A stretch of 64,000 bases of DNA from Synechococcus sp. (GCA_047285535.1 JBJBDC010000001.1:2912136-2976135); one strand, 5' to 3'. Numbered from the stretch's first letter, positions 1-64,000 are shown. The notes: generated by a model from the letters alone, not told the origin. Numbers and translations: made by a program.

Positions 1-203
1 ATTTGGCTCATCGAACGCTCGCTGGTACAGCAGCCCTCCTTCATGAGCAAAAGCTCCACCCTGGCGAGCTCAAAGATATGGTGGCTTCCCCTGGAGGCAC
101 CACAATGGCGGCGTTGCGCCATCTAGAGAAAGCCGGGTTGCGTTCAGCGTTGATCGAAGCCGTGATCACGGCTACTAACCATGGCAAAGGGATGGCCAGA
201 TGA
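1..203 (+). CDS. proC: Pyrroline-5-carboxylate reductase, C-terminal part (5' truncated by the window)
   Basis: HPGELKDMVASPGGTT...LEKAGLRSALIEAV is the ProC dimerisation-domain motif. Confidence 0.93.
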   Translation, partial: LAHRTLAGTAALLHEQKLHPGELKDMVASPGGTTMAALRHLEKAGLRSALIEAVITATNHGKGMAR

Positions 204-253
204 TCTTGGTCTTGCCGTATCTATTTTCCACTCCTAATTCATCCTCTCCCCTG

Positions 254-1444
254 CTAAATGGTCAGTGCTGTTTGAGTGATAAGAGTTTCATAAAGTTGTT
301 CCAGTGCGTCGATGTTAGCCATTATCTGGTATCTCTCCATCACCCTCTCTCGAGCGCGCAGCCCAAGCTCTTGTGTGAGCAGAGGTTGATCACGGAGTAG
401 GGGCAGAAGGGTGCGGAGTTGAGTCGTCACCCCTTGGGTGCTTAGCACGATGCCTGCACCGCCTGAAAGCACTTCTCCATCGGCTCCAGCATCAGTGGCC
501 ACGCAAGCGCACTGACAGGCCATGGCCTCCAGTAGAGCTAAAGAAAGACCTTCAACAAGTGATGGCAGGACAAAGACTTCAGCACATTGCAGCAGTGCGA
601 TGCGAGTGTTGAGATCGTCTTCGTAACCCCACCACAGCAGGTCACCCATTCCGTTGTCATAAACATTTTGCAAGGTGCTGCGAAGAGGACCGTCTCCGAC
701 AATCACCAACCTGCAGCCAGACGGTTGTACCAGTCGCCAGGCGCGTAACAAGGCTTCCACATTTTTTTCTGTTGCGATCCGTCCCATGTAAAGACAAATG
801 CGCTGATCACCAAGGCGCGAGCGCACGGCATGCAACTCCTTGCTGATTGAGGCGGGATTGGTTGGTGGGGGAGACCAGCGTTCTGGATCAACACCATTTG
901 GAATGACGGCGAGACACTCTTCATGCACCCCTAAACGGTTGAGTACGTCAGCCTGCAGATCGGAAAAGACGATCACACGGTTGTAGCGAGACAGTGCAGG
1001 TGCATAGAGCTGGTAGGTGAGCTGTTGCGTGCCAGCTGTGAGGTTGCGCAAGCCTGCATCAAAGGGTGGATGAAAGGTTGCCACCAGTGGAATCCCTAAT
1101 TGCTTACAAAGCTCCGGAAGGAGGAAGTCGAGGGGAGAAAGGGTGAGGCTTGCATGCACAACATCGGGCTTGAGTCTTTCGAGCGATTCACGCAATTCCC
1201 GTTGTGCTCTAGGGGAGGGAATTGTGTAGACCTGAGATTTCACTAAATACGGCAGGCTCACATCGGGATCGTTTGCCACTAACGAGGTGTTGTTGCTGCC
1301 GGTAGAGCCAGGGTTATCGAAATGAATGAAGCTGGTTTGATGCCCGCGTTGTCTTAGGGCCTCTGTTGTGCTCAGCCCATAGGTGACGTTGCCGCAGAAC
1401 GGAGTTTTTTTGCCCAGCCAGGCAATATGCGTCACCGCCACCAT
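254..1444 (-). CDS. Glycosyltransferase family 4
   Basis: IPNGVD, YMGRIATEKNV and LPSLVEGLSLALLEAMA are GT-B/GT4 motifs. Confidence 0.9.
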   Translation of the reverse strand: MVAVTHIAWLGKKTPFCGNVTYGLSTTEALRQRGHQTSFIHFDNPGSTGSNNTSLVANDPDVSLPYLVKSQVYTIPSPRAQRELRESLERLKPDVVHASLTLSPLDFLLPELCKQLGIPLVATFHPPFDAGLRNLTAGTQQLTYQLYAPALSRYNRVIVFSDLQADVLNRLGVHEECLAVIPNGVDPERWSPPPTNPASISKELHAVRSRLGDQRICLYMGRIATEKNVEALLRAWRLVQPSGCRLVIVGDGPLRSTLQNVYDNGMGDLLWWGYEDDLNTRIALLQCAEVFVLPSLVEGLSLALLEAMACQCACVATDAGADGEVLSGGAGIVLSTQGVTTQLRTLLPLLRDQPLLTQELGLRARERVMERYQIMANIDALEQLYETLITQTALTI

Positions 1445-1463
1445 TCGCAGGCCCTGGCAGACG

Positions 1464-2882
1464 CTAGCAGCGCTGCCAGGGCCGTTCGATCAGTGCGGCG
1501 ATGAGCGCCAGCGCGGCCAGCACCCACAGCACGGGCAGTAGACCCACACTGCTGACCAGAGCGCCAGCCAGTACAAGCGGCAGGCTTAGGGCGATATTGA
1601 TCAGATTGTTCTGCAATCCGAACACTCTGCCTCTCTGGAATTCGGGTGTGTCCTCCTGAATCGTGGTCTGAGCAGGGATAGCGACAAAAGCGGCACCAAC
1701 TCCAAGAAGGGCACAAAGAATCAGGGTGTAGGGGAGATTGCCACGCAGCTCACCCAGGAGCACCAGGCTCCAGGTGATGGCTCCTAGGCCGGTGGCGGCG
1801 AGGCGCCTTCTGCTGAACCTGTGGCCAACCTGCGCTAGGACAACGGCTCCAATCGCCATGCCCAGTCCACTCATGGCTAGCAGAGGGCCAAACCCAGTCG
1901 GACCAAGCCCCTGGATTGCTGACGCGAGGCTGATTGAAAGCACGTAGAGGGCAGCGAGCAGGCTATAGAGCAAGACGAGATGAACCATGGCGGATCGTAC
2001 GGATGGTCGTGTTCTCAGAACCTCCATGCCCTCCATGATGTCCTTCCAAACAGACTCTCCAGACTCCTTCTGCGGTTGCTCCCGCATTCGGATTGTGCTC
2101 AGGACTATCGCTGCCATGCCGTAGCAGAAAGGCAGCAAAAGAAATTCACCCCCTTTGAGCCCCATTGAGAGGAACAGGCTGTGGAGCTGACTCAAGATTC
2201 GTTCGCCAAGCGCGAAACCCACAATCGTGGCCCCCATGCTGGTGGTTTGATAGAGCGAATTGGCTGCAAGGAGATGCTCTTGTGGCACCAGCAGAGGAAT
2301 AGCAGCCTGCTCGGCGGGAGCGAAGAACTGGGTCAGCACTGATTCGAGGAAGGTCATCACGAGCAACGCCCAGTAGCCCCAGCTCAGACCCAGTAAGTGG
2401 GGGCCAGGAAGCAGAAAAAATGGGGTGAAGATCACCAGCAGGGCACGTAAGCCGTTGGAGGCAACCATGACGCGCCGTTTAGGCCATCGGTCCACCCATA
2501 CTCCGGCGACAGAGCCCAGTACCATCGCTGGGATCGTATTAGCCACGTAAACGCCAGTGGCCAGCAGGGTGATCCTCTGCGCGCGAGTCTCGAAGTCCAT
2601 TCGGATCGCTGAGGCAATCTCCGATAGGGCTCCGCTGTCTTGCGGGGTGCTCGTCACCCAGTACTGAGCGATCAAGTACACCATTAAAACGATGTAGAAC
2701 TTGTCCGCGAGTTGGGAGAAGATCTGACCGATCCAGAGACGCCGGAAACCATCCAGATGGATCACGGCCTGTAGGCCGCGGCGACCTTGTGGGTTGGCGC
2801 TCGTAGGCAGGGCCGGGTCCGGACTATTTAGGGGGGGACCGCTCAAAATGGATTCAATAGCGGGATCATGTTCGCCCACCAC
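1464..2882 (-). CDS. MFS transporter
   Basis: FRRLWIGQIFSQLAD; motif A-like GVWVDRWPKRRVMV; many TM segments; QRGRVFG. Confidence 0.88.
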   Translation of the reverse strand: MVGEHDPAIESILSGPPLNSPDPALPTSANPQGRRGLQAVIHLDGFRRLWIGQIFSQLADKFYIVLMVYLIAQYWVTSTPQDSGALSEIASAIRMDFETRAQRITLLATGVYVANTIPAMVLGSVAGVWVDRWPKRRVMVASNGLRALLVIFTPFFLLPGPHLLGLSWGYWALLVMTFLESVLTQFFAPAEQAAIPLLVPQEHLLAANSLYQTTSMGATIVGFALGERILSQLHSLFLSMGLKGGEFLLLPFCYGMAAIVLSTIRMREQPQKESGESVWKDIMEGMEVLRTRPSVRSAMVHLVLLYSLLAALYVLSISLASAIQGLGPTGFGPLLAMSGLGMAIGAVVLAQVGHRFSRRRLAATGLGAITWSLVLLGELRGNLPYTLILCALLGVGAAFVAIPAQTTIQEDTPEFQRGRVFGLQNNLINIALSLPLVLAGALVSSVGLLPVLWVLAALALIAALIERPWQRC

Positions 2883-3765
2883 CGTTCATCGCGGCATCGC
2901 CGCTAATCGAAGTGGATGGGCAGGCGCTGGTGACAGCCTGTCGCAGCATGGAAAAAGAACGTACTGGTCGAGGAAGATGCGCTCTGCACCAGCACTCCAA
3001 AAGGGTCAATAGACGCAACCAAACGGATCTTGGTCCCATCAATTCGCCATCTTGGCGGTGAGGGAGTTCGAGCCGCGTTAACCGTTGCAATAAGGCCAGT
3101 TCTGAGGGGTTGATCTGGATGGCAGCACCGGCTTGAGACCCAATGGCCAGACCCTCTTCTGCAAGAAGACTGCAACGCCAATCCCACTGACCGATGGGTG
3201 GAGACAGGGGTGCTCCGCTGCGACAACAGATCTGGAGTGGGAGGCCATATCCGCCCAGAGCAAGAAGATGCACGCAGGCCTGAACCAGCGTTGCCAAGGA
3301 TCTATCAACAAAAGTGCTGTCAAGGCTGTTTGGGATCAGGTTCTCTGTTTTGAGACTGTTGTTTTGGGCGACAGGCTTGCGTCGAGATAGATCTTCCAGT
3401 CTCTCGAGATGCATCAATACGGCACTCAAAAATCCTGGTACGGGATCATCTCGCCCTACTAATGAGATGGAGAGCTCTGACAAGGCTTGGGCGGCCGCAA
3501 GTGTTTCCAATCGCTGCCCAACCTTGCCAAAATTGTGCTGAACCTGAAGCTGGCGAACTCTTAAGAGGCCGTTGCGCCCTCCCACCTGAAGCTCCAGTGT
3601 GGTGAGAGGAACTGCTGCAGCCATACTGCTGCGCGGTTTGCGTGCCCCCGGCACCGCCAGATGAATCAACCCAGCTTCATCACTCAGCAGTGTGAGCAGT
3701 CTGTCGTGGTCTCCTAAGGGCCCCACTTTTAAAGCCAGTCCTTCAAGCCGCCGTTCCGGGCTCAT
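2866..3765 (-). CDS. recO: DNA repair protein RecO
   Basis: GDHDRLLTLLS...AVPGARKPRS N-terminal OB-fold motif; syntenic with deoC. Confidence 0.9.
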   Translation of the reverse strand: MSPERRLEGLALKVGPLGDHDRLLTLLSDEAGLIHLAVPGARKPRSSMAAAVPLTTLELQVGGRNGLLRVRQLQVQHNFGKVGQRLETLAAAQALSELSISLVGRDDPVPGFLSAVLMHLERLEDLSRRKPVAQNNSLKTENLIPNSLDSTFVDRSLATLVQACVHLLALGGYGLPLQICCRSGAPLSPPIGQWDWRCSLLAEEGLAIGSQAGAAIQINPSELALLQRLTRLELPHRQDGELMGPRSVWLRLLTLLECWCRAHLPRPVRSFSMLRQAVTSACPSTSISGDAAMNGGGRT

Positions 3766-4442
3766 TGCTGATGCCGTAGGGCCTGGATCAGTGCTGGACC
3801 ATGACTGGTCCCAAGGGCGGTTGCACCTTCCTCTATCAGATCCAAGGCTGTCTCCAACCGTTGAATGCCGCCAGCCGCTTTGATCGCGCAGCGGCCCTTG
3901 GCAAGCTCTTTAAGAATGCGGACTTGAATGGGTGTCGTGGCAGGTCCAAATCCGTTCCCTGCTTGTAAGCATGCGGCACCCGCATCGATGGCAGCTTCCG
4001 TGGCCAACTTCAGATGCTCTGGAGGCAAACGGTTGACATCCAAAATCACAGTCACCGGTAGGCCGAGACCACTGATCTGAGCGAGATCCTCGGCATAGGA
4101 TTCGATCCGACCTGCGGTTAAGGCGCTGAGGTCAGGAACCACATCTAGGGCATCAGCTCCTCTGCTACCGGCCCATTCCGCCTGAGCCAGTTTGAGCTCC
4201 GCTGGGATGGTTCCGAAAGGGAAGGCCACAACAGCAAACAAACGCAGGCGATCGTTAGGTCCAATTCGGTGTCGTACCTTTTCGAGATGGCAGAGGCTGG
4301 TGCAGAGCCCTCCAAAGCCCAGCAAACGCGCTGCATCACAAAGGTTGAAAAGAGCCTCTTCCTCAAGAAGGGGATCTAAAATTGCCTGATGAATCAGCGG
4401 AGGCAACTCTGGTAGCTCCCGCTTGGGTTTGGACGCGGTCAT
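3762..4442 (-). CDS. deoC: Deoxyribose-phosphate aldolase (divergent picocyanobacterial type)
   Basis: VVAFPFG, GADALDVV, IKAAGGI, LGTS motifs. Confidence 0.85.
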   Translation of the reverse strand: MTASKPKRELPELPPLIHQAILDPLLEEEALFNLCDAARLLGFGGLCTSLCHLEKVRHRIGPNDRLRLFAVVAFPFGTIPAELKLAQAEWAGSRGADALDVVPDLSALTAGRIESYAEDLAQISGLGLPVTVILDVNRLPPEHLKLATEAAIDAGAACLQAGNGFGPATTPIQVRILKELAKGRCAIKAAGGIQRLETALDLIEEGATALGTSHGPALIQALRHQQ

Positions 4443-4458
4443 CGTTGTGATGAGCTGA

Positions 4459-5043
4459 CTAGTTACGCGCTTGAATCACGCCATAGCCACCGTGATTGCG
4501 GTGATAGATCACCTGCAGCTCTCCGCTGGCTTTATCTCGAAAGAGGTAAAAGTCATGGTCGATCAGATCGAGCTGTTGGCGTGCCTCATCGAGACTCATC
4601 GCTGGCATGGCGAAATATTTGCGCCGCACACCTGGAGTAGGTAGCTGGGCTTCTTTCCCCTTCAGAAGAGACTCGTCAGTTGGACCAGTGGGACTTTCGG
4701 AGAGCAGTTCTTCATTGGGCTCGCTGAGGCTGGAGCGATGTCCATGTCCGCTGTGGCGTTCCTTGAACCGTCGGAGCTGACGCGCCAGCTTGCTCGCGAC
4801 GAGGTCAATGCTCGCGTAAAGGTTTTCACTTCTTTCCTGGGCGCGGATCACTGTTCCATTGGCAAACACAGTCACTTCTGCGGTTTGTTGCGGAACTCTT
4901 GGATTGCGAGCTACGGAAAGGTGTACATCCGCTTCCTTCACGAGGTCATTGAAGTGATGGATGGCACGTTCCAGTTTTGTTTCGGTGTATTCCCGCAGTG
5001 CGGGAGTCACATCCAAATTGCGACCATGGATCAGAAGCTTCAA
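4459..5043 (-). CDS. hpf: Ribosome hibernation promoting factor (long HPF / LrtA)
   Basis: [13 protein letters not shown]...[10 protein letters not shown]-terminal [18 protein letters not shown]...YGVI; TTG start. Confidence 0.93.
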
Positions 5044-5054
5044 GGCGTTTTCCT

Positions 5055-5777
5055 TTGCCTGTTTCTACCGGCAACTTACTAACTGAGCGTGCACCAGGAA
5101 AGCTGTCTTCGGCATTTCTTTTTGAGCCTGCTGCTCCAGTGTCTTTCTCTTCCGCTTGGGAGTTGCAACGTCAATGGCAGCATCGCTTACTCGCTGCTGA
5201 GGAGCCGGCGATGGAAGCGGTTTGGATTCTTCAACATCCGTCTTGCTTCACCCTTGGGCGAGGAGCGACTCAGGAGCACTTGCGGTTTGATCGCGAACAC
5301 CCCCCAGCGCCCCTGCATCGCATCGATCGTGGCGGTGAGGCGACACACCATGCACCCGGGCAGTTGGTTGTTTATCCCGTGTTAGATCTTCGACGCCGAG
5401 AACCAGATCTTCACTGGTACATGCGCCAGCTCGAGCAAGTGGTGATTGATGTGCTGGCTGCGTTTGATCTGAGGGGTGAACGCATTGCAAAGCTCACGGG
5501 CGTTTGGTTAGAGGGCCGAAAAGTGGCGGCCATCGGGGTGAGTTGTCGTCGCTGGATCACCCAACACGGCCTTGCCCTTAATGTCTCCTGCTCCATGGAT
5601 GGATTCGAGCAGATTGTGCCCTGTGGAATCTCAGATCGTCCTGTGGATCGTTTGCAACGCTGGATTCCTGATATCACCCCTGAGTTGGTCCAGCCGATCT
5701 TGCGGGATGCGCTGGCAAAACGTCTTTCACTTCAATGGTGCACGCTTGCTGGCCTCGATCCAGGGTGGTACTCCTAG
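5055..5777 (+). CDS. lipB: Octanoyltransferase LipB (start uncertain; TTG at 5055 chosen to avoid overlap with hpf)
   Basis: [46 protein letters not shown]. Confidence 0.93.
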
Positions 5778-5797
5778 TCGCAAGCTGAAACAACGTT

Positions 5798-7744
5798 GTG
5801 GATTCGTTTGCGCATGCCAGCTGGCGATCGACCCCTTGGGAGTTGAAAACACTTGCTCGGCAGCAGCATGTGCAAGACCTAGGGCGAGTGGATCAGCTTT
5901 GGCCATGGCTTGAGCAGCATCATGGTGCGTTGTTGGCGGTGGATGCTCCCCACGCCACGCATCCTGAGCGCTTCACTTACGCAGAGTTGTCCCAACGCAT
6001 TACGGCTGCGGCTGCAGGTTTTTGTTCGCTTGGTATCCGTGAGGGGGAGGTGGTTGGACTGTTCGCAGAAAACAGTCCCCGCTGGCTGATGGCCGATCAA
6101 GGATTGATGCGCGCCGGTGCAGCGGATGCGGTGAGGGGGGCTTCGGCTCCAGTGGAGGAGTTGCGTTACATCCTTGAAGATGCAAAGGCTGTGGCTCTGG
6201 TCGTGCAAAACGCTGACCTCTGGCAACGTCTTGAGTTGTCCCCGGATCGGCGACGACAACTGCGCTTTGTCTTGCAGCTCGAGGGAGAGGCGGAAGATCA
6301 AGACGTGATCTGTTGGGCTGATTTCTTGGCGGCAGGTGCCAATCAAGATGCCCCTCAGCCAGCCGTCGGTCGAAACGCTGACACCGCAGACAGCCCGACT
6401 GCCACCATCCTTTACACCTCAGGGACAACAGGTCAGCCAAAAGGAGTTCCACTCAGTCACGCCAACCTGCTGCATCAAATGCGGACCCTGAGCTGTGTGG
6501 CGCGACCAGAACCTGGTGCACCTGTACTGAGCGTTTTGCCGATTTGGCATGCGTACGAAAGAAGTGCTGAGTATTACTTTTTTTCTTGCGCCTGCACTCA
6601 GAGCTACACCACAATCAAGCAGCTGAAGCGGGATCTGCCCCGGGTGAAGCCTGTGGTGATGGTCACAGTACCGCGCCTATGGGAGGCGGTTCAGGCCGGT
6701 TTTGAAGATGTGCTTAAAACCTTCCCGTCTTCTCGGCAACGGTTACTGCGCGCGGCACTATCCAATAGCGGTGCCTATTGCTTAGCCCGTCGCCAGAGCC
6801 GCAATCTTCTTTTGAAGCCCTTGGGCCGGCGGATGCGCTTGATGGCGCGCTTGGAAGCAGCCTGGCGCTGGCCTGCCCATGCCCTGGCATCCAAGCTGAT
6901 TTGGCCAAAGCTCAGGCTGCAACTCAGTGGGGGTCAGCTTCAGTTCCCGATTAATGGAGGAGGGGCAATTGCGCCTCATGTCGATTCTTTTTTTGAGGCG
7001 GTGGGGATTGAGTTATTGGTGGGTTATGGCCTCACCGAAACCAGTCCTGTTGTGAGTTGTCGGCGTCCATGGCGCAATATTCGCGGAAGTTCAGGTCAGC
7101 CTTTACCTCAAACGGAATTCAGGATCGTTGATGCTGAGACGAGAAAGCCAATGGGCTTTCGGGAGTGTGGTGTCGTCTTGGTGCGCGGTCCTCAGGTGAT
7201 GAGTGGATATTTGGGCCGTCCAGAGGCAACCGCAAAAGTGCTTGATGAGAATGGCTGGTTTGATACCGGTGATCTAGGCCTGCTGTTGCCCGACGGGTCG
7301 GTGGTCCTGACTGGCCGCGCGAAGGACACGATTGTTCTCAGTAGTGGAGAAAACATCGAGCCTGCTCCTTTGGAGGAGGAGTTGGTTTCAAGCCCACTGA
7401 TCGAACAGGTGATGCTCGTTGGCCAAGATCAACGTCAGCTCGCGGCCTTGGTTGTGCCGCGCCACGAGGAGATGTTGGCTTGGGGGGAGAAGCAGGGCCT
7501 TAGCTTGTCCAAGGATCTCGGAGGAACTCCGGGAGATCAACACTTGCGCCGGCTCCTGCGCGGGGAACTCAATCGCTTGCTCAGTTTGCGAGTTGGGTCT
7601 CGTTCGGATGAGCGGGTCATCGGTGTGGTGTTAGTGGAGCCGTTCACCCTTGAGAACGGCCTGCTCACTCAGACCTTGAAGCAGCGCCGTGATCGAATCA
7701 GCGATCGTGATCGGGAGTCGATTGCTGCTCTTTACGGAGGTTGA
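5798..7744 (+). CDS. aas: Long-chain acyl-CoA/acyl-ACP synthetase (AMP-binding)
   Basis: YTSGTTGQPKG, GYGLTE, WFDTGDLG, GRAKDTIVLSSGENIEP. Confidence 0.88.
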   Translation: MDSFAHASWRSTPWELKTLARQQHVQDLGRVDQLWPWLEQHHGALLAVDAPHATHPERFTYAELSQRITAAAAGFCSLGIREGEVVGLFAENSPRWLMADQGLMRAGAADAVRGASAPVEELRYILEDAKAVALVVQNADLWQRLELSPDRRRQLRFVLQLEGEAEDQDVICWADFLAAGANQDAPQPAVGRNADTADSPTATILYTSGTTGQPKGVPLSHANLLHQMRTLSCVARPEPGAPVLSVLPIWHAYERSAEYYFFSCACTQSYTTIKQLKRDLPRVKPVVMVTVPRLWEAVQAGFEDVLKTFPSSRQRLLRAALSNSGAYCLARRQSRNLLLKPLGRRMRLMARLEAAWRWPAHALASKLIWPKLRLQLSGGQLQFPINGGGAIAPHVDSFFEAVGIELLVGYGLTETSPVVSCRRPWRNIRGSSGQPLPQTEFRIVDAETRKPMGFRECGVVLVRGPQVMSGYLGRPEATAKVLDENGWFDTGDLGLLLPDGSVVLTGRAKDTIVLSSGENIEPAPLEEELVSSPLIEQVMLVGQDQRQLAALVVPRHEEMLAWGEKQGLSLSKDLGGTPGDQHLRRLLRGELNRLLSLRVGSRSDERVIGVVLVEPFTLENGLLTQTLKQRRDRISDRDRESIAALYGG

Positions 7745-7816
7745 TGGCTGTATCCACTGATTTGGCTTGACCTCTGACCACCGGACTGAGACCCTTGGCA
7801 CTACTTCACGAATTTC

Positions 7817-8260
7817 ATGTCGGACGGCCCCACCCTGTCGATTAAGCGCACTATCACCATTCGTGCGGTGGTGACGCCAGCCTGGAAGGAGGAAGCGGAA
7901 CGTGAGTTGAGCAATGGCATAGCGACCACTGATCAGCAGCTTGCGCAGCTGGAGCAAGAGGGTCAGCAGGTGGTCGATGATGTACGTCGTCAAAGCGCTA
8001 ATCCTCTTGATCCCAGGGTCCAAGAGCAGGTGGCTCAGGTGCAGCAACAAGTTGCTGCAAAACGCGCTGAGCTGGAGGAACAAAAGCGAAACCTGCTGCA
8101 ACAACAGGCTCAAGTGCGCGAATTAGAGATGGAGCAGATTGTTGAACAGGGACAACTCGATAGTTTCTGTGACATTGAAGTTGGAGACAACTTGGTGAAG
8201 AAAATGCAGGTTGCCGTTGTTGTGCGAGACGGTGTGATCGAGTCGATCGATCAGGGCTAA
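7817..8260 (+). CDS. YlqD family coiled-coil protein
   Basis: IKRTITIRAVVTPAWKEE followed by a Gln-rich coiled coil; typical cyanobacterial neighbour of aas. Confidence 0.8.
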   Translation: MSDGPTLSIKRTITIRAVVTPAWKEEAERELSNGIATTDQQLAQLEQEGQQVVDDVRRQSANPLDPRVQEQVAQVQQQVAAKRAELEEQKRNLLQQQAQVRELEMEQIVEQGQLDSFCDIEVGDNLVKKMQVAVVVRDGVIESIDQG

Positions 8261-8304
8261 CCCGCGCCGTAAAATCTCTCCGGTTAGCTCTTCTGGAGAC
8301 GGTT

Positions 8305-9642
8305 TTGTCAACCCACGACATTTTTATGCCTGCCCTTAGCTCCACCATGACGGAGGGCAAGATCGTGGAATGGCTCAAACAGCCCGGTGAGAAGGTGGCG
8401 CGCGGTGAATCCGTTCTCGTTGTTGAGTCGGATAAAGCTGATATGGATGTGGAGTCGTTTCAGGACGGCTATCTGGCGGCTGTCTTGATGCCTGCAGGGA
8501 GTACGGCTCCTGTCGGTGAAACCATTGGTTTGATCGTAGAGACGGAAGCTGAGATCGCTGAAGTGAAGGCCAAAGCCCCCTCCGCTCCAGCTGCTGCTGC
8601 AGCCCCCACTGTTTCTGCGGTGGAACCAGGTCCGGCAGCATCGGCTGATCCCGCCCCTGTTGCTGTCGCTCCTGCATCTGCACCAGCTCCAGTTGTTGCG
8701 CCCGCTCCAGTTGCCAGTCCAGTGAGTAACGGACGCTTGATCGTCAGTCCTCGCGCTCGCAAGCTTGCCTCCCAAATGGGTGTGGATTTAGCTGGTTTGC
8801 GAGGTAGTGGACCGAATGGCCGCATTCAGGCCGAGGATGTGGAAAAGGCTGCTGGACGAGCAATTACCCCGCCTCGTGTAGGTGAAGGCACATCTGCTGC
8901 TGTCGTTGTTAGTGCAGCTGCAGTTGATGCACCGACGAAAGCCCCAGCAGGCAACAGTTTTGGTGCTCCTGGTGACACCGTTGCGTTCAACACTCTTCAA
9001 ACCGCAGTCAATCGCAACATGGAAGCCAGCCTTGCTGTGCCCTGCTTCCGGGTTGGATACACCATCACCACAGACAAGTTCGATGCTTTTTACAAGCAGG
9101 TAAAGAATAAAGGCGTCACCATGACAGCCCTTCTTGCCAAAGCTGTGGCCGTGACCTTGGCCCGTCATCCTCAAGTGAATGCGGCCACGTCTGCCTCTGG
9201 GATGAGTTACCCCGCTGAGCTCAATGTGGCTGTCGCTGTTGCCATGGAAGACGGAGGATTGATTACGCCTGTGTTGCGAAATGCCGATCGCACTGATCTC
9301 TATGAGCTCTCACGTCAGTGGGGGGATCTGGTGAAGCGCTCGCGCAGCAAACAGTTGCAGCCCGAGGAATACAGCACCGGAACCTTCACCCTCTCCAATC
9401 TCGGTATGTTCGGTGTGGATCGCTTCGATGCCATCCTTCCTCCCGGCACCGGCGCCATCCTTGCGGTGGCGGCTTCAAGACCTGCCGTTGTGGCTGGAAA
9501 GGATGGCTCCATCGCTGTGAAGCGGCAGATGCAGGTCAATCTCACGGCGGACCACCGCGTGATCTACGGCGCCGATGGGGCCGCGTTCCTCCAGGATCTT
9601 GCGGAATTGATTGAAACCCGTCCTGAAAGTCTGGCGATCTGA
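8305..9642 (+). CDS. pdhC: Pyruvate dehydrogenase E2, dihydrolipoamide acetyltransferase
   Basis: Lipoyl domain ESDKA; Ala/Pro linker; E3-binding GSGPNGRI; catalytic DHRVIYG. Confidence 0.96.
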   Translation: MSTHDIFMPALSSTMTEGKIVEWLKQPGEKVARGESVLVVESDKADMDVESFQDGYLAAVLMPAGSTAPVGETIGLIVETEAEIAEVKAKAPSAPAAAAAPTVSAVEPGPAASADPAPVAVAPASAPAPVVAPAPVASPVSNGRLIVSPRARKLASQMGVDLAGLRGSGPNGRIQAEDVEKAAGRAITPPRVGEGTSAAVVVSAAAVDAPTKAPAGNSFGAPGDTVAFNTLQTAVNRNMEASLAVPCFRVGYTITTDKFDAFYKQVKNKGVTMTALLAKAVAVTLARHPQVNAATSASGMSYPAELNVAVAVAMEDGGLITPVLRNADRTDLYELSRQWGDLVKRSRSKQLQPEEYSTGTFTLSNLGMFGVDRFDAILPPGTGAILAVAASRPAVVAGKDGSIAVKRQMQVNLTADHRVIYGADGAAFLQDLAELIETRPESLAI

Positions 9643-9716
9643 ATCAGATCAGCGGAAGACACTCAGCTGCCGAGCTCAGGGAACCTTGCCACTCTTGAAG
9701 TGGTGTAGCTCGATCT

Positions 9717-11597
9717 GTGTCTGTTCGATCCTTTTCACGCCTGCTGGGTCGCCCCCTGCCACGTTCCAGTGCCAAGGATGAGCGACTGCCCAACCTTCAG
9801 GCTCTGCCGATCCTGTCCTCGGATGCTCTGTCATCCGTGGCTTATGCCACGGAAGCGGCGCTTGGAATTCTGATTCTGGGAGGCAGCGCCGCTCTTCGGC
9901 TATCGCTGCCCATCACCGTGGCGATCATTGCCTTGATCACGATCGTGGTGCTGTCGTATCGGCAGGCGATCTCGGCCTATCCCCATGGTGGCGGTTCCTA
10001 CGTGGTGGCCCGCGACAATCTCGGACGTAATTTGGGATTGGTTGCAGCCGCTGCGCTGCTGATCGACTACACCCTCACTGCAGCGGTCAGCCTGATGGCC
10101 GGAACGCAGGCACTGTCGTCACTGGATCCATCCTTGTTGGCCTACGAGGTTCCGATCGCCCTGCTGCTGCTCGTGCTCGTGGGCTGGGCCAACCTGCGCG
10201 GGGTGAAGGAGGCGGGGCGTGTGTTCTCCGTTCCCACCTATGCCTTTGTGGTGATGATTGTTCTGCTCACGGTTGCTGGGCTCAAGGACCTCACCTTCCA
10301 TCACGGCTGGAGTCCTGATCCGCCCCCTCTCACGACTGCGCTGCAGCCCATCGGCTTGTTTCTGATTCTCCGGGCATTCAGCTCAGGATGTTCAGCGATG
10401 ACTGGTATCGAAGCCATCGCTAATGGTGTTCAGGTTTTCCGGGAGCCTGCTCCCGTCAATGCCCGCAAAACCCTACTGGTGATGGGTGTTCTGCTCTCGG
10501 TGATGTTTCTTGCGGTCAGCACCATGGGATTCATGTATGGAGTCGCACCCAATCCCGACCTCACCGTGTTGGCTCAGATCGGTCAGCGTGTATTTGGCGA
10601 TGGCAGCGCTCTGTACTGGCTCCTGCAGATCTCAACGCTGCTGATTTTGGTGCTGGCAGCGAATACAGCCTTCTCCGGATTCCCTCGTCTGGCGGCAATG
10701 CTGGCGGAAGACCACTGTTTGCCCATGCAGATGAAGCTGCTGGGTGATCGGCTCGTCTACCAGAACGGGATCGGGGTGCTGGTCGCGATCACGGCGCTGA
10801 TCATCGTGATCTGCCGGGGTGACACCACCGTGGCGGTCAATCTTTACGCCCTTGGAGTCTTCACCGCTTTCACGCTCTCTCAACTGGGCCTGGTGTGTCG
10901 CTGGTGGAAGCGGCGTGGAGAGGGCTGGCGCGGGCGGATGGCGATGAATGCGCTCGGATCGCTCACCACCTTTGTGGTGTTGCTGGTGATCGTAGTGAGC
11001 AAATTTGATGAGGGGGCCTGGACCGTGGTGATCGCTATTCCTCTGCTGGTGTGGGGACTGGCCTTGATCCGCCGCCGCTATCGGGAGATCTTCGCTGCCC
11101 TGGCTCTGGACCCTAATGGGTCGTCACTGAAGCTGGTTCCCCGTGATCCACCCACCGGGCACCATGCGATCGTTTGGGTCGCGAGCGTGATGCAACCATC
11201 TTTCGAGGCGTTGCGCTACGCCTGTTCATTCGCCGATTCGGTCACTGCGGTGATGGTGGTGCAGAAGGAAGAGGATGCCGGTCAGCTCAGCCAAATGTGG
11301 GATCGCTATGCGGGCACGGATACTGGTGCTCTTGAGCTGGTGCTGCTCAACAGCCCATACAGTTCGTTGCTGGATCCCTTCTGTGACTTTGTTATGGAGC
11401 AGGAGCGACGCCATCCCGAGCGCACCACCACCGTGGTCATGCCTGTCGCTATTCCCAGGGATCGACTGGATATGGCTCTGCTCAACCAAAGGGTTCTCAA
11501 TCTGTTCGAGGCGCTTTCCACCGACCAGAGCCGCGTATTTTCGATTGTGCGCTATTTCGTTCCCCGCTTGAGCAGCAAGAGCGGGTCAGTGTCCTGA
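9717..11597 (+). CDS. APC-superfamily transporter, KimA/YdaO-like (probable K+/H+ symporter)
   Basis: LSSDALSSVAYATE, GGGSY, LLIDY, TGIEAI, LYALGVF motifs plus a C-terminal cytoplasmic domain. Confidence 0.8.
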   Translation: MSVRSFSRLLGRPLPRSSAKDERLPNLQALPILSSDALSSVAYATEAALGILILGGSAALRLSLPITVAIIALITIVVLSYRQAISAYPHGGGSYVVARDNLGRNLGLVAAAALLIDYTLTAAVSLMAGTQALSSLDPSLLAYEVPIALLLLVLVGWANLRGVKEAGRVFSVPTYAFVVMIVLLTVAGLKDLTFHHGWSPDPPPLTTALQPIGLFLILRAFSSGCSAMTGIEAIANGVQVFREPAPVNARKTLLVMGVLLSVMFLAVSTMGFMYGVAPNPDLTVLAQIGQRVFGDGSALYWLLQISTLLILVLAANTAFSGFPRLAAMLAEDHCLPMQMKLLGDRLVYQNGIGVLVAITALIIVICRGDTTVAVNLYALGVFTAFTLSQLGLVCRWWKRRGEGWRGRMAMNALGSLTTFVVLLVIVVSKFDEGAWTVVIAIPLLVWGLALIRRRYREIFAALALDPNGSSLKLVPRDPPTGHHAIVWVASVMQPSFEALRYACSFADSVTAVMVVQKEEDAGQLSQMWDRYAGTDTGALELVLLNSPYSSLLDPFCDFVMEQERRHPERTTTVVMPVAIPRDRLDMALLNQRVLNLFEALSTDQSRVFSIVRYFVPRLSSKSGSVS

Positions 11598-11630
11598 GGC
11601 AGCATGGATTGATCACGTTCAAGTCTTGTA

Positions 11631-12740
11631 GTGGATCCAAGGGATCTTCAGCTCAGCTCCTACGACTACCGTTTGCCCGAAGAGCTCATCGCGCAGTCCC
11701 CCGTGGAGCCACGCCATGCAGCACGACTGTTGATGGCGCCCCCGCTCAACCGACCCGTGACGGAGCGCAACCATCGTCTGGTCTGGGATTGGCAGGATGA
11801 GCTTCGTTCTGGCGACCTACTGGTGGTCAACGACACGCGGGTTCTGCGGGCGCGTCTAAGGGTGCGGCGTTCCGGTGGTGGTCTTGCTGAGCTATTGGTG
11901 CTGGAGCCTCGCGGCGAAGGCCGCTGGCTCTGTCTTGCCCGACCCGGCAAGAAATTGAAGCCCGGTGATCAGGTTTGGCTTGAAGCCCTTGAACAGGAGC
12001 CCATCCCTCTGCAGGTGTTGACCGCGGATGGCGCCAGTGGCGGCCGCATTATCCAGTTCCCTCCTGCTTTCATCGATGCTGCAGCGATCGAAATGCTGCT
12101 TGAGCGCTATGGCGAAGTTCCGCTTCCGCCTTACATCACACGGCAGGACAGTTCAGATCAAGAGCGATATCAGACGCGCTACGCCACTCGTCCAGGAGCG
12201 GTGGCAGCTCCCACGGCAGGTCTCCATCTGAGTGATGAATTGCTGTCTTCGATTGCTGAGCGGGGAGTTGCTATGGCACAAGTAACCCTGCACGTGGGCT
12301 TGGGTACCTTCAGGCCAGTTGAAACAGAGGATCTCAGCGATCTCACCCTTCACAGCGAATGGGTGGAGGTTAGGCCTGAACTGGTGGAGGCGGTGTCGGA
12401 GTGTCGAGCTCGCGGTGGCCGTGTGCTGGCCGTGGGAACGACAAGTGTGCGTGCTTTGGAAGCCGCTGCCGTTGCGGGCAGCGGGAGCTTGCAGCCATTG
12501 AAGGGGCCTGTGGATCTCGTGATTCAGCCCGGTTATCGCTTCCAAGTGGTACAGGGATTACTGACGAATTTCCATTTGCCCAAGAGCTCCCTGTTGTTGC
12601 TTGTAAGCGCATTAATCGGTCGTCATCAGTTACTTCAGCTCTACAGCAAAGCGATAGAGGAGAGATATCGCTTCTACTCCTATGGAGATGCGATGTGGAT
12701 TCCGCCTGATGCGGTTCTATTGAATGCGAGGCCTCAATGA
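11631..12740 (+). CDS. queA: S-adenosylmethionine:tRNA ribosyltransferase-isomerase
   Basis: [42 protein letters not shown]. Confidence 0.97.
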
Positions 12741-12801
12741 TGGGCTGGAAGGTTCTCATCTTTGATCAGGATCCTTCTGATGACGATCCAGTGATGACAG
12801 G

Positions 12802-12826
12802 AAAAAACCCCGTTTTTAGACGGGGT
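12802..12826 (-). terminator. Rho-independent terminator of cysK
   Basis: Minus strand ACCCCGTCTAAAAACGGGGT hairpin followed by a T run, just downstream of the cysK stop. Confidence 0.8.
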
Positions 12827-12862
12827 AATCAAGCTTTTTCGCGCTCTTCGCCAGATTGCTGA

Positions 12863-13849
12863 TCAAGCAGGAACGGGTTGTTCGATGATGCCGGTGGGGA
12901 CCTCTGCAAACAAGACAGAGGACAGATAACGCTCGGCGAGGTCAGGTAGGACCACCACGATAGTTTTACCGGCGAATTCGTCTAGTTGAGCGAGGCGAAT
13001 TGCGGCGGCGGCGGCGGCACCGCAAGAAATCCCTACCAATAAGCCTTCTTCTTTGGACAAGCGCAGAGCCATCTCAATGGATTCGTCGTTCGTGACTTGC
13101 TCAACGCGATCAACCAATGAGAGATCAAGATTTTTGGGGATGAAGCCAGCGCCGATGCCTTGGATCTTGTGGGGTCCTGGCTTGACTTCTTCGCCATTCA
13201 TTGTCTGGGTGATGACTGGGCTGTGGCTTGGCTCAACAGCCACTGAAGTGATGGCTTTACCTTGTCCATTCTTGATGTAGCGCGAAACGCCGGTGATGGT
13301 GCCTCCGGTACCAACGCCGGCGACCAAGACATCGATGGCTCCATCACAGTCATTCCAGATTTCTGGACCGGTTGTCTTTTCGTGGATTTCAGGGTTAGCC
13401 GGATTCTCGAATTGACCAGGCATGAAATATTTCGCTGGATCGCTCTCAGCAATTTCCTTGGCCTTGGCAATGGCTCCAGGCATGCCTTTGGCGGCTTCGG
13501 TGAGAATGAGTTCAGCCCCCAGTGCTGCCATGACACGTCGACGTTCGATCGACATTGATTCCGGCATGGTGAGAATCAATTTGTAACCCCGTGCGGCAGC
13601 CGTGAAGGCCAGGGCAATGCCTGTATTGCCTGATGTGGGTTCCACAATGGTCTTCCCATCGCTGAGAACACCACGCTTTTCAGCGTCCCAAATCATGTTT
13701 GCGCCGATGCGGCACTTCACGCTGTACGCAGGGTTACGACCCTCGACTTTGGCCAGAACGGTGGCTTTGCATCCCTTCGTGACATGGTTGAGGCGAACGA
13801 GTGGAGTGTTGCCAATGGCTTGGCTGTTGTCGGCGTAGACGCGGGACAT
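12863..13849 (-). CDS. cysK: Cysteine synthase A
   Basis: NPAYSVKCR (PLP lysine), [22 protein letters not shown]. Confidence 0.96.
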
Positions 13850-14310
13850 GGGGCTGGAATTATTTTCTAGAAATTTAATTCCCATGCATCACTCTGGATT
13901 GCAGCTTCAGGCCTTATTAAGACTTCGAGGTCTTCTGGTGTGCCATTGGTTAAGGGGTTCTGATCAATTGTTTGGTTTTCAAGGCAAACTCGGCCTGCTT
14001 GGAGATAATTAAGGTTGTTTTGAGAGCACTTTCGCCTCCAGCTTGCTCTCGGTGCAAAACCTGAAGATCATTCCCCTAGTCCGAACCTGCGACTTGATGA
14101 AGAAGAGCGGCTCCGACCTTGATGGGTTGGAGTTCTCGGGATTGAGGACATGAAGAGGGCCTAGCGGATTGGATCAGATCCTTGCTTGGACAAGGCCTTG
14201 TTGGACCCAGCTCTGAACATTGTTCATTCTGGCTGCAGTTTGATCTCGTGATCTCAGGCATGCAAAGGAATTTCAATCATCAACGGTGTTAAAAGTTTTC
14301 GTCTTGGTTT

Positions 14311-15789
14311 TCAGCCGCTTGAGATAGACAATGCCTGTTCAAACCGTTGCCAGAGTTCCTCAGGTTCTTCGAGTCCGACTGAAACACGAAGAAGGTGAGA
14401 GGGGACGCCGCAGGCTTCGGCCCACGCCAGTTCGTCATAGTGAGCAAGGAGCACATAGGGGCACACCAACGTGAAAGGTGTTCCCAGGCTGGGACCTTTG
14501 CAGATCGACAAGCCGTTGTAGACCTTCTGGGCTTGATCGACACCACCCTTGAGATCAAACGAAAGTAAGCATCCATATCCTGCGCCCGGACGCAATAAGG
14601 CTCGGAAATTTGCACATTGATCCGGGTAATGCACATGTGCCACCGCGGGATGTTCATCGAGCCGTTGGGCTAGGACTTGGGCCTTGGCATTCAGTTCAGG
14701 GACGCGTGATTGGACATCTCGGCTTCCTTGTTCCAGGGCAATCGCATCAGCATTCCCAAGGGCGACGAATCCTGCGGTTGAGCGCTTGTGTTGGAAGGTT
14801 TGGTCCCAAGGGGAGTAAGGACTGATCACCAGTGCGCCAGCGAGCACATCACCACGACCGGCAAAACTTTTGGTGAGAGAACTAAAGATCAGGTCTGCAT
14901 GATTAAGGATGTCGATGTTCAGGCATGAGCCGATCGTGTCGTCAGCAATGACCGGAATCCCTCTTGCATGAGCCAATCTGGCGATGGCGATCAGATCCAC
15001 GCATTGAAGGAGTGGGTTGCTTGGTAGCTCCACAATCACCGCCGAGGGATCGAAGCGATCCAGAGCGTTTTGGACGGCCTGACTCCTGTTGTCGAGCAGG
15101 AGCTCGCTGCCGGCAAAGATCACCTGGGGCAGCTTCAGGACATCCACGTAGGGAAAGCCAATCTGAAGTGTGGGCCGTCCAGGGCGCAGATCCGTCACCA
15201 ATTGGAGAGCATGGTGAAGAGCTGCCATGCCGGAAGGGTGCAAGCTCAACTGTTGGGTTCCACAGCCGTAAATCGATCCCAGTCGCCTGACCACGTCGAT
15301 TTTGGCGCGTTCACCAGCTCCCTTTGCTGGTTCTGGTTCTTTTTTCAAGCTGATCGCCGCGCATCGGGATGAGGCTCCTAATCCGGCGTGTTGCCAAAAG
15401 GCTTTGGCATGTGGACTGGCTTCAGCGTCGGCAATGAACACCGTGAGTCCGTCTTGATGAATGGTTTGAGTTGCAGCATCTGGGGCCTGAGAGCGGCAAT
15501 GTTGTTGAGCTAGTTGTGCGGCAGCAACGTTGGAGTAAGGCCAGGCACTTGATCCAGAGGGGGCCTTCTCCAATGCCATCTGAGCAACATCCGCGACCAG
15601 AGGGTGCAGTCCGAAACGTGGATAAACCGTGCGCAGCTGTGCGCGGCAGGTTGGATCGTTCTCTTCGTAGGCGATGACATCGCTCCAACGCGGGAGCGCC
15701 ACAGACACGGCATGAGTGCTATCGGGCAAGGGATGACCCAGGTCCTTGCCTTGCCAGCAGGGATTGCGCAGTAGATCGCGGGGACTCAC
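14311..15789 (-). CDS. Cys/Met metabolism PLP-dependent enzyme (cystathionine gamma-synthase-like)
   Basis: PSGMAA, ELPSNP, DDTIG, SLTKSFAG, LLRVSVGLE. Confidence 0.85.
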   Translation of the reverse strand: MSPRDLLRNPCWQGKDLGHPLPDSTHAVSVALPRWSDVIAYEENDPTCRAQLRTVYPRFGLHPLVADVAQMALEKAPSGSSAWPYSNVAAAQLAQQHCRSQAPDAATQTIHQDGLTVFIADAEASPHAKAFWQHAGLGASSRCAAISLKKEPEPAKGAGERAKIDVVRRLGSIYGCGTQQLSLHPSGMAALHHALQLVTDLRPGRPTLQIGFPYVDVLKLPQVIFAGSELLLDNRSQAVQNALDRFDPSAVIVELPSNPLLQCVDLIAIARLAHARGIPVIADDTIGSCLNIDILNHADLIFSSLTKSFAGRGDVLAGALVISPYSPWDQTFQHKRSTAGFVALGNADAIALEQGSRDVQSRVPELNAKAQVLAQRLDEHPAVAHVHYPDQCANFRALLRPGAGYGCLLSFDLKGGVDQAQKVYNGLSICKGPSLGTPFTLVCPYVLLAHYDELAWAEACGVPSHLLRVSVGLEEPEELWQRFEQALSISSG

Positions 15790-16964
15790 GAAAGAAGGGT
15801 GAGAGCTTGATCAAGATCGATCAAGAGGTCAGCGATGTCTTCGCAACCCAGCGACAGGCGAATGAGTCCATCGCTGATGCCTAGTGCTTCTTTGATGTCA
15901 GCGGGGACAGCGGCGTGGGTCATGGTGGCTGGGTGGCAGATCAAACTTTCAACTCCACCGAGACTTTCGGCCATCGTGAACCAACGCAAGGCTTTACAAA
16001 CGGCATAGGCCTGCTCACGGTTCGCCCTCAATTCAATCGTCACAATGGCCCCACCTCCTTTCATCTGGCGCAAGGCCACAGTCCTCTGCGGGTGATCATT
16101 GCGTCCGGGGTAACGCACCCAAGACACAGCCGGGTGCAAGGCAAGATGATCCGCAACAGCCGCTGCGTTAGCCATCTGCTCCTTCAGGCGAAGGGGCAGT
16201 GTTTTGATGCCTCGGGTGATCAACCAGCAGTCGAAAGGGGAAGGCATCAGCCCAAGCGCTTTTTGGGCGAAAACCATGTTTTGGTGCCAGTTCGGCTCAT
16301 CGGTGCAAACGGCACCACCGAGGGCATCGGAATGCCCATTGATGTATTTGGTCGTACTAGTCAGTGAGAGGGTGGCCCCTAGGGCTATCGGCCGTTGCAC
16401 CAAGGCGGTGGAGAAGGTGTTGTCGACCACCACTGGGATGCCTGCACGATTCGCAGCGCTGCATACCGCTTTGAGGTCAATCACCTTGAGCAGTGGGTTG
16501 GTTGGGCTCTCCAACCAAACCATTGCAGGTTGTTGAGCGCGCAGACTCTCCAGAGCAGCAGGATCGGTGAAATCCAACCAGGCAGTTCGTACCCCGAACT
16601 TGGCAAACACCTGCTCAAACAGTCGGACTGTGCAGCCGTAGAGATTCTCTTCGCAAAGGACTAAATCTCCTTGGCTGAGGGTGGAGGCTATGGCTGTAAT
16701 CGCGCTCACACCGGATCCAAACACAGTGGCAAAAGCGCACTCCTCAACAGAGGCCAGTACACCTTCGAGGATACGAAAATTGGGATTACCGGAGCGGGTG
16801 TAATCGAACCCACAGGGGTTGCCATGCTCAAAAGTTGATGTGGCGTAAATCGGCGGCATCACCGTGCCTGTCTCCGCCGCAAAGCTGTCTCCGTGATGAA
16901 TCGCCCGGGTGGCTGCGGCAGGCTTTTCCACGTTGCTCAACACTGGAACATCCAGGCTAGGCAA
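15786..16964 (-). CDS. metB: Cystathionine gamma-synthase/beta-lyase family
   Basis: YTRSGNP, ESPTNP, VDNTF, STTKYINGHSD, AESLGGVESL, IRLSLGCE. Confidence 0.85.
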   Translation of the reverse strand: MPSLDVPVLSNVEKPAAATRAIHHGDSFAAETGTVMPPIYATSTFEHGNPCGFDYTRSGNPNFRILEGVLASVEECAFATVFGSGVSAITAIASTLSQGDLVLCEENLYGCTVRLFEQVFAKFGVRTAWLDFTDPAALESLRAQQPAMVWLESPTNPLLKVIDLKAVCSAANRAGIPVVVDNTFSTALVQRPIALGATLSLTSTTKYINGHSDALGGAVCTDEPNWHQNMVFAQKALGLMPSPFDCWLITRGIKTLPLRLKEQMANAAAVADHLALHPAVSWVRYPGRNDHPQRTVALRQMKGGGAIVTIELRANREQAYAVCKALRWFTMAESLGGVESLICHPATMTHAAVPADIKEALGISDGLIRLSLGCEDIADLLIDLDQALTLLS

Positions 16965-16995
16965 ACACCTTCCTTGCTGATTAACGTTTCAAAAG

Positions 16996-17268
16996 ATGTT
17001 GGACTGCGTTGTGACAGAAAGCCAGGTGCAGCAAAAGGATAAAGACGAATGGCGCGATCATGTGCTTCAGGAAATTGTTGACTTCTTGAGTAAAAACAAA
17101 GAAGAAATTCATGGTCGCTACTTGAATCAGCGACGTGGCCAACTCTCCCGAGATTTCATTGAAGAGAGGGGGTTGATGGATTTCGAGCTAGCGATCACAT
17201 TTTTGGAAGATAAGCCCAAGGGGCTGGGGCTTGGTTTGGGCTTTTTCAAGGCAAATCTGATTCGCTAG
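16996..17268 (+). CDS. Hypothetical protein (90 aa)
   Basis: Clean ORF with protein-like composition; a decayed duplicate lies at about 22335-22562. Confidence 0.7.
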   Translation: MLDCVVTESQVQQKDKDEWRDHVLQEIVDFLSKNKEEIHGRYLNQRRGQLSRDFIEERGLMDFELAITFLEDKPKGLGLGLGFFKANLIR

Positions 17269-17361
17269 AGGCTCGAGAAGTGTTGTTGAAGATGGGATAG
17301 AGGTCGTTTGTGTGCGAGATCAAGGATTGTTTGCCAGAGTGACCACAAAGATTGGAATGCG

Positions 17362-17529
17362 ATGGGCTTACGGAAATCGTTCAAGCAAGCGATGGCTTAC
17401 CTGCTGGGTGTGGTTGATGAGTACTGGGCGATGAGGGAACCTAGTCAATACGGTGAGAGGGATCCCGAATGTTCGATTGCTTCTCAGGATGAGGTTTGTT
17501 TTGGCGAAAGAGCACCCGTAAAAAAATAG
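17362..17529 (+). CDS. Small hypothetical protein (55 aa, MGLRKSFKQ...)
   Basis: ATG at 17362; a decayed duplicate starts at 22661. Confidence 0.6.
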   Translation: MGLRKSFKQAMAYLLGVVDEYWAMREPSQYGERDPECSIASQDEVCFGERAPVKK

Positions 17530-17948
17530 ATGGTCTGTTGTACTGATTGGGAATAATCTTGCTGGCAAAACTATTTTTTAATGCCACAATCAAAAATCCT
17601 GTTCCTTACTACTCTGTTTTTGGAAAAGTTCCTATTCGTTGATGTGTGTTTGCTCTAGCTGTTGGGGTTTCAGATCTTTTTGCTCTTTTGCAGATCCCTT
17701 GTTGAAGACCCATTCGCGGGGTAAGGCTAAGTTCCGCTTTGGTTGTTGTTTATGAACTGATCATTTGAGTAGATGGTGTATTTGCAAAGAAGAAGACCTT
17801 CTTCCTCATGTAATCAGGTTAACCATCAGCACAAAAGACCATCGAACATGGTGGCGGAAAGCTTTTTTGCTAACGGAAGGCCCTGTTTTTCGCACAAGAG
17901 TCTAGACTCGGTGAATAAATGAAGGCGAACTCGAACGGTTTCAATACT

Positions 17949-18848
17949 ATGCATCGCCTTCTCCGTTTTTTGTCTTTCCCAATCCTTGTCATCATTTTAT
18001 TAGGCTGTGGAAGCAATACATCTGAAAAGACATCTGATCTTGAGCAAGAAGAACTCCAGGCATCACAGGCTAGAGATTGTGCCGGAGACCAACGTGAATC
18101 AGCCACAATAAGAACCGTGTCTGTCGTCCCGCAGTTCCCCCAAGCGAAAATTTATGCCTATTACTGGCCACTACTAAAAAGTATTGGAGAGCAATCCAAC
18201 ATTTGCTTTAAATTGAAATTGGCTGCTGATATTCCAGAATTTGAAAAACTTCTGGAAGGGTCAGCTGTTGATTATGCATTCATGAACCCTTATCATCAGG
18301 TTATGAATAAGCAGCGTTACACGCCATTAATCAGGGATGCGAACAAGCTTCTGACCGGAATTATCGTGACCTCCAATTTCTCTTCAATTCAAAATATACA
18401 AGATATTGATGGTAAAACACTCTTCCTGCCCGCACCTAATGCCTTTGGTGCATCGTTACTTGTAAGATCCTATCTTTCTTCGCAAGGGATCAGTCCTATT
18501 GTGAAATACGTAAAAACACACAGCAATGTTTATAGAAACACTTTGTTGGATGTAGACAGTGTGGGAGGAGGTGTTAATAATACGTTGAAAAGGGAAAATT
18601 CTGCAGTGCTGTCAAAACTTAAAATCTTGAAGGAAACGAAAGGTTACCCTGCTCATCCTTTCTCGTCGAAATCAGATCTTCCGAAAAACGAACAAATCGA
18701 AGTTCAAAATGCTTGGTTAAATCTTGGCGAAGAGAAAGAAAATTTTCCCATATTAAATAAAGCGCAAATACCAACTCCCATCAAGGCGGATTACCAAGAT
18801 GATTACCAACAGCTGGAATTGCTTGGCCTCGAGAAATATGTGCAATAA
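17949..18848 (+). CDS. PhnD/SsuA-like type II substrate-binding lipoprotein
   Basis: Lipobox LLGC; VVPQF, IPEFE, DYAFMNPYH, PAPNAFGASLL, YVKTHSNVYR, PAHP; no ABC permease nearby. Confidence 0.85.
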   Translation: MHRLLRFLSFPILVIILLGCGSNTSEKTSDLEQEELQASQARDCAGDQRESATIRTVSVVPQFPQAKIYAYYWPLLKSIGEQSNICFKLKLAADIPEFEKLLEGSAVDYAFMNPYHQVMNKQRYTPLIRDANKLLTGIIVTSNFSSIQNIQDIDGKTLFLPAPNAFGASLLVRSYLSSQGISPIVKYVKTHSNVYRNTLLDVDSVGGGVNNTLKRENSAVLSKLKILKETKGYPAHPFSSKSDLPKNEQIEVQNAWLNLGEEKENFPILNKAQIPTPIKADYQDDYQQLELLGLEKYVQ

Positions 18849-18860
18849 TTTGCTGTACTT

Positions 18861-21494
18861 ATGGACAATAATCTAGAAAATAAATATTGGAAAATACCAT
18901 CAAGGCTGGTCATCGCTTCTACGATAGTAGCCTTTTTTGGCATTAATGCATGGGTTCAACAGAAAACGACTTTAGAACTGCAGCAAATACAAAATCAATC
19001 TCTCACTGAAACAGCGTACACACTTGCAAGGAATCTAACGAGAGCCCTTGTGATCGATGATTATGCCGATGTAGAAAAGAGACTTGAAGATGTTTTCAAC
19101 GAGAAAGATTATATTCAATCGATTGTGCTTACAAGGCCCAATGGGATTGATATCTTAAAGCTTAGCCGCCTTAATCCTGGTGGTTTAGTTGAGATTGAAT
19201 ATCCAAGTATGTCGCAACAGAAGACTTTTGAAGAGCCTCAAGGTAGTCAGAATAATAGACCAGTTTTAAGTAAAAAAGTATCTGTCAAAGCAGGAACGGC
19301 AAACCTTGGCTCTCTGAAGATTAACTCTTGGAAATCAACGCTTGAAAACCGAGTTGAATTGATAAAAAGTACAATTTTTCTAAGCTCCATATTCTCCATG
19401 TTGCCAGCGTTTGGTGCCATTTTCTATGCTGCTCTGACCCGCAATAGAGCTGAAGTTCATATGATTACAGAAGAGAAGAATAAGCAATTAATGAAAGCAA
19501 ATGTACTTGCAGAAAGTGCAAGTATAGCCAAAACAGAATTCCTTTCTCGAATGACCCATGAGCTTCGTACACCCATGAATGCAGTGCTAGGTATTACTCA
19601 TTTAGCTATGCAAGCAGAACCAGAAGCTCGCCAACTAAATTACCTCAGAAAAATTCAAAAGTCTGGCAATAATCTTCTTTCAATTATCAATGATATCCTT
19701 GATTTTAGTAAAATTGAAGCTGGAAAGTTGACGCTTAATCAATCAACTTTTCTTCTTGCCGAGGTTATTGATGATGTTGTTGGTCTGGTCGCAGATTCTA
19801 TCTTCAACAAAGATATTGAATTTGTTGTAGTTGTAGATCCTCGCATCCCTAACACACTTTGGGGAGATTCTTTTCGCCTTATTCAGATTCTGGTCAATTT
19901 ACTTTCAAATGCCTCAAAATTTACTGAGCATGGAACCATCAGCCTGCGCGCATCAGTTGTCGCCATCAATTCTGAGCAGACGACCCTTCAATTTTCTGTA
20001 CAGGACAGTGGTATTGGCATAAAGAAGGATCAGATCAAGACCTTGTTTGAAGACTTTCAGCAAGCAGAGCCATCAACAACTCGTAAATTTGGTGGCTCAG
20101 GCCTAGGACTCAGTATCTGTAAACATCTTGTTGAGCTGATGCAAGGAAGCATCAATGTTGAGAGTGCGCTTGGAGAGGGGTCTTGCTTCATTGTGAAGCT
20201 GCCATTCGGCGTGCTAGAGCCAGTAGCAACGTCAGAACCAGAGGAGAGGTTTAACTATAAAAATGGTTTGATACTTGCAAGCCATGACTTGCTGAAGGAG
20301 GAGGTCCAGAAAATTCTCAGGCGGTTAGGAATTAACACTGAAATTGCAAAAAATTTAGATGAAATGAGAGTTAATTGCATGACTACTTATGAGAATGCAG
20401 TCCCATACGACCTTATTCTTGTCGATCATTGTCTATTGAATGATGTTGAAGATCTAATCTTTTCCCAGGGCTCTCAAGGCCAGTTCTTGGAGGCGAAGCC
20501 AACAATTATCCTGATGACCATACCGTCTAAGTCAAGAAATTTAATTCAGCTGGATTCAAGTCTTGTTAAAGCGTCGATCTCTAAGCCGATTTTGATCGAA
20601 TCGATGAAGGCCTGCTTACAACAAATAGACACCTCAATATCCACATCTAAGTCCTATAGAAAAACAGAAAATCTAGTTGATACGGTACCAATCAATTGGA
20701 AATTTGATCAACTACGAGTTCTGCTTGTTGAAGATAACCCCATCAATGAAGAAATCTGTCGTGAGCTATTGATGAATGCTGGAATTCATGTTTTCAGCGC
20801 AATGCATGGCAAAGATGCGCTCGAGTGGCTCCAGTTAAATACACCTGCAGGTAACGGGACCACTGCCATGCCTTGTGAGGTAATTCTTATGGACTTGGAT
20901 ATGCCAATCATGAGTGGTTGGGAATGCACTCAACAAATTCGTAAAAATCCTCACTGGTCAGACATACCGATTCTGGCGATGTCGGCCCATGCCATGGAAC
21001 AGGAAAAAAGCCGATCGATGGCGATGGGTTTTCAGGACTACATCACAAAACCCTTTCATCCCAATCATCTTTACGAGCGGATTGAACATTGGAGCAGGAA
21101 GAAAAATTCCAATAGCGTGCAAAATAGTAAACTTCTCGACCAAGAATTATCGATCTCTGGAATCAATACGCAAGAAGCACTGAAACGACTTGGAGGCAAT
21201 CAGAAGCTCTATAAAAGAATGCTTAGGGCGTTTGTTCAGTCGCATGGACAAACTGGTAATACATTGTCAATGTACCTTCAACAGAATGAATGGTCAGACG
21301 CCAAAAGGCTTATTCATACCATTAAAGGCTTGGCCCTGACCCTAGGAATTACAGCCCTTGCAGATAGTTCAAAAGAGCTTGAAAAGCAATTAAAAGCCCA
21401 TCAAAGCCCTCAAGATCTCACGATAAAATTTAATCAAGATTTGATAAAATCAATTGCAGAAATCAAGCAATTTCTGGACGTTGACGAACAATGA
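18861..21494 (+). CDS. Hybrid (unorthodox) sensor histidine kinase: 2 TM, HisKA, HATPase, degenerate REC, REC, Hpt
   Basis: FLSRMTHELRTPMN; NLLSNASKFT; DSGIG; GGSGLGL; LLVEDNPIN...MDLDMP...KPF; Hpt HTIKGLA. Confidence 0.93.
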   Translation: MDNNLENKYWKIPSRLVIASTIVAFFGINAWVQQKTTLELQQIQNQSLTETAYTLARNLTRALVIDDYADVEKRLEDVFNEKDYIQSIVLTRPNGIDILKLSRLNPGGLVEIEYPSMSQQKTFEEPQGSQNNRPVLSKKVSVKAGTANLGSLKINSWKSTLENRVELIKSTIFLSSIFSMLPAFGAIFYAALTRNRAEVHMITEEKNKQLMKANVLAESASIAKTEFLSRMTHELRTPMNAVLGITHLAMQAEPEARQLNYLRKIQKSGNNLLSIINDILDFSKIEAGKLTLNQSTFLLAEVIDDVVGLVADSIFNKDIEFVVVVDPRIPNTLWGDSFRLIQILVNLLSNASKFTEHGTISLRASVVAINSEQTTLQFSVQDSGIGIKKDQIKTLFEDFQQAEPSTTRKFGGSGLGLSICKHLVELMQGSINVESALGEGSCFIVKLPFGVLEPVATSEPEERFNYKNGLILASHDLLKEEVQKILRRLGINTEIAKNLDEMRVNCMTTYENAVPYDLILVDHCLLNDVEDLIFSQGSQGQFLEAKPTIILMTIPSKSRNLIQLDSSLVKASISKPILIESMKACLQQIDTSISTSKSYRKTENLVDTVPINWKFDQLRVLLVEDNPINEEICRELLMNAGIHVFSAMHGKDALEWLQLNTPAGNGTTAMPCEVILMDLDMPIMSGWECTQQIRKNPHWSDIPILAMSAHAMEQEKSRSMAMGFQDYITKPFHPNHLYERIEHWSRKKNSNSVQNSKLLDQELSISGINTQEALKRLGGNQKLYKRMLRAFVQSHGQTGNTLSMYLQQNEWSDAKRLIHTIKGLALTLGITALADSSKELEKQLKAHQSPQDLTIKFNQDLIKSIAEIKQFLDVDEQ

Positions 21495-21523
21495 TGGGGT
21501 CTGTTTTGAGATAGTTTAAGGCA

Positions 21524-21925
21524 TTATTGGCATTTGCAATGGTCTTCGATGCATTGCTTTAAAGCAGTTTTGCTAACAGGCTTCACAAGGACCTCTGCCA
21601 TTCCCGCCTGTAGGCATGTCTCTAATTCATCATCAGCACCGGTGATGCCTACGATTGCTAATTCTCCAAATCTGGCATGGTTTTTGATCATTTGAGTAGC
21701 CTCTAAGCCATTCATTCCGCGCATCATCACATCCATGAAGATGATCTCCCACTCACCCGTTATTGCTGTTTCAACAGCATCCTCACCATTATTGACCACA
21801 GTGACCTGACAATTGAGCTCTTCCAGTAACTCTGCCGTCAACTCTGCAATAATGGCATCATCTTCAACAAGCAGTACGCGATAGCGTTGGTCATTTTGAT
21901 TATTCCATGGAAATTGATTTTCCAT
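21524..21925 (-). CDS. Single-domain (CheY-like) response regulator
   Basis: LLVEDD, IFMDVMM, ITG, KPV; no output domain. Confidence 0.88.
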   Translation of the reverse strand: MENQFPWNNQNDQRYRVLLVEDDAIIAELTAELLEELNCQVTVVNNGEDAVETAITGEWEIIFMDVMMRGMNGLEATQMIKNHARFGELAIVGITGADDELETCLQAGMAEVLVKPVSKTALKQCIEDHCKCQ

Positions 21926-22334
21926 TGATCAACACTTGAAAATGGGTGCTTTAATCAATATTAAAGCATAAATAGTTACGGCAAGTCAATATGAGAGTAT
22001 TTGGTTTACATGTTTCTTGAGCCGGTTTGCTTTCATGTGAATTGAGCTTGATTTTCAGTGTTTTGCCTTAAACCTGTAGGGATGCTGTCTCGACTGATTT
22101 GTTAACCATTTCATGACCGTACAACACGTGCTAGTTAAGGCGATTCTTTCTTTTCATGGCTTCTTGCTGGCAACATGACAATGACTTGATCGCAATTGTA
22201 TTGAGATTGTTGAGACACAATGTTCGGGCATGGTTCTTCGATTTAAGGCGAGAGCCTTGATGGCTTAGGGTGGCTGATGTGCTTGGAATATTTTTGATGT
22301 TTCGGATCTTGCCTTGACAAGAGCAAAGTAATCT

Positions 22335-22810
22335 TGATTTTGTGCTCCAGTTACTGGTGTGAGTAATGATTCCTCTGTAATAATTATTGTCGCTCCTTGT
22401 AGTCTCTGTTGGGTTCTGAACAGAAAGATGATCTTTGGCTCTCTTGAGATTTCATTGAAGAGAGGTGATGGTGGGTTGTGATTGAGTGATGATATTTTTG
22501 AAAAGCAATCCCAAGGGGATGCTGCTTTGTCTGTGACATTCTAGCCAATCTTGGTTGGCTAGAATGTCAAGAGGTTTTGTTGAAACTGGATTGAAGTTAG
22601 AGGTCTGTTTGTGTGCGCTCAAGGATTGTTCGCCAGAGTACTCTGAAAGGTTGGCATGTGATGGGCCTACGAAAATTGTTCAAGTAAGCTGTCACTTATC
22701 TGCCAGTTGCTCTTGATGACTCGTGGGCTAAGAGAGAACCTAATCAATACGGCGTGAGAATCAAGACTGTTTGACTGATTCTCTGGATAGAGTTGGTTTT
22801 GGCGATAGAA
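22335..22810 (+). pseudogene. Decayed duplicate of the two small genes at about 17056-17511
   Basis: 20-nt identity GAGATTTCATTGAAGAGAGG (17150 vs 22446); MGLRKSFKQ (17362) vs MGLRKLFK* (22661, CAA>TAA); GAACCTAGTCAATACGG vs GAACCTAATCAATACGG; offset about 5.3 kb throughout. Confidence 0.85.
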
Positions 22811-22931
22811 CGATTGATTGAACCATGAATAGGCTGTTGAATTGATTGCGAAGTATGGTTTGAGATGAAGATTGATTCCCTTGAAGCTCTAGGGCAAAAG
22901 CACTAGAGTTAACTTTTAATCGGAAGCCATT

Positions 22932-23195
22932 TTGAGTAAAGCTAGCATCCGTCGTTTTATCTTTACCCTGATTACAGGCTACTTGGCTATTTTTGGTGTT
23001 CAGCAGGTTCCTTATGAGTTTCCGAATCAATGGGTCGTACTCATTCCTGTTTTAATCGTCGTCTATATCATAACGGTGTGGCTGGATGGTGTATTTTTTA
23101 AAGATGAGGAGCCTCCACAAAAGATTGCTCCTGATCTGAAAAAGAAAAAGGATCGCAGGCTTGGAAGGAAATCCACAGGATTTGGTGATTCATGA
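22932..23195 (+). CDS. Small 2-TM hypothetical membrane protein
   Basis: Two hydrophobic segments and a basic tail ending GFG. Confidence 0.65.
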   Translation: MSKASIRRFIFTLITGYLAIFGVQQVPYEFPNQWVVLIPVLIVVYIITVWLDGVFFKDEEPPQKIAPDLKKKKDRRLGRKSTGFGDS

Positions 23196-23483
23196 CTTGA
23201 GGACTTGTTTGCATGCATTGAGGATTGAACTTTAATGTCATTGATCTCGATATTCGTTGAATCATGTATCGCTGAAAAATGATTGCTTGAGGTGTGTGAA
23301 AGTTGAATTCGTTTGGTAATACTTTTTTAAGCTTTTGCCATGGTATTTCTTTCTCTTGGGGAGGGTATTGTTGATGTTTAGCCAGTGTTGGTATTAAAAA
23401 ACCTTGCTTCTCTGGAAAAAAGAGAAACAAGGTTTTGATGCTGAGCCAAAGAGAAAGTTTTGCGATCCCTTGAAAAGTTGGAT

Positions 23484-24092
23484 CTACACTTTCCTTGAGT
23501 AGTACTCCACCACCAGCAGTTCGTTGATCTCCAGGGCGACCCATTCGCGTTCAGCGCGGCCAATGACCTTGGCGCTGAGTTTGGGTTTGTCGAGTTCAAG
23601 ATGAGGCGGCACGTTGGCCAAGCCTGGAAATTGGAGGTTGGCTTCAGCAAGGAGCTTGCTGCACTTGCGTTCGCGGATTGCGATCACATCACCTGCTTTG
23701 CACTGATAACTGGCAATGTCGGTCACTCGTCCATTGACTGTGACGTGTCCATGGTTCACCAATTGCCGTGCACCGGGCACGGTTGGTCCAAAGCCAAGAC
23801 GGAAACATACATTGTCGAGGCGATTCTCGAGCAGTTTGAGCAGGTTTGTTCCTGTTGAGCCTTCCTGAGCACGCGCTTTCTTCACGTAGCGCACGAGTTG
23901 TCGTTCAGAAACGCCGTAGTTGAAGCGAAGCTTTTGCTTTTCTTCTAAGCGAATTGCGTATTCGGAGCGCTTGCGACGGGCTTGGCCGTGCTGACCAGGT
24001 GGATAGGACCGTTTAGCGGCCTTCCGGGTGAGACCGGGTAGGTCTCCCAAGCGCCGCGTGATCCTCAGGCGAGGGCCGCGGTATCTGGACAT
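23484..24092 (-). CDS. rpsD: 30S ribosomal protein S4
   Basis: [10 protein letters not shown]...LENRLDN...ARQLVNHGH...LVVEYYSR. Confidence 0.99.
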
Positions 24093-24173
24093 AGGAAAAT
24101 CAATGTAGAAAATGGGTTCGCGCTAGACCGAGAATCCGTCATGCTGGGTAAGTGGCCCGCACTGCGGAATCGC

Positions 24174-24440
24174 ATGCACGAATTGAACATCTTATCGGGC
24201 GGCAGTCCGAACCCCATTAATCGTGCAATCAGCGCGATGTTGCTGGCATTGATCAGGTTGTATCGCCATTGGATTTCTCCTCTGCTTGGCCCCCGTTGTC
24301 GGTTTATTCCTAGTTGTAGTGCCTATGGCATTGAGGCGATTGAACGTCATGGTCCTTGGCGGGGAGGTTGGTTGACGTTCCGTCGGCTTTTGCGTTGTCA
24401 TCCTTTTACTCCCTGTGGTTGTGACCCTGTCCCGGATTGA
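24174..24440 (+). CDS. yidD: Membrane protein insertion efficiency factor
   Basis: [10 protein letters not shown]...RCHPF...DPVP. Confidence 0.93.
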
Positions 24441-24729
24441 TTCTCGTCGCTTAATTCTTTACAGCCGTTCTGGTTGTTGTCTTTGCGAGGGGCTTGAGCA
24501 GCGCTTGCGGGCTCTCAACCTTGATCAAGGTCAACATCCCTTGCAGCTGGTTGTTTTTGACATCGATGCTCCAGAGTTCTCTGCGGCATTGAAAGCCCGA
24601 TATGACGTCGAGGTGCCTGTCTTGGCTCTAGAAGAAACAGAGCTGCCTCGTGTGTCTCCCAGGCTGAGTGGTGATGGACTCTTGCATTGGTTGCAGAGGG
24701 TTTGCGCGATTGCGTCAGGTTCGGATTAG
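24415..24729 (+). CDS. Glutaredoxin-like protein (DUF836 type)
   Basis: [13 protein letters not shown]xxC motif; YDVEVPVL. Confidence 0.8.
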
Positions 24730-24754
24730 AACACCCATCTGTGGTGACCTAGCG

Positions 24755-26293
24755 ATGACCCAGACACTCCACGCCTTGCTTCATTCGGTGGGTTTTCCTG
24801 TGCCCCAGAGCGTGGCCGATGTAGTGATCGAATCAATCACCTGTGATTCTCGGTGTGTGCGCCCTGGGAGTCTTTTTATCGGTCTTCCCGGCGGGCGTGT
24901 CGATGGAGGAAGCTTCTGGCCCCAGGCTCTTGCTGATGGGGCTGCAGCAGTCCTGATTGGCTCAGACGCAGCTGCCGCGAGGCCTCCTCGACAGAGCGAC
25001 GCTGTGCTGGTTGTGTCTGATCCAGTTGCTCGCTGGGCCGGTGAGTTAGCAGCCGCTTTCTGGAATCACCCCAGTGATCGCATCGGTTTGATTGGAGTCA
25101 CGGGCACCAACGGCAAAACCACGACTACCCATCTTATTGAACATTTGAGCTCGGCCTGCGGGCGTCCTTCCGCCCTGTTTGGAACGCTTCTGAATCGCTG
25201 GCCTGGCCACAGCGTCACGGCGACCCACACCACAGCGGTGGCTGATCGGCTGCAGGCTCAGCTTGCTGAAGCCTCTGCCGCTGGCGCGCAGTTAACGGCG
25301 ATGGAGGTCAGCTCCCACGCCCTTGATCAACATCGGGTCGCTGGATGCCGTTTTTCCGGCGCTGTGTTTACCAACCTCACCCAGGACCATCTCGATTACC
25401 ACGAGACGATGGCGGCTTATTTCGAAGCCAAAGCTCGTCTGTTTGCGCCACCGCTTTCGCCGCCACTGAATGCTGATCATGGCGCTCAATTTGTGGTCAA
25501 TGTGGACGATCCTTGGGGCAAACAACTAGCGGAGCGGTTGGGAGATCGCTGTTGGCGGAGTTCGCTGTCAGAGGGCTCAATTCACGCAGAATTGACAATT
25601 TCAGAGTTGGTGATGGGCCCCTCCGGGGTCGAAGGTCGTTTGTCCAGTCCTCGGGGTGAGGGCTCCTTCCATTCCCCGCTGTTGGGCCGCTTCAATCTGA
25701 TGAACCTTTTGCAGGCCGTCGGGGTCTTGCTTCAGCAAGGTCTTCCTTTGGAGTCGCTTCTGAAAGCAATCAGCACATTCCCAGGTGTTCCCGGTCGAAT
25801 GGAACGGGTTGTTTTGGCCTCAACTCTTGAAGCGCTGCCCACGGTCTTGGTGGATTACGCGCACACTCCTGATGGTTTAAGCAGCGCATTGAGGGCGTGT
25901 CGCCCCTTCGTGGACGGCAAACTGATCTGTGTGTTTGGGTGTGGTGGTGATAGGGACCGTGGCAAGCGTCCGCAGATGGCTGAGATTGCGGCAGAGCTTG
26001 CTGATTGTGTGGTGGTGACCTCTGATAATCCACGCACAGAAGATCCTCAACAAATCCTGGATGATGTTGTCAATGGAATTCCCAGCGGTACTGATTTGGC
26101 TGTGAGGCTGGATCGTGCTGAAGCTATTGCTGGAGCCATTCAGGATGCAGGGCCTAAGGATCTTGTTCTGATTGCCGGGAAAGGTCATGAGGATTATCAA
26201 ATTCTGGGTACCCAAAAAGTTCATTTTGATGACCGTGAACACGCTCTGGAGGCCTTGCAGCAAAAGTATTCAAGTAATGAATCGGCTGATTGA
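24755..26293 (+). CDS. murE: UDP-MurNAc-tripeptide synthetase (meso-DAP ligase)
   Basis: [41 protein letters not shown]. Confidence 0.97.
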
Positions 26294-26309
26294 TTGCTTG
26301 AGTTGTGGT

Positions 26310-27461
26310 TTAGCTAGGGTAATAGAAAAATGCTGCTCCAAAGATTGAAAACATTCCTAGAAGTAAGACTCCCTCTAGCCAATTCGATTGAGCATCCATA
26401 TTTACCAGATTTACGATTAATACACTAAATAATAATGCTATGACTTCAAATGCTGTGAAGTCGAGATTCATTGGTTGGCCGATAAGTGAGCCAATGATGA
26501 TCAGAGCCGGCGCAATCAGTAAAGCAACGAGTAAGCTGGATCCCATGGCTAGTGAAATGGGAAGGTCCATTTGGTTTTTCCATGCTCCTTTGACTGCTGG
26601 CACATATTCTGAAAAACCACCAATAATTGGAATGATAATAATTCCAGTGAATAAAGGACTGAATCCCAATTGTTCGGTGGCAGGCTCAAGAAAATGAACA
26701 AAGCTCTCTGATTGATAAGCTAAGAACGCAGTGCTAGCAATCAATTGGATAATCCAGGCCATTAAATTTGTGCTGCCTTTCACGTCTGATTGTGCAGACG
26801 AAGTTGTTGCGTCGTCCTTCAGGTGATGAGGATCAAACAGATGGCTATGGGTTGCGAGCGAAAAGATGAGGGTCATGAAATAGATGACCATGAGAATCAC
26901 GGCCACTGTTATTGATAAACCGTGAATTGCGACTGGGTCATCAATGCCTGATGTGCTGATGAGAGAGGCAGGGAGTGCCATGGCCATCACGGCTAAAGTC
27001 ATTGCGGCACCATTTGTTCGAACCATGGTGGCTTGAAAGCTTTGTTCGCTATATCTCAGGCCTCCAATCAGCATCGCAATGCCTGTTACAAGCAGAAGGT
27101 CAGAGAGAATCGCGCCAGTAATGCTTGCCTTGACAACATCAATAAGCCCCATTCTGAGGGCAGATAAGGCAATAATAAATTCAGCACAGTTTCCAAAGAC
27201 TGCTGTGCAAATTGCTCCTATGGTAGGTCCACTATGTTCTGAAATCTCTTCTGTAGCATCACTCAGCAAGAGAGCAATTGGAATAATTCCTGCTGCTGAA
27301 AGGATGAAACAAATAATGGTAGGCCAACCTAGGCTTCTCGCTAATTGCGTCAAGACAAGCATGGTTAGCGCTGGTAATAATTTCCATCGACCAGATTCGA
27401 TAAATGAGTTGAGTGGACTCATCTCGTTCTTGTTTTCTGAACTGATTTTATTTGTTAGCAT
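26310..27461 (-). CDS. chaA: Ca2+(cation)/H+ antiporter, CAX/ChaA family
   Basis: alpha-1 repeat GNCAE; alpha-2 repeat GGFSEY (atypical); SLATH; MGSSL; SNWLEG; about 11 TM. Confidence 0.88.
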   Translation of the reverse strand: MLTNKISSENKNEMSPLNSFIESGRWKLLPALTMLVLTQLARSLGWPTIICFILSAAGIIPIALLLSDATEEISEHSGPTIGAICTAVFGNCAEFIIALSALRMGLIDVVKASITGAILSDLLLVTGIAMLIGGLRYSEQSFQATMVRTNGAAMTLAVMAMALPASLISTSGIDDPVAIHGLSITVAVILMVIYFMTLIFSLATHSHLFDPHHLKDDATTSSAQSDVKGSTNLMAWIIQLIASTAFLAYQSESFVHFLEPATEQLGFSPLFTGIIIIPIIGGFSEYVPAVKGAWKNQMDLPISLAMGSSLLVALLIAPALIIIGSLIGQPMNLDFTAFEVIALLFSVLIVNLVNMDAQSNWLEGVLLLGMFSIFGAAFFYYPS

Positions 27462-27515
27462 CTATTTTGTGTTGTTTTGACTGTTGAATCGACAGGTTTT
27501 GATGCTGGGATTTGA

Positions 27516-28676
27516 TCATGGCTCCCATTGTTGCGAGCCAAAAAAGGTGAGTTCAACATAGTCACTTGCTTGTTTCTTGTTTGTCAAGAAATCAAGCTTA
27601 AATCCGCCTAGATCAACTTTTTTGAGCGACCTGAGAGCCGTGATTAACTTCTCTCTGGTGAGTTGGCCTTTCACTCTTTTTAAGCCCTCTGTTAATAATT
27701 TAGCGGCTATGAATCCTTCTAGACTGGTGTATCCGAATTTTGCAGAGGGATTGTTGTCACGCATCAGCCGTTGATAGTCTGCGACAATTGGAATCCATCG
27801 ATCCCAGGGGAATGGAACAACTTGACTGACCCCGATCCCATTCGCTTGCCCGACAGGCAGAGAATTTTCGAGTGCTCTAGTGCCCACAAAAGAAACGTTC
27901 ATAATCTGAGCTTTGATGTTATGTCGCAACAATGCCTTGCTTAATGCTGCTGAGCTTACATAAGTTGAAATGATAATAACGGCATTGGGTTGAGCCTCTT
28001 TAAGGATTTTAAGTGCAGGTTTAATTTGTGCAGAATTTCTTTGAACAGTTGCAACCGCAACAGGTTTGAGGCCATGTTGTTTGATGGCTAATTCTGCCGA
28101 CCGTAGCCCGTCTTTGCCAAAGGCATCATCTTGATAGATAATTGCGATTTTTTGCCGTGCGTTGCGAACAAGGCTGTCAACAATTTTGTCTATTTCCATC
28201 TTGTAGCTGGCTCGTAGATTGACCACCATCTTCAGGTTGTTGTTTCGAAGCAGAGTCGCGCCCGTCAGAGGAGCTATGAGTGGCACCTTCTTTGCTTCAA
28301 TTAATGGGAGTATTTCCTTGGTTGTTGGTGTGCCTACATATCCAAATAATGCCAAAAGATTAGGCTTTGCAAGTAAAGACTTTGTATTGACAATAGTCAT
28401 CTCTGGCTCGTATTGATCATCGAGGCTGATTAGTTTGATTTTTTTTCCATTGATTCCTCCGGTTCGATTGACTTCATTAAACCAGGCATTAGCGCCAGTC
28501 TTGTATTTTTGGCCAATTTGAGCTGATGGGCCACTGAGCGGAAGTGATTGGCCAAGAAGGATCATATTTTGGCCTTCAGAGGATGTTTGTCGTGTGCTCT
28601 GTTGAGCCGAGGCTGACATAATCGATACAGAAATTCCAATAGCGATGAAGGCATTTCTTATCACTCCCTTCTCCAT
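27516..28676 (-). CDS. Type I (LIV-BP-like) periplasmic binding protein, orphan
   Basis: Signal peptide ...SIMSASA; LGQSLPLSGP, GGINGKKI, DDQYEP, GYVGTPT, YQDDAFG, SLEGF. Confidence 0.88.
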   Translation of the reverse strand: MEKGVIRNAFIAIGISVSIMSASAQQSTRQTSSEGQNMILLGQSLPLSGPSAQIGQKYKTGANAWFNEVNRTGGINGKKIKLISLDDQYEPEMTIVNTKSLLAKPNLLALFGYVGTPTTKEILPLIEAKKVPLIAPLTGATLLRNNNLKMVVNLRASYKMEIDKIVDSLVRNARQKIAIIYQDDAFGKDGLRSAELAIKQHGLKPVAVATVQRNSAQIKPALKILKEAQPNAVIIISTYVSSAALSKALLRHNIKAQIMNVSFVGTRALENSLPVGQANGIGVSQVVPFPWDRWIPIVADYQRLMRDNNPSAKFGYTSLEGFIAAKLLTEGLKRVKGQLTREKLITALRSLKKVDLGGFKLDFLTNKKQASDYVELTFFGSQQWEP

Positions 28677-28722
28677 ATGCTTATACAATGAAGGATTCGT
28701 TTGAATTGGTACTTTTGGTTCC

Positions 28723-29961
28723 ATGACGAAGATTCGACGACGGAGAAAGTGGAACATCTTGGCAGTCGCTTCAGTCTTGCTGGCAGCTTTACTTCTTATT
28801 GTTGGAATATCCAGTTTAGATGTAGATCAAGTGCCGGGACGTGATTCCTTGCGCCTTTCTTCAGCTTCTCGTGCTTTAACCACCTCGTTAGAGCGCTTGC
28901 CTCGTGATGGCTGGAGTTCTCAACGAGGGGAGTCTTTAAGTGGGAGTGAAATACAAACTGATCTTGAGGCATTAGATAAGGCTAAATACCACGTGAAGAT
29001 TGGGGTGTATTCAAATAGCATGTATGATCTTGATCTAAGTGTGCCCAGCTTTTCGTCTAGTGGGTATGTGTGGTTGCGATGGGAAAAGCCTCTACAAGAT
29101 TACTTAGAGGCAAATGATAATTCCTTGGAAGAGCATATTCTTCTATTGAATGCTCTTTTGTCTGATGCGGAGCCTGTCTTGAATCCTGTTCAGGATAAGC
29201 CAGCAGTCTTGTCTGATGGCACCTATTATCAACTGTATACCTATGTCGGTAGATTTTTTATTGATCTGACAAGCTTTAGACACTTTCCGTTCCTAAAAAT
29301 TGGGTTGCCAATTGCAATCGAAGCGGATGATGTTGCCGGTGGTCTTGGTTACTCAGAGCTGCGTTTTGAACCCGATATTCGTAATAGTGGTATGGGCCTT
29401 TACGCGGGAAAAGGTATCATCGGATGGCTGAATCGTGGTTGGTCAATTGCTGAGTATCGACATAATTATGCTACCAATTTTGGCTTAGGGGGTTTGGAGC
29501 GAGATTATAGTTTAGTTGTTTACGATATTACATTTGGTACTTCGGCTTGGTCGGCTTTCTGGCGCTTGATGTTGCCTCTCCTTGTTGTCATGGTGATGGT
29601 ACTTCTTGTCTTTAAGATACGTCCAGATGAACAGGATGCTAGGGCTGGTATTCCTGTTACTGTTTTGTTGACGTTGGTGTTTTTGCAGCAAGTGTATAGA
29701 GGGGAGTTGCCTGATCTTCCCTATTTAACTTTTTTGGATTCTGTTTATGTGATTGCTTATGTCATCACACTGTTTGCATTTGTGTTGTTAGTGTGGATTG
29801 GTCGTCGTTATGCAGATATGGAAAATATGCCCCTTGGAGAAATGCGTGACAAGCTGTCTCATCGGCTTGAAACTCTTGATCAAGTATGGCCCCTGATGAT
29901 GGTATTGTTTTGCACAATTGCCGTGCTTCTTGCTTGGTATTTGATTCCTGCAGCGGCTTAA
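28723..29961 (+). CDS. Pentameric ligand-gated ion channel (Pro-loop; GLIC/ELIC-like)
   Basis: beta-sandwich VKIGVY...GYVWLRW; Pro-loop FRHFPF; M1 WRLMLP; M2 ARAGIPVTVLLTL; M2-M3 LPDLPYLTFLD; M4. Confidence 0.88.
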   Translation: MTKIRRRRKWNILAVASVLLAALLLIVGISSLDVDQVPGRDSLRLSSASRALTTSLERLPRDGWSSQRGESLSGSEIQTDLEALDKAKYHVKIGVYSNSMYDLDLSVPSFSSSGYVWLRWEKPLQDYLEANDNSLEEHILLLNALLSDAEPVLNPVQDKPAVLSDGTYYQLYTYVGRFFIDLTSFRHFPFLKIGLPIAIEADDVAGGLGYSELRFEPDIRNSGMGLYAGKGIIGWLNRGWSIAEYRHNYATNFGLGGLERDYSLVVYDITFGTSAWSAFWRLMLPLLVVMVMVLLVFKIRPDEQDARAGIPVTVLLTLVFLQQVYRGELPDLPYLTFLDSVYVIAYVITLFAFVLLVWIGRRYADMENMPLGEMRDKLSHRLETLDQVWPLMMVLFCTIAVLLAWYLIPAAA

Positions 29962-29970
29962 ATTATCTCT

Positions 29971-31161
29971 TTATGCTAATTCTTTAAGGGCATTCATTAG
30001 CGCTGAAATTTCTTGTTCTTGCGTGGTGATATGGGTGCAGGCTCTTAAGCAAATTGGCTCCTCGAGGTTGCGGATCCAGATCCCCTTATTGCCAAGCATT
30101 TGTACGATTTCAGAAGTGCTTTTGTTTGACTTGGCGTCGAGTTTGAAACTTACGAGTCCCGCAGGTGGTTCTCCTTCGAGTAATGGAGTGGTACCTCGAT
30201 GCCTATTGAGTTGTTCCCACAGCTGACTACTTAAGTTTTGAATTTTTTTTAGTCTCATCTCAACATTTCCCTCTTCCTCTAATAAATTCAATGATTGTCG
30301 TAATCCTGCCATGAGAGGTACGCAGCTCGTCGCGATTTCAAAGCGCCGGCTGTCGTGGTGGAAGGGGTCTGGATCATTCATAATCGCGCGGGTTTCATCG
30401 CGAAGGCTGCGCCAGCCGATCATGGTTGGATTGGCTTCGTTAAGCATGCGTTCTGATAGGGCCACACCTCCAAGTCCTTCGGGGCCGCAGGCCCATTTGT
30501 GTCCAGTGAAGGCATAGATGTCTGCAGCCTGTGCTGCTTCTTTCACAGGGATCTGCCCCATGGTTTGGGCTGCATCCACGAGCAGATAGGGATGCTGAGG
30601 ATGGGCACGAAGATGGTCCGCAACAGCGGCGATGGGCATGAGTTGTCCTGTATTCCAGAGCAGATGGGAGAGCACCACCAATGTCGTGCGTGGCTGGAGT
30701 GATTCCTCCAGAGCCTTGATCACGCTTGCGTCAGTATCGCTTTGTGCTTCACGGCCTCGTCTCAACCCTTGCACAGGAAGTTTGTCGATGGCTAGCTCTT
30801 CACGCCTGGCGAGTTCATGGCAAGCGGCCACCACCCCTGGGTGTTCGCAATCACTGATCAAGATGCGATCACCAGCTTTGAAGGGAAGCCCCCACAGAGG
30901 TAGGACACATCCACTGGTCACGTTTTCGCTCAGGGCAAGGCGATGAGGTGCGACACCGCATAAGCGAGCTAATAACCCTCGCGTTCGATTGGTTTCCCTA
31001 CTGATGAAAGGCCACACATCGGTGGTGAAAGGCCCGAGCTCCTGGATGCGATGCCAACTTGTGGCCATAGCTTCTAAAGAAGGCGTAGGAAGTGGTCCCT
31101 GACCTCCGAAGTTGAAGTAGGTCTTATTCGTGAGTGCTGGACAGAAATCTTTGAACGACAC
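29971..31161 (-). CDS. Class V PLP enzyme, L-cysteine/cystine lyase (C-DES-like)
   Basis: YFNFGGQGP, SDCEHP, LSHLLWNTG, DAAQ, TGHKWACGPEG. Confidence 0.88.
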   Translation of the reverse strand: MSFKDFCPALTNKTYFNFGGQGPLPTPSLEAMATSWHRIQELGPFTTDVWPFISRETNRTRGLLARLCGVAPHRLALSENVTSGCVLPLWGLPFKAGDRILISDCEHPGVVAACHELARREELAIDKLPVQGLRRGREAQSDTDASVIKALEESLQPRTTLVVLSHLLWNTGQLMPIAAVADHLRAHPQHPYLLVDAAQTMGQIPVKEAAQAADIYAFTGHKWACGPEGLGGVALSERMLNEANPTMIGWRSLRDETRAIMNDPDPFHHDSRRFEIATSCVPLMAGLRQSLNLLEEEGNVEMRLKKIQNLSSQLWEQLNRHRGTTPLLEGEPPAGLVSFKLDAKSNKSTSEIVQMLGNKGIWIRNLEEPICLRACTHITTQEQEISALMNALKELA

Positions 31162-31454
31162 AAGAAAAAATGTTAGGGAGGTGTTGGTGCTTTATTGCTT
31201 TATTCAATCTGACAAGACATGCATTGAGCGGTTTGAGTAAGGCTTTGAATCTAACTATTATAAGACTTTCTTAGGACGTTATTAATCATCTTTTTAAGGG
31301 TGTAGGGTTTATAGACATACAGCTATCACCCCTGCTCTTTGGATTGGGTCTTTAGGAGTCAAAGCAGTGCTTTCGATGTCTTTGATGATGAATAACTTCA
31401 TCGAGTGCATCTACCTCGCTTGAAGCCATGGCTACCTTTTGAGTCGATGCTTGG

Positions 31455-32159
31455 TTGGCAATGGCTGCAGTTGATTGGTGGTGGATCCTGCATCCTTTTC
31501 TTGCTGTGGTGTTGGTGTATCCACTGATTGGTGTGGTGGTTCGTTTGGCCATTCAGACGCGTGCACGTCGCCTTCAAAAGGAGAAGCTTCCTGCAACGGT
31601 GGGTCGTGACCACAGCGATTTGGGTCGTTGGCTGGCTGCTGCGGTGGTTGTGCTTGTGTTGATCGCTCTTTCTGTCGTGATCGTCACGAAAGCTCCTCTG
31701 GCTCAGTTTGAAGGGGGTGTGGCTCGAGCTCTGCAGCTATTCCTTGTGTTGTGCGGGACGATTGCAAGTCTTTTTGCGCTTTGGCGTTGCAAATTGCCAG
31801 GATTGAGGCTGGCGTTCGCTTTAATTACCTGGGCTGGAGTCTTGGGGCTTGGAGCTCAGCCAGAGGTTTGGCGGCTTTCGGATAATCCATTGACACCGGC
31901 GTTTTGGCAGTCCCATTACTGGGCAGGTGTGGGCGTTACCGGATTAATGTTGTTTTCTCTTGGAGCTCGTCCTGAGATCTTGCGTGACATTCGCATGCGT
32001 CGCTTGCATGTGACGGCGAATGTGCTTGCGGCGGTATTGTTTTTAACACAAGGTCTAACGGGCACACGCGATCTTCTTGAAATTCCACTGAGTTGGCAGA
32101 AGTCCACGATCTATCAATGTGACTTCAATGCCAGGACATGTCCCTCTTTCCCAGATTAG
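31455..32159 (+). CDS. Cyanobacterial membrane protein (DUF4079-like)
   Basis: LHP, SHYW, RRLH, TGTRDLLEIPLSWQ; conserved His residues in TM helices. Confidence 0.75.
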   Translation: MAMAAVDWWWILHPFLAVVLVYPLIGVVVRLAIQTRARRLQKEKLPATVGRDHSDLGRWLAAAVVVLVLIALSVVIVTKAPLAQFEGGVARALQLFLVLCGTIASLFALWRCKLPGLRLAFALITWAGVLGLGAQPEVWRLSDNPLTPAFWQSHYWAGVGVTGLMLFSLGARPEILRDIRMRRLHVTANVLAAVLFLTQGLTGTRDLLEIPLSWQKSTIYQCDFNARTCPSFPD

Positions 32160-32439
32160 TGCTGGGCAGCAACTTATTTCAATTTGAATGGTATTTTGAT
32201 TAAGTAAAATTGTCTTTTAATTTTATCAATTAGCTGGTGATTGGAGAAGCGTATTGGGGCGATTCGCGGAATTGTTTATTAAATGGAAGGTTGGTGTCTG
32301 CTTGGTAATAGTGTTCGCCTATGCATTGAAGAATTAATTGGACTTCGCAAAGAAAGGAAAACTAATTTGCTGGTTTACTTCTTGGGAGAGCTAATTAAAA
32401 TGTAATGTGAAGCCTTGAATGTGTTTTGGCTTCATCTTT

Positions 32440-32685
32440 TCAGAGGACTTGGACAACTTCGCTCACTTCTGGGATGCATTCCCTCAGTTTGCGTTCGATG
32501 CCCATTTTCAAGGTCATCGTGCTGCTTGGGCAGCTTCCACAAGCTCCCTGTAAGCGTACTTTCACGATTGGACCGTCAATCTCTACAACTTCAACGTTTC
32601 CTCCATCGGCCATCAAAAACGGGCGAAGTTCATCGAGCACCTTTTCCACGTTCTCGTTTGTGAGGGCCATGGTCTCAGTGCTCAT
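32440..32685 (-). CDS. nfuA: NifU C-terminal-domain Fe-S scaffold (Nfu)
   Basis: [12 protein letters not shown]...[11 protein letters not shown]...GIE. Confidence 0.93.
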
Positions 32686-32769
32686 CGATCAAATATCAAC
32701 TACCAACCACCTTAGACAATTATGTAAATGCTCGGCCACTTAGCCTGTTCTGAGAGATCAATTTGCGCC

Positions 32770-34233
32770 TTGGATCGCTACGACGCTGTGCTCGTGGGTG
32801 CTGGGATCATGAGTTCCACCTTGGCCACCCTGTTGCATGAGCTTGATCCAGACTTGCGTTTGTTGTGTATTGAACGTTTAGAAGCACCAGCGCTGGAAAG
32901 CACCGCTGCCGTGAATAACGCTGGCACTGGTCACGCCGCTAACTGTGAGCTTAATTACACCCCTATTCAGGCTGATGGCACTGTCTCAACAGAGAAGCCG
33001 ATCGCCATCAATGCAAGTTTTGAGCGAAGCCTTGAGTTTTGGGCTTCGCTTCGTGAACGGGGGCGTTTAGACCCCCGTTTGTTCTTGCACCGTGTGCCTC
33101 ATATCAGTTTTGTGTGGGGTGAAGCTGATGTTGCTTATCTGCACCAGCGCTATGAGCAGTTCAAGGCTCTTCCTGCTTTCGCGGCCATGCAATGGAGCAG
33201 TGACTACGCCGAGCTGTCCGCCTGGATCCCGCTGGTGATGGCAGGGCGTGATCCCCAGTTGCCAGTGGCGGCGACCAAGGTTGAGCGAGGCACTGACATT
33301 GATTTTGGTGCTCTGTCACGTGCCCTTTTGGCTCCTCTTCAGGGATCAGGAGCCCTCGATGTGCTCTTCGGAACTTCGGTGTCAGACCTGAATCGATGTG
33401 CCGAGGGTTGGGAGGTGAGACTGCGTTGTCCTTCAAGTCGCCGAGTGGTATCAACACCTTTTGTTTTCCTCGGCGCTGGTGGTGGTGCGCTTCCCCTGCT
33501 GCAACGCTCCGGCATTCCAGAGGCTGGGAATTACGCCGGTTTTCCCGTCAGCGGGCAATGGCTGGTCTGCAGTGATCCAGTGTTGTCGCAACATCATTTT
33601 GCCAAGGTTTATGGCAGAGCAAAGGTGGGAGCTCCTCCCATGTCGGTGCCCCATCTCGACACGCGTTGGATTGATGGTCGTCGTTCTTTGCTGTTTGGAC
33701 CCTATGCAGGATTCAGCAGCAAGTTTTTGAAGCAAGGATCAATCTTGGATCTGCCTCGATCGGTGCGCTCTACCAATGTGTTGCCGATGCTGCAAGTGGG
33801 TGTGAATAACATTCCTTTGGTGCGGTATCTCATTAATCAACTGCGCCAGAGCGATTCGGATCGGATTGAGGCTTTAAAAGCTTTTCTGCCAGCAGCTCGC
33901 GATCAGGATTGGACGTTGTCTGTAGCTGGTCAGCGGGTTCAGATCATTAAACGGACGTCAAAAGGTGGCCGTTTGCAGCTTGGTACCGAAGTGGTGGCAG
34001 CAGCTGATGGTTCTTTGGCGGCACTGCTTGGAGCCTCTCCTGGCGCAAGCACTTCAGTCACGATCATGCTGGAAGTGTTGCAACGCTGCTTCTCTGCACG
34101 TTTGGCCACAGAGGCATGGCAGCAGAGATTGCAAGCTTTATTGCCGAGTTATGGTCAAGACCTCAGCCTTGACGCGGAGCTTCTTCATCGCAGTCGTGAA
34201 CGCAGTGATGCTCTTTTGGAACTTGGGGTTTAA
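32770..34233 (+). CDS. mqo: Malate:quinone oxidoreductase
   Basis: [49 protein letters not shown]. Confidence 0.96.
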
Positions 34234-34671
34234 GGGGATCCAGATCAGCCGCCTTGAGATGGGCCTCTTCAAATTCAAGACCATGAATCCTGCTGGAATC
34301 AAGGCCATTTCAAAGCTTTGGCCTGGAGTCAGGACCTAGGCCAAAGCAATCGTTTCAATCAGACCAAGCGCCTGAATTCCGATCCATCTCGAGATGGCGT
34401 TGGTTATGGCGACGGGATGTTCTGCTCAACACTTTGCGAGAGCTTCATCGAGAGCATCGATGCGGCATAGGTCCCGAATACAACGAGAGTCGAATGGACC
34501 TGGTCAATTCTTGCGACGGTTGAGCTAGGAGGTTCCAATCACGTCTGAACTGATCGTCAGCCATCAAAGGATTCAGGATTTGGGACCAGCGATGTTTCTA
34601 AGGGGCTTGTGGTGGCTCCTTAGGATCGTTGTACTGCTTTCAGAAGCCCTAGCCGGGATTGAGCCAACCGC

Positions 34672-36486
34672 ATGACTGACGCTCCCGTCAAAAGGATTCG
34701 CAACTTCTGCATCATTGCCCATATCGATCATGGCAAGTCGACCTTGGCTGATCGGTTGTTGCAAGACACCGGAACGGTGGCTAACCGCGACATGCAAGAG
34801 CAGTTTCTTGACAATATGGAGTTGGAGAGGGAACGCGGGATCACGATCAAGCTCCAAGCCGCTCGCATGCTTTACCAGGCAGTGGATGGAGAGGAGTACG
34901 TCCTTAATTTGATTGATACTCCTGGGCATGTGGATTTTTCCTACGAGGTGAGTCGCAGTCTCCAGGCTTGTGAAGGGGCACTGCTTGTGGTGGATGCAAG
35001 CCAGGGCGTAGAGGCTCAGACGTTGGCCAATGTGTATATGGCGCTGGACAATGATCTGGAGATCATTCCTGTGCTCAACAAGATTGATTTGCCCGGCGCG
35101 GATCCCGATCGCATCACAGAAGAGATCGAGGCGATCATTGGTTTGGATTGTTCCAATGCAATCCCCTGCTCTGCCAAAACAGGTCTGGGTGTCCCTGAAA
35201 TTCTTCAAGCTGTGGTTGATCGTGTGCCACCCCCTGCTGATGCGGTGAAGGAATCCACCAAGGCACTGATTTTTGATTCCTATTACGACCCCTACCGAGG
35301 GGTGATTGTGTATTTCCGGGTGATGAGCGGAAGCATTAGCCGCAAAGACAAGGTGTTGTTGATGGCGAGCAATAAAACCTATGAGCTTGATGAAGTGGGG
35401 ATCATGGCTCCGGATGAGAAGAAGGTGGACGAGCTCCATGCCGGCGAGGTGGGGTATCTAGCGGCTTCCATCAAGGCGGTCGCTGATGCGCGGGTGGGGG
35501 ACACCATCACGTTGGTGAATGAGCCAGCTGATGCACCACTTCCTGGTTATTCCGAAGCCAAACCGATGGTGTTTTGTGGTTTGTTTCCTACCGAAGCGGA
35601 TCAATATCCTGATTTACGTGAGGCACTCCATAAATTGCAGCTTTCCGATGCGGCGCTTCAATTTGAACCTGAAACCAGTAGTGCAATGGGTTTTGGTTTC
35701 CGTTGTGGATTTCTTGGTCTTCTGCACATGGAAATTGTGCAAGAGCGCTTGGAGCGTGAATATAACCTTGATCTAATTGTTACTGCTCCATCGGTAATTT
35801 ATACCGTCAATTTAATTGATGGAGAGCAGGTCATGATTGATAACCCTGCCACTCTTCCAGATCCACAGAAGCGTGAGTCAATCGAAGAGCCCTATGTACG
35901 TATGGAGATTTATGCACCTAATGATTTTAATGGAGCGCTAATGGGTTTGTGTCAGGAGCGCCGTGGTGACTATCTCGATATGAAGTACATCACCAAAGAA
36001 AGAGTGACTCTGATTTACGAATTGCCCTTGGCCGAAGTCGTTACAGACTTTTTTGACCAAATGAAAACTCGCACCCAGGGTTATGCCTCTATGGAATATC
36101 ACTTAATTGGGTATCGAAAGAACGAACTTGTGCGCCTTGATGTCCTAATTAATGGGGAAAGAGCTGATCCACTCACGACTATTGTTCACCGCGATAAAGC
36201 CTATACTGTGGGTAAAGGTTTGGTTGAGAAGCTCAAAGAATTAATCCCACGTCAACAATTCAAAATTCCTTTACAGGCTTCCATTGGTAGCCGAATCATT
36301 GCCAGTACGAGCATCAGTGCTATTCGTAAGGATGTGCTTGCTAAGTGCTACGGCGGCGATATCTCCCGTAAGAAAAAACTTCTGAAGAAGCAGGCCAAGG
36401 GCAAAAAACGCATGAAGGCGATGGGCAAGGTGGATGTGCCTCAGGAGGCTTTCATGGCGGTTTTAAAGTTAAATCAAACTCCTTAA
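34672..36486 (+). CDS. lepA: Elongation factor 4
   Basis: [40 protein letters not shown]. Confidence 0.99.
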
Positions 36487-37352
36487 ATCGATTGCTTTTG
36501 AGTGACGATGGCGTGAATTTTGTTAATCATGAGATGCTTGTATGTGTGGAGAGTGGCTAGCTGATTCATCCAAGCAGAATCAAGCCCAGGAATCATTTTG
36601 ATAATGGTAATTTTTTGACTGCGTTACTTATTGCTGGCGACATCATGATCAACGGTCGGTGGATCAAAAACTGATCATTATTGACTCATTTGTTTGCTAT
36701 GATTCTGTCAATATCTAATTGTTTGGTGATATGTCGATAGTTGTTTTTCAGCGATAGTGAAGAGGTCAAAGAGGGCTTGTTTGCAGAAGTCTTGATTCCA
36801 TGAAAATGATGTCTAGACTCAATGTTGTGGGAACTGGTGACGCTTCGGGGCCAGTAATTCGTCTGTGCGTGGCTCTATGGCATGATTTAAGACGATCATT
36901 CGTCTATGAATTGTCAGCTTCGTTGCTTGCTTGAGTACATCTAAAAACAATGACAGATAGATTTGAGATTTTGAATCACTAAAGAGTTAGTCTCTGCCTG
37001 AAAGCTATTGTACTCATTCGACATAGCTTTATGAGTGGAAACGTGGTCGTGTCATTGACTACAAAATCGGAAATATTCAATGACGAATGATGAAATGTTG
37101 AGAAATACAGATTAGCAACGATCGATACAGATGCATGTCTATTCAAAGCTATTGAGTACTAGGGCGTTCACAAGGTAGTCCAATGCCCTTTCATCTTTAC
37201 CCATTGAGCGAACTTGAAGCTGCAGAATACATGAGGTTTTATGGATCAGAGAAAGAAGGGCTTAAGAAGGAATTCATCACTGGTGCGGAATCCTCAATAG
37301 GGGAAACAAACCGATTTGCTTGGGATCTCAATAGGCGCATACCAGAGATGAG

Positions 37353-37847
37353 CTAAACAATGCGCTCCTCTGAACCACCGCTTAAAAAGCCCCTGTTTGA
37401 TAGCTCATACATGGTTTGATGAATGCTCTCTGACTCCATCACAAACCAATCGATATATCTGGGCTGTTTCACTTTTTTAATGCCTAAGTCATAGATTTTA
37501 TATTCAAGAGTAATGAATTCTTTCCCTGCAGTTTTGTATCCAAGTTCTAACAAAACTTTTCCATTTTCGGCTGGAAGATGTATCTCCGCATGGTTTTGAT
37601 TTGTAGTCGTTTCTATGATCAGCGAAGCACTCGTTCGATCGCCAGATATATCTCTTATCCGTAAAAATAAAGCGGAGCCAAAATCTCTGTCTATCAGAGT
37701 CTTTGTACTGTGCCGAAGCTTCCAGTTGCACTGAATCGTGCCAGGGGAAAGACTGCATTCAAAGCTAGACATGTCTTGCCCGCGGAGCCTAGAAAGAGAG
37801 TTCATTAGGGATAGACTCAGACCTGAGAGCAACCGTTTCATTTCCAA
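37353..37847 (-). CDS. Hypothetical protein, DUF4912-like
   Basis: LFLRIRDI...ELGY pattern and GGSE tail. Confidence 0.5.
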   Translation of the reverse strand: MEMKRLLSGLSLSLMNSLSRLRGQDMSSFECSLSPGTIQCNWKLRHSTKTLIDRDFGSALFLRIRDISGDRTSASLIIETTTNQNHAEIHLPAENGKVLLELGYKTAGKEFITLEYKIYDLGIKKVKQPRYIDWFVMESESIHQTMYELSNRGFLSGGSEERIV

Positions 37848-38211
37848 CCAGACTCGCGGACCCGTATTCTTAGGACATCCAATGCGTCCTTACATGCGTT
37901 CGTTTAATACCTTAATGCGTGTCATTCACGATACATTTTTCTTTCAATTCAGACCAAGAAAACATCACGTATCCAGACGTGTATTGAAGGCCTTTGAAGC
38001 TGATTTGTAAATGTTTAAAGGGGAGATCAATGGCGACACTTATCTCTTCTACTCATTCATTGAAGCTTCCACTCCTACGACTGAAAATCAACAAAGTGTG
38101 TTCGTTGACGCTGAAAGCCACTGTTAAGTATTTATACTTGCTGTTTTTGTCGTCTTTCATGCAATCAAAACAATGAAATTTAGTTTGAATTGAAGTTGAT
38201 TTGATCATACG

Positions 38212-38490
38212 ATGTCTTTCTACTCTTCCGATCCTTATCATCGCGCTTTAGATCTGTTTACTGAATCAGTCATCAAGCCGGATCATGAGCTGCGAGCCAA
38301 TGCAGCCTATGGTGATTGTTATCCCGAACTGATGGAGATACGTCAACACTGCCTTACATACTTACAAACGCTGAAAGAAATTCATCAAATTGAGTTTTCA
38401 GACGAAAGTGATGAAATTGAGGCTAGCAAGATTTCAAGCGCTAAAATGGCATCAAGGCGAATGGCCTTCTCTCATGATGAAATGATGTAA
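38212..38490 (+). CDS. Hypothetical protein (92 aa)
   Basis: Clean helical ORF RALDLFTESVIKPDHELR...ELMEIR. Confidence 0.7.
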   Translation: MSFYSSDPYHRALDLFTESVIKPDHELRANAAYGDCYPELMEIRQHCLTYLQTLKEIHQIEFSDESDEIEASKISSAKMASRRMAFSHDEMM

Positions 38491-39404
38491 TCAAAAACAT
38501 CCTATATGCTGCCGAGCCTGTATAGATTTGGCGAGGAGATCGATTGCATGGATTTGCTGAAATAATGTATGATCTTGGAGTGTAATCAGTGGCTACACGT
38601 TCGAGACAAAGCAACAGGAATACAGCGCAGATTGCAAGCGAAGTGATGAATTCAAACTGCTTCTTCAATTGAATTTATCTGCGCGGAGCTTGGTATTTTT
38701 AAATCCCAACTCGCTTCGGATAAGAAACATAGAAATGCTTATCAAGTCAATCGTGGCAGTTCAGTCTAATAGCGTGATTGCAATATTGAAAGTATTCATT
38801 GAACATATCCCCTCTGGAAAACTTCTTCGAAACGCTAATGTCATTAATAAGTTCACTAGTATTCAATTAAATCAATTTTTTGAATATTAAAGTGGCTCTC
38901 CGTCTGATTGTTATTCGCTGACTTCAGCTCCAAGCATTGCCTTGGAAACCAATAGAGGCAAAGTCTTCTTGAGTCATAAAATCCATAGCAATAGAATTGA
39001 TCGTTGTAAGAGGGTGGCTAGGGCTCTCAAGCAAACCATTGCAAGCCGGAAACCTCTCTTGTGTCAATATAATTTTGATAGGTGTAAGTACTATCAATAG
39101 AGCCTGTTGAAGGGTGATGTATTTACTGTTTATCAAATGGATGATGATAACAAAGTCCTGCCTCAAAGTTTTTACGTGCTTGCCACAACCTAGATTCAAT
39201 TGTGACGATGCTGTGCTGCGCTACAGACCAGTTTTGCTATTCAGAGATACAAAGTTCTGATGACTTAACTTGAGTCTTGTTTTGATAGTTCTTGCCTTCA
39301 CGAGAATTACTTAGATCTCAAAAGCAATACAATCGTATTTCTTTTCGTCTTAACTGTTAGGATTGCTGCTTCTCTTGTATAGACCTAGATCGAAAAATGT
39401 AATT

Positions 39405-39581
39405 TCATGGCGCGGATATAGAGTGTGTTGGATGTGCGTGAAGAGTTCTTTTCTCGTCCAATTGATAACGCTGGAGAAAGTAAACCTGGCGAGCTTCGTT
39501 TGTTTTAGCTTCGATTTCTAGAGCCAAGTCCATAAGTTGGCCATTCTGGTTTCGGAAGCGGGATGAAACTTTGCGATTCAT
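39405..39581 (-). CDS. Possible small protein (58 aa, MNRKVSSRFRNQNGQLMDLALEIEAKTNEARQVYFLQRYQL...), below the ORF-track cutoff
   Basis: Hand translation: ATG at 39581 to TGA at 39405; helical, protein-like composition. Confidence 0.4.
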   Translation of the reverse strand: MNRKVSSRFRNQNGQLMDLALEIEAKTNEARQVYFLQRYQLDEKRTLHAHPTHSISAP

Positions 39582-40300
39582 TGGAATTGCCTTTGATTTC
39601 CAAAAAAAACTAAAATGAACGAAGACACATCCTTGCTAACGCTTAATATAACTTGTGGTTGGTGTTTAGTTGTGTAAATTCCGTAGTCTGTGCTACTGGT
39701 TTGTTGCGGTTATTTGTATTCAAGGGATACTTTTTTCGTGTAGAAGACTCTTGCTTTCAGTGCCGGTATGAGTTCTGGGTGCGCAAAATCATAGATACTC
39801 CCATTGCTCATGGTGTTGGGTATTTGATCTTTCGCGGGGCATGAGAGTTCCGGCAAACTCGGCGAGGCCTGAGAGGTAGGAGATCCCAACTCTTGCCACA
39901 GCAATCAACATGACAGGTGCATGCTTCATGACAGTGAGTCACTAAATAGGATTTTTGATCAGTTATGCAATCAGTATTCAGTGTCAACTCAGCTCATGAT
40001 TTGAATGAATTGACTGAGTATTGCCTCATTGGTGTTTGGATGTTGGTGTCAGCTTGTCAAAAACAACGATCCCTCCCCATTGTCTAAGAGTGCACTCTGC
40101 AAAAAAAACAATTCATCGATGATATGGGTAGAACAGACCCATTAGCCTTCTGAGCTGGCGAGAGAACCGATTCATTAGGAGCCTGGGATATGCACTGATG
40201 ACTTTCGGTTGGTTTCATGACGGGTTTAAATGGGATTCTCGTGTTAGGAGTGTCACTTGCTTTGGACGCGGATGGTTGTACTGCAGTCGATGCCGCTAAT

Positions 40301-40329
40301 AAAAAAGGCCGGTCCCCTTGCCCAGCCTT
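40301..40329 (-). terminator. Probable Rho-independent terminator of the 420-aa gene
   Basis: Minus strand AAGGCTGG-GCAAGGGGA-CCGGCCTTTTTT hairpin plus T tract. Confidence 0.6.
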
Positions 40330-40387
40330 GCTTGAAACTATTCCCGAAGGGTTCTACTGATTGAGTAAAAAGTCGAGAGGCTGTTGT

Positions 40388-41650
40388 TCATGGCTTGGGG
40401 TAACACCATCCATCATCGGTGATTTCGTATTTTTTCTCCAGGTCTAATTTTTCTGTAAAGATATACATAAAGTAGTCGCTACTGTTTTCACGCTTTACGC
40501 ATTTTGCGAAAAGGATCGGCTTTTGGTTAAAGCATTTTTTGTCCCTATAGAAATCAATCTGGGTAATCATATGCTTTTTGATTTGATCCTCATTGGTGCA
40601 TTTGAATAGTTCTTCAGTTGTATTGAAGTCGGGTGGAAGAACAAAGATTAATGCATCAACGTAATTGGGATCATTGGCGATGGCAGAAACGATTGGTACT
40701 TCGTTCCAGCCCCAATATGTTTTTACGTCAGGATTTCTGCTCCACTCGGCTCTTCTTTCCCAAAGACGATTTTGTATTGCGATCATGTCATGGGGATTGT
40801 TCACCCATCCAATAGTGTCGGCCTTGAAATCCCAATGAGCACATGAATCTTCTCCTTTCCAGTCAAAGTTATTTGCTGCTGTAATGAATTGATCGACATA
40901 GTTGTCCCAGTCGTGATCGCCTTTGAGGTCATAATTAATCCCCCAGAAGTATCCTAGGTAGCTGTTTTGATCTAAGAATTTATATTCCTTCGTAAATTCT
41001 TGGAAATGATCATCAGCATGAAGACCAGTTCCTCCTCCATTGTGTGGCCCTCCTGTTAAAGGGTTGCCCATATGTAAATTCATACTTGAGTCTTTGAATT
41101 CAGCAGGAGGGCATGGACCTGCTGTCCAAAGTCCATCAGCACCTTGAGTCCAATTAAATTGAGGAACTGAGCGCTTATCTGAGTTTCCATCATGCGGGTA
41201 AAACACACCGCATCCATAGATGGTTTCATTCGTTTTAGTATTGATGTCATACATATGGTAATAATATTCTTTTGGATAGCCATTAGCTGTCGGGAAAAAT
41301 CCGTTGTCTAAGATGTTTGCATACACAGCAACAAGAGTAGGAACTTGCCACGCGGTCCCATCTGCACCACCCCAGTCATCATTGGAACAATCCAAACCAT
41401 TTCGTAAGAATGGATAACACTGATTGGCAGCAGTTATATTCCGTTGCCACATTGTTGCTATTGATATTTGGTGTCCCGGATCGATTCCGTCATCCCAATT
41501 TCTAATGATCACTCCGGGCCAATAGGGGTTTGAATCGACATTCGTGTCTGGTTTAACCGGTTTATAGTCAAAAGCCTTATTGAGTAGATCGCAAAACTTT
41601 CTGGGGGAGCTTGTGGTGGTTTGTGGACTTGCCATCGTGCTGATAGTCAT
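40388..41650 (-). CDS. Hypothetical protein (420 aa; Trp/Cys/Asp-rich)
   Basis: Long ORF with an AGGAG RBS upstream and its own terminator; no family confidently recognised. Confidence 0.85.
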   Translation of the reverse strand: MTISTMASPQTTTSSPRKFCDLLNKAFDYKPVKPDTNVDSNPYWPGVIIRNWDDGIDPGHQISIATMWQRNITAANQCYPFLRNGLDCSNDDWGGADGTAWQVPTLVAVYANILDNGFFPTANGYPKEYYYHMYDINTKTNETIYGCGVFYPHDGNSDKRSVPQFNWTQGADGLWTAGPCPPAEFKDSSMNLHMGNPLTGGPHNGGGTGLHADDHFQEFTKEYKFLDQNSYLGYFWGINYDLKGDHDWDNYVDQFITAANNFDWKGEDSCAHWDFKADTIGWVNNPHDMIAIQNRLWERRAEWSRNPDVKTYWGWNEVPIVSAIANDPNYVDALIFVLPPDFNTTEELFKCTNEDQIKKHMITQIDFYRDKKCFNQKPILFAKCVKRENSSDYFMYIFTEKLDLEKKYEITDDGWCYPKP

Positions 41651-41730
41651 GGGTTTCTCCTGTAGAGATCTAATGAATGTGAGCTTTTGAATGGAATGAA
41701 GCTTGATGGGTAGCTAACCCTGTGGATTGA

Positions 41731-41904
41731 TCACCCACCGCAACGACAATCACAAGTTTCTATGCCATGTCCTGGCCCTTGATTGAAGTGACCACTGGCG
41801 CAAGCTTCAGAGCAGAAGCGCTTGATGCCACGCTCTGCTGCTTTGGCTTCAGCCCCATTGCATGAGCAAAGCGGCCATTCGCACCTCACAAGAATTGCTG
41901 TCAT
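41731..41904 (-). CDS. bmtA: Bacterial metallothionein (SmtA/BmtA family)
   Basis: MTAILVRCEWPLCSC...FCSEACASGH...CDCRCGG; GGAG RBS; 8 Cys + 2 His in 57 aa. Confidence 0.82.
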   Translation of the reverse strand: MTAILVRCEWPLCSCNGAEAKAAERGIKRFCSEACASGHFNQGPGHGIETCDCRCGG

Positions 41905-43183
41905 GGGAGTCTCCGAAAAAGACCCCTTCGGTCTATGCCTGCTGCCTGATGCCTGGAAGCTGGGACAGCCGTCCTTCAAGGTACGGTTTCAGGACTTGTT
42001 CTGATGTGTCTTGCAGAGGAGCATGTTCTCCTGCTGATCCGCCGGGGTTTTCTAGAAAGGTTGTCTCTTCGTCGATGAATGACGCGGGAAATGGCACTGC
42101 TTGGCCTATCACCACTAGATGCTGTCGTGGTATGCGGCTACCAACATCTGTTGCACATTAGGGATCAAGTTGAAGCAATGCCCGTTATCAAAATGAGAAT
42201 ATCCTTGACGCTTGCAAATTAAAAACATCTTGATCGATCGTTTAGGAGGAGAGTCCAAGGCATTGGACTCTCCTTTGAATGAATGGCCTTAGGTGACAAA
42301 CATTCAATTGAAGTGTGTTTCCCCTGAGTCTGAACAACTGAGAGATAAGAACTAATTTCGCTATGAGGACACACTCAATCCATGAGGAACAAAACCACTC
42401 GTCTTGTCGTCCATCGCGATGCGATCGGTCTGACGCTGATGTCATGGCATGACGACCCAGGAAAGAGGAGGTGAGATCGCCTGATGCGAGAATAAAAAAT
42501 CTGGAACAGAAGGCAAGATCATCTTCGCGAGATAAGCTTCGATCGGGCAAGCCTGGCAAGATTCCCAGCTACGTAAAGCAATTTAAAGAAGTTTCAATCA
42601 AGGGTCTGCAGTTCTAAGGTTGTGCTTGACAGATAACCGTCGCACTTTTAGGTTTAAAAGGTAGTTTGCTATGGTTTAATCAGGTCATCAGTCAGCAGAT
42701 CTCTTTTGAGGGCTTGAATTCCCTGCGCTGAGGAAGCAGAACTTTTAAGCTCTTAAGATTTGCTATTCATCACTTTCAACCTGCAATTCATGCTCAGCAT
42801 TGATTACGGGAATCCAGCTGAAAATTGCTAGATGCTTAGGTCCCTAGTGCTGATTTTGTCGGCTTGAAAATTGACCGCTCAAGTTTGTCTTCGGACTGCT
42901 CTTCTTGCGTAGATGCATTTTCCTTTTTCATGCATGAATATTGTTGAATCCAAAATTTCAATTCAACAATTATATGGATGAAGAATGGCCTTAAGCGTCA
43001 CACTTTTTAAGGAAAAAGAGTTCTACGGTATGGATTTGAGCTTAAGTAGGCATCAATCTTGAGGCTCTTTTGACTGGCCTTCAGAGTCTTTACCGGTGAT
43101 CAGTGGATTGCTGGGATGCAATAAGAAAAGCATTCTATTGCAAATTCATTTTTCAAGGTTCCTGTTTCTCTCGCAAGAGATTT

Positions 43184-43582
43184 ATGAAAACTCTTACGCA
43201 TTTAGATGCACAAAACTTACTCTTCGCTCAGGGCACTTCTGTTGTCATCCCAGAGGGGTTCACCTCCATTGGCCATGGCGCTTTCCTTCGTACTGAACTG
43301 CAGAGTGTTGTCATCCCAGAAGGCATCACTTCTATTGGTGATTTCGCCTTCGACACCACACTATTAACGAGTGTTGTCATCCCAGAAAGCGTCATCTCCA
43401 TTGGTCGTTTCGCCTTCAGGAGAGCTCCACTGACTAGTGTTGTCCTCCCAGAAGGTGTCTCTATTGGTAATGATGCCTTCGTCGGTGTTCCGCTGGCCAG
43501 TGTTGTCATCCCTCCGGGAGCGACAATTGACCCTACAGCCTTCGATGTTGGGGTGAATTTGATTACATACTCCAACCATTAA
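43184..43582 (+). CDS. BspA/TpLRR-type leucine-rich repeat protein
   Basis: Five SVVIPxGxTSIGxxAF repeats. Confidence 0.85.
   Translation: MKTLTHLDAQNLLFAQGTSVVIPEGFTSIGHGAFLRTELQSVVIPEGITSIGDFAFDTTLLTSVVIPESVISIGRFAFRRAPLTSVVLPEGVSIGNDAFVGVPLASVVIPPGATIDPTAFDVGVNLITYSNH
43241..43545 (+). repeat. Intragenic tandem repeat, 66/63-bp unit
   Basis: GTTGTC(A/C)TCCC recurs at 43241, 43307, 43373, 43439 and 43502. Confidence 0.85.
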
Positions 43583-44363
43583 GAATGAATCAACATCTAT
43601 AGCCATCATCTCTGCTTTCGTCGATACGATCTTAGCCCCGATACTCGTTGAGTTTCGTGATGCTGAGCTGAAAGTCTGCGAATGAATCAGCATGGGCATT
43701 GAAGCAACCGAATTGCTTTTTGAGTATTAATGGATAGTCCTCAACTCAACCCTTTGACACCATTGAAACGTTCAATCGAATTCACTCTGGATTCACGTTG
43801 ATCAGGAACTTTGAGTTCAGTATTGAGATCATCGTCGCTGGGTTAATGCTGGACATAGTCTTGACGGAGAGGAGCTGTCGTCGGCATCCGAATCATTGCT
43901 GATGCAGACAGCACTCATGCCAACAACCGAGATGACATTGTTGGGTTGTCTTAGATCATATCCATCGACAAGAGGTGTGCTCCCTTTCAGGATTGGAGAT
44001 CGGGGCGCAAGGGATGCACTATGACCCCCATGACAATGACCTCTGCCAGAAGACTTAAGGATCAGAACCAAACTCATCGCAGCAGCGATCGCCTTTGGCT
44101 CTTTGGCCGCTTCAGCCACTGCCGATGAAGCCAAGAACAGGCTCTCGTTCACGAAGGTTCTGCAGAAGCAATGAAGAGTTGATTGCGCTTCCCCCAGCAC
44201 TCAAACGATCAAGGATTGTTCCGCCTCAACAACCAAATCGATCGGCGTTGAACACATCGTCCTGACCCAAGATTCTTGACCAAGCAGGGTGATGTCCTTT
44301 CTGCCTTGCGTCTGCACACCTTCTGTTTGCACACAATGTCAATAGACATTGGAAGGCCTACAG

Positions 44364-45284
44364 ATGCCCAGCCTAGAACTCGCCCACGTCATCGATCACC
44401 TTCATGGCCTGGCCGCTGATGTCAGCGCTGCCGTTGATCTCGAAGAAAATCGGCGCGTGTCAGACCGTTTCGGCGATGCGCATCCTTCGGCGCGGGACTT
44501 TGAGGCCGAGGTGCGTGAGATTCGCGTCGAAGACGTGCCCTGCGAGTGGCTGCTCGCCCCCGGCGCGGATCCGGATCGCAGGCTCCTCTACATCCATGGC
44601 GGCGGCTGGACTGCGGGCGGTCTTGATTCGCATCGCCCGCTCTCGGCGCGCCTCTCGGCTGCCACTGGCTGCGCCGTCCTTGCCGTCGCCTACCGCCTCG
44701 CTCCCGAGCACCCTTACCCGGCCGGTCTTGACGACTGTCTCCTCTGCTACGGCTGGCTTCGCGAAAACGGCCCAACCGGCGCAGGCCTGGCGCGGAGCGT
44801 GTTCGTGGCGGGTGACTCTGCTGGCGGAAATCTCACCCTCGCGCTGCTGCTCGCTCTGAAGCAGCGCGGATTGATGCTTCCGAACGCCGCGGTGCCGATC
44901 TCGCCAGCCACCGATTTCCTTGCGACGGGAGATTCCTACCGAACGCGCGCCGATCGCGACCCGATCCTCACCATGGGCCCCGATGGCATGCGCCAGGTCG
45001 CGGACGTCTACCTGCAAGGCAACGCCAAACCCGAAGATCCGCTCGTCTCACCGCTCTACGGCGACTTCGCCGGCCTTCCCCCGCTCCTCTTCCACGTTGG
45101 CGATGCCGAGGTGCTTCTTGATGACTCGACCCAAACTGCCGAGAAAGCCCGCGCCGCAGGCGTTGACGTTACGCTTCGCGTCTATCCCGACATGCCCCAC
45201 GTATGGCATGTGTTCGCTCCCTACCTCCCGGAAGCAACCCAAGCCATAGAGGAGATCGGCAGCTTCGTGAGAAAGCACGGTTGA
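44364..45284 (+). CDS. Alpha/beta hydrolase, HSL (family IV) esterase
   Basis: HGGG oxyanion motif, YRLAPEH, GDSAGG nucleophile, EVLLDD, HVW. Confidence 0.93.
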   Translation: MPSLELAHVIDHLHGLAADVSAAVDLEENRRVSDRFGDAHPSARDFEAEVREIRVEDVPCEWLLAPGADPDRRLLYIHGGGWTAGGLDSHRPLSARLSAATGCAVLAVAYRLAPEHPYPAGLDDCLLCYGWLRENGPTGAGLARSVFVAGDSAGGNLTLALLLALKQRGLMLPNAAVPISPATDFLATGDSYRTRADRDPILTMGPDGMRQVADVYLQGNAKPEDPLVSPLYGDFAGLPPLLFHVGDAEVLLDDSTQTAEKARAAGVDVTLRVYPDMPHVWHVFAPYLPEATQAIEEIGSFVRKHG

Positions 45285-45569
45285 GGCGAGAGCCGCCTGG
45301 AGCATCTCTGGCATCATGGTGTTGGCCGGGACCCGGAACGTCTGCCAATCCTCCCTCGTTGCTTCGCTCCAATCCTTCATGACGATGTCGATCGGGTGGC
45401 GATGGGATGTAGGGCTGCCCGTTAGCGAAGGTTTCCGTTTGTTTGTTTGGCTTGGAATTGGTGAAAGAGTGACAGGTAGTGCTCAAATCCAGGCGAGCAT
45501 CATGGAATTCTTTTTGTGTTAGAAATTGGTTTTCGTTTTCATCAATGCGTGAGGATTTGATCGTGCCAC

Positions 45570-46559
45570 TTATGTGGAAAACCTTTGAATTAAAGAAAAA
45601 TAAAGGGGGATGCCAACAATGATATTGAATGGAAACGTCACGCCAAGCGCGGCAGAAAGGTAAAGGCTGGGATTTGCTTTTGGCAGCGCTGTTCTCATGG
45701 CAGCGGGCACCGCGATGTAAGAAGCACTGGCACTGAGAATGACAAATAGGAGTGCATTGCCAGGCTCCAGGCTAAAGAATGCGGCTAAAGCGATGGCGAT
45801 ACAGGCATTGAGGAGTGGAAATAAGATGGAAAAAGCAATCAGGAAAATGCCACTTTTTCTTAATTCACTGATCCGCGAGCCTGCAGATATTCCCATTTCC
45901 AGCAAAAAGAGGCATAGAACCCCATAGAAAATTTGGTTGGTGAATGGAGCAATCTTTTCCACGCCTGAATGATCAAAAAATTCGGAGAGCGCCCCTGTTA
46001 TAAGGGCTCCAATGAGTAAGAAAACTGATGTATTTAAAATTGAAGTTTGGATGATATTGTTTAAGCTTGTCTTCTTTTTAATTCCCCCTTCCGCCGGGCT
46101 TTTCGACTTTTCATAGAGTATTAATCCCATCACGATCGCCGGAGATTCCATTAAAGCAAGTGCTGCAATCATGAATCCAGAGTGTGGAACTTGGATTTCA
46201 TTGAGAAACGAGCTAGCGGTGATGAAGGTGACTGCACTGATGGAGCCGAATGATGCAGCCAAGGCGGCAGAATCTTCCGGATCAAAGCGTTGTCTGAGGA
46301 TTGGGAATCCATAAATTGGTACGATGACTGCCATTACAAAGCAGAGAAAAAGAATTTTCAACACTGATGCGCTTAATCCGCTGAGAACCAGCTCTACACC
46401 ACCCTTGAAGCCAATCGATATCAGGAGGTAAATGGAGAATAGTTTGGAAATTGGCGGTGGAATTTCAAGATTGATCCGCAGCAGGACGGCTGTAATTCCC
46501 ATGACAAAGAATAAGACAGCGGGAGAGAAAATATTCTCTAAAATCAGGCTTTGATTCAC
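45570..46559 (-). CDS. sbtA: Sodium-dependent bicarbonate transporter family permease
   Basis: IGFKGG, FGSISAVTF, MESPAI, SASYIAVPAA, TFPFNI. Confidence 0.9.
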   Translation of the reverse strand: MNQSLILENIFSPAVLFFVMGITAVLLRINLEIPPPISKLFSIYLLISIGFKGGVELVLSGLSASVLKILFLCFVMAVIVPIYGFPILRQRFDPEDSAALAASFGSISAVTFITASSFLNEIQVPHSGFMIAALALMESPAIVMGLILYEKSKSPAEGGIKKKTSLNNIIQTSILNTSVFLLIGALITGALSEFFDHSGVEKIAPFTNQIFYGVLCLFLLEMGISAGSRISELRKSGIFLIAFSILFPLLNACIAIALAAFFSLEPGNALLFVILSASASYIAVPAAMRTALPKANPSLYLSAALGVTFPFNIIVGIPLYFSLIQRFST

Positions 46560-47067
46560 TCTCGCAAGGCTTCTTGTGTGATGTTACCGTTTGCTAGGAA
46601 GGCTGCAAGCCTGCTGGATTTGTATTGAGAGGCTGCTTTTCTTGTCTTGGTCGATAACTATAGGCGGTTGATTTTGCGCTTGTCTCTTCCTGATCGATGG
46701 ATTGATCGTGAAAGGTGATTCGCTGATCACTCTTCCTGATCACTGCAAACCGGTTGAGCTGAGGAGGTTTTCTTTGGGAACGATCAAGAGGTGGATTCCT
46801 GATCCCAATTCAAAATTCTTGGTTCGTTTTCCATGGCTTGCCAGATGAAGATGAGCACGAGCATTGGTTCGTACCGAAACGATCGGCTTGTCACCAGCTC
46901 CCTCCAAGATAGTTCGTGGAGTTAAAGCTGATGGAGCCACTGGCTCAGAGCATGAAAAGAAGGAAGGCAACCAGCAAAGCGGGTCTTCATCCCCCAAAGC
47001 TCTTTTCCGTGCGCCAGTGAAACGATGATTGGAGTCAGTGAGAGCTCCCGCCAAGACGATGGGGCAT

Positions 47068-48681
47068 TCAGGTGATCTCGTCTTGGTTGTCCTGTAGGGA
47101 ATCCTTATCGATCTGGTTGTAGTAGCCCTGAGTCTTTTCCGATAGTTGCTCCAGCCAGGGTGACTCAAGCCCAAGCGATGTTGAGTTCACGATGAGCGCA
47201 CGGTCTTCTCCCTCATGCTGCCGGTTGTTGTTCTCTCCGGCGTAGTAATTGGCCGTGGATTGATGATCCCAGCTTGACCAACCGCCACCATTGCGATCCC
47301 TATTGGGTTGACCGTCAGACATGAGATAAAGCGTGTCGGTTTCTGTGTCGTCAAAGGCTTGCTGGATGGCGTTCCATGGATCCGTGCCGCCCCATTTGGT
47401 GACCCTTGCATCATCCAGAGTGTTCACAAATGCAATGGCTGAATCCCTTTTCCCCTCATCCCCAAGCCTGACCAGTCCATCCGTGGATTCACTCCATTCC
47501 TTGTTGTTTCGATAGCTGCTGGAGCTGAATGATGTAATGCCTATTTTTGTGTTATTGGGCAATTGTTCCAGGATCATTGTCATCTCACTGATCAACGCTT
47601 CCATGCGTGTGAGAGCGCAAATTTGTCGTGTGTCCTGATAGCGCCCTCGGTTTGGGTTGTAGAACGTACGCCATGGCCCATATCCATCGCCCCACATCAC
47701 GCAGGCGCTCATGGATCCTGAACCATCGATGACGAAGCGCACATTGTTGCTGGTGATGTTTTGGAAGAATGCACCACTCAAGGGGCCGCCTTGACCCTCG
47801 CCTCCGAAGTTGTCAATGCGCTTGTCCGCTCTGGCGAAGGCTGTGAAATACAGGGGCTGAGAGGTCAGCTGCTTGTCGCCGACTCCAAGCTTATTGATGA
47901 AGCTCTGAGTGATGCTGTCTTCCTCTTGGCCACTCGCTGATTGGGTGGGATCAATGAATTTCACCAGCTTGTAGTTTGTGTCTGTTTCGATGCGAAGTGC
48001 CGGTTGTCGTTCACTTCGGCTGGGCGTTTTGCCCTCTGTGAATGTGAAGTTTGTTGATGCAAGAATCTGTGCCAGCGAAGGCCCATTGTCTGCGCAGACT
48101 GTGGACAAACTTTCGCCTTCTTTGAGCTCACTTTCCTTACGGCAGGGAATGGCACCAACGTGATCGATGACGCGTGATAAAAAGAGATTGGCGGTTTCTT
48201 TGTATTTGCCATCCGGATCGAGTGGTGCTCCGCAGCGTTCGATGCTGTAGCCCCCTGATCCAAGGCTGACACCATAAAGTACAGGCTTATTTAATTCAAC
48301 CATCTTGACGCCAAATAGTGGCTTAAAGGGTCGATTTCCCGCCAGTGCTGCACAATCGCTGAGGAGAGAGCTATAACGACTGTCGCTGAGATTGATGTGT
48401 GCTTGATCCTCAGAGGTGCTTTCCGTTTTGTTGATCACTAGATGCATACTGCGTTCCACTTCTGATCGCATTAATCGCAAGCCATTGATTGAATTTTGGC
48501 GAAGCGTTGTTTTTTCTTCTGACTGGTTGATCAAGGTGCCAGTGGATTGCAAAGCCGCGCCGGACGCCATGATTAACAGCGTTCCAACCCCTGATGCGAT
48601 GACCAGCTCACTCATGCCAGCGAAACCATTCCGCTTTTGTGGTTTACGGGGAATCGTGGATAGGAATGCTTTCATTGCCAT
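47068..48681 (-). CDS. Minor pilin (PilW-like) fused to a C-terminal vWA domain
   Basis: N-terminal RNG|FAGMSELVIA pilin-like helix; MIDAS residues DGSGS, GGT and MSDG. Confidence 0.82.
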   Translation of the reverse strand: MAMKAFLSTIPRKPQKRNGFAGMSELVIASGVGTLLIMASGAALQSTGTLINQSEEKTTLRQNSINGLRLMRSEVERSMHLVINKTESTSEDQAHINLSDSRYSSLLSDCAALAGNRPFKPLFGVKMVELNKPVLYGVSLGSGGYSIERCGAPLDPDGKYKETANLFLSRVIDHVGAIPCRKESELKEGESLSTVCADNGPSLAQILASTNFTFTEGKTPSRSERQPALRIETDTNYKLVKFIDPTQSASGQEEDSITQSFINKLGVGDKQLTSQPLYFTAFARADKRIDNFGGEGQGGPLSGAFFQNITSNNVRFVIDGSGSMSACVMWGDGYGPWRTFYNPNRGRYQDTRQICALTRMEALISEMTMILEQLPNNTKIGITSFSSSSYRNNKEWSESTDGLVRLGDEGKRDSAIAFVNTLDDARVTKWGGTDPWNAIQQAFDDTETDTLYLMSDGQPNRDRNGGGWSSWDHQSTANYYAGENNNRQHEGEDRALIVNSTSLGLESPWLEQLSEKTQGYYNQIDKDSLQDNQDEIT

Positions 48682-48781
48682 GATGTATCAACTGCTTGTT
48701 CTTCTTAATATCGTCGATAATTGCGGCTTGGATCTTTGCGCGTGATGATGATGAACTGAGCTCTATCTGAGGACTTTTAAC

Positions 48782-49450
48782 CTATTTCTCACAACTTGAT
48801 GTGGCTTCATTCCAGCTGGCGCTAAATACTGTACCGGTGCCGGAAATTTGTAAGCAACGTGTGCGCAGCCTTTGTTCACTGGTGTTCGTGGAACGAATGA
48901 GAAAGATCAGATCATCAGACATGGTGCTGGTCCCTGGGGGTGTTAATTCATAGGTTGCGGAATTAACAGCAACTTCCACGACCTGGGATTCAGCGGTGCC
49001 TTCTCGATCGACTAAACGTAATGATCGGTCACGTTGTACTTTGCTTTTCTGTAGAGAATCAGTGATGGATGATGCAAGTAAAGCTCCGATCTGTGGTCCA
49101 TAGGCGCAACCACTGGGTTCTCCTGCTTCCCTGATATCGCTATTGCAACATTCAAGGCGTTCAGGATGCTCGCCCATCTCCACCAGATCTGCCGGAGGTA
49201 CAAAATTATTTAGGCCCGAGTGATCAAACCTGATCGTGCAGCTTGTTTTTTGCTTGCCTAGCTTGGCACGAAGCCCAAAGAATCCCGCTTCAATTTGCTG
49301 GGTGTAGCGATCGACTTCGCCTTGTCGCATGTTTCGGATATAGGTGGGAATTGATGTTGACAGGCCAATCGTGATGATCACGATGCCTACCAGTAGTTCT
49401 AATAATGAGAATCCTTCAGATGGGTGTTCCTGCATCATGTTCTGTAGCAC
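48782..49450 (-). CDS. Minor pilin (FimT/FimU-like)
   Basis: G|FSLLELLVGIVII class III signal. Confidence 0.85.
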   Translation of the reverse strand: MLQNMMQEHPSEGFSLLELLVGIVIITIGLSTSIPTYIRNMRQGEVDRYTQQIEAGFFGLRAKLGKQKTSCTIRFDHSGLNNFVPPADLVEMGEHPERLECCNSDIREAGEPSGCAYGPQIGALLASSITDSLQKSKVQRDRSLRLVDREGTAESQVVEVAVNSATYELTPPGTSTMSDDLIFLIRSTNTSEQRLRTRCLQISGTGTVFSASWNEATSSCEK

Positions 49451-49926
49451 TGAGACGCAAAATTTGGACTCATTTCTATAACTCGGATTTCTTCCTCGAT
49501 TTGCTGTTCTGGCCCTTCAAAACTATAAATGATCTTGAGGATTCCTGGAATTGTATTGAAATCATAGGTGCGGGTGATCGTCGCTAGCCTTGGTTCCGGG
49601 ACAACAGATTGGAGGTGGTCACTTAAGGTGCCAGCCGGATTTTGGCAGGCCGTTTCGAAATCAACATTGGCATTATCTTTGATCCATTCTCGTGTGAAAT
49701 AAGAATCTTCTTTTTGCATGGTCTGAATGTTGTCATTGATCGCTGCTTCAATGCTGGCCCTGGTGGACGAATGCGCACTCACACTGAGGGCTGCTACGGA
49801 AAGTCTGCCCACGGCTGCGAGGGCGGAAGCTAGTAAAATTCCAGCAATCAGCACCTCTACCATGGTGAATCCATTGGCTGGCACCTTGTGTTGACTTTGG
49901 TGTCGATAGCGACCCTTGATATTCAC
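49435..49926 (-). CDS. Minor pilin (PilV-like)
   Basis: G|FTMVEVLIAGILL. Confidence 0.85.
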   Translation of the reverse strand: MNIKGRYRHQSQHKVPANGFTMVEVLIAGILLASALAAVGRLSVAALSVSAHSSTRASIEAAINDNIQTMQKEDSYFTREWIKDNANVDFETACQNPAGTLSDHLQSVVPEPRLATITRTYDFNTIPGILKIIYSFEGPEQQIEEEIRVIEMSPNFASQCYRT

Positions 49927-50020
49927 TCTGTGTTGTTAAATCAATGCGTGATTCATGAAACTACTTTTTCAGTTTAAATGTATTGATTCGCCCAATTCTG
50001 AAGGGGTAGTGAGAGTTGAA

Positions 50021-51727
50021 TTACCAACGGCGGAATGTATCCAGACCAGTGCCCCGAATGCCCCGCGCCACCATTTGGCCATAGCCAGGAAAGTTTTTAT
50101 TTTCCCAGTCCCAACGTTCATTGAGATCGCGAACCACACTGCTGCTTCCGCTGGTGTCGGTGATCAAGGAGAACGGTCCTGAGTTGGTGCAGATTCCATC
50201 AGCCCAGATCAGGCCATTCAGCTTGGTGGTGCTGCTGCCTGTTTTGACAAAACCTGGAATGAGATGAACAGTTGCATGGGGCAGGCTGTCGCCATCAAAG
50301 GCCAGCACGTATCGATCGGTATGTGGAGAGACCGAACAGCTGCGTACGCCTGAGGGCTTCGGTGCTGCCGAAAGAATCACGAGTTGCTCCGGTTTGGCGT
50401 TGCAGGTTGTTTCCCCACTGTTCACACCACAAAGCTGGCTGCCGTTGCCGAGATTGATGCTGCCGGTGATGCCAGGTTCTGAGGGTTCCACGGTGGAGGT
50501 TCCTGGATATTCCAAATGCAAGACCACGGGCCTGCTGGCACTGGTTTCAATCAGCAGCCTTGTCTGGGTAAGGTTGATGTGTTCGACGAACACGTGGCAG
50601 TCGGACCCTGAGCCATTGCACAGTTCATTGGCACTGAGTCGGATCACGGCGCCGTTATTTTCTTCGAGGTCTGGTCGGCTCAGCGCAGTTTCTGTGTTGG
50701 CGGCTCGATTGCAGGCAATGGACTGGCATTCCGCCAGGGATTGCGTGTCATCAAAGGTCCAGATCCGTACGTTGTCGGATCCTGTCTGTTTGTCCTGGGT
50801 GAGTCCTAAGTCCCAGATATTGCTTGTGGGAAGACCTTTCTCCAGGATTGGAATGATTCTGTTCTCGAGATTGATGTTGGCAGCACTGGCGTGAACATCG
50901 CTCAGCAGATTGGATGGAAAGCATCCTGTTGCCGTTTGATAGGGCTCAGCACTACTCACATTGAGCAATACTTTTCCATCGCCGATGGATCCGTTGCTGT
51001 TCAGGATTTCGGTGTCACCTAGGAAGAGTGTGGGGCCTGATAACACAGCCCAATCTCCCTCGCCTGCGACGATTGAGTTCACATAGAGGGAACGTAACAA
51101 CAGCGTTCTCGCTAAGTAATTTGTTTTGGGGTCATCTCCTTCACGCAACACGATGCCTTCGATCTGGAAGCGGCCTTCTCCTAATCCGTTGTTCTCGGCT
51201 GTTGCTGTTGTCGCATAACCCCTCAGTCGATACTGCAGCTTGATGTTCTTCTGTCCATCCTTGCGTTGGCTGGATGTGCCTGCTGTTAGATCCCTATGGG
51301 GAGGATTCGCGTTTCCTGCATCAGCCGGCACCGCTGCTGGTAGGTGACGGCGATCGGTGCAGAGCTCTCTGAGCGGGAAGTCTGTCTGGTTGGCCGCGTT
51401 CCATCCCCATTGTTCAGATCCTGGATTTTCTGGATCGCCGCCGTTGTGATTGAGGGTGAAGAGGTATCCCTTGTAGGTGGTGTGGTTGTCCTCATTCAGC
51501 TCGCTGAGGATTCGGTTGAATCCATTCAAGGCTGCCGTTTCGGCCATTTGCTGATAGCTCTCAGCGGCTGCAAGTTTTCGTCCCATCAGTTGCCTTAGCA
51601 GCAATCCGCTCACCCCTGCCATCAGCACCATTCCCATCATCAGGGCCAGCAACAACGAAAGCCCCTGCTCTTGTGCGGGGATGTTTGGCCCCGATTTTTT
51701 GATGCTGATGGCTTTTGGAGATTTCAT
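50021..51727 (-). CDS. Large PilX-like tip pilin/adhesin
   Basis: EQG|LSLLLALMMG lacks Glu5, as PilX/GspK do; AETAALNG; long Cys/Gly/Asn-rich C-terminal region. Confidence 0.78.
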   Translation of the reverse strand: MKSPKAISIKKSGPNIPAQEQGLSLLLALMMGMVLMAGVSGLLLRQLMGRKLAAAESYQQMAETAALNGFNRILSELNEDNHTTYKGYLFTLNHNGGDPENPGSEQWGWNAANQTDFPLRELCTDRRHLPAAVPADAGNANPPHRDLTAGTSSQRKDGQKNIKLQYRLRGYATTATAENNGLGEGRFQIEGIVLREGDDPKTNYLARTLLLRSLYVNSIVAGEGDWAVLSGPTLFLGDTEILNSNGSIGDGKVLLNVSSAEPYQTATGCFPSNLLSDVHASAANINLENRIIPILEKGLPTSNIWDLGLTQDKQTGSDNVRIWTFDDTQSLAECQSIACNRAANTETALSRPDLEENNGAVIRLSANELCNGSGSDCHVFVEHINLTQTRLLIETSASRPVVLHLEYPGTSTVEPSEPGITGSINLGNGSQLCGVNSGETTCNAKPEQLVILSAAPKPSGVRSCSVSPHTDRYVLAFDGDSLPHATVHLIPGFVKTGSSTTKLNGLIWADGICTNSGPFSLITDTSGSSSVVRDLNERWDWENKNFPGYGQMVARGIRGTGLDTFRRW

Positions 51728-52240
51728 TTATCCACAGTTGGGAGTTGTGGCGGCGGTGTCTTCAAAGCCCTTGCCCTGGTTGATCCCGCTGGCGCCATTG
51801 GTCAGATTGATGCAGGCGATCACGTTGAGATTGGGTTCGTCGTCGCGGGTTGCGGTGATTGTGAATAAGTTGGCAGTATTCGTGATGGCTACGTTGTAAA
51901 AACCTCCAGCTAAGTTGATCGCTGCAAAATCATTGTCTGTAGCGGGTCCGTTCTCGGTCATGATTGCATTGGTGTTGTTTAAGTCTGCCCAACTGGTTGG
52001 AAGAACACCAAATTCATCGGCATAGGCTGCGATTGTGGTTTGGATCTGGGAGATTACCGATGCTGTTTCGTTTTGCCTGGTGCGATTTACTTGATTGAGA
52101 TAACTTGGGAATGCAATACTTGAGAGGATTCCAATAATCACTACGGAGATTAATACTTCTGTTAATGAAAAGCCTTCCGCTTCAGCCTTTGCTGAGCTGC
52201 CGAAGGCATTTACTGTGCATTGTGATATTTGATTTAGCAT
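51728..52240 (-). CDS. Type IV pilin (PilE-like)
   Basis: G|FSLTEVLISVVIIGILSSIAFPSY; C-terminal Cys pair. Confidence 0.88.
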   Translation of the reverse strand: MLNQISQCTVNAFGSSAKAEAEGFSLTEVLISVVIIGILSSIAFPSYLNQVNRTRQNETASVISQIQTTIAAYADEFGVLPTSWADLNNTNAIMTENGPATDNDFAAINLAGGFYNVAITNTANLFTITATRDDEPNLNVIACINLTNGASGINQGKGFEDTAATTPNCG

Positions 52241-52262
52241 GATTGATCAGTCCTTTGATTGT

Positions 52263-52297
52263 CTGCCTTCTGGTTATTTTTTGCATTCAGAAGGCAG
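52263..52297 (-). terminator. Stem-loop 3' of the major pilin gene
   Basis: Perfect 10-bp inverted repeat CTGCCTTCTG ... CAGAAGGCAG between pilA and the next pilin. Confidence 0.65.
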
Positions 52298-52325
52298 TAT
52301 TTAGGGATTCAGATGATTGATATGA

Positions 52326-52814
52326 CTATGCGCAATTTGGAGCGCTAGCGACAGTGCCATCAGCCTTAATTGCTTGTTTTCTCACTCCTGTGGCAGGATT
52401 CACACAAGCTGCTGCATTGTATTTCCCATCTAAGTCGGAATTCGTCACACCAACTGCTGTGACTGTATAGATATTGTCTCCAGTCCCCGAAAAGTCTCCA
52501 GATGTGAAGTCACAAAGGTCTGAGTCGTGTTGTGCCACAACTGCGGTCATGGCAGCATTTTTCTCTGCATCGGTACCAGTAGTGAGGCCTTCAGCACCAG
52601 CTTGGGACAAGATGGCGCCTAGTCGAGTTGTGCACTCTGTGGCTTTGGCTTTACTGGTCTGACTTAAAAAATTAGGAAGTGCTACTGCTGAAAGAATCCC
52701 AACAATCACAATCACAATCATCAACTCCACCAAGGTGAAGCCTTTTTCAAGCAGATTGCGACCTTTTTTTCTGTTGAGGATGGAAAGTTGTAGGCGGCGA
52801 TTGAGTGTGCTCAT
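52326..52814 (-). CDS. pilA: Major type IV pilin
   Basis: KG|FTLVELMIVIVIVGILSAVALPNF; first gene of the operon; C-terminal Cys pair. Confidence 0.88.
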   Translation of the reverse strand: MSTLNRRLQLSILNRKKGRNLLEKGFTLVELMIVIVIVGILSAVALPNFLSQTSKAKATECTTRLGAILSQAGAEGLTTGTDAEKNAAMTAVVAQHDSDLCDFTSGDFSGTGDNIYTVTAVGVTNSDLDGKYNAAACVNPATGVRKQAIKADGTVASAPNCA

Positions 52815-52914
52815 GATGTTTTTGCGAGGAATAATTGGCTTGGCACAGGTTGTGCTCACAGATCAATCATTCCCCTTCCAAGTGGCCAGCAAGCAAGGAA
52901 TCGGCTAGAGGTCT

Positions 52915-52930
52915 CTAAGAACCTTCTTAG
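52915..52930. promoter_or_regulatory. Palindrome in the pilA/kinase divergent promoter, candidate operator
   Basis: CTAAGAA-CC-TTCTTAG. Confidence 0.4.
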
Positions 52931-52942
52931 GTAACCAGTTTT

Positions 52943-54238
52943 TTGTCCCAATCTCAGCCCTTACCGTCGCTGCGTCTTTGGCTTCAATCCACGGCTTTGC
53001 TCACAGTGATCGCTGGCTATGCATTGATGCTGTTTTTTAATGCTGTTCTGGCCGATGGGCAACGGCGTCATCATCACCAGAAGTTGCGGTCCTCTGTTGA
53101 GCGTCGTCTTCAGGAGCGATCGGACCTGATTCTGCCGTTCGACAACACACAACTTCATATTTCACTGGGTTCTCGGGGACCTGAGTTGTCTCCGGAGCTG
53201 CAGTTGCTGGCCGATGGTCAGCATTGGATGGTGAGTCGTCGGCTTTTGTCCGAATCGGGAAATCAGTGGCTTTGGTTGGAGGTACGTCAGAACGTCACCA
53301 GCTCTTTGCGTCAGGAGCGCTTCAGTCAGTTGATGTTGATCGCTGCAGCCTGTATTTCCATCTTGCTCACTGCTTTATTGCTACGGCCTGTTCTGTATCG
53401 GGGATTGGTGCTTCCGCTGAATACCCTGATTGGGCAATTGCAGAATGTAGAGGCCGATACCCTCGCTCAAAACCTGCCTGAGGCTGACCTTCAGCCTCAG
53501 GAGTTGCGGCCGATTATTCTTGCCTTCAATCAATTGCAACAACGCCTAGCCCTTGCTTGGCAACGAGAAAAGGACTTCATCGATGGTGCCGTCCATCAGC
53601 TGCGCACTCCGATCACGGTGATCTCTGGGCACGCGCAACGGCTGAACCTTCAGCCCCTGCCTCCTAAAAGTGAACGTTCTGTTGCGCTGATTGCATCAGA
53701 GTCGCACCGAATGGCTGAGATTCTTGCTGTGTTGCGCGATCTGTCTCGCATTGATGCGGGGCGATTGTCATTGCAACTTGAACCTCTTGATGCCGATGAG
53801 CAGTTGCTGGCTGCGTATGAACGCTGCTCGTCGGCTGCGCTGGATCGATTGCGACTTCCTCTGCCTGCTTCAGACCCAGAGTTGATGTTTCAGGCAGACC
53901 GCATGCGGTTGCAGCAATGTCTGGATGCTCTGATTGCCAATGCTTTGCTGTACAGCGAAGGCCACGTGCAGTTGCAGTCAGAAATGGGCAACGATGAAGT
54001 GATCATGCATGTTCTTGATTCTGGTCCTGGAATTGTGTGCGCTGAACGTGAACTCGTGCTTGCGAGGTTTGAAAGGGGCTCCACGTCTGTTGGCACCCGG
54101 GGAACAGGGCTTGGACTGGCCCTTGTTGATGAGTTGGTGAGGGCGATGGGTGGCGATCTACTCATCGCCGATGCGTCAGGGGGTGGGGCTGACTTGCAGT
54201 TGCGATTCAGTCTTTTGACTTCTCGATCCGAGCCATGA
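52943..54238 (+). CDS. Sensor histidine kinase (2 TM, HAMP, HisKA, HATPase) with atypical H-box
   Basis: VHQLRTP, ANALLY, DSGPG, GTGLGL. Confidence 0.88.
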   Translation: MSQSQPLPSLRLWLQSTALLTVIAGYALMLFFNAVLADGQRRHHHQKLRSSVERRLQERSDLILPFDNTQLHISLGSRGPELSPELQLLADGQHWMVSRRLLSESGNQWLWLEVRQNVTSSLRQERFSQLMLIAAACISILLTALLLRPVLYRGLVLPLNTLIGQLQNVEADTLAQNLPEADLQPQELRPIILAFNQLQQRLALAWQREKDFIDGAVHQLRTPITVISGHAQRLNLQPLPPKSERSVALIASESHRMAEILAVLRDLSRIDAGRLSLQLEPLDADEQLLAAYERCSSAALDRLRLPLPASDPELMFQADRMRLQQCLDALIANALLYSEGHVQLQSEMGNDEVIMHVLDSGPGIVCAERELVLARFERGSTSVGTRGTGLGLALVDELVRAMGGDLLIADASGGGADLQLRFSLLTSRSEP

Positions 54239-54920
54239 AGCCCACACCACGAATGGTGTGGATCAGTTGAGGTAATTCAGGCTTTTCGATCTTTCGCCGC
54301 AAGTAGCCCATGTAAACATCCAATGTGTTTGGATCACCCACGAATGGTGCACCCCAGACTCCTTCAAGAATCTCGCGACGTTCCAGCACTTGTCCAGATC
54401 GCTTCACAAGGAAATGAAGCAGATTGAATTCGCGTTGCGACAGCGACAGCTCTTTCTCTCCACGATGGACGACTCGGCTGAGGAGGTCTATCCGTAGATC
54501 ACCAAGCTCTAGTTGCTCTTCTTGTTGTTCTGCTTTTGCGAACTGACCACGTCGTAATCGAGCACGCACTCGGGCATGGAGTTCTTTCAGCTCAAAAGGT
54601 TTGGTGATGTAGTCGTCTGCTCCAAGATCGAGGGCTTGAACGCGGTCTTCTAGATCGTCATGAGCGGTGAGCATCAACATTGGGGTGGTGTCGCCGCTGA
54701 GACGCAGCCGTCTGCAGATTTCGATTCCGTCAAAGTCTGGAAGCGACCAATCCAGGACGACAAGATCAAAGTGTTCCTTTCGCAGCAGCATCAAAGCGTC
54801 GACACCACAGTTGACACCGATACACTTCACCTCCTCGCTCGCGAGCTCTTCCACGAGAAAGCTCAATAGCTCTGGGTCGTCATCAACGATCAGCAACCTG
54901 GAACGTGTCTCCTCCGACAT
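54207..54920 (-). CDS. OmpR/PhoB-family response regulator
   Basis: IVDDD, LDWSLP, LTA, KPF; winged helix DVYMGYLRRK...TIRGVGF. Confidence 0.94.
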   Translation of the reverse strand: MSEETRSRLLIVDDDPELLSFLVEELASEEVKCIGVNCGVDALMLLRKEHFDLVVLDWSLPDFDGIEICRRLRLSGDTTPMLMLTAHDDLEDRVQALDLGADDYITKPFELKELHARVRARLRRGQFAKAEQQEEQLELGDLRIDLLSRVVHRGEKELSLSQREFNLLHFLVKRSGQVLERREILEGVWGAPFVGDPNTLDVYMGYLRRKIEKPELPQLIHTIRGVGFMARIEKSKD

Positions 54921-54993
54921 CGGGGCTTCATTGTCTTCTCAAAAGATACGGTGATTGGCAGTGGAACGCTTTCACTAGTTGCCTTGAGTCCTT

Positions 54994-55491
54994 GTGATCT
55001 GTTCGCGGGTTGTTTGGCCCCGATCGCAGTCGGGATTTGTGTTGCCCTTGGCTGTATCCGCTTCAGCGGTGTTGCTTTTAGGCAGCGCTTCCATGCTTAC
55101 GCTGAGTCTTCAGCGGCGACTGAGCATTCAATCGTCCAGTCGTCGAGACATCAGCGCAGATCAATTACGTTCTGCAGCGCAGGCGTTTGCTGCGCATGCC
55201 CGCGGGCCGGAGGCCTGTTTGCTGTTGCGAGCAAAACTTGATTGGCCCCATCGTCTTCAGCTCTGCGATGACGTTGATCCCTCTCGTTTAAGTCATGGTG
55301 TTGTGGGAGAAACCCATTGGTCTTTGCTCGATTGGCAGCCCAGTGTTGATAGCGGATGGCTGAGTTTGCAAGTAGGCCATGACCGAACTGCGAGATTTCG
55401 CCTTGCGTTAGATCCAGTTGCTCCTGCGGTGATCGGGATCAGTGAACCGCAGCGTTTAGCTCCATCCACGCATGGGGAGATTGATCGATGA
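54994..55491 (+). CDS. Small PilX-like minor pilin
   Basis: SG|FVLPLAVSASAVLLL lacks Glu5. Confidence 0.72.
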   Translation: MICSRVVWPRSQSGFVLPLAVSASAVLLLGSASMLTLSLQRRLSIQSSSRRDISADQLRSAAQAFAAHARGPEACLLLRAKLDWPHRLQLCDDVDPSRLSHGVVGETHWSLLDWQPSVDSGWLSLQVGHDRTARFRLALDPVAPAVIGISEPQRLAPSTHGEIDR

Positions 55492-55928
55492 CGTTGATTG
55501 AAGTCTTGATGTCCTCGGTTGTGCTTGCTGGGAGCAGTAGCGCAGCACTCGGCATTTGGAGTCAAGCTGCAGGAGAGATTCAACGTGCTCAGCGACTGGA
55601 GGGGCTGTCCCTCCAACTGGAAACGGTACGCATTGCCACGCATCGTTGGCTTGAGTCTGGACTGTCGTCGTCGGATCTTTTGGATCCAACGGCGCATGAT
55701 TGTCGGTTTGAGCCAGCAGCTTTAGAAGCAGCAGCGGCTGCGCATTTGAGCGCAGAGGCTGATATTCACCTTCTCTGGCAGCCTGATCCCCAGGGGCTCG
55801 GCCATTGGCTAGAGCTGACTGTGCCATCTGAGGATCAATCTGAGCATCAGTCATCTCTATTGACGAGACGTCAATTGTTTACACCTGCGGCCTATGGCCT
55901 TTGTCGTTCTGACGAGGAGCGGCGATGA
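55488..55928 (+). CDS. PilV-like minor pilin (no leader peptide)
   Basis: MTLIEVLMSSVVL; ATGA overlap with the upstream gene. Confidence 0.75.
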   Translation: MTLIEVLMSSVVLAGSSSAALGIWSQAAGEIQRAQRLEGLSLQLETVRIATHRWLESGLSSSDLLDPTAHDCRFEPAALEAAAAAHLSAEADIHLLWQPDPQGLGHWLELTVPSEDQSEHQSSLLTRRQLFTPAAYGLCRSDEERR

Positions 55929-56443
55929 CCTTGATGGAGCCCTTATTGGTCGTGGTTCTGTTGGGGATTCTGGCCTCAATGGCAGTGGTGTCTGGTGGCA
56001 CCGATCGTGATCAGCTTCAGCTCGCCGCTGCTGCGCGCCGTTTACAGAGTGGTTTGGATCGTGGTCGTAGCATCGCAAGACGTGAGCAGAGACCCTGCGG
56101 CATTGCTCTCGGCCAGGAGGGGTGGATGGCCCCGGAGCAGGTGATGTTGCCTGGCAACATCCGCGCCTGTTCGGACAGTGGCATGTCGTTGCAGGAATCT
56201 GTTGAGACAGGGCCAATAGAGCTGAACACCAACATGCCAGCCGTGCTGCGTATCGCCGCAAATGGTCTGATCTTGGATGGCGGTATTGCTGTTCTCAGTC
56301 ATCAGCGCTTACCCAACACTCGATGCTTGGTGGTGAGCATCCCCTTGGGCGTAAGTCGCATTGGTGTCTATCAAGAGCCGCTTCCCCTGAGGCAAAGACG
56401 CCTAAGTAGTAGCCGTTGCCTACCTGATCAGGATCAGAGTTGA
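55925..56443 (+). CDS. FimT-like minor pilin (no leader peptide)
   Basis: MTLMEPLLVVVLLGILA; TRCLVVSIPLG; ATGA overlap. Confidence 0.75.
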   Translation: MTLMEPLLVVVLLGILASMAVVSGGTDRDQLQLAAAARRLQSGLDRGRSIARREQRPCGIALGQEGWMAPEQVMLPGNIRACSDSGMSLQESVETGPIELNTNMPAVLRIAANGLILDGGIAVLSHQRLPNTRCLVVSIPLGVSRIGVYQEPLPLRQRRLSSSRCLPDQDQS

Positions 56444-56447
56444 GCCG

Positions 56448-57023
56448 ATGTCTGACAAGGCGCAACGATCTGGCTTCACCTTGATTGAACTGATGCTTGC
56501 GATCAGCCTTGGCAGCGTGTTTTTCAGCGCGTTGCTGAGCTTGGTTGGCGCTGATCTACAACTAGGGCAAACGATGGCGAGTCGATTGCGTGAATTGGCG
56601 TGGCAACGCCGCACATTGGATCTTATTCGTGAAGAATTGGCTGTTGGCTCCAGCTGGACCTTGGATCCAGCGTTATCTCAGGACTGGCCTTGTGCCATGG
56701 CAGGCCGCCGACCAGTGTTGGCGATTCAGCTGGATCACACCGGAACTCAACCGTTCTCAAACAGCATTGTGTACAGCGTTGGTCCTGCACCGTCTCCGAT
56801 CTGGCGTGGTTTGGTGTTGATGCGTTGTGGTCCTGCCTATGGACTCGATGGTGTGATCAGGCCGGAGGGGATTGCCCAGAACCGAGTGATGATTGATGGT
56901 TTACCCAAGGATGGTCTTGGGTTTCAGGCACGCAAGGATCCCCACACAAGGGTTCTGTACCTTCAATTGGAACAAAGGCTTAAGGCTGGTTCAGCTCGTT
57001 ATCGTTCTGCTGCTGTCTTCTGA
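56448..57023 (+). CDS. PilW-like minor pilin
   Basis: SG|FTLIELMLAISLG; LMRCGPAYGLDG. Confidence 0.82.
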   Translation: MSDKAQRSGFTLIELMLAISLGSVFFSALLSLVGADLQLGQTMASRLRELAWQRRTLDLIREELAVGSSWTLDPALSQDWPCAMAGRRPVLAIQLDHTGTQPFSNSIVYSVGPAPSPIWRGLVLMRCGPAYGLDGVIRPEGIAQNRVMIDGLPKDGLGFQARKDPHTRVLYLQLEQRLKAGSARYRSAAVF

Positions 57024-57359
57024 CGATGGTGCCGGCATGAATAAGAAATAGATATCCACACTCGCAGCTGCGAGTGCAAGAAAAAGGTGAACAATCCAGC
57101 CGTTCTTCACACCCATTCCCCTTATGGCAATGGAGGAATTGATCACCACCATGACACTCAGAAAAGTGAACAGAATGATGCTGATCAAGCGATCCAAATG
57201 TCGGCGTTGGGTCCAAAGGCTGGCGATCAACGGCAGCAGGATCAATGTTGAGACTCCATGCAAGACCTTCATGCTGAACAGACTATGCAAATGTGGAGTG
57301 ATTGCAGCCCACAGGTTGATAGGAATCAACAGGGAACAAAAGATTAAATAAAACACCAT
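56991..57359 (-). CDS. Small 4-TM membrane protein
   Basis: Hydrophobic ORF starting 8 bp after the kinase stop. Confidence 0.7.
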   Translation of the reverse strand: MVFYLIFCSLLIPINLWAAITPHLHSLFSMKVLHGVSTLILLPLIASLWTQRRHLDRLISIILFTFLSVMVVINSSIAIRGMGVKNGWIVHLFLALAAASVDIYFLFMPAPSSEDSSRTITS

Positions 57360-57367
57360 GATTAACT

Positions 57368-58864
57368 TTAGGCTGGTTTTGTCAGAATGACAGAGAAACA
57401 GCTGCCTGAACCTTCTTTGCTTTCGACGCAAACATTTCCGCCCATGGCCGAGGTCAGCAACGTGACGACTGAAAGTCCAAGTCCCGTTCCACTGTTGTTA
57501 CTACTGTTTTTCCCCCTATAAAAACGCTTGAAGATATGGGGGAGATCGCTCGCTGGGATTCCAATGCCCTCATCTTTCACATCAATGGCGATGCCGTCTG
57601 TATGAGAATGAAGTATCAATGTGATCAGTGATTCCGCGTCTGAGTATTTCGCAGCGTTGTCAATTAAATCCATCAGTACTTGCTGGAGGCGTGCGGGATC
57701 TGCTAACGCGTTGCTGTTTTCGTCGCTCGGGATTGTGTTCAGCACTTCAATTCTGCGAGAAATAAGGTTGCTTTTGCTCAGATCAGCAACTTTTTGCACC
57801 AAAACTGCGAGATCAACCACCTCTTGATTCAGCTGGAGTCGACCAGAATCACCTCGAGAGAGGTCCAGTAAGTCGTCGAGGAGCATGCGCATGCGGATGC
57901 TTTCTTCCTCTGCCGTTTGGAGTCCTCGACGCTCTTTGGCGGTGAGGCCTTCGCCGCGTTTAATGGTGCGATGTAGATAACCTTGAATAATCGTCAGTGG
58001 TGTTCGCAATTCATGGCTGACGGCACTGACAAACCGGCGTTGATCGCTCCAAGATAGGGCGAGACGTTCAATTAATTCGGAATAGGTTTTGGCGAGCTGA
58101 CGAACTTCCTTGGGGGCCGTTTTCATCTCTGGAATCGGATCTTGAGTGAGAGTTTCGGCGGTCAGTGAGGCACTGCGCTCACTAAGTTGCAGCAAAGGTT
58201 TCACAATGCGCTTCACCAACACCGTGATGGTGATCAGCGAGAGTGACATGGATCCCACCCCAATCAAAATCATCCAGCTCAGAAATTCGTTTTGGATGCG
58301 GCTTGAGTCGTTGGTTGTTGTGATGCTCCAGAGACGTTCTCCAGTTGGGTAAGACTGAGTCAGCATGGTGAGGTACTCCTTGCCCTCGCTTTTAATGAGA
58401 CTGGGATTTGTCGAGTTTTCATTATTGTTATGACTATCCATAGCAAGTTGCATGATTTCCCTTGGGATGGAACTGTGTCTGTCGGAGCTGTGGCCGGCAG
58501 CGGGCTCAAGAAGGGATCCATCGGCAAGCTCTAGCCAGTTGGCGCTACGAGTGGTGGAGTGGTCGCGAAGCTTTTGTTTTACTTTTGTTTGAGCTTTGGT
58601 GCTCCAATCGCTGGCTGAATGGCCTTCTCCTAACAGGCCATCCGATGCAAAGATGTTGATTAAATGGGCTGCATTCGTTCTTAATTCTGCTTCTGCAATG
58701 CGGGTTTGATTGCGATTGTTGAGCCATAACCCAGTGGTGGTCGCCCCTGTGAAACCGATCAACACTGCCGTGTAAGTGGCCAATTGAAGTTGGCCTCGAA
58801 GACTTCCGAGAATTCGAGAACGCCAGTGAGGCTCAGATGCCACGAAATCGGTCCCCGCAAACAT
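57368..58864 (-). CDS. Sensor histidine kinase (2 TM, HAMP, HisKA, HATPase)
   Basis: VSHELRTPLT, DNAAKYS, DEGIG, FKRFYR, GTGLGL. Confidence 0.93.
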   Translation of the reverse strand: MFAGTDFVASEPHWRSRILGSLRGQLQLATYTAVLIGFTGATTTGLWLNNRNQTRIAEAELRTNAAHLINIFASDGLLGEGHSASDWSTKAQTKVKQKLRDHSTTRSANWLELADGSLLEPAAGHSSDRHSSIPREIMQLAMDSHNNNENSTNPSLIKSEGKEYLTMLTQSYPTGERLWSITTTNDSSRIQNEFLSWMILIGVGSMSLSLITITVLVKRIVKPLLQLSERSASLTAETLTQDPIPEMKTAPKEVRQLAKTYSELIERLALSWSDQRRFVSAVSHELRTPLTIIQGYLHRTIKRGEGLTAKERRGLQTAEEESIRMRMLLDDLLDLSRGDSGRLQLNQEVVDLAVLVQKVADLSKSNLISRRIEVLNTIPSDENSNALADPARLQQVLMDLIDNAAKYSDAESLITLILHSHTDGIAIDVKDEGIGIPASDLPHIFKRFYRGKNSSNNSGTGLGLSVVTLLTSAMGGNVCVESKEGSGSCFSVILTKPA

Positions 58865-58987
58865 TGCATTGACTTCGTCAAGTTTGCCAGCAGAACCAGC
58901 GAGAATGAAATTGCATTTGTCAGCCTCTTTGTCTTGAGTTTTGCGGCCTCGCCCCTGGGAAGAGCACGCCCTACCCTTTCGGCCCGT

Positions 58988-64000: not shown

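What the first reader, a model, noticed from the sequence alone, without database searches (positions are those of the whole stretch)
26310..29961. Candidate ionotropic chemosensing module: pentameric ligand-gated channel, orphan binding protein and Ca2+/H+ antiporter
Seen: three AT-richer genes lie between murE and the cystine lyase. A Pro-loop pLGIC (28723) and a LIV-BP-type binding protein (likely start 28676) are head-to-head with only about 46 bp between them. The binding protein is followed about 54 bp later by a CAX antiporter, and there is no ABC permease or ATPase in the module. Known: prokaryotic pLGICs (GLIC, ELIC) are homologues of GABA-A, glycine and nicotinic receptors, and their native ligands and partners are largely unknown. 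The LIV-BP fold is the ligand-binding fold of mGluR/GABA-B receptors. Inference: the periplasmic protein captures a small molecule and gates or modulates the channel in trans, and the antiporter resets the ion signal, giving a minimal receptor-channel-reset circuit.
Basis: partly seen in the sequence, partly recalled or inferred. Interest (0 to 1): 0.85.

Follow-up and report, generated by a model that had tools for sequence, protein, structure and literature searches.

The report
Channel with its own binding protein
A bacterial relative of nerve-cell receptor channels sits beside a periplasmic binding protein that has no transporter of its own, and the two genes travel together across small cyanobacteria, so they probably form one two-part chemical sensor; the calcium antiporter next door is probably only a neighbour.

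Summary
A CAX antiporter (26310-27461, -), a type-I periplasmic binding protein (PBP, 27516-28676, -) and a divergent ELIC/GLIC-like pentameric channel (pLGIC, 28723-29961, +) form a low-GC islet between murE and a class-V aminotransferase.

The PBP-channel pair is a real, conserved module.
- The PBP lies head-to-head with the channel in 71 of 77 picocyanobacterial loci. Four of the six misses are contig ends.
- The pair sits in several genomic contexts and duplicates as a unit.
- It was deleted as a unit in two genomes.
- Two further channel lineages each carry their own adjacent type-I PBP in other gene orientations.
- The genome's only Liv-type permeases are UrtB/UrtC, which have their own UrtA.
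- A complex model passed: score 0.69, best control 0.01. It places PBP motifs found only in channel-partnered PBPs against a conserved N-terminal arm of the channel. That arm is altered in channels that lost the PBP.

CAX is adjacent only in one marine clade: 4 of 71 loci that hold the PBP, against 42 loci with room and no CAX. It stays intact in one genome after the pair was lost.

Best reading: a two-component ionotropic receptor. CAX coupling is unproven. That PBPs cooperate with bacterial pLGICs was proposed in 2005, so this is a new variant of a known kind.

The parts
28723..29961 (+). Pentameric ligand-gated ion channel homologue (P0003, 412 aa), Pro-loop type
   Evidence: ELIC 8d67_A E 4.9e-6 over extracellular and membrane domains. 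Model pLDDT 89.3, pTM 0.83. Foldseek GLIC 4ila_E E 1.9e-19, TM 0.61/0.79; also ELIC, sTeLIC and GlyR.
28726..28815 (+). N-terminal hydrophobic helix of the channel (aa 2-31): a signal anchor or an extra membrane helix
   Evidence: Predicted helix 2-31, pLDDT 70-84. Preceded by RRRRK. Whether it is cleaved is not known.
28828..28980 (+). Conserved N-terminal arm of the channel (aa 36-86; RDxLRLSS...GW..LRG..L...E...D), absent from ELIC and GLIC; predicted docking site for the binding protein
   Evidence: R40, L43, R44, L45, G69, L72, E76 and D80 are invariant in 38 partnered channels of groups A and B. Interface residues are 40, 44, 47, 49-55, 58-61, 66, 70, 74, 77-78, 81 and 85. The arm is altered in 4 channels that lack a PBP.
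29632..29700 (+). M2 pore helix (aa 304-326): D305-A306-R307(0'), T313(6'), L316(9'), F320(13')
   Evidence: Register taken from the HMMER alignment to ELIC. L316, F320 and R307 are invariant. The reading of an acidic -2' position as cation selectivity is recalled knowledge and was not tested.
28677..28722 (.). 46-bp divergent intergenic region between the PBP and channel start codons
   Evidence: The same 46 bp spacing is seen in L056. The promoter scan of the region is at chance level (7 found, 7.2 expected).
27516..28676 (-). Orphan type-I periplasmic binding protein (386 aa from M28 of P0002), with a Sec signal peptide and no lipobox
   Evidence: Peripla_BP_6 E 1.6e-52. PDB 4kv7 E 1.4e-55. 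Model pLDDT 79.9. Foldseek 4kv7 TM 0.84/0.88 and 3lop 0.82/0.90. Signal peptides in relatives.
27795..27824 (-). PBP motif QVVPFPW(D/N)R (aa 285-294 of the 386-aa form); FPW..R is specific to channel-partnered PBPs
   Evidence: Present in 38 of 38 partnered PBPs and in none of the other relatives aligned. Residues 289 and 291-294 lie in the predicted interface.
27519..27548 (-). PBP C-terminal tail ...LTFFGSQQWEP-stop (aa 377-386), specific to channel-partnered PBPs
   Evidence: G380 and W384 are invariant. pLDDT is under 50 in the PBP folded alone. Residues 377-378 and 380-386 lie in the predicted interface.
26310..27461 (-). CAX-type Ca2+/H+ exchanger (P0001, 383 aa), 54 bp downstream of the PBP on the same strand; a neighbour, possibly co-transcribed, not a conserved part of the module
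   Evidence: TIGR00378 328.9 bits against 211.15. Adjacency is limited to one clade.
24668..26293 (+). murE, left flank of the low-GC islet
   Evidence: TIGR01085 513.3 bits against 257.3. GC 0.56.
29971..31161 (-). Class-V aminotransferase or desulfurase-like gene, right flank of the islet
   Evidence: Aminotran_5 E 1.2e-32. Below all NCBIfam cut-offs. GC 0.52.

Best explanation
The binding protein and the channel are two subunits of one ionotropic receptor. The secreted type-I (Venus-flytrap) binding protein captures a small periplasmic solute that is not yet identified. It docks on the outer face of the channel's extracellular domain. The contact uses the PBP's FPW..R loop and WEP C-terminal tail on one side. 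On the other it uses the channel's conserved N-terminal arm, its N-terminal helix and strands beta8-beta10. Ligand-driven closure of the flytrap then opens or modulates a pore that is probably cation-selective, turning a chemical signal into an ion flux. The pair moves between genomic sites as a cassette.

Shown by computation: the family assignments, the conserved pairing, the orphan status, the partner-specific motifs and the predicted interface.

Inferred: physical binding in the cell, gating in trans, ion selectivity, the ligand and the physiological output.

CAX is most likely a co-inherited, perhaps co-transcribed, neighbour in one marine clade.
For: 1. Adjacency. The PBP is present directly beside the channel in 71 of 77 loci, one genome per species, all from picocyanobacteria by record title apart from some evidently mislabelled MAGs. 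All 68 full-length pairs drawn from these loci are divergent. Of the 6 misses, 4 are cut by a contig end and 2 are true absences.
2. Context. The pair occurs between murE and the aminotransferase, and between a small membrane protein and an ABC1 kinase. That second site is empty in this genome.
3. Paralogous pairs. Group B channels (37-41% identical to the window's channel, 5 loci) have a Peripla_BP_6 gene tail-to-tail. Group C channels (25-31% identical, 8 loci) are followed in the same direction, overlapping by 4 bp, by a gene of 416-463 aa. In the 3 cases tested by Pfam that gene is Peripla_BP_5.
4. Unit behaviour. Tandem pairs in L108 and L125 diverged in parallel. Between a-type pairs the channel is 90% and the PBP 87% identical; between b-type pairs 89% and 86%; between a and b 65% and 59%. 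One deletion in G009 removed the 5' parts of both genes. In G029 both genes are gone.
5. Orphan status. The only BPD_transp_2 permeases in the complete genome are UrtB and UrtC, beside UrtA.
6. Sensor kinship. The PBP's longer relatives include many Ser/Thr-kinase fusions, an MCP fusion, cyclase fusions and one PBP-pLGIC fusion, P0074.
7. Complex model, with two copies of the extracellular domain and one PBP. Score 0.69 (runs 0.69, 0.72, 0.50); best of 3 controls 0.01. In the tool's calibration 116 of 157 solved complexes and 2 of 215 mismatched pairs reached the mark. The runs agree in at least 68% of contacts and the partner's pLDDT is at least 88. The tool notes that these counts hold only roughly with own alignments and a three-chain job.
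8. Interface and conservation. The interface coincides with motifs found only in partnered PBPs and with the channel's invariant N-terminal arm.
9. Channels without a PBP. Four such channels changed 9 of 20 interface cells at otherwise invariant columns, against 17 of 152 elsewhere in the extracellular domain. G015 and G011 hold no P0002-like PBP anywhere.
Against: - There is no experimental datum and no expression datum.
- The complex score is a model's confidence. It used my own alignments, which also carry the conservation signal, so points 7 and 8 above are not fully independent.
- The enrichment in channels without a PBP rests on only two independent loss events. Three of the four sequences are one clade, so the Fisher p of 6e-4 is overstated.
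- Channels of this group persist without any such PBP in two independent lineages (the L041-L043 clade, which includes G015 and G011, and L097), so the PBP is not indispensable for keeping the channel.
- No close fused PBP-channel form was found. The one fusion seen, P0074, is distant (E 4.2e-6).
- The channel keeps a highly conserved loop C and may bind a ligand by itself.
- Sharing of the Urt permeases cannot be excluded by sequence.
Confidence: 0.65

Rival explanations
1. One reading: the PBP gates the channel, Ca2+ enters, and the adjacent CAX antiporter resets the signal, so that all three genes form one functional circuit, at least in this marine clade.
For: - All three genes share a GC about 10 points below their flanks, in this window and in L056-L058.
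- CAX lies 14-74 bp downstream of the PBP on the same strand in the window and L056-L059. No terminator-like site lies on that strand in the gap.
- Within the genus, the 13 genomes with this CAX orthologue (69-100% identity) are the ones that carry the islet or its remains. Ten hold the whole trio, one is cut by a contig end, and two have the pair deleted.
- In G029, which lost the pair, CAX is frameshifted.
- The pore has an acidic -2' residue, which by recalled knowledge fits a cation channel.
Against: - CAX is next to the PBP in only 4 of 71 loci that hold the PBP. In 42 loci at least 1200 bp beyond the PBP hold no CAX, and 25 are too short to judge.
- No CAX lies beside the group B or group C pairs.
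- In 26 loci of CAX homologues from other genera, no PBP or channel lies within 1.5 kb.
- In G009 the pair is deleted and its remnants have diverged (50% and 72% identity), yet CAX is an intact 383-aa frame at 86-87% identity.
- Co-inheritance of adjacent genes is not independent evidence.
- Ca2+ permeability is untested.
Confidence: 0.2
2. The PBP is an ordinary substrate-binding protein that feeds an ABC importer encoded elsewhere, and its position beside the channel is incidental.
For: - Peripla_BP_6 is the LivJ/LivK family, and its closest solved relatives are annotated as ABC binding proteins.
- The genome has one HAAT-type system, UrtABC, that could in principle be shared.
Against: - UrtB and UrtC have their own UrtA (590 bits against a 492.75 cut-off), and P0002 scores 35.9 against that model.
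- Pairing with a channel recurs in 71 of 77 loci, in three paralogous pair types and in several contexts.
- The surface motifs specific to partnered PBPs are missing from the other relatives aligned.
- The complex model passed.
Confidence: 0.05
3. The pair is a binding-protein-dependent uptake or efflux route, not a sensor. The PBP delivers a small charged solute, for example an amine or ammonium-like cation, that passes through the pentameric pore itself.
For: - The PBP has no ABC partner.
- Binding-protein-dependent non-ABC transporters exist (TRAP, TTT; recalled).
- Group C partners are of the amide- and urea-binding Peripla_BP_5 family.
Against: - The pore has the usual hydrophobic 9' Leu and 13' Phe girdle of gated ion channels.
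- No pLGIC is known to me to carry organic substrates (recalled).
- The predicted docking is on the side of the extracellular domain, not over the vestibule.
Confidence: 0.07
4. The adjacency is only inherited synteny without functional meaning.
For: All loci come from one bacterial family. In the class-level sample this subfamily was found only there, in 7 of 39 genomes of the family and 0 of 361 genomes of other families.
Against: - At least four different flanking contexts and three gene orientations are seen.
- The pair duplicates in tandem as a unit and is deleted jointly.
- The usual site is empty in this genome.
Confidence: 0.03

Closest known systems
PBP-I::pLGIC fusion proteins of proteobacteria (Tasneem, Iyer, Jakobsson and Aravind 2005, PMC549065, passages read; an example found here is P0074, 752 aa)
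   Same: A type-I periplasmic binding domain of the Peripla_BP_6 family combined with a pentameric channel. In P0074, Peripla_BP_6 covers aa 41-398 and Neur_chan_memb covers aa 638-725 at 28.7 bits against a 28.1 cut-off. The proposed role is also the same: the PBP senses a solute for the channel.
   Different: Here the two are separate polypeptides from divergent genes, and the PBP is secreted with its own signal peptide. The fusion is only a distant relative of both proteins (PBP E 4.2e-6; channel part E 2.6e-7 in a small database). No close fused form was found. That paper described the cyanobacterial channels as having a simple architecture.
Stand-alone PBP-II or Cache genes in conserved neighbourhoods with bacterial pLGICs (same paper)
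   Same: A separate periplasmic sensor protein encoded beside a pLGIC and predicted to cooperate with it.
   Different: A different binding-protein superfamily (type II or Cache, against type I here). No interface, partner-specific motifs or paralogous pair series were described in the passages I read.
ELIC, GLIC, sTeLIC (solved prokaryotic pLGICs)
   Same: The fold of the extracellular beta-sandwich plus four membrane helices (TM 0.76-0.80 by target length). Also the Pro-loop proline, the M1 proline and the 9' leucine.
   Different: Sequence identity is 16-18%. The window's channel has an extra N-terminal hydrophobic helix and a conserved arm of about 50 residues. It has a dedicated partner protein. 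Its agonist is unknown.
DeCLIC (pLGIC with a large N-terminal domain, modulated by Ca2+; PMC12664993 and PMC9897478, abstracts and passages seen)
   Same: An accessory periplasmic module on top of the canonical extracellular domain that modulates gating.
   Different: DeCLIC's module is fused and is not a PBP fold. Here the accessory module is a separate Venus-flytrap protein.
Binding-protein-dependent sensors: Tar/MBP, LuxP/LuxQ, ChvE/VirA (recalled, not checked here), and the Ser/Thr-kinase, MCP and cyclase fusions of this PBP's own relatives
   Same: A periplasmic binding protein used as the ligand-recognition part of a membrane signalling protein.
   Different: The output module here is an ion channel, not a kinase or chemoreceptor.
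CAX family Ca2+/H+ exchangers (TIGR00378)
   Same: P0001 scores 328.9 bits against a cut-off of 211.15 and has two Na_Ca_ex repeats.
   Different: Nothing unusual was seen in the protein itself. Only its position in the islet is of note.

Membership tests
Pentameric ligand-gated ion channels (Pro-loop/Cys-loop superfamily) | Extracellular beta-sandwich domain followed by four membrane helices M1-M4 | tested here: met
   Model pLDDT 89.3, with strands in 89-273 and helices 275-298, 304-326, 337-367 and 373-407. Foldseek GLIC, ELIC, sTeLIC and GlyR, E down to 1.9e-19. ELIC sequence match over both domains.
Pentameric ligand-gated ion channels (Pro-loop/Cys-loop superfamily) | Curated family score (Pfam Neur_chan_memb / Neur_chan_LBD; NCBIfam LGIC_1) | tested here: not met
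   Neur_chan_memb 24.4 bits against 28.1; no hit to the ligand-binding-domain model; LGIC_1 32.9 against 500. This is a divergent member that sequence models alone under-call.
Pentameric ligand-gated ion channels (Pro-loop/Cys-loop superfamily) | Signature residues: Pro-loop proline, M1 proline, basic 0' and 9' leucine in M2 | tested here: met
   P189, P285, R307 and L316 are invariant in 38 sequences. The register comes from the ELIC alignment. The list of signature positions is partly recalled and partly from PMC549065.
Pentameric ligand-gated ion channels (Pro-loop/Cys-loop superfamily) | Pentameric assembly and agonist-gated ion conduction | not testable with these tools
   Only two copies of the extracellular domain were modelled. 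There is no electrophysiology.
Type-I periplasmic binding proteins (Peripla_BP_6, LivJ-like) | Family score and two-lobe Venus-flytrap fold, secreted | tested here: met
   179.7 bits against 31.7. Foldseek 4kv7 TM 0.84/0.88 and 3lop 0.82/0.90. Signal peptide with an AxA site, also in relatives.
Type-I periplasmic binding proteins (Peripla_BP_6, LivJ-like) | Cognate HAAT-type ABC permeases and ATPases | tested here: not met
   None in the locus. Genome-wide the only BPD_transp_2 genes are UrtB and UrtC, with UrtA. P0002 is far below the LivJ (45.6 against 477) and UrtA (35.9 against 492.75) equivalog cut-offs.
PBP-assisted pLGIC receptors (as proposed by Tasneem et al. 2005) | Persistent genomic linkage of a PBP with a pLGIC across lineages and contexts | tested here: met
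   71 of 77 loci; three paralogous pair types; duplication and deletion as a unit.
PBP-assisted pLGIC receptors (as proposed by Tasneem et al. 2005) | Existence of a fused form of the same two families (Rosetta-stone link) | tested here: met
   P0074 combines Peripla_BP_6 and Neur_chan_memb. The link holds only at family level, because no close fused relative was found.
PBP-assisted pLGIC receptors (as proposed by Tasneem et al. 2005) | Physical contact of the PBP with the channel and an effect on gating | tested here: inconclusive
   The complex model passed at 0.69 against 0.01 for the best control. This is a prediction only. Gating cannot be tested here.
CAX Ca2+/H+ exchangers | Equivalog score and two alpha-repeat halves | tested here: met
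   TIGR00378 328.9 against 211.15. Na_Ca_ex in two stretches.
   4 of 71 loci with the PBP, all from one clade; 42 loci with room hold no CAX. None beside groups B and C. None of 26 CAX loci of other genera has a PBP or channel within 1.5 kb.

The most novel reading that the evidence does not exclude
The binding protein is an obligatory, detachable ligand-recognition subunit of a pentameric channel. Up to five flytrap proteins would ring the extracellular domain. They would be held by a dedicated N-terminal arm of the channel and by the PBP's FPW and WEP motifs, and the solute would gate the pore without touching the classical agonist site. Picocyanobacteria would then carry up to three such receptor types with different binding proteins (Peripla_BP_6 and Peripla_BP_5). 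That would make a modular ionotropic chemosensory system in some of the ocean's most abundant phototrophs. In this marine clade the cassette would travel with a Ca2+/H+ exchanger as a ready-made Ca2+ signalling islet.
Probability: 0.3. Interest if true: 0.88.

Novelty: new variant of a known kind. Interest (0 to 1): 0.7.

Why it matters
Native ligands and partners of prokaryotic pLGICs are largely unknown, and the solved models (GLIC, ELIC, sTeLIC, DeCLIC) are studied without physiological context.

A conserved, separately encoded Venus-flytrap partner with a concrete predicted interface gives a directly testable system. It would show how an accessory binding module can control a Cys-loop-type channel. 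In animals that arrangement is known only for other channel families, such as the PBP-like domains of glutamate receptors.

It also suggests that non-flagellated picocyanobacteria sense dissolved solutes through ion fluxes. Ligand screening on a soluble protein would be a practical route to the signal.

My searches of the held library found the 2005 prediction. They found no paper describing a stand-alone type-I PBP paired with a pLGIC in cyanobacteria, and none testing such a complex. Subscription journals are not covered.

Tried and rejected
- Fused forms. Among proteins of 722-2060 aa, no relative of the channel scored. The best 150 of 1119 representative hits are all 484 aa or shorter. So there is no close Rosetta-stone fusion.
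- Wider distribution. Alignments A1 and A6 had no stretch conserved enough for a collection scan. A metagenome scan with P0077 confirmed no relative of it. The taxa of the 34-42% identical metagenomic relatives (P0077 to P0085) therefore stay unknown.
- Expression. No RNA holder was listed for the stretch, so nothing can be said on expression or co-transcription.
- Promoter and terminator scan. It was at or near chance: 7 promoter-like sites against 7.2 expected, and 7 terminator-like sites against 4.3. I used it only to note that no terminator-like site lies on the minus strand between the PBP and CAX.
- Rfam. No match at E 0.1 or better in 24000-33000, so there is no riboswitch hint to the ligand.
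- Ligand identity. The closest solved structures (4kv7, 3lop, 4m88) carry no ligand in their titles, and a literature search on their codes gave nothing relevant. More distant relatives bind amino acids, aromatic acids, fatty acids, urea or pyroglutamate. The ligand class stays open.
- The small membrane protein (144-190 aa, no Pfam family) directly downstream of the PBP in 13 loci was considered as a third component. I rejected it because this genome keeps the gene (69% identity) at a distant site beside the ABC1 kinase, without the pair.
- The long ORF start at 28757 for the PBP was rejected in favour of 28676.

Full report
**What is in the window.**
- Between murE (24668-26293, +) and a class-V aminotransferase (29971-31161, -) lie three genes.
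  - A CAX exchanger at 26310-27461 (-). It scores 328.9 bits on TIGR00378 against a cut-off of 211.15.
  - A Peripla_BP_6 binding protein at 27516-28676 (-). Pfam E is 1.6e-52.
  - A divergent pentameric channel at 28723-29961 (+).
- The channel falls below Pfam's cut-off (24.4 bits against 28.1). It nevertheless aligns to ELIC over both domains (E 4.9e-6).
- Folded with 42 relatives, it gives a confident model (pLDDT 89.3, pTM 0.83). The best structural matches are GLIC, ELIC, sTeLIC and glycine receptors (E 1.9e-19, TM 0.79 by target length).
- It has the Pro-loop proline (P189), the M1 proline (P285), a basic 0' residue (R307) and the 9' leucine (L316). All are invariant in 38 relatives.
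- The PBP start at 28676 gives a Sec signal peptide, as in relatives. One relative has a stop in the longer upstream frame.
- The start codons are then 46 bp apart, and CAX follows the PBP after 54 bp.
- The three genes have GC 0.43-0.44, against 0.56 and 0.52 for the flanks.

**The pair is conserved; the trio is not.**
- A scan of one genome per species returned 77 loci. By record title all come from Synechococcus, Cyanobium or Vulcanococcus-type picocyanobacteria, apart from several MAG titles that are evidently mislabelled.
- A PBP gene lies directly beside the channel in 71 of the 77. All 68 full-length pairs drawn from these loci are head-to-head.
  - Four of the six misses are cut by a contig end (L069, L077, L095, L099).
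  - Two are true absences (L097, L115).
- CAX is next to the PBP in 4 loci (L056-L059). In 42 loci at least 1200 bp beyond the PBP hold no CAX. In 25 the sequence is too short to judge.
- Outside the marine clade, the pair usually sits between a small membrane protein and an ABC1 kinase. In this genome those two genes are adjacent with nothing between them, so that site is empty.
- The pair therefore behaves as a cassette that occupies different sites.

**Paralogous pairs.**
- Group B channels are 37-41% identical to the window's channel. In 5 loci they have a Peripla_BP_6 gene (38-42% identical to P0002) lying tail-to-tail, 15-33 bp away.
- Group C channels are 25-31% identical and about 380 aa long. 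In 8 loci they are followed, in the same direction and overlapping by 4 bp, by a gene of 416-463 aa. In the three cases I tested by Pfam that gene is Peripla_BP_5, at E 1e-123 to 1e-125.
- Group C pairs lie between DUF4079 and Mqo, 2-3 kb from the islet's position. This window has DUF4079 and Mqo but not that pair.
- Other channel lineages (L046, L050, L055) have no PBP neighbour.
- Three channel lineages, each with its own type-I PBP in three different gene orientations, are hard to explain by inherited synteny.

**The pair behaves as a unit.**
- Two genomes carry two group A pairs in tandem (L108, L125). Like-with-like comparisons give 90% and 89% identity for the channels and 87% and 86% for the PBPs. 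Between the two kinds the figures are 65% and 59%. So the pair was duplicated whole, and each PBP has stayed with its channel.
- Over all 38 pairs the two identity matrices correlate at r = 0.92. This is not independent of species relatedness.
- In G009 one deletion removed the 5' parts of both genes, leaving 34 and 29 C-terminal codons.
- In G029 both genes are gone entirely.

**The PBP has no transporter of its own.**
- The complete 3.03-Mb genome has only two BPD_transp_2 permease genes. They are UrtB and UrtC and sit beside a bona fide UrtA (590 bits against 492.75).
- P0002 is far below the LivJ and UrtA equivalog cut-offs.
- Its longer relatives are mostly sensor architectures. They include tandem PBPs, many Ser/Thr-kinase fusions, an MCP fusion, cyclase fusions, a eukaryotic class-3 GPCR and one Peripla_BP_6::pLGIC fusion, P0074.

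**Predicted contact.**
- I folded two copies of the channel's extracellular part (residues 36-282) with the mature PBP, each with a 38-row alignment.
- The complex scored 0.69 (runs 0.69, 0.72, 0.50), and the best of 3 controls scored 0.01.
- In the tool's calibration the mark was reached by 116 of 157 solved complexes and 2 of 215 mismatched pairs.
- The runs agree in at least 68% of contacts, and the partner's pLDDT is at least 88.
- The tool warns that its counts hold only roughly for own alignments and for a job of this shape.
- No PDB entry appears in both of my sequence searches (top 60 of 143 hits for the channel, 29 for the PBP). I therefore have no sign that the pass comes from memory of a solved complex.
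- On the PBP the interface is residues 289 and 291-294 and the last ten residues.
  - These are the FPW(D/N)R extension of the family-wide QVVP motif and the C-terminal ...GSQxW(E/G)P-stop.
  - Both are present in 38 of 38 channel-partnered PBPs of groups A and B.
  - Both are absent from the kinase-fused, tandem and other relatives I aligned.
  - Folded alone, these two segments have pLDDT under 50.
- On the channel the interface is a conserved N-terminal arm (residues 40-85) that ELIC and GLIC lack, plus residues 92, 119, 216-220, 238-241 and 270.
- In the arm, R40, L43, R44, L45, G69, L72, E76 and D80 are invariant across groups A and B.

**A natural experiment.**
- Four group A channels have no PBP beside them (L041-L043, which form one clade, and L097). 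G015 and G011 have no P0002-like gene anywhere in the genome.
- At columns invariant in partnered channels, these four changed 9 of 20 interface cells (R40, R44, G239). Elsewhere in the extracellular domain they changed 17 of 152 (Fisher p 6e-4).
- Further changes fall in the arm at L45, G69, L72, E76 and D80.
- This rests on only two independent losses, so the p-value overstates the case. The direction is what a docking arm freed of its partner would show.
- The same data show that the channel can persist without the PBP.

**Mechanism.**
- I read the pair as a two-component ionotropic receptor. The soluble flytrap protein recognises a solute, sits on the side of the extracellular domain, and couples its closure to gating.
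- The pore has D305-A306-R307 at -2' to 0'. By recalled comparison with GLIC this suggests cation selectivity. I did not test that.
- I cannot tell whether the PBP hands the ligand to the channel's own site, as Tasneem et al. proposed, or acts purely allosterically. Loop C of the channel is highly conserved, so either remains possible.
- The ligand is unknown.

**CAX.**
- For a link, within this clade only:
  - the three genes share the GC dip in four genomes;
  - the gaps between the PBP and CAX are 14-74 bp on the same strand;
  - the 13 genus genomes with this CAX orthologue are exactly those with the islet or its remains;
  - in G029, where the pair is gone, CAX is frameshifted.
- Against a link:
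  - the counts given above;
  - no CAX lies beside the group B or group C pairs;
  - 26 CAX loci in other genera have no PBP or channel within 1.5 kb;
  - in G009 CAX remains an intact 383-aa frame at 86-87% identity, while the pair's remnants have drifted to 50% and 72%.
- I put about 0.2 on a functional CAX coupling.

**Relation to what is known.**
- Tasneem, Iyer, Jakobsson and Aravind (2005; PMC549065, passages read) reported three things:
  - PBP-I domains fused to pLGICs in alpha-proteobacteria;
  - stand-alone PBP-II or Cache genes in conserved neighbourhoods;
  - one operon with a Na+/H+ transporter.
- They proposed that these modules sense or concentrate ligands for the channel. They described the cyanobacterial channels as having a simple architecture.
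- Later structural work on DeCLIC concerns a fused, non-PBP N-terminal domain (abstracts and passages).
- My other searches found no description of a stand-alone type-I PBP partnered with a pLGIC, and no test of such a complex. The library lacks most subscription journals.
- The finding is therefore a new variant of a predicted kind. Unusually, it comes with concrete and testable detail.

Noticed in passing
Relatives: L045, L047-L049, L051-L054 (for example L051:5989-8381); window 31455-34233 for comparison: A third channel lineage (about 380 aa, 25-31% identical) is followed, in the same direction and overlapping by 4 bp, by a Peripla_BP_5 (AmiC/UrtA-like) binding protein. The pair lies between DUF4079 and Mqo. 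This window has DUF4079 (31455-32159) and Mqo (32728-34233) but not that pair, and the 570-bp gap between them has low GC.
   Followed up: partly
Own genome outside the window, L164 (G000:C1:285430-288882): The small membrane protein and the ABC1 kinase that flank the PBP-channel pair in many Cyanobium-type genomes are adjacent here, 72 bp apart, with no pair between them. This is an empty site, which suggests the pair is gained and lost as a cassette.
   Followed up: yes
L135 (G009) and L175 (G029): Two independent losses of the pair at the murE locus. G009 keeps C-terminal remnants of both genes and an intact CAX. G029 has only about 260 bp between CAX and the aminotransferase, and its CAX is frameshifted with about 26 codons missing.
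   Followed up: yes
L075, L083, L086, L088, L095, L098 (record titles): Contigs carrying this cyanobacterial gene pair sit in MAG records titled Bifidobacterium breve, Bradyrhizobium ivorense, Salipiger bermudensis, Bordetella parapertussis and Chitinophaga pinensis. These are probably mislabelled or contaminated bins.
   Followed up: no
L046 (G040:C1, about 5803-8429 of the locus): In another genus a pLGIC homologue (30% identity) with one in-frame TAA lies convergent with, and just after, an MscS-type mechanosensitive channel that carries a cyclic-nucleotide-binding domain.
   Followed up: no
L025 (G039:C57): Two weak pLGIC matches lie in tandem on the same strand (about 1522-2286 and 2475-3389), which may be duplicated channel genes in a distant cyanobacterium.
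   Followed up: no
P0016-P0039: A large set of proteins of about 780 aa carries a C-terminal PBP domain 36-40% identical to P0002, behind roughly 420 N-terminal residues. In P0016 these show only weak fn3 and purple-acid-phosphatase-N matches. The architecture has no described function that I know of.
   Followed up: partly
window 20000-23500: A second low-GC stretch (0.39-0.43) lies just upstream of the murE region and may be another islet. I did not examine it.
   Followed up: no
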